Positions 1-20,000 of a stretch of DNA of 20,000 nucleotides are shown in pieces (the stretch's first letter is position 1; each line of letters opens with the position of its first letter). Both the position numbers and the translations under genes were made by a program. A model generated the notes under the pieces. The model did not search any database. It worked only from the letters and a program-made list of their open reading frames with translations, and was not told where the DNA came from. The stretch is from an uncultured virus (IMG/VR IMGVR_UViG_3300030117_005941) (taxonomy: Duplodnaviria; Heunggongvirae; Uroviricota; Caudoviricetes): positions 53,555 to 73,554 of IMG/VR virus record IMGVR_UViG_3300030117_005941, one strand, 5' to 3'.

Positions 1-1
1 A

Positions 2-400
2 ACTATTACTCATCCTAAGTATCATGATATTTTAAGGACACCTATAGGTATAGGAACTGATGGTATGACTATTGGAGAAGACTTTATAGTAGATGCAGGA
101 ATTGAAAATGGAATAAAAACACTACAATTCCAAGGTTCACATTTAATTTATGAACATGAATATCATTGTAATGTTCAAGAACATGAATTTAATAGCACTA
201 CTAATTTTTCAGCAAGAGATAAATTTGAAAATCCTTATAATTTAGCTAACTTTACTACGAGTTCTAATTTTAGACCATATGTATCAACGATTGGGTTATA
301 TAACCAAGCATATGAATTATTAGTTATTGGTAAACTAGGACAACCAATACCTATATCAGATCAAACTGATACAACTTTTGTGGTCCGTTGGGATACCTAA
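2..400 (+). CDS. C-terminal end of a probable phage virion structural (baseplate/tail-associated) protein, 5'-truncated by the window edge
   Basis: The frame is open from base 2 (TITHPKYHDILRTPIGIGTDG precedes the ATG at 65), so the true start is probably upstream of the window. It ends in PYVSTIGLYNQAYELLVIGKLGQPIPISDQTDTTFVVRWDT, resembling the 'IxxIGLY...L.AxGK..P' C-terminus of large-phage tail/baseplate proteins. Confidence 0.6.
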   Translation, partial: TITHPKYHDILRTPIGIGTDGMTIGEDFIVDAGIENGIKTLQFQGSHLIYEHEYHCNVQEHEFNSTTNFSARDKFENPYNLANFTTSSNFRPYVSTIGLYNQAYELLVIGKLGQPIPISDQTDTTFVVRWDT

Positions 401-410
401 TATGTATAAT
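398..410 (+). promoter_or_regulatory. Putative phage late-type promoter element TAATATGTATAAT
   Basis: An identical 13-mer occurs at 16917-16929 and a variant (ATATTTATAA) at 2790-2799. Each lies 15-18 nt upstream of a start codon. Confidence 0.5.
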
Positions 411-428
411 AAAATAAATAAATAAAAA

Positions 429-1112
429 ATGGCATCAAATAAAACAAGAACACAATTAAAACAATACTTTGAAACAGGAGACAAACCAACACAAGCACAA
501 TTTGCCGACTTAATAGAAAGTAATGTAAATTTAACTGACGCTACAACGGTTACAGGAGATTTAGAAATTTCATCATCATTATTACAAGTATCAGCATCAT
601 CTTTTACAACTAGAGGAGCAGGAGCTGCTACAGGTTCAAATTTTCATTGTAAATTAGCTCATTTTAATGGAGAAACTATTACTACAATATTAGTAGACAT
701 TGAAGGTATGAAATCTAAAAATGATGAAGGAGATGTAATTGGTATAGCAGGAACAAATAGTGCAAGTTTAATGAAGTGGGATACTGCTAAACATGGTATT
801 TTATACAAAGTAGAAATGGCATGTCTTGAAGCACCTACAGGTGGAACAGAAGATATTGATTTAAGAAGTAATGCAGCAGGAGGATTAACATATGATGGGG
901 ATTGCAATAGTTGTACAGCATTATTAGCAGCAGGAGGTGATTGGGCTGTAGGTAAACGTTTAGGAACAGACGGTGCTAATGGTACTCAAACCCAAATAGC
1001 AGCAAATGGTGATCATATCTATTTAGTAGCAGGAGATGCAGGAACAGACGGTGTTTATACCGCTGGTAAATATATTATTAAATTTTATGGAGTAAAAGCA
1101 GATTTTAGCTAA
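429..1112 (+). CDS. Probable virion structural protein (fibre/decoration-like), 227 aa
   Basis: N-terminal LKQYFETGDKPTQAQFADLI motif, which I recall from Bacteroidota/phage fibre-type proteins, followed by a Gly/Ala/Thr-rich beta-type domain ending YTAGKYIIKFYG. It follows another structural gene. Confidence 0.5.
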   Translation: MASNKTRTQLKQYFETGDKPTQAQFADLIESNVNLTDATTVTGDLEISSSLLQVSASSFTTRGAGAATGSNFHCKLAHFNGETITTILVDIEGMKSKNDEGDVIGIAGTNSASLMKWDTAKHGILYKVEMACLEAPTGGTEDIDLRSNAAGGLTYDGDCNSCTALLAAGGDWAVGKRLGTDGANGTQTQIAANGDHIYLVAGDAGTDGVYTAGKYIIKFYGVKADFS

Positions 1113-1116
1113 AATT

Positions 1117-1395
1117 ATGAAAAAAAGTACATTAAAAAATCTAATTAAAGAAATACTCCAAGAACAACTACAAGGAGCTGCTGTAGTTCCTAATGCTTTT
1201 CCTGCTTCAGGAGGTAAAGTAGCAATAGTTTGTCCTGATGGTTATAATTTTAAAAATGAAAATTTTCAAACATTAGGTCCTGTAGGGCCATCAACTCAAA
1301 TTGTTCACATTGTTGAAGGGTGTATTCCAGATAAAAAAACATTTACAGATAAATTTGGAAATACTGTAAGCCCTATTGGAGCAGGACCTGGTTAA
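1117..1395 (+). CDS. Small hypothetical protein with basic leader ending LIKE-ILQE-Q (candidate processed head protein), 92 aa
   Basis: MKKSTLKNLIKEILQEQ leader resembles those of downstream genes; two Cys (CPDGY, EGC); tight gene packing. Confidence 0.55.
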   Translation: MKKSTLKNLIKEILQEQLQGAAVVPNAFPASGGKVAIVCPDGYNFKNENFQTLGPVGPSTQIVHIVEGCIPDKKTFTDKFGNTVSPIGAGPG

Positions 1396-1407
1396 AAAAT
1401 AAAAAAA

Positions 1408-1836
1408 ATGAAATGGTTATATAAAGGATCAGAAATCAATGAAATTTCTGATCTACCAAACAATGCCTTCGGCTTTGTTTATCAAACAACTCACTTACCT
1501 ACAAATAAAAAATACATTGGTAAAAAGTCTTTAATGTATAATTTAAAGAAAAAATTAGGTAAAAAAGAAAAAGCACTTTGGGAAGGTAAAGGTCGCCCAC
1601 CTGTATATAAGAGGGTACTTAAAGAAAGTGATTGGAAAAATTACTATGGTTCACATGGTTTTATTAAAGAAGCAAACGAAGAAGACTTAAAAAGAGAAAT
1701 TTTAGAAATTGCTTACCATAAAAAAGAATTAACTTATCTTGAATGTAAATATCAGTTCACACTTGGTGTGCTTGAAAGTAGGTCTTACCTTAATGACAAT
1801 ATTCTCGGTAAATTTTTCGATAAAGATTTTGTTTAG
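1408..1836 (+). CDS. GIY-YIG nuclease superfamily protein, 142 aa
   Basis: GFVYQTTHLPTNKKYIGKK (GIY-YIG), ESDWKNYYGS, REILE and YLNDNILGKFF, matching the short stand-alone GIY-YIG-like protein of T4-like phages. Confidence 0.8.
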   Translation: MKWLYKGSEINEISDLPNNAFGFVYQTTHLPTNKKYIGKKSLMYNLKKKLGKKEKALWEGKGRPPVYKRVLKESDWKNYYGSHGFIKEANEEDLKREILEIAYHKKELTYLECKYQFTLGVLESRSYLNDNILGKFFDKDFV

Positions 1837-1862
1837 TTACTTATTTTTCATACAATAATAGT

Positions 1863-2783
1863 ATGAAGGAAGATCTTTTAAAACAACTATTAGAATCTGT
1901 ATTAGGTAGAAGTAAATCAGCTAGAGGAGGTGATGAAGCTGTATTTACTTGTCCTAGTTGTAATCATCATAAAAAGAAACTTACATTTAATTTACAATCA
2001 CAAAAATTTCAATGTTGGGTTTGTGGTTATAAAGGTCATAGAGCTTATCAATTACTTAAAAAAGCTAAAGCTCCGGGATCTACTTATTCAACCTTAAAAG
2101 AAATAGATTCACAATATAATTTTAAACAACAAATAGTTAAAAAACAAGAATTAACCTTTAATTTACCTGAAGGTGTTCAACCTTTAATTTCTTCATCTGC
2201 TGTATTATCAAGACATGCTTTACATTATTTAGATCAAAGAGGTATATCACAACAAGATATAGTTAAATATGATATACATTATAGTGAACAGGGTGATTTA
2301 AAAAATATGGTAGTAATCCCTTCATATGATGCAAATGGTATACTTAATTATTATGTAGGTAGATCATTTGATAAAAACGCATATATTAAACATAAATTAG
2401 CTCCTACAACAAAGGATATAGTTGGTTTTGAAATGTATATAAACTGGGATTTACCGTTAATTTTATGTGAAGGAGTATTCGATGCAATGACAATTAAACG
2501 TAATGCTATACCTTTATTTGGTAAAAAAATATCATCATCATTAATGAAAAAAATTATTAAAAGTAATGTTAAAAAAATATATCTTGCTTTAGATGATGAT
2601 GCTTTAAAGGATGCCCTTAAACATGCTGAAACATTTATAGGTTATGGAAAACGTATTTATTTTATAGAAATGCAAGGTAAAGATCCTAACGAATTAGGAT
2701 TTAATAAATTTACAAAATTACTACATAAAGCTACAGAACTTACTACTTCAAGTTTAATGAAAAAAAGAATGGCCTTATTGTAG
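1863..2783 (+). CDS. Phage DNA primase (Zn-binding domain + TOPRIM), 306 aa
   Basis: CPSC...CWVC zinc finger; YLDQRGI, VVIPSYD and YYVGRS motifs; TOPRIM acidic motifs LCEGVFDA and LALDDDA; KDPNE. Confidence 0.9.
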   Translation: MKEDLLKQLLESVLGRSKSARGGDEAVFTCPSCNHHKKKLTFNLQSQKFQCWVCGYKGHRAYQLLKKAKAPGSTYSTLKEIDSQYNFKQQIVKKQELTFNLPEGVQPLISSSAVLSRHALHYLDQRGISQQDIVKYDIHYSEQGDLKNMVVIPSYDANGILNYYVGRSFDKNAYIKHKLAPTTKDIVGFEMYINWDLPLILCEGVFDAMTIKRNAIPLFGKKISSSLMKKIIKSNVKKIYLALDDDALKDALKHAETFIGYGKRIYFIEMQGKDPNELGFNKFTKLLHKATELTTSSLMKKRMALL

Positions 2784-2789
2784 TTTTTT

Positions 2790-2799
2790 ATATTTATAA
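2790..2799 (+). promoter_or_regulatory. Putative promoter element ATATTTATAA
   Basis: One-mismatch variant of the ATATGTATAA core at 400 and 16919; 17 nt upstream of the ATG at 2817. Confidence 0.45.
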
Positions 2800-2816
2800 C
2801 AAAAACTAACCATTAA

Positions 2817-3350
2817 ATGGAAAAAATTGCAATTTTACCTGGAGGGTTTAAACCTCCCCATGCTGGTCATTACAATATGGCTAAATGGTTAGCTAATAAT
2901 ACTGACGCAGATACAATAGTAGTTAAAATAGGATCAGGAGTAAGAGACGGAATTACAAGAGAAATATCCCTTAAATTATGGAATTTGTATAGAACTTCAG
3001 ATCCTGATGATACTAGTATTTCAATTTTACCTTCAGAATCTCCTTCTCCCGTAAGAGATGTTTACGATTTTATAGAACAAGAAGCTCCTGAAGGATCTAC
3101 TGTTTATTTAGGAATGGGAGAAAAAGATATAGATGATCAAAGATTTAAAAATATAGGAAAATTTGCGGATCCTAAAAATATAAAATTTGAAACTGTATTA
3201 GTACCTCCACAAGCAGGAGGAGTTTCAGGTACTGAAATGAGGAGTTTTATAAAAAATAATGATAAAAAAAGCTTTCAAAAATATTTACCTGACCATTTAA
3301 CATCTGATCAAGAAGAAGAAGCATGGGATATAGTAACTTCTATAAATGAA
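2817..3350 (+). other. Domain: cytidylyltransferase-like (HIGH/HxGH) nucleotidyltransferase
   Basis: AILPGGFKPPHAGH (PGGFKPPHAGH at 2838-2870) and VSGTEMR (SxTxxR, the KMSKS-equivalent motif). Confidence 0.85.
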
Positions 3351-6300
3351 GATTTATATGACCCAAATGATCATTATAGAGATTTTGCAAAAACAAATGA
3401 TCCTAATCCTAAAAAACCAATATCACCTTCTTACAAATACCATAGAGCAGGAGTGTATGGAAGAATGTATGAGCAACAAGGAGGAAAAACTTTAAGAGTA
3501 TATGATTTTGATGATACTTTAGCTATTACTAGAGGGGCTAACATAAAAGTAAAACATGAAGATGGTACTATTGATACTTTAGATCCTGCTGAATTTGCTG
3601 TTTATCAAGAACAACCAGGAGATAAATTTGATTTTACTGAATTTGATAGTGTAATTAAAGAAGCTACCCCTATTCAACACATAGTAGACATGTTAAAAAA
3701 AGATGTCAATGATGCTAGTGTAGATAAAGTAACAATTTTAACAGCTCGTTTATTAGCTTATCCTGTTAAAAGATATTTAAGAGAAGAATTAGGATTAGAT
3801 GTTTACGTTGTAGCTGTAGGATCTTCAGACCCCTTAGATAAAGCTACTTGGATAGAAGACCATATTCTTAAAGGGTATAATGATATAATGTTTATTGATG
3901 ATTCTGAACCAAATAGAAAAGCAGTAAGTAAATTAAAAGATATCCATTCTGATATAAAATTAGATGTTTTTCATCCTCATGAACTTAATGAAGAAATGTA
4001 TGGGATGATGACTAAGCGAGAAAAAGCTAGACATAAAAGAAAACTAAAAAAAATAAAAAAAGATCTTAAAAGACTTGATAAAAAAAATAGATATTATGAA
4101 GTACCTAAAAGTTGGAGAGGATCACTTACAAGAAAATATAAAAGAAAAAGAAGAAGAAAAAGAAGAAAAAGAAGAAAAATGAATGAAAATGCTACTGCCT
4201 CAATAAAAGGTCAATTTATACCTTTAGAGGTAATGGATACTCCTGAATTACAAGTACAAGGAATGATGGGAAGAGATAAATTAGAAGGGGGTATGGTTTT
4301 TCCTTATGATGGGATAGATAAAAGAACTTTTCATACCCAAAATTGTAAAATTCCTTTAGATATAATTTTTATAGCAGATAATGAAGTTACTAAAATATTT
4401 CATGATTGCCCTCCTTGTCAAGAAAAACAATGTCCTAAATATTCAGGAAGAGCAGATAATGTTTTAGAATTGCCTGGAGGTTATTGTGAAGAAAATAATA
4501 TAAATGTAGGAGATCAAATAGGACTTAATACTTATAATTTACCTAAACCTTTATCTGAACAAAAAGAATATAGACCTTTTAAAGATAAACTTATACAAAG
4601 ATATGTAAAAGCTTGTAATTGTAAAGTTTTAGATAAATTTGGAAATTGCCCTAGAGACTTTTTTCCTTATTGGCTTAATTGTACTATTGATGGAGATACT
4701 CCTAAAGTAGGAGATACTTTCATTTATCCTATAAATAATCATAAAGTAAAAGTACATAAAGTACAAATGGGTTTTGATGCTCCGGTTGTCGTAACAGATG
4801 TAGAAAGTACTAATTGTGGTGTAGGACCTAGAGAAAGAAAACTTACTAAAAAAGAAAATATAGACCCTAAATCACAAGCTAAACATAAAGGTAAATCTGC
4901 TCCTTATGGTTCTGCTTATGAACCTGTTAATGAAGCCGATCCTAAAAAAGGAACAGGTAAAAAACCTAAAGGATCAGGAAGAAGATTATATACAGACGAA
5001 AATCCTAAAGATACAGTTAAAGTAAAATTTTCAACAAGACAAGATATAGTAGACACTTTAAATAAAAAATCTTTTAAAAGCAAACCACATAAACGTCAAT
5101 CTCAAATTATAAATTTAATTCATCAAAGGGTAAGAGCTGCTTTAAGTAGAACAAAAGATCCACAAAAGAAAAAAAGTTTAAAATCAGCTTTTGAATATAT
5201 TAAAAAACGTAAAGAAGCTTCTAAGAAAAAAACACAACGAATGAAAAAAGAAAATGTGTTTACTAAAGGATGGTGGAAAGATACCTTAAATGAAATATTG
5301 TTAAAAGAGGGAGGAGCAGCAGGACATATGGCACATCCTTTTAATTTACCAGATGTTAATTCAGGTAGTGATTTAAAGGATATATTTAATAAATCAGCAG
5401 AATCTCTTCAAAATAATCCAGGTTCAGTAAAAATAGATGGAGTAAATAGTTCTATTCGTTTAATAGATTTAGATGGTGAAAAACAATTTGTGATGGATAG
5501 AGGTTCTAAAAAAGAACTTGATATAAAAGGTATTACTAAAGATGATTTATTAGATAGGTTTGGAGATGGACATGGAATGGTTAAAATAGGAGGAGAAGTA
5601 TTGGATATGTTTAATAATGCATTACCTTCTATAAAAAATGATTTAGAAAAATTAGGAGTTTATGATGATCCTAATATATTATTTAACATGGAATATGTTA
5701 GTGGAAAAACTAATGTACAAGATTATGGTTCTAATTTTATAGCAATACATGGTTTAAATAAAATAGAAAGTAAAGAAGTAGAGGGTAAAAGAGGACCTTT
5801 AATTAAAAGAGTATCTTCTGAAGTGTCTTATGATAAGTCCGCTTTACAATCACTTTTAGATAATTTAGCACCAACAGCTAAAGAACAAGGATTTGAAGTG
5901 TATGGTTCTGTACCTACAGAAATGAGTAAAAAACCTAATTTTTCATCAGCACTTTCTCAAAATTATACAATAGTGTCTAATGAAGGAGAAAAAACACAAA
6001 CATTAGATCAATGGTTAAATGAATTAAATAACATTCCTGAAGAAGATTTTATATTTATGAATGTAGACAACTCTAAAAAGAAAGTTGGGGCTGTCTCTAA
6101 ATTAGTATATACTACACTCCTTAAAGGAGATAACATAGATGAGTTGTTTGAATCTGAAGAAGATAAACAAAAAGCTATTGAAGGTTTTACAACTTATCTT
6201 GCAACTGAAAAATTAGGTGATGAAGTACTTAAAGTATTAAATTCACCTATGGGTTCAGTTGATAACCATGAAGGAGTAGTAATAAGAGATGAAAATATAG

Positions 6301-6362
6301 CAAATGTACCATTTAAAATTACAGGTAAATTTATTTTAGGTGGGATGGCCTCAGATTTTTAA
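2817..6362 (+). CDS. Multidomain (poly)protein, 1181 aa: HIGH nucleotidyltransferase, HAD phosphatase, basic peptide, DUF192-like, Cys domain, basic domain, ligase-like domain
   Basis: Single uninterrupted ORF. Motifs: PGGFKPPHAGH; YDFDDTL/ILTAR/FIDD; LEVMDTP...PLDIIFI...VLELPGG; GGAAGHMAHPF, KIDG, HEGVVIR, FKITG. Confidence 0.85.
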   Translation: MEKIAILPGGFKPPHAGHYNMAKWLANNTDADTIVVKIGSGVRDGITREISLKLWNLYRTSDPDDTSISILPSESPSPVRDVYDFIEQEAPEGSTVYLGMGEKDIDDQRFKNIGKFADPKNIKFETVLVPPQAGGVSGTEMRSFIKNNDKKSFQKYLPDHLTSDQEEEAWDIVTSINEDLYDPNDHYRDFAKTNDPNPKKPISPSYKYHRAGVYGRMYEQQGGKTLRVYDFDDTLAITRGANIKVKHEDGTIDTLDPAEFAVYQEQPGDKFDFTEFDSVIKEATPIQHIVDMLKKDVNDASVDKVTILTARLLAYPVKRYLREELGLDVYVVAVGSSDPLDKATWIEDHILKGYNDIMFIDDSEPNRKAVSKLKDIHSDIKLDVFHPHELNEEMYGMMTKREKARHKRKLKKIKKDLKRLDKKNRYYEVPKSWRGSLTRKYKRKRRRKRRKRRKMNENATASIKGQFIPLEVMDTPELQVQGMMGRDKLEGGMVFPYDGIDKRTFHTQNCKIPLDIIFIADNEVTKIFHDCPPCQEKQCPKYSGRADNVLELPGGYCEENNINVGDQIGLNTYNLPKPLSEQKEYRPFKDKLIQRYVKACNCKVLDKFGNCPRDFFPYWLNCTIDGDTPKVGDTFIYPINNHKVKVHKVQMGFDAPVVVTDVESTNCGVGPRERKLTKKENIDPKSQAKHKGKSAPYGSAYEPVNEADPKKGTGKKPKGSGRRLYTDENPKDTVKVKFSTRQDIVDTLNKKSFKSKPHKRQSQIINLIHQRVRAALSRTKDPQKKKSLKSAFEYIKKRKEASKKKTQRMKKENVFTKGWWKDTLNEILLKEGGAAGHMAHPFNLPDVNSGSDLKDIFNKSAESLQNNPGSVKIDGVNSSIRLIDLDGEKQFVMDRGSKKELDIKGITKDDLLDRFGDGHGMVKIGGEVLDMFNNALPSIKNDLEKLGVYDDPNILFNMEYVSGKTNVQDYGSNFIAIHGLNKIESKEVEGKRGPLIKRVSSEVSYDKSALQSLLDNLAPTAKEQGFEVYGSVPTEMSKKPNFSSALSQNYTIVSNEGEKTQTLDQWLNELNNIPEEDFIFMNVDNSKKKVGAVSKLVYTTLLKGDNIDELFESEEDKQKAIEGFTTYLATEKLGDEVLKVLNSPMGSVDNHEGVVIRDENIANVPFKITGKFILGGMASDF
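3474..3992 (+). other. Domain: HAD-superfamily phosphatase (Pnkp-phosphatase-like)
   Basis: Motif I DFDDT (from 3504), motif II ILTAR, motif III Lys (LDKA), motif IV MFIDD. Confidence 0.8.
4188..4559 (+). other. Domain: DUF192-like
   Basis: LEVMDTPELQVQGMMGR...GMVF...FHTQNCKIPLDIIFI...PPC...Y...NVLELPGG...INVGD follows the DUF192 pattern (ExAxT...GLM.R...GMLF...FWMKN..PLDI.F...VLE..G). Confidence 0.8.
5310..6362 (+). other. Domain: ATP-dependent ligase-like covalent nucleotidyltransferase fold
   Basis: Motif I KIDG (5430-5441), motif III-like FNMEY (from 5682), motif IV EGVV (6270-6281) and motif V-like FKITG (6312-6326), in the canonical order. Confidence 0.6.
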
Positions 6363-6365
6363 AAT

Positions 6366-9300
6366 ATGAAAAAAACAATTTTACGTAGAATTAGACAAAA
6401 AGCACATAAGTTACTAAAAGAACAAAAAATATTTGATCAAGAATATTTTAGTAATATATTAAAACCACCAACAAGTCCTTTTGACTTAGTATCAAAAATA
6501 CCAAAACCTGATAAAGATCAACCATATCCTTTTGGAAATGGAATAGCAGTCCAATGTAAAAATCAACAACCTGCCTTTGAATTATTTTATGTAGTTTGTC
6601 AAGATGGTGGAGATCTTGGACCTCAATGTGAATGTGAACAATATGAAGTAACTGCTGATTGGATTTGTTGTGATGGTGTTGACAGTTTTACAAATCCTGG
6701 ATTTGTCCCTTATCCAGGTCAATCATATGCAGGTGATGATAGTCTTTATTGTATGGCAGCACCTGGTACTCCAAATACTTTTGAAAATTATAAAGAAGCT
6801 CTTTTACAAAATGCTTGGATAATAAATATTAATTTTAGTAATTGGATAGCAGATGGTTTGCTTAATTTTCAAAGTGGACCTGGAGACATACCTGTTGTAG
6901 GAACAGGTTATTTATCTGAAGAATGTCCTGGATGTATGATAACACAACCTGCACCTCTTTCAGGTAATAATTTAGACATAGCAAATCAACAAAATATGCC
7001 TGATAATTTATCAATGGTACATGATGGTTCATGTGTGTTTGAATGGTGTAATACTCCAGAAGCAGACAATTATTTTTGTAATTCTGAATTAGCCTCAGAA
7101 GATATAGCAGGAATAAATATTAGTTTTAGTGATTGGTGTGTTCCTAATGAAGATGGAATTTTAGTTCTTGATACTGCTATAGGAATTGTACAAGAAGGAG
7201 AACTAACTGAATGTTATGTTGGTGGTTGTACAGATAATGGAACCTTAACTGCTGAAGTTTGGGCTGCAGAATATGCAGGAACAACTCAAACATTAGGAGA
7301 TGGTACTGGTGTATTACCAGATGAATATCCAGGAATGCCTGGAGCTGATAACTATGATCCTTTAGCTACTGTAGATGATGGTTCATGTATATATGATGGA
7401 GATGAAGATGGAGTTTTCTCATTTGATGAAGTAGATGGCTGTACAGATCCTTCAGCTTTTAATTATAATGAAAATGCATCTGAAGATGATGGTACATGTG
7501 TACCTATAATTTATGGTTGTACAGATTCATTAGCTTTTAACTTTGATGAAGAAGCTAATACTTTATGTGAAGATCCTCCAAATCAAATTAATATAGACCT
7601 AAATGGTAATGAAGAAGAATGTATAGAATGTATAGAAAATTTAGGTGGTTGTACAGATAATAGTGCAACTAACTATAACCCTGATGCTACTTTTGATGAT
7701 GATTCATGTTGTTATAATCCAGGTTGTACAGATGTAAATGCTTGTAATTATAGTGAAGCTGCTTGTTTTGATGATGGTTCTTGTGAATATGAATCATGTT
7801 TAGGTTGTACAATAATTGGATTTAATGGTGATGCTTCAGGTATAGGTGCTTATAGTGCTGCTAACAGTACAACATTAAGTGTACCTACTATAGATTATTG
7901 TGTTTATAGTGGTTGTTTAAATAGTGAACAAAATGAAGATGGGTCATATGTTTATGAAAATTATGTTTGTAATGGAGATTATGCTCAATTTTTGTGTACA
8001 TCTATTGATATTGATGGTGATGGAGCTCCAGATTTAGGGGTCCCAATGAGTCAAGAAAGTATAGATCAATATGGTCTTAGTATGGAACCTATAGGTATTT
8101 TTGTTGATAAAGGAACTTGTCAATTAGCTCCTGTATTAGGATGTACAAATCCTGATGCTGAAAATTTTAATCCTGATGCAACTGAAGATGATGGTTCATG
8201 TGAATTTATTCTAGGATGTATGGAAAATACAACAGCTGATTGGAGTTTAGAACCTAATGGATTTATAGTAACTAACTACCAACCAGATGCAACTCAAAAT
8301 TTTGGCTGTAATTACGTTGTTTGTTTAGATGGAAATGCTGACAACTATGTATGTGATGCAGAAGATGGTGTACCATATCTATGTTTACAAAATACAGGAG
8401 ACCCTAATCAAGATTTAGATGATGACTTTATAGATAGTATAGGTGCTACTATTGAAGATTGTAATTATAATGATCAAAATATATTTGATGCTTCAGGTAC
8501 AAATACTTGTTGTTTTAACATTATTCCAGGATGTATGCAAGGAGGAAATACTATTACTAACCCAGGAAATCTTACAGCTGACAATTATGATCCAAATGCT
8601 AACGTAGAATGTGTTGATCCTCCAAACCAAGAAGATAATGACACAGGCCTTCCTTGTGAACCTTGTATATTTTCAGGATGCCCAGATCCAACAGCATGTA
8701 ATAGTATAGTAGGTACTAATATGTTTGGTCTGTTAGGTTATGAAGCATGGGTATATAATGATGATGGTTCATGTGAATATCCTGACACTTGTAATGATTG
8801 TGATGGAAATTACTTAACTGATGGATGTACTGATGAAGCAGCATGTAACTATGATCCAACAGCAGAATGTGGACCTAATGATCAACTTTGTGATTATGGT
8901 TGCTATGGTTGTACAGATGAAGCTGCTGCTAATTATGATCAACTAGCTACTATGGATGATGGTAGTTGTGAGTATGATGAAATGTGTTGGGATATAACAA
9001 TAACACAATGTAATGCAGCTTATTTATCATTTGCTTATCAAATTGCTGAACTAGAAGGAACTAGAGCTCCTGGTGGTCCTGATATGTGGACAAATGTAAC
9101 ACTTAGATGTGTGTCTATAGGATACCCATCAGCTGCAACTGAAATTGGACCTAATGCTCCTGATGGAGAATTTGGAGGTAACCCACCTTTTGTAGATGGA
9201 ACAAGCCCTAATGGTTTAGGAGAATATGTTGTTTATGAAGGTTTTACAGCACAAATGGAAGGAGGACCTGGAGATGATTTAGGAATACCTTACGTACCAG

Positions 9301-10058
9301 CAGCTGTATGTCCTACTGATGCTTTACCTTTAGGTGCTAGTTTAATGAATTTTAATTGGACACAATTTGATCCTAATGATTATGGTAATATAGGTCAAGG
9401 TGGTTGTTGTGTACCTGCATTAGTACATGTAGATTCTGCAGGACATCCTAATGTTTATACAAATGCAGGTACATTGTCTGCAGGTACTAATTTTGGTGAA
9501 CTTGTTCCTAATACAACTGGTCTTTCACAAGCAACAGCTGTTTGTAATACTGAATCACCTTGTGCAATTGAGGTAGGTCCTAATAGTAACTATTATTGTA
9601 ATGGAAATCCAACAACTACTATAGATTTTGATGAGGATGATTTTGAGCCAGATGATGATATAATATATAACCCACCTATTGATGAAGGATTAGTAAATGA
9701 ACAAGCTGACATTCCAACAGGTCTTGGAGTATATGTTGATTATGGAGAACCTTATAGAGATGTACAATGGGGTCAGGATCCTGACGCAATTTGGAGAGTT
9801 ACTAGCGTATCAGAACCTTATTCATCTACAGGAGAAGTACTTTATTTACCTACATCAACTGATGATGAATGTTATGAATACTCAATGAATGGACCATTTA
9901 TGCAAGATGGTCAACCAGAGACAAGAGTTACAAGTACTAGTGATAAATTTACAAATCCAAATAGATCTGTAAATCGCCCTATTAATAGAGATGTTCAAAG
10001 AACAATTAATGAAAGTAAAAGATTAAGAAAAGCTATTAAAAAAATATTTAAAAAATAA
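6366..10058 (+). CDS. Large acidic Cys-rich repeat protein with basic leader (..LLKEQ) and basic tail, 1230 aa
   Basis: About 15 canonical or degenerate GCTDxxAxNY...DDGSC units; leader MKKTILRRIRQKAHKLLKEQ; tail TINESKRLRKAIKKIFKK; no hydrophobic signal peptide. Confidence 0.85.
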   Translation: MKKTILRRIRQKAHKLLKEQKIFDQEYFSNILKPPTSPFDLVSKIPKPDKDQPYPFGNGIAVQCKNQQPAFELFYVVCQDGGDLGPQCECEQYEVTADWICCDGVDSFTNPGFVPYPGQSYAGDDSLYCMAAPGTPNTFENYKEALLQNAWIININFSNWIADGLLNFQSGPGDIPVVGTGYLSEECPGCMITQPAPLSGNNLDIANQQNMPDNLSMVHDGSCVFEWCNTPEADNYFCNSELASEDIAGINISFSDWCVPNEDGILVLDTAIGIVQEGELTECYVGGCTDNGTLTAEVWAAEYAGTTQTLGDGTGVLPDEYPGMPGADNYDPLATVDDGSCIYDGDEDGVFSFDEVDGCTDPSAFNYNENASEDDGTCVPIIYGCTDSLAFNFDEEANTLCEDPPNQINIDLNGNEEECIECIENLGGCTDNSATNYNPDATFDDDSCCYNPGCTDVNACNYSEAACFDDGSCEYESCLGCTIIGFNGDASGIGAYSAANSTTLSVPTIDYCVYSGCLNSEQNEDGSYVYENYVCNGDYAQFLCTSIDIDGDGAPDLGVPMSQESIDQYGLSMEPIGIFVDKGTCQLAPVLGCTNPDAENFNPDATEDDGSCEFILGCMENTTADWSLEPNGFIVTNYQPDATQNFGCNYVVCLDGNADNYVCDAEDGVPYLCLQNTGDPNQDLDDDFIDSIGATIEDCNYNDQNIFDASGTNTCCFNIIPGCMQGGNTITNPGNLTADNYDPNANVECVDPPNQEDNDTGLPCEPCIFSGCPDPTACNSIVGTNMFGLLGYEAWVYNDDGSCEYPDTCNDCDGNYLTDGCTDEAACNYDPTAECGPNDQLCDYGCYGCTDEAAANYDQLATMDDGSCEYDEMCWDITITQCNAAYLSFAYQIAELEGTRAPGGPDMWTNVTLRCVSIGYPSAATEIGPNAPDGEFGGNPPFVDGTSPNGLGEYVVYEGFTAQMEGGPGDDLGIPYVPAAVCPTDALPLGASLMNFNWTQFDPNDYGNIGQGGCCVPALVHVDSAGHPNVYTNAGTLSAGTNFGELVPNTTGLSQATAVCNTESPCAIEVGPNSNYYCNGNPTTTIDFDEDDFEPDDDIIYNPPIDEGLVNEQADIPTGLGVYVDYGEPYRDVQWGQDPDAIWRVTSVSEPYSSTGEVLYLPTSTDDECYEYSMNGPFMQDGQPETRVTSTSDKFTNPNRSVNRPINRDVQRTINESKRLRKAIKKIFKK
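6930..8969 (+). repeat. Intragenic array of GCTDxxAxNYxxxAxxDDGSC repeats, many with insertions
   Basis: Examples: GCTDPSAFNYNENASEDDGTC, GCTDNSATNYNPDATFDDDSC, GCTDVNACNYSEAACFDDGSC, GCTNPDAENFNPDATEDDGSC, GCTDEAAANYDQLATMDDGSC. Confidence 0.9.
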
Positions 10059-10061
10059 GTT

Positions 10062-10637
10062 ATGTTAAAAAAAGAGTTTAAACGTAGAGATGTAGAAAGA
10101 ATGAGAAACCTAATTAAAGGTGATGTTGGTTCTTCATCTGAAACTCAAATTGGTTACAATAAAAAAAGAATTGAATATAAAGAAGGAGACATTTGGACAG
10201 AAGGAAGAAAAACATGGACTATAAAAAATGGAATAAAAAAAACTGTATCAAAATTAAGTTCAATAAGAAAAGAAATATTTACTCCCTTATGTTGTCCTAA
10301 ATGTAGTAAAGTAATAAAACATCCTTTAGACAAGAGTAATTATAAAGTTCATAAAAAATGTCATGATTGTGTTATAGAATTTGAACATAAACTTAGAATA
10401 AAAGGTAAATATGATGATTATATAAAAAAATTAAAAACTAAAAATGCTCTTGACATAATTAATGAAACAGAAGCATATTTATTAGATATGGTTAACACAT
10501 CTAATGAAGGGTATGTTTCTGAAGATGGTGTAGTTGAAAAATGGGTAGGAGGTATTAATAAAAAAGAATTTACTAAAAAAATAAAAGATATTACCAAAGC
10601 ACGTAAAGAATACGTAGAAAAAGAATCAAATGGATAA
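10062..10637 (+). CDS. Hypothetical phage protein with CxxC...CxxC zinc finger, 191 aa
   Basis: CPKC-x17-CHDC; KEGDIWTEGRKTWTIKNGIK; overlaps the next gene by 8 nt. Confidence 0.7.
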   Translation: MLKKEFKRRDVERMRNLIKGDVGSSSETQIGYNKKRIEYKEGDIWTEGRKTWTIKNGIKKTVSKLSSIRKEIFTPLCCPKCSKVIKHPLDKSNYKVHKKCHDCVIEFEHKLRIKGKYDDYIKKLKTKNALDIINETEAYLLDMVNTSNEGYVSEDGVVEKWVGGINKKEFTKKIKDITKARKEYVEKESNG

Positions 10638-11898
10638 GTTAAAAGAATATATTATAGAACTTATACAAGAATATACAGGTACTGGAGCTGGTGGAGGAAA
10701 CGCTACTGATGGTAATGATATAACTTCTCCTAGACCTTTTGCAGATGATATGTCTGAAATAGAAAATTATATCTTTAAAAACGTTTATGGAGGAGAAGGA
10801 GGACATTATAGAAAAGATCAATATAATGGAAACTACCCTAACAGACATAAAACAACTATGTTTGAAAATGAAGATCAAGTAAGAGAATACATAAGAAATG
10901 AAATAAGAAGTTATTATGGGGTACATGATACTTATGGAGCAAGTCCCCGTCAAAAAAGAAATTTAAGTGGATTTATAGGGGTACAAGAACAAATGGATCC
11001 TGGTAAACAAGCAGAATTTACAAGAAGAAAAATAGATCTTCAAAAAGATTTAGCACAAGTTGATATAGAAATGACTAGAGAACAATTAAAAGCTATTAGT
11101 GCACAAACACAACAAGCAACAAGTCAAATATCTCAACAAATTGCCCAAACAGAACAACAATTACAAGATGCAATTCAACAAAAAAGAGATCAAACAAAAC
11201 AAATAATAGATGTAGAAAGAGAAATATCTGACTTAGAAGAAGATGAAGAAATTACACCAGATTTAAAAAAGAAAAGAAGAGAAGAATTAGATAAAGAATT
11301 ATCAACAGCAAGAGGCTCTCTTGAAGGAGTTAAAGACCAAATTATACAATTTAAAAAAACAAAAGATCAACTATTCGGTCAACAAGCTCAAAATTCAGCT
11401 AATGCTTCTCAACAAGTAAAACAAATTAGGGACCAAATAAGACAACAAACTAAAGCCATGAATTCAATAGGAAAAACACAACCAGGACAAACAATGCGAG
11501 AATATTTTAAAGATACCCAAAGTAACTTAATGGAAAGAATGGATTCTTATAGAAAAGAAGCTAAAAGAAACATTCTTATGGAAGGAGTTATGAAAACATT
11601 TTTTGAAATGTTTGATAATGGTATGACAAATGAAGAAATAATTCAAGATTATGCTTCAAAAGGAACCCAAGTTCCTGAAACTTTTGTAGGTACTGCTAGA
11701 AAACAGTATGAAACTTATAAAAAGATGAAATTAGAACTAGACATGAGTGAAAAAGAATTTAAAAATTCAGCTAAAGAAATAGTAAATAATCCTGAAATGA
11801 TGGAACGAGACTCAGAAGAAAAACAATTAGCTTCAGGGCTTTTTAAAGAAGAAATATTAAAAAAACAAATAATAAAAGAACTTAATAAAATAAAATAA
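10630..11898 (+). CDS. Coiled-coil protein with multiple x-x-Glu sites (candidate prohead core/internal protein), 422 aa
   Basis: Leader MDKLKEYIIELIQE; Gln-rich heptad region 10990-11502; basic tail ILKKQIIKELNKIK; no Cys. Confidence 0.65.
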   Translation: MDKLKEYIIELIQEYTGTGAGGGNATDGNDITSPRPFADDMSEIENYIFKNVYGGEGGHYRKDQYNGNYPNRHKTTMFENEDQVREYIRNEIRSYYGVHDTYGASPRQKRNLSGFIGVQEQMDPGKQAEFTRRKIDLQKDLAQVDIEMTREQLKAISAQTQQATSQISQQIAQTEQQLQDAIQQKRDQTKQIIDVEREISDLEEDEEITPDLKKKRREELDKELSTARGSLEGVKDQIIQFKKTKDQLFGQQAQNSANASQQVKQIRDQIRQQTKAMNSIGKTQPGQTMREYFKDTQSNLMERMDSYRKEAKRNILMEGVMKTFFEMFDNGMTNEEIIQDYASKGTQVPETFVGTARKQYETYKKMKLELDMSEKEFKNSAKEIVNNPEMMERDSEEKQLASGLFKEEILKKQIIKELNKIK

Positions 11899-11899
11899 G

Positions 11900-12166
11900 A
11901 TGGGGAAAACAGCAACAACAGTATCAGCAAGTGTTACTTATACAGCAAGTGCTGGAGATACAATAACAAGAATATATGCACCTGCAGCTGCAACTTTAGC
12001 TAGTGTTGAATTTGGACAAAATCAAAATCCATATAGTGCAGATGCAATAACAAGTCGAGTAGCTACAATAGCAATACCTGCAGGAACATATTTAGAAGGA
12101 CCTATAGTTCAATTTAAAAATAATGATCCTAGTAATATAGTATTAGTATATCTTGATCAAAAATAA
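11900..12166 (+). CDS. Small beta-rich hypothetical protein, possibly structural, 88 aa
   Basis: Ala/Thr/Val-rich; IPAGTYLEG; its stop overlaps the next start (TAATG). Confidence 0.6.
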   Translation: MGKTATTVSASVTYTASAGDTITRIYAPAAATLASVEFGQNQNPYSADAITSRVATIAIPAGTYLEGPIVQFKNNDPSNIVLVYLDQK

Positions 12167-12609
12167 TGATGAATATTAAAAAAGTAATAAGACGATTAGT
12201 AGAAGCTGAGGTAACTAAAAGGTACCCTATGCCTCCTGAAATTAAGGATGCATTAGAAAATAAACTTAAAATAAATCCTATACCTCGTTTTGTAAATAAC
12301 TTAAAAGCAGTTAATTCTATTCCTGCTTCTTATAGAATATTTTTACATAATAATCAGTTTTTTGATATAATTTATGAAGAATTTTCATTAATGGTTAAAA
12401 TAGGAACTAAAGAATATTACTTAGCAGACTTACAAGAAAGAAATAATGCTATAAAAGACATAAATAGACTATTAACAGGTCCTATTATGAAAAAACAAGG
12501 AGAAGAAGAAGAAGCATCTCCAAAAGGAGGAGGAGCTCCTTCACCCCCATCATTACCAACTATACCGCCCCCACCACCACCACCAACCCCTGATGAACCT
12601 GAAGCATAA
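12166..12609 (+). CDS. Hypothetical protein with basic leader (..RLVE) and Pro-rich C-terminus, 147 aa
   Basis: MMNIKKVIRRLVEAE; C-terminal EEEEASPKGGGAPSPPSLPTIPPPPPPPTPDEPEA; TAATG coupling at both ends. Confidence 0.7.
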   Translation: MMNIKKVIRRLVEAEVTKRYPMPPEIKDALENKLKINPIPRFVNNLKAVNSIPASYRIFLHNNQFFDIIYEEFSLMVKIGTKEYYLADLQERNNAIKDINRLLTGPIMKKQGEEEEASPKGGGAPSPPSLPTIPPPPPPPTPDEPEA

Positions 12610-12986
12610 TGGAATATAAAAAAATATTTGGAGAATTATACAGTAATGCTAAAGAAAAATTTAGCATTAAACAACCTCCTAAACTTTTTTTAAAACAAGA
12701 CCCTAAAAATGCTAAAAATATATTAGGTCGTACAGCATACTATGATCCTGGAGAACAAACTATTGTTATATTTATAACAGATAGACATCCTAAAGATATA
12801 CTTAGATCTTTTTGTCATGAAATAATACATCATGTACAAAATGAAAGAGGTGATTTAGATGTAAGTGGTAATATGTCTCCAACATACGCTCAAGATGATA
12901 AACATATGAGAGCAATGGAAAAAGAAGCATACTTAGAAGGAAACTTATTATTAAGAGATTATGAAGATAATAAAAAATATAAATAA
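12609..12986 (+). CDS. Small zincin-like HEXXH metallopeptidase, 125 aa
   Basis: DILRSFCHEIIHHVQ (HEXXH) with a downstream MEKEAY third-ligand motif and an upstream TAYYDP...IVIFI strand pattern. Confidence 0.8.
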   Translation: MEYKKIFGELYSNAKEKFSIKQPPKLFLKQDPKNAKNILGRTAYYDPGEQTIVIFITDRHPKDILRSFCHEIIHHVQNERGDLDVSGNMSPTYAQDDKHMRAMEKEAYLEGNLLLRDYEDNKKYK

Positions 12987-15721
12987 TGGGGAAGTTTAAT
13001 TATAAAAAATGGAAATCTAAGTATCTTCTAAAAGAACAAGCAAATACTGTAACTTATTTAGGTTGCTCAATGTGTTCTGCTGATAATCCCTATTATGCAG
13101 GTATGCAGGTGTGTACTCCTACTATTCCTTTTACATTAAATACAGATGATATTGTAAATAACGATGATGGTTTTACTGATCCTTTTGTTTTAAATTTTGA
13201 TGAATATCTACCAGGTTTTGAATCTATAGGATATTATCATGATTATATGTTTCAAAATGTCGATATAGTTGGAACCCCTAGTATAGGATGTATTGGAGGA
13301 GGTGATGGTTATAATCCTTATGGTTGTACAGATCCTAATGCATATAATTATGACCCAAATGCTGAAATTGATGATGGTTCATGTGATTCACAACTACCAG
13401 ACGAACCTTGTCCTCCACTTGAAATTATAGCACAACCAGATTTTATATCTGAAAATCCTACTACATTTAATTGGACAGGAGGATGTCCTAATTTACCTAT
13501 ATATGCTACTTTTAGTGGTGCAGGAGCAGGACAAATAAATGTAAATTGGGAAGCAGGAGGACAATATATCCCAAACACAGGAGAATTTACATGGAATTTA
13601 CCCTGTGAGGAATTAACAGTAGGTATGGAATATTTTTACTACATAGCACAAGTAGTTGATGAAAATGTAGCATATGGTTCAGATAACATTTATAACATGA
13701 ATGGGGACGAACAAGGAGGTTATGGTTTTTATCTTTATTCTAATAATACTTTAGGAACAATATATATTGACCCAATTTTATGTCCTGATCAAAGTGGTTG
13801 TACAGATGAAAATGCTGAAAATTATAACCCTGAAGCTACATATGATGATGGTTCATGTGAATATCGTCCTGTAGTTGGTTGTACTGACGAAACAGCTATA
13901 AATTATGATGAAGGAGCTGTTGAAGATGATGGAAGTTGTGTATATCCTGAACCCGGATGTACAGATGAAAATGCAATCAATTATAATCCAGAAGCAGGTA
14001 TAGATGATGGATCTTGTGAATATGAAGGTTGTACTGATGAAAATGCAACTAATTATGATGAAACTGCTAATGTAGATGATGGTTCTTGTGTTTACCCTGT
14101 ACCTGGATGTACAGAAGAAGGTGCATGTAATTATGATGAAAATGCTGAAGTAAATGATGGAAGTTGTGAGTATGAATCATGTGCAGGTTGTATGGATAAT
14201 TCAACATATTTTAATATAGAAACTCAACAAGAAGAATTAATAGCTGTTAATTATGACCCAGAAGCTACACTTCCAGGTCCTTGTCAAGGATGTGCTGATC
14301 AACAATCAGATAATGCTAGTTTTATTAGTGTATCACAAAACTTTGCAGTTGGTTCAGGTAATGCTAATCAATTATATATTGATGTTCTTCCTGAAGGATG
14401 GAACACAACAGAACTATGGACAAATTTTGATTATGGTTGTCTTGATTGTTGTGTTTATTCAGGATGTTCAGATCCAGAAGCAGATAACTTTTGGCCAATG
14501 GCAGATCCTAATAATCAACCAACTACTTATGGAGCAACATGGACATTTATAGATGATGGTAGTTGTGAATATACAATACCAGGTTGTACAGACCCACAAG
14601 CAGGAAATTATAACCCAGATGCTACAGTAGATGATGGTACATGTAATTATTTTACTACGGGTGATCCTATAGAAGGTTGTACAGATGAAAGTGCTGACAA
14701 TTACAATGAAGAAGCTACTCAAGATGATGGTTCTTGTGAATATACAGTATTTACATGTGAAACCCTTACTAGTGGCACACCTGCTCAAATTATTTCTGAA
14801 GAATGTACTGAATCAATAAGTTCAGAACCTGCAGACGGAGAAACAACTTTTACTACTTTAGAATCTTGTCAAGATATTACAGGATGTGTAAAACCTGAAG
14901 ATGAATATGGGGGTTGTACAGATATTACTGCAACAAATTATGACTCAAATGCTAGTTATGATGATGGAAGTTGTGAATATCCTGAAGATCCTTGTACTCA
15001 ATTTAACACTTATGATGAAGAAGGTCAAGCACAAGCATGCTATATGACTTTTGAAGCACCTGTTTATGATCCATCAACAGGAACCGGTTTTGGTCAAGAA
15101 GTTATAGATTTCTTTAATGATCTTACTAATAATGGTGAATGTTGCCCTGAACAACCAGAACCAGAACCACGTTATACTTGTTTACCAACAGTAGGATCAG
15201 ACACTCAATATTGTGTAGAAGATCCTAATGGTGCTTTTACATCTGAATCAGAATGTAACGAATCATGTCCTGAAATTAATTGTGTTGTTCATCTTGATAC
15301 TATAATATGGCCAGGAACAGGATTTAATAATGCTGAAGAGTTTTGTGGTAGATGTGAAGTAGGAGGATATGAAGCAGCAGAAATGCAAATAAGTACTTCA
15401 ACAGGACAAATGGCTAATTGTGGTTGTTGTGAAGAAGTTGATAATACTAATTATGCAACAGATATGATTACAGGATGTGATGGATTTAATTCTATAGGTT
15501 TTCCTCAAAGTTTTAGAGATCTTATTTGTGAACAATGTGAAGATCCTAATTATGTGAATATACACTGTGAATGTTGTGAAGAAGGAGTTAATTATAATAT
15601 AGATGCAGTTACAGATAATCCAGACCCAGGTACTCCATCTTTTCCAATTAGACCTACACCTGATCCGGAAATAAATAGAATGCAAAAACTAGCAGGACTA
15701 AAAAATAAAAAAAGAAAATAA
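12986..15721 (+). CDS. Acidic Cys-rich mosaic repeat protein with leader (..YLLKEQ) and RMQKLAGLK tail, 911 aa
   Basis: 9 canonical and about 3 degenerate GCTD..DDGSC repeats; an Ig-like-looking insert (FNWTGG...IPNTGEFTWNLP...YFYYI); C-terminal CxxC...CxCC modules. Confidence 0.85.
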   Translation: MGKFNYKKWKSKYLLKEQANTVTYLGCSMCSADNPYYAGMQVCTPTIPFTLNTDDIVNNDDGFTDPFVLNFDEYLPGFESIGYYHDYMFQNVDIVGTPSIGCIGGGDGYNPYGCTDPNAYNYDPNAEIDDGSCDSQLPDEPCPPLEIIAQPDFISENPTTFNWTGGCPNLPIYATFSGAGAGQINVNWEAGGQYIPNTGEFTWNLPCEELTVGMEYFYYIAQVVDENVAYGSDNIYNMNGDEQGGYGFYLYSNNTLGTIYIDPILCPDQSGCTDENAENYNPEATYDDGSCEYRPVVGCTDETAINYDEGAVEDDGSCVYPEPGCTDENAINYNPEAGIDDGSCEYEGCTDENATNYDETANVDDGSCVYPVPGCTEEGACNYDENAEVNDGSCEYESCAGCMDNSTYFNIETQQEELIAVNYDPEATLPGPCQGCADQQSDNASFISVSQNFAVGSGNANQLYIDVLPEGWNTTELWTNFDYGCLDCCVYSGCSDPEADNFWPMADPNNQPTTYGATWTFIDDGSCEYTIPGCTDPQAGNYNPDATVDDGTCNYFTTGDPIEGCTDESADNYNEEATQDDGSCEYTVFTCETLTSGTPAQIISEECTESISSEPADGETTFTTLESCQDITGCVKPEDEYGGCTDITATNYDSNASYDDGSCEYPEDPCTQFNTYDEEGQAQACYMTFEAPVYDPSTGTGFGQEVIDFFNDLTNNGECCPEQPEPEPRYTCLPTVGSDTQYCVEDPNGAFTSESECNESCPEINCVVHLDTIIWPGTGFNNAEEFCGRCEVGGYEAAEMQISTSTGQMANCGCCEEVDNTNYATDMITGCDGFNSIGFPQSFRDLICEQCEDPNYVNIHCECCEEGVNYNIDAVTDNPDPGTPSFPIRPTPDPEINRMQKLAGLKNKKRK
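13796..14167 (+). repeat. Five tandem GCTD..DDGSC repeats, 72-81 bp period
   Basis: Unit starts at 13796, 13877, 13955, 14027 and 14105; codons are diverged but the protein consensus is conserved. Confidence 0.9.
15440..15593 (+). repeat. Copy 1 of a 154-bp ungapped inter-gene duplication (copy 2 at 16560-16713)
   Basis: Manual alignment gives about 30 mismatches in 154 (about 80% identity); encodes DNTxYATDMITGCDGFN...FRDLICxQCxDPxYVNxHCxCCEEGVN. Confidence 0.9.
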
Positions 15722-15722
15722 A

Positions 15723-16919
15723 ATGAAATTAAAATTAAAAAATATCATTAAAGAACAAAATCTTGGACCTGGACAAGGATGTTCTGATCCTGCTGCATTA
15801 AATTATGACCCAAATGCTAATGGTGATTCTCAATATGGTGCTTTTATTTGTCAGTATGATTATGGATGTGCTAATTTTAGTCAATGGGCACTTCAACTTC
15901 ATGGATTAGCTGTATTAAATGAACAACTTAATAATATACCTTTTCCTAATCAAGCAGCTGTTAATCAAGGATTAGCTAATGATCCTGTTGCTCCTAATGA
16001 AATGGAAGATTACATATGTAATGTTATATGTAATACTAGTGTTAACATAAATCCAGGACAATATTGCCCTGCTTGTTGGGCAGGACAAGGAGGTTTTGAT
16101 TTTAATAATCCTATGAACAGTTATAACATTGGGTTATCTATGTGTACATGTTGTCAAGATGTACCTATAGAAGGTTGTACAGATCCTACTTCAGAAAATT
16201 ATAATCCAGAAGCTTCTATTGATGATGGGAGTTGTATATATCCTACAACAAATTATTCATGTATGCAAGCAAGTATAGGAGGAGGTGTTATTAATGGTAA
16301 TTGTGTTTTAGATGAAAATGGTCCTTATAGTTCATTAGAAGAATGTGAAATGGATGGATGTTCAGCATGTATGAATATTGATTTAAATGATTATTTTGCA
16401 GATTGTGGTACTCCAGCTGGAACAAGTGATATATGTGCAGGATTTAATAGTGCTCAAGAATTTTGTGGTAGATGCGCAGTTGCACCTTCAAATACTAACG
16501 AATGGGCATTACAAAATCTACCATCACATATAACTTGTGATTGTTGTGAAGGACAGATTGATAATACGGGTTATGCAACAGATATGATAACAGGTTGTGA
16601 CGGATTTAATCACCCAAATTTCCCTCAAGATTTTAGAGATTTAATTTGTAATCAGTGTTTAGATCCTACTTATGTAAATGTGCATTGTGATTGTTGTGAA
16701 GAGGGAGTTAATTTTGAACCTGAAGGAATGCCATTAGCTCCTGACACAGCTAGTCCAGAAGGAATGCCTAGTCCAGAAGGAATACCTACTATAGGTACTC
16801 CTGATAAACCTAAATATCCTAAATATCAAAAGAAACTTTTAAAACAAAAACCATTTTTAAAAGAATCTATAATTAATAGGTTTAAAAAATTAGCAGGAAT
16901 AAAACCTGAAAAAAAATAA
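15723..16919 (+). CDS. Cys-rich mosaic paralog with leader (..IIKEQ) and RFKKLAGIK tail, 398 aa
   Basis: Two GCxD repeats, one NGPYSSLEEC module and three CxCC-ending modules; tail FLKESIINRFKKLAGIKPEKK. Confidence 0.85.
   Translation: MKLKLKNIIKEQNLGPGQGCSDPAALNYDPNANGDSQYGAFICQYDYGCANFSQWALQLHGLAVLNEQLNNIPFPNQAAVNQGLANDPVAPNEMEDYICNVICNTSVNINPGQYCPACWAGQGGFDFNNPMNSYNIGLSMCTCCQDVPIEGCTDPTSENYNPEASIDDGSCIYPTTNYSCMQASIGGGVINGNCVLDENGPYSSLEECEMDGCSACMNIDLNDYFADCGTPAGTSDICAGFNSAQEFCGRCAVAPSNTNEWALQNLPSHITCDCCEGQIDNTGYATDMITGCDGFNHPNFPQDFRDLICNQCLDPTYVNVHCDCCEEGVNFEPEGMPLAPDTASPEGMPSPEGIPTIGTPDKPKYPKYQKKLLKQKPFLKESIINRFKKLAGIKPEKK
16560..16713 (+). repeat. Copy 2 of the 154-bp inter-gene duplication
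   Basis: Aligns without gaps to 15440-15593. Confidence 0.9.
16750..16785 (+). repeat. 18-bp tandem duplication (SPEGMP/SPEGIP)
   Basis: ctagtccagaaggaatgc followed by ctagtccagaaggaatac; a partial third copy, cctgaaggaatgcc, at 16719. Confidence 0.85.
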
Positions 16920-16929
16920 TATGTATAAT
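16917..16929 (+). promoter_or_regulatory. Putative promoter element TAATATGTATAAT
   Basis: Identical to 398-410; 15 nt upstream of the holin ATG. Confidence 0.5.
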
Positions 16930-16944
16930 TAAAAATAAAACGTT

Positions 16945-17337
16945 ATGAAAGTGTTAAATAAGTTATTTTCCGGAGGAGCTAGTAAATTAGTTGAATCGGT
17001 AGGAGGTGTATTAGATAATGTAATAACCACAAAAGATGAAAAATTAGAAGCAAAAAGAAAATTAAAAGAACTAATATTAAGTCATGAAGCTGAAATGGAA
17101 CGTAATATAACTGACCGTTGGCAAGCTGATATGAATTCAGATAGTTGGTTAAGTAAAAATGTAAGACCAATGATTCTTATATTTCTTGTTGTCTCTACAG
17201 TTCTTATGATATTTATAGACGCAGGAACTATACAATTTACTGTTGAAGAAAAATGGACAGACCTGCTTCAGCTTGTATTAATTACAGTGATTGGTGCCTA
17301 TTTTGGTGGTAGATCATTAGAAAAAAGAAAAAAATGA
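16945..17337 (+). CDS. 3TM-type holin (GTA holin family), 130 aa
   Basis: RWQADMNSDSWLSKNVRP, then two hydrophobic segments (MILIFLVVSTVLMIFI; LLQLVLITVIGAYF), then YFGGRSLEK, the GTA_holin_3TM signature. Confidence 0.8.
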   Translation: MKVLNKLFSGGASKLVESVGGVLDNVITTKDEKLEAKRKLKELILSHEAEMERNITDRWQADMNSDSWLSKNVRPMILIFLVVSTVLMIFIDAGTIQFTVEEKWTDLLQLVLITVIGAYFGGRSLEKRKK

Positions 17338-17382
17338 CAATAGAAAAATTTGATTACAAAAAATGGGTAGTAGAAAATAAAT
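17328..17382 (+). repeat. 55-bp direct repeat spanning the start and leader, copy 1 (copy 2 at 18104-18158)
   Basis: aaaaaaATGacaatagaaaaatttgattacaaaaaatgggtagtagaaaataaat; 2 mismatches versus copy 2. Confidence 0.95.
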
Positions 17383-18113
17383 ACGGCTCTTTAAAAGAAC
17401 AAATAACACAAGCTGAAACATATATTGGGTGTGGGTTATGTGATGATTCATCACAAACCCCTGGAGAGTATGCTTGTGCTCCTGGAATAGAATTTCAAAT
17501 TACTCCTGATATGACAAATACTAACGTAAATCCTAATAGTAATTGGGATGTAGGTACACTTACATCAGATGAAATTGTAGGAGGATTTGAAAGTATTGGT
17601 TATGAAGGAACTCGACTATACCGAGAATCAATGATAGATGGAGTAAATTATTATGACTATGGTGGAATAGAATATTGGTGCCCATCAGGTAGTGCAATGA
17701 CACCAACAGATGGTCCTACAGTAACAGCAAGTACTTCTTCAGATGCCTTTACAGGAGCTGCAGGGGGAGATGCAACTAATTTTACTCAAGGAGACTTTGA
17801 TTTTAATACAGACTGTGGTCCATTTAATGAATTACCACAAGACTTTAAAGATCTTATTTGTCAATCTTGTGAAGATCCTACTTACATTAGTATGCAATGT
17901 GAATGTTGTAATCAAGAATCAGATACACCAAATCAAGCAGTTCCTGTTAAAACACCAAATAAAGGACCTGAAAAAGATCCAGATAAAGGACCTGATAAAT
18001 TAAAACAAAAATCTAAACCAGTAGTACCTCCACCTCCTAAAAAACAAGATAAACGAGATTTAGGAAGATTAAAAGAAATAATAGCAGATACTATAAAACA
18101 ATTAAAAAAATGA
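17334..18113 (+). CDS. Cys-rich mosaic paralog with KFDYKKW..SLKEQ leader, 259 aa
   Basis: Shares TY(I/L)GCxxC...GFESIGY with the 911-aa protein and PQDFKDLICQSCEDPTY..CECC with the 911-aa and 398-aa proteins; Pro/Lys linker; tail RLKEIIADTIKQLKK. Confidence 0.85.
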   Translation: MTIEKFDYKKWVVENKYGSLKEQITQAETYIGCGLCDDSSQTPGEYACAPGIEFQITPDMTNTNVNPNSNWDVGTLTSDEIVGGFESIGYEGTRLYRESMIDGVNYYDYGGIEYWCPSGSAMTPTDGPTVTASTSSDAFTGAAGGDATNFTQGDFDFNTDCGPFNELPQDFKDLICQSCEDPTYISMQCECCNQESDTPNQAVPVKTPNKGPEKDPDKGPDKLKQKSKPVVPPPPKKQDKRDLGRLKEIIADTIKQLKK

Positions 18114-18158
18114 CAATAGGAAAATTTGACTACAAAAAATGGGTAGTAGAAAATAAAT
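18104..18158 (+). repeat. 55-bp direct repeat, copy 2
   Basis: aaaaaaATGacaataggaaaatttgactacaaaaaatgggtagtagaaaataaat. Confidence 0.95.
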
Positions 18159-19258
18159 TTGGTAAAACATCTTCTTTTTCTCACTATGGTTCATTAAATG
18201 AACAACAAACAGGAAGTTTAACATGTCCTGAAGGAACAGAAATAAATACAACAAGTAATTATGGAGCAATGTATTGTGCTTCTGGTAGTGAAGGTCCTGG
18301 TTTTAATTCAGATGGAACTTGGGCTATTACAGGATATCCATCAACTATAACTTCAGGTTTTGAAGAATATTGTTGTACAGGAAGTTTAGATACAGGAGCA
18401 ACGGGTTCAAATTATTCTTGTAATGTTTGTACTGGATGTGTAGAAGATTCAAATGGTCCTTTTGGTTCATTAGAAGAATGTCAAGCATCAGGATGTTTTG
18501 AAGGAAGCTTAGAAGAATATGCAATATCTTTAGGAATATCACCTGGAGTAACTGGTGTTGATGGTACAACTATGTCAGCAGAAGACCAATATTGCATTAA
18601 ATGTCAATCAAATTCTTGGCCTGACGATATAGCACAAAAATGTGCTTGTTGTAATACTGATTATGAATATGAAGATAATGTAGTAACTTATAATCCTGGT
18701 CAAGCAGGAATACCTCCTAAAGATCCAGATAAAGGTCCAGGTAAATTTCCTCAAAAAAGACAACAAAGATCTAGAAGAGGTTTAAGAGAATTTATTACAA
18801 ATGAAGTTAAAAAAGAACTTAAAAAATTAGAAGAACGTAATATATGTCAAACATTTGCAAACTTCTTAGCTACAGGTTTACAAATGCCTTTATCACAAGC
18901 TCAATTTTGTCAAAGATGTAGTGATACAGGAAATAATACTGCAGGAAGTGAGTATTGTGGTTGCTGTACCTCTAATGTAAAACCATCTAGACCAATGAGA
19001 GAAGTTGAGGAAGAGGATCTAACTGGTGGGGGAAAATGTCCTGAAGGTTACATGTACATTTTAAATAACCCTAGTGATCCATTTGATGGTAGTTTTAGTT
19101 GTAGTCAATTATTAGATACTGTAACTTTACAGGGTATGGGTACTCAACAAGGAAAAGGACCTAAAACAAGAGCAAGAAGTATTAGTCCACCTATAAAAAA
19201 ACCTAAGAAAAATTTCCCTGGGTCACCAGGAGGTTATAATCCTTTTGGACCTCAATAA
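18110..19258 (+). CDS. Cys-rich mosaic paralog with KFDYKKW..SLNEQ leader and internal basic spacer, 382 aa
   Basis: CPEG modules, NGPFGSLEEC module, two CxxC...CxCC modules; internal RRGLREFITNEVKKELKKLEE. Confidence 0.85.
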   Translation: MTIGKFDYKKWVVENKFGKTSSFSHYGSLNEQQTGSLTCPEGTEINTTSNYGAMYCASGSEGPGFNSDGTWAITGYPSTITSGFEEYCCTGSLDTGATGSNYSCNVCTGCVEDSNGPFGSLEECQASGCFEGSLEEYAISLGISPGVTGVDGTTMSAEDQYCIKCQSNSWPDDIAQKCACCNTDYEYEDNVVTYNPGQAGIPPKDPDKGPGKFPQKRQQRSRRGLREFITNEVKKELKKLEERNICQTFANFLATGLQMPLSQAQFCQRCSDTGNNTAGSEYCGCCTSNVKPSRPMREVEEEDLTGGGKCPEGYMYILNNPSDPFDGSFSCSQLLDTVTLQGMGTQQGKGPKTRARSISPPIKKPKKNFPGSPGGYNPFGPQ

Positions 19259-19298
19259 CATAAAGTTCGATTCATAGCCGAACGATAAATTAAATTTT

Positions 19299-19340
19299 AG
19301 AGAGCTGTGGCCTCATTTGGTCTACAGCTCTCTTTTTATT
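19299..19340 (+). terminator. Intrinsic (Rho-independent) terminator
   Basis: AGAGAGCTGTGGCC-TCATTT-GGTCTACAGCTCTCT: a 10-bp perfect stem extended by G-U/G-C pairs with one bulge, followed by TTTTATT. Confidence 0.8.
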
Positions 19341-19352
19341 ATATATAGCAAT

Positions 19353-20000
19353 ATGGAAAACACATTAATAATAGGAGCCGGAGTTGCAGGAGTAAATGCA
19401 GCTACAAAATTAGTTGATAACAATTATAAAGGTAATATTACTGTAATTGATATGGGTAATGATCCTTTTAATCGTAAACCTGAAGAAGTAATGACGGGTT
19501 TTATGGGTGCTGGTGGATGGTCAGATGGTAAATTAACTTATCATACATCTATAGGAGGTCATATGTCTAAATACTGTGGTGATGAAAAAGCTATGGAATT
19601 AATGGATCAGGTTATTGATAATTTTAGAAGATTTCACCCAAAACCTGAAGTAATTCAATGTTCTCATCCCGTAGAAGAACCGGAATTTATTAAGCCTTAT
19701 TTTGGTTTGCGATTATTCCCTGTATGGCATATAGGAACTGATTATCTACATGAAATTGGCAAGAATTGGTATACATATTTGACCGATAATAATGTTAGAT
19801 TTAGATGGAAAGAAAAAGTAACTAATATTGATTTTGATAAACAAGAAGTTTATACAGATATATCACAATTTAACTATGATAGACTTATTTTTGGTGTAGG
19901 CAAATCAGGAATTGACTTTGGAAAACAATTAGCTGAAAAATATGATTTACCAACAGAACCAAAACCAGTACAAATAGGAGTTAGATTTGAAGCACCACAA
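19353..20000 (+). CDS. FAD-dependent oxidoreductase (COG2509-like), 3'-truncated; not in the supplied ORF track
   Basis: Manual translation: MENTLIIGAGVAG (Rossmann GxGxxG)...ITVIDMG...GFMGAGGWSDGKL...WHIGTD...FGVGKSG...VQIGVRFEAPQ; open to the window end. Confidence 0.85.
   Translation, partial: MENTLIIGAGVAGVNAATKLVDNNYKGNITVIDMGNDPFNRKPEEVMTGFMGAGGWSDGKLTYHTSIGGHMSKYCGDEKAMELMDQVIDNFRRFHPKPEVIQCSHPVEEPEFIKPYFGLRLFPVWHIGTDYLHEIGKNWYTYLTDNNVRFRWKEKVTNIDFDKQEVYTDISQFNYDRLIFGVGKSGIDFGKQLAEKYDLPTEPKPVQIGVRFEAPQ

Follow-up and report, generated by a model that had tools for sequence, protein, structure and literature searches.

The C-terminus of the P22 gp8 scaffold and the cargo-loading peptides of encapsulins, the latter possible at either terminus, are short terminal peptides that steer a protein into the interior of an HK97-fold shell. 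To our knowledge, T4 and a few giant phages are the only systems in which capsid targeting by a clip-off propeptide has been elucidated. In T4, gp21 is described as cutting after L/I-X-E. The internal proteins carry N-terminal propeptides of 10–20 aa that end in L/I-x-E and are removed by gp21, the tag being conserved and the cargo that follows it highly variable; Alt is trimmed of propeptides at its two termini, and large foreign proteins can be loaded into the head (PMC9026906, PMC5694885, PMC3012670). The T4 internal proteins are described as small and basic (PMC9026906). In phiKZ and SPN3US, a diverged gp21 homologue is reported to process many head-internal proteins after Glu, the propeptides being regarded as prohead-targeting (PMC5694885).

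The window considered here, a stretch of 20,000 nucleotides, forms the terminal part of a viral record of 73.5 kb, itself a fragment, and the five Cys-rich proteins encoded in it come from a marine phage of Bacteroidota. A first-pass annotation had described acidic Cys-rich bodies bracketed by basic leader and tail peptides, with a further leader on a small gene at 1117. On re-translation, all six ORFs were found on the + strand at the coordinates below, and every leader and tail string that had been quoted was recovered. The five genes total 9555 nt, in agreement with the earlier estimate of about 9.5 kb. The features are as follows, a slash marking a putative cleavage site.

1117..1395, + strand: 92-aa protein, 2 Cys, not acidic; leader HMM B, iE 1.5e-4, N-terminal
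1117..1164, + strand: type-B leader of the 92-aa protein, MKKSTLKNLIKEILQE/Q
6366..10058, + strand: 1230-aa acidic Cys-rich protein, 72 Cys, five regex copies of the CTD repeat
6366..6422, + strand: basic leader of the 1230-aa protein (residues 1–19), MKK..LLKE/Q
10014..10055, + strand: basic tail of the 1230-aa protein (residues 1217–1230), with I-N-E directly before it
12986..15721, + strand: 911-aa acidic Cys-rich protein, 60 Cys, nine CTD repeats and two CxxC..CxCC modules
12986..13036, + strand: type-C leader of the 911-aa protein (residues 1–17); HMM C, iE 0.08, N-terminal
13748..14185, + strand: five tandem CTD repeats (GCTDxxAxNYxxxAxxDDGSCxY) in the 911-aa protein
15668..15718, + strand: tail of the 911-aa protein, EINRMQKLAGLKNKKRK, preceded by D-P-E and not by [LI]-x-E
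15723..16919, + strand: 398-aa Cys-rich protein, 30 Cys, one canonical CTD repeat and three CxxC..CxCC modules
15723..15755, + strand: short leader of the 398-aa protein, MKLKLKNIIKE/Q
16866..16916, + strand: tail of the 398-aa protein, SIINRFKKLAGIKPEKK, after L-K-E; HMM A, iE 1.8e-4, C-terminal
16945..17337, + strand: holin gene among the Cys-rich genes (GTA_holin_3TM, 5.6e-6; phrog_3427, 5.6e-31)
17334..18113, + strand: 259-aa protein, 10 Cys, no regex CTD repeat
17334..17399, + strand: type-C leader of the 259-aa protein (residues 1–22); HMM C, iE 3.7e-7, N-terminal
18078..18110, + strand: tail of the 259-aa protein, IIADTIKQLKK, after L-K-E
18110..19258, + strand: 382-aa protein, 22 Cys, no regex CTD repeat
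18110..18202, + strand: type-C leader of the 382-aa protein (residues 1–31); HMM C, iE 1.2e-6, N-terminal
18776..18835, + strand: internal basic helix of the 382-aa protein, RGLRE/FITNEVKKELKKLEE/, between two Cys-rich parts
19317..20000, + strand: FAD/NAD(P)-binding oxidoreductase, cut off by the record end; context gene

The description of the bodies as acidic and poor in Lys and Arg holds: the 1197-aa body of the 1230-aa protein contains 18 K+R, 204 D+E and 72 Cys, and that of the 911-aa protein 13 K+R, 166 D+E and 60 Cys. Lys and Arg are concentrated in the first and last 50 residues of the Cys-rich proteins. Inspection likewise bore out the lack of a signal peptide, revealing no hydrophobic run of that type (crude script score 0–2 for the cluster mates P0001 and P0002). 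The 259-aa protein has only two [LI]xE sites, one either side of its body, and the 382-aa protein is without a terminal tail, its internal basic helix being flanked by L-R-E and L-E-E. The five are rightly called a family, in that blastp links them as mosaic paralogues: the C-termini of the 911- and 398-aa proteins are 39% identical (E=6e-33), the N-termini of the 911- and 259-aa proteins 40% identical, and the 259- and 382-aa proteins 28% identical (E=5e-13), and a repeat is common to the 1230-, 911- and 398-aa proteins. Searches of Pfam, PHROG and NCBIfam gave no family match for any of the five and no homology of the bodies to the T4 internal proteins or Alt; the likeness is one of mechanism only. 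A protein atlas search with the 259-aa protein gave no usable match; the AF2 model of the 398-aa protein has a mean pLDDT of 57.6, and Foldseek comparison with the PDB yielded nothing at E<=0.001.

Since the end-peptides resemble T4-type head-loading tags, the five proteins are probably internal 'cargo' in the T4-type head of a flavobacterial myovirus. On balance, the end-peptides are best read as T4 CTS-like propeptides that would be cut at [LI]-x-E and load proteins into the prohead. We infer packaging, cleavage, ejection and function of the five proteins as follows. They would be synthesized in the cytoplasm without signal peptides and brought into the assembling prohead core by short basic amphipathic peptides, comprising three N-terminal leader classes and C-terminal or internal tails that include the scaffold's 'RF[KQ]KLAGI'. 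A gp21-type (Peptidase_S77) prohead protease would then cut each tag off at its inner edge, after the Glu of [LI]-x-E, freeing acidic Cys-rich bodies with a new N-terminal Gln, and these would remain in the head and exit with the DNA at the next infection. As the bodies are mosaics of extracytoplasmic-type modules, their site of action or oxidation would most likely lie beyond the reducing cytoplasm, either in virions after release or in the next host's cell envelope. As conjectured in the first-pass annotation, they might bind metal, form a cross-linked inner-head matrix or serve as ejected periplasmic effectors.

All six proteins have leaders of 11–31 residues that end in LKE, IKE, LNE or LQE and are followed by Q. 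Of 20 [LI]xEQ motifs counted across the record's 57 called proteins, six fall within residues 5–35, and the proteins that carry these six are exactly the five and the product of the 1117 gene. The expected number is 1.5 (binomial P=0.0026), the six not being fully independent because three have one leader type in common. Leader HMMs trained exclusively on leaders from other phages matched the 259-, 382- and 911-aa proteins (type C) and the 1117 gene product (type B), always at the N-terminus; HMM B missed those of the 1230- and 398-aa proteins. Applied to 231 ORFs of independent IMG/VR loci, the HMMs gave 10 new matches, all N-terminal. In a survey of 239 repeat homologues beginning with M, [LI]xEQ was present within residues 5–38 in 10 of the 15 with basic non-signal N-termini, compared with none of 118 signal-peptide-like homologues and 8 of the remaining 106. 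Different leader types are joined to homologous bodies at the same ..[IL]xEQ junction. The possibility that type-B and type-C leaders mimic a scaffold N-terminus or a capsid-protein propeptide was rejected, HMMs B and C having no significant match to nine scaffolds and nine capsid proteins.

Within the bodies, [LI]xE is not depleted (8 observed versus 8.3 expected in the 1230-aa protein, and 5 versus 6.8 in the 911-aa protein), and the bodies would need protection by folding. As a test for signs of exposure to the protease, this result is neutral. Internal sites as frequent as chance are also what might be seen if the proteins were auxiliary core or scaffold mass, loaded into the prohead, cut up and expelled with nothing delivered to the next host, as T4 gp22, gp67 and gp68 are described as being cut into fragments (PMC9026906, PMC5694885). 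We consider this very improbable: structured, conserved Cys-rich modules (the repeats have an AF2 pLDDT of 92.9) would be costly for a disposable scaffold, the true scaffold of the clade is Cys-free, and the cassettes differ between close relatives, as T4 internal proteins do. A different point against cutting at [LI]-x-E is that the protease of phiKZ-type relatives is reported to prefer S/A/G-x-E (PMC5694885).

The R-x-x-KLAG tail noted in the first-pass annotation is present on the 911- and 398-aa proteins, the strict form thus being confined to two of the five; it is also found on a Cys-free 149-aa protein outside the window. The sequence 'RF[KQ]KLAGI' is the C-terminus of this clade's own scaffold protein, recognized as a Cys-free, hyperacidic protein in the gp22 position between the protease and capsid genes, with conserved N- and C-terminal helices. 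Of thirteen IMG/VR loci scanned, eight showed a capsid gene, and in all eight the gene immediately upstream of the major head protein encodes a Cys-free hyperacidic protein ending ERFKKLAGI; in five of these it is downstream of the head protease. The arrangement is repeated in the cultured relatives immuto (..RWQKLAGIIK) and Mel-JY01 (..ERMKKLAGIVK) and in G004, a 64.6-kb relative (..SRFQKLANI..). Nine aligned scaffolds show no variation at R, F, K, L, A and I of the tag or at a Glu seven residues upstream. The five proteins are unlike this scaffold in being Cys-rich and encoded elsewhere in the genome, with only the C-terminal tag in common.

A search with a DNA pattern for E-R-F-[KQ]-K-L-A-G-I found the tail in a terminal position at 45 of 45 IMG/VR loci (8 N-terminal, 37 C-terminal and 0 internal). 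The 596 Gb of bacterial genomes searched contained 16 loci, 10 of them mid-protein and the others in tiny frames or close to the N-terminus of a frame. A tail that is the scaffold's own C-terminus and is strictly terminal in phages, though not in bacteria, argues for T4-like targeting. Complex prediction for the capsid protein and the C-terminal 74 residues of the scaffold scored 0.00 against a mark of 0.32, which is uninformative either way, and only unrelated papers were among the matches listed in a literature search for the strings 'KLAGI' and 'DDGSC'.

The record, a fragment, includes no protease, scaffold or capsid genes; family searches for head genes found none in it, and their control matched nowhere either. 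G004 is syntenic with the record (blastp identities 26–93%), and its holin and full-length oxidoreductase (427 aa) are followed by a T4-type head module: terminase, Portal_T4 (9.7e-69), Peptidase_S77 (PF03420, 4.6e-32), a scaffold-position protein and Gp23 (1.6e-79). The CheckV estimate of '100% complete' for the 73.5-kb record was dismissed because G004 continues into this module. PDB sequence searches with the G004 oxidoreductase and HExxH protein gave nothing meaningful. By annotation, immuto and Mel-JY01 have the same head module, Peptidase_S77 included; no virion study of either was among the matches listed in the literature search.

The proposal of T4-like targeting propeptides cut by a gp21-type protease is partly supported, by indirect evidence, with the head genes themselves absent from the phage's own record. 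The gp21-family Peptidase_S77 missing from the fragment is encoded by the syntenic relative, and small proteins in the head modules of relatives carry the leaders again, among them 70–200-aa proteins encoded from portal to protease (immuto 198, immuto 201 and G004 h47). G004 h49 carries an internal tag with L-K-E on both flanks. At the locus of the 1230-aa protein, G004 h29 has a similar leader and tail joined to an unrelated body (best E 0.62). As judged from this pair, addressing is independent of cargo, bodies being exchanged between conserved tags.

The main unit of the bodies is a 26–30-residue two-Cys repeat, C-T-D-x2-A-x-N-Y-x3-A-x2-D-D-G-S-C, with five regex copies in the 1230-aa protein, nine in the 911-aa protein and one in the 398-aa protein. 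In the AF2 model of residues 255–400 of the 911-aa protein, the repeats form small beta-hairpin units. A profile match relates one repeat unit to residues 330–354 of MPEG-1 (chain 6u2j_A, E=1.5e-5), and the unit superposes on MPEG-1 over 24 columns with an rmsd of 0.6 A and 58% identity; a wide VIA-align search with the repeat model gave no Z>=2. The matched segment is the small linker after MACPF in MPEG-1/perforin-2, putatively the lumenal region between MACPF and MABP called 'EGF-like' in a review (PMC7593815). Unlike the phage repeats, it is a single copy in an animal ectodomain.

The repeat GCTDxxAxNYxxxAxxDDGSCxY matches 4919 cluster representatives at E<=1e-3. It is frequent in host T9SS surface proteins, many with Por_Secre_tail, CHU_C, FN3 or PKD domains. 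A sixth Cys-rich paralogue of the phage, also with the repeat and lying outside the window at genome positions 25437–29303, has a signal peptide and a Por_Secre_tail (1.4e-11; TIGR04183, 2.1e-11). The 1230-, 911- and 398-aa proteins share the repeat with Bacteroidota T9SS cargo, but all five window proteins are without a signal peptide or Por_Secre_tail, with no match to PF18962 and no hydrophobic N-terminus as T9SS type A cargo would have. Among 264 homologues, none of the 14 with a phage-type leader had a T9SS-like tail in a crude script test.

A crassvirus muzzle-domain protein, FN3 proteins of Virus NIOZ-UU157 and proteins with PF25729 also have the repeat, as do cyanophage 'virion structural protein' genes among (short-)tail-fibre genes. 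In the window, tail-fibre-like genes lie just upstream, and where the record has the 911 and 398 genes G004 has a tail-spike-like gene (End_tail_spike, 1.1e-6). All of this would fit proteins on the outside of the virion, for instance whiskers resembling adhesins, or accessories of the fibres or baseplate, whose repeats bind host surface glycans or proteins and whose basic end-helices serve uncleaved in attachment or oligomerization. Such a role is nevertheless unlikely, as it leaves unexplained a tail peptide that is the scaffold's own C-terminus, leaders ending in [LI]xEQ, the presence of the same leaders on the small proteins between portal and protease, and the internal tag flanked by two L-K-E sites.

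Megablast of the window against GenBank phages and tblastn of the 911-aa protein gave no match, and a related-locus search with the 398-aa protein returned only a shorter contig, 100% identical. The window has no large intergenic gaps, and the T4 late-promoter consensus TATAAATA matches 5 times versus 5.17 expected. The stretch is present in 20 public runs from nine studies, and contigs from an RNA library, in which DNA carry-over is possible, span four of the Cys-rich genes. The phage also encodes a thioredoxin-like protein with a signal peptide.

The Cys-rich genes flank the holin, and the products could accordingly be non-virion late proteins, kept in the cell or freed at lysis (for example Ca/metal-binding or envelope-directed), with basic ends acting as membrane-binding or self-association helices. 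Their extracytoplasmic-type modules, the export of one paralogue by T9SS, the thioredoxin-like protein and the RNA-library contigs, a weak hint of expression, agree with this. We regard it as improbable, since the objections to an external location apply here too and it provides no reason for a tag common to the scaffold and limited to the termini of this phage clade.

Loading into the head as cargo, the preferred reading, has awkward aspects of its own. Net charges of -150 to -186 would sit uneasily beside packed DNA, the synthesis of disulfide-type modules in a reducing cytoplasm is likewise awkward, and elsewhere the repeat occurs on secreted, surface or external virion proteins. In its most extended form, which we think unlikely, clip-off tags would bring repeat proteins as large as 130 kDa, of extracellular type and forming disulfides, into the phage head, and on infection of its next Bacteroidota host the phage would inject them into that cell's envelope or periplasm, to act on surface or T9SS-related targets. 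With similarly low probability, one tag would then have been borrowed from the phage's own scaffold and oxidative folding would occur in the host, in parallel to the T9SS-secreted paralogue.

In comparison with the described systems, the window proteins resemble T4 IPI–III and Alt in their short putative N-terminal propeptides ending L/I-x-E, and differ in that the leaders fall into three classes and a further tag, C-terminal or internal, is common to the scaffold C-terminus. The T4 internal proteins are small and basic, whereas the putative cargo here is acidic, Cys-rich, up to 1230 aa long and built of extracellular-type repeats. Unlike these tags, the propeptides of phiKZ and SPN3US, a different phage lineage, exceed 100 residues and have the motif S/A/G-x-E or A-x-E, and a terminal tag common to the scaffold is not among the features described there. 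The P22 gp8 and encapsulin peptides have no sequence relation to the KLAGI tag, which, unlike them, appears to be cut off afterwards. The mechanism is thus already known, and the locus is not the 'undescribed system' it was first taken for.

If the cargo reading is true, clip-off capsid targeting would be widely used in an abundant uncultured marine clade. Its code would be simple and readable from sequence, made up of a tail copying the scaffold C-terminus along with leaders of three classes, and head cargo would therefore be predictable from metagenomes. The tags could be tried for loading foreign proteins into capsids; if the proteins are indeed injected, KLAGI and two leader classes would constitute a natural portable cargo-loading code for T4-type capsids, usable at either terminus. 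Huge, acidic proteins composed of surface-protein modules would be unexpected as cargo, and would prompt one to ask what it is that phages bring to the envelopes of Bacteroidota.

The window encodes 17 closely packed genes, all on the + strand, with a G+C content of ~30 %. The six ORFs proposed in the first-pass annotation, for five large Cys-rich proteins (1230, 911, 398, 259 and 382 aa) and a small 92-aa protein (the 1117 gene), are present as described, and every leader (basic N-terminal peptide) and tail (basic C-terminal peptide) quoted for them was recovered on re-translation. The composition claimed for the bodies between these peptides is borne out by counts. The 1197-aa body of the 1230-aa protein contains 204 D+E, 18 K+R and 72 Cys, and that of the 911-aa protein 166 D+E and 13 K+R; Lys and Arg of the Cys-rich proteins cluster within 50 residues of either end. 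Searches of Pfam, PHROG and NCBIfam with each of the five large proteins gave no family match. They form a mosaic family: a two-Cys unit, the CTD repeat, is common to the 1230-, 911- and 398-aa proteins, the 911- and 398-aa proteins have 39 % identity over their C-terminal 185–225 residues (6e-33), an N-terminal region is common to the 911- and 259-aa proteins, and the 259- and 382-aa proteins show 28 % identity. A CxxC..CxCC module is present in two copies in the 911-aa protein, three in the 398-, one in the 259- and two in the 382-aa protein, and none in the 1230-aa protein. The stretch occurs in 20 public marine runs from nine studies; in one RNA library, contigs of 590–1120 nt lie over four of the genes, a weak hint of their expression.

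The window forms the final 20 kb of a 73,554-bp linear virus record of IMG/VR (G000). The whole record contains no recognisable terminase, portal, protease, capsid, sheath or polymerase gene, and capsid and protease family searches of it gave no match, the control likewise matching nowhere. Outside the window it encodes gp25- and gp6-like baseplate proteins, a B12-type ribonucleotide reductase, an M15 peptidase and three giant Cys-free proteins of 2416, 1859 and 1250 aa (genome 5–16978, at the start of the record), only the third of which has matches (LysM, 2.7e-9; weak PD-(D/E)XK). The gp6-like protein is 45–46 % identical over its full length to proteins of two cultured phages, Flavobacterium phage vB_FspM_immuto (160 kb) and Microcystis phage Mel-JY01 (190 kb). 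Synteny with the record (protein identities 26–93 %) is shown by G004, an IMG/VR contig of 64.6 kb that extends beyond the record end through a holin and a full-length oxidoreductase into a T4-type head module. This comprises, in order, a T4-type terminase, a portal protein (Portal_T4, 9.7e-69), a protease of the gp21 family (Peptidase_S77, 4.6e-32), a 513-aa acidic protein (112 D+E, two Cys) and a major head protein (Gp23, 1.6e-79); by annotation, immuto and Mel-JY01 have the same module. The absence of head genes from G000, although counted against a role in the head, is therefore uninformative. The CheckV completeness of 100 % is wrong, given relatives of 160–190 kb and a G004 that runs past the record end.

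Neighbours of the Cys-rich genes in the window (all + strand)
1408–1836, +, SegE-type GIY-YIG homing endonuclease (2e-24), between tail-fibre-like genes and the primase
2817–6362, +, 1181-aa nucleotidyltransferase/DUF192 fusion, with an NMNAT/cytidylyltransferase-like N-terminus and DUF192 at residues 469–568 (4e-21)
10630–11898, +, 422-aa Q-rich protein
12609–12986, +, 125-aa protein with an HExxH motif (..FCHEIIHHVQ..), adjoining the 911-aa gene on its upstream side
Elsewhere, +, primase (phrog_47, 1.4e-47)
Elsewhere, +, holin (phrog_3427, 5.6e-31)
Elsewhere, +, truncated FAD/NAD(P) oxidoreductase

The endonuclease gene is kept at the same position in G004; in immuto, a gene of similar size upstream of the primase is annotated as NAD synthetase. 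The 1181-aa fusion also includes long linkers rich in K/R and an insert that contains Cys. Its homologues are shorter (892 aa in G004; 907 aa in immuto, annotated NMNAT), and the blocks aligning to the G004 homologue total far below 1181 residues. The 125-aa protein is 73 % identical to its G004 counterpart, with only weak DUF6647 and Hvo_1808 hints. The 422-aa protein corresponds to two G004 genes, h32 (82 aa; 34817–35065), which has a type-B leader (see below), and h34 (615 aa; 36781–38628), separated by the Cys-rich h33 (35071–36774) with a type-C leader; this reflects either insertion in G004 or fusion in the window phage.

On balance, the sequences favour targeting of the five Cys-rich proteins to the prohead by their end-peptides, with subsequent cleavage. 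In T4 (PMC9026906, PMC5694885, PMC3012670), the prohead protease gp21 cuts after L/I-X-E, the capsid targeting sequence of IPIII (its first 10 residues) is enough to bring proteins, beta-galactosidase among them, into the prohead core, internal proteins differ between relatives, and Alt is trimmed of six N-terminal (ITE-6) and 63 C-terminal (LTE-619) residues. The window proteins match each point of this scheme. [LI]-x-E closes all six leaders, with Gln as the next residue. [LI]xEQ occurs 20 times in G000, and the six occurrences within residues 5–35 are exactly those of the six leader proteins (1.5 expected, P=0.0026). Among 239 repeat-bearing homologues beginning with Met, [LI]xEQ was found in residues 5–38 of 10 of the 15 with a basic, non-signal N-terminus, none of the 118 with a signal-peptide-like N-terminus and eight of the 106 others (Fisher's test, P=8e-10, with rows that are not independent). 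The residues preceding the tails are I-N-E, L-K-E and L-K-E, that of the 911-aa protein (D-P-E) being exceptional. An internal tag flanked on either side by L-K-E is present in h49, in the protease–scaffold interval of G004, and a comparable helix lies within the 382-aa protein. The 259-aa protein has just two [LI]xE sites in all, one on each side of its body. Internal [LI]xE sites are not depleted in the bodies, which counts against prohead targeting; that the five proteins are instead throw-away core mass is considered very unlikely.

Bodies are exchanged between conserved ends. The 1230-aa protein and G004 h29, at the same locus, have similar leaders and tails and unrelated bodies (best E 0.62), and the 398-aa body is joined at the same point to a type-B or a KLAGI leader. 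In two Cys-rich G004 proteins with leaders, a hydrophobic helix immediately follows the putative cleavage site.

Cys-rich G004 proteins with a hydrophobic helix
2234–4186, h3, ..LNE/FWGIIAGYVANWLY.. (putative cleavage at the slash)
35071–36774, h33, ..LNE/FWEAILGAAAWWLV.. (putative cleavage at the slash)

Two further leader types, B (MKKSxLxxhIKExL) and C (FDxKKWxVENK..LLKE), were seen in immuto and G004, and HMMs were trained solely on the leaders of these two. The type-C HMM matches the 259-aa (3.7e-7), 382-aa (1.2e-6) and 911-aa (0.08) proteins and the type-B HMM the 1117 gene product (1.5e-4), every match lying at residues 1–5. The leaders of the 1230- and 398-aa proteins went undetected by HMM B, and these two misses are counted against prohead targeting. 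Among 231 ORFs of IMG/VR loci, all 16 matches at E≤0.01 are N-terminal, 10 of them in sequences outside the training set. Carriers in the relatives include small proteins of the portal–protease interval (immuto 198 and 201; G004 h47). The leaders were not found on any recognisable replication enzyme, a location that, if equally common, the first-pass annotation took as evidence against its reading.

The tail motif is also the C-terminus of the scaffold. In close homologues of the 398-aa protein, the N-terminus reads MKKxLKERFQKLAGIITEQ and the C-terminus LKERLKKLAGIKKKK. The peptide E-R-F-[KQ]-K-L-A-G-I, searched as a DNA pattern, was found at 45 IMG/VR loci and is terminal in all 45, lying at residues 7–8 after MKK.. 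in eight and ≤4 residues from the C-terminus in 37. Most carriers are hyperacidic, mostly Cys-free proteins of 340–470 aa. Gene context was scanned for 13 of the 45 loci, covering 81 of their 94 ORFs. Eight showed a capsid gene, and in every one the KLAGI-ended acidic protein is encoded immediately upstream of the major head protein (phrog_138); in five of these, the head maturation protease (phrog_207) lies upstream of the acidic protein. This is the scaffold position. In tblastn against GenBank phages, the KLAGI-ended scaffold matched only immuto and Mel-JY01 (five records), whose scaffold-position proteins end in ..KEIISEVSEQVSRWQKLAGIIK and ..KKILNESNNVVERMKKLAGIVK, respectively; that of G004 ends in ..KEIISESNNMVSRFQKLANIQINE. 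Nine aligned scaffolds all share the R, F, K, L, A and I of the tag and, seven residues upstream, a Glu. As a control, 596 Gb of bacterial genomes were searched with the E-R-F-[KQ]-K-L-A-G-I pattern: of 16 loci, 10 are mid-protein in ordinary large proteins and six in tiny frames or near the frame N-terminus. The restriction to termini thus belongs to this phage clade. Within G000, three proteins have a KLAG/KLAN tail, those of 911 and 398 aa and an acidic, Cys-free one of 149 aa.

The CTD repeat, GCTDxxAxNYxxxAxxDDGSCxY, is very common: it matched 4919 cluster representatives (E≤1e-3), as many as 50 times in one protein, and many carriers have signal peptides, T9SS or CHU_C tails, or FN3 or PKD domains. 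Five tandem repeats are modelled as small hairpin units (pLDDT 92.9). Their profile matches MPEG-1 residues 330–354 (E=1.5e-5), on which one modelled unit superposes at 0.6 Å over 24 residues; a review (PMC7593815) speaks of a small 'EGF-like' lumenal linker that follows the MACPF domain, to which the matched residues may correspond. The 398-aa protein model is poor (pLDDT 57.6), and a structure search with it found no fold. The repeat is also present on cyanophage 'virion structural' proteins amid tail-fibre genes and on a crassvirus muzzle-domain protein. This distribution over secreted, surface, MPEG-1 and external phage proteins places the module in oxidising, extracytoplasmic settings. 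The external and secreted locations count against prohead targeting, as does a tail-spike-like gene at the 911/398 locus in G004. That the five are external virion proteins is nevertheless considered unlikely.

A sixth Cys-rich repeat protein and a neighbour in G000 (L010 is another stretch of the record)
24193–24558 (L010:5293–5658), thioredoxin-like protein with a signal-peptide-like start, three genes upstream of the 1288-aa gene
25437–29303 (L010:6537–10403), 1288-aa protein, Por_Secre_tail (1.4e-11)

This paralogue has at least seven CTD repeats, and its hydrophobic, signal-peptide-like N-terminus and sorting domain mark it as a T9SS substrate; the host is therefore a T9SS-bearing member of the Bacteroidota. 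G004 encodes a homologue of 276 aa that also has this sorting domain. A crude test found a T9SS-like tail in none of the 14 repeat carriers with phage-type leaders. That the five window proteins are not part of the virion at all is considered as unlikely as an external place on it.

Prohead targeting draws its strongest support from the shared scaffold tag, strictly terminal and in this clade alone, together with the junctions at [LI]xE(Q), the swapping of bodies between conserved tags and the S77 protease in G004. The first-pass observation was real and well read, but its 'undescribed system' would use a mechanism of known kind, that of the T4 capsid targeting sequence and gp21, to which this clade adds one tag that doubles as the scaffold C-terminus. 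What appears to be new is the clade, its tags and its unusual cargo.
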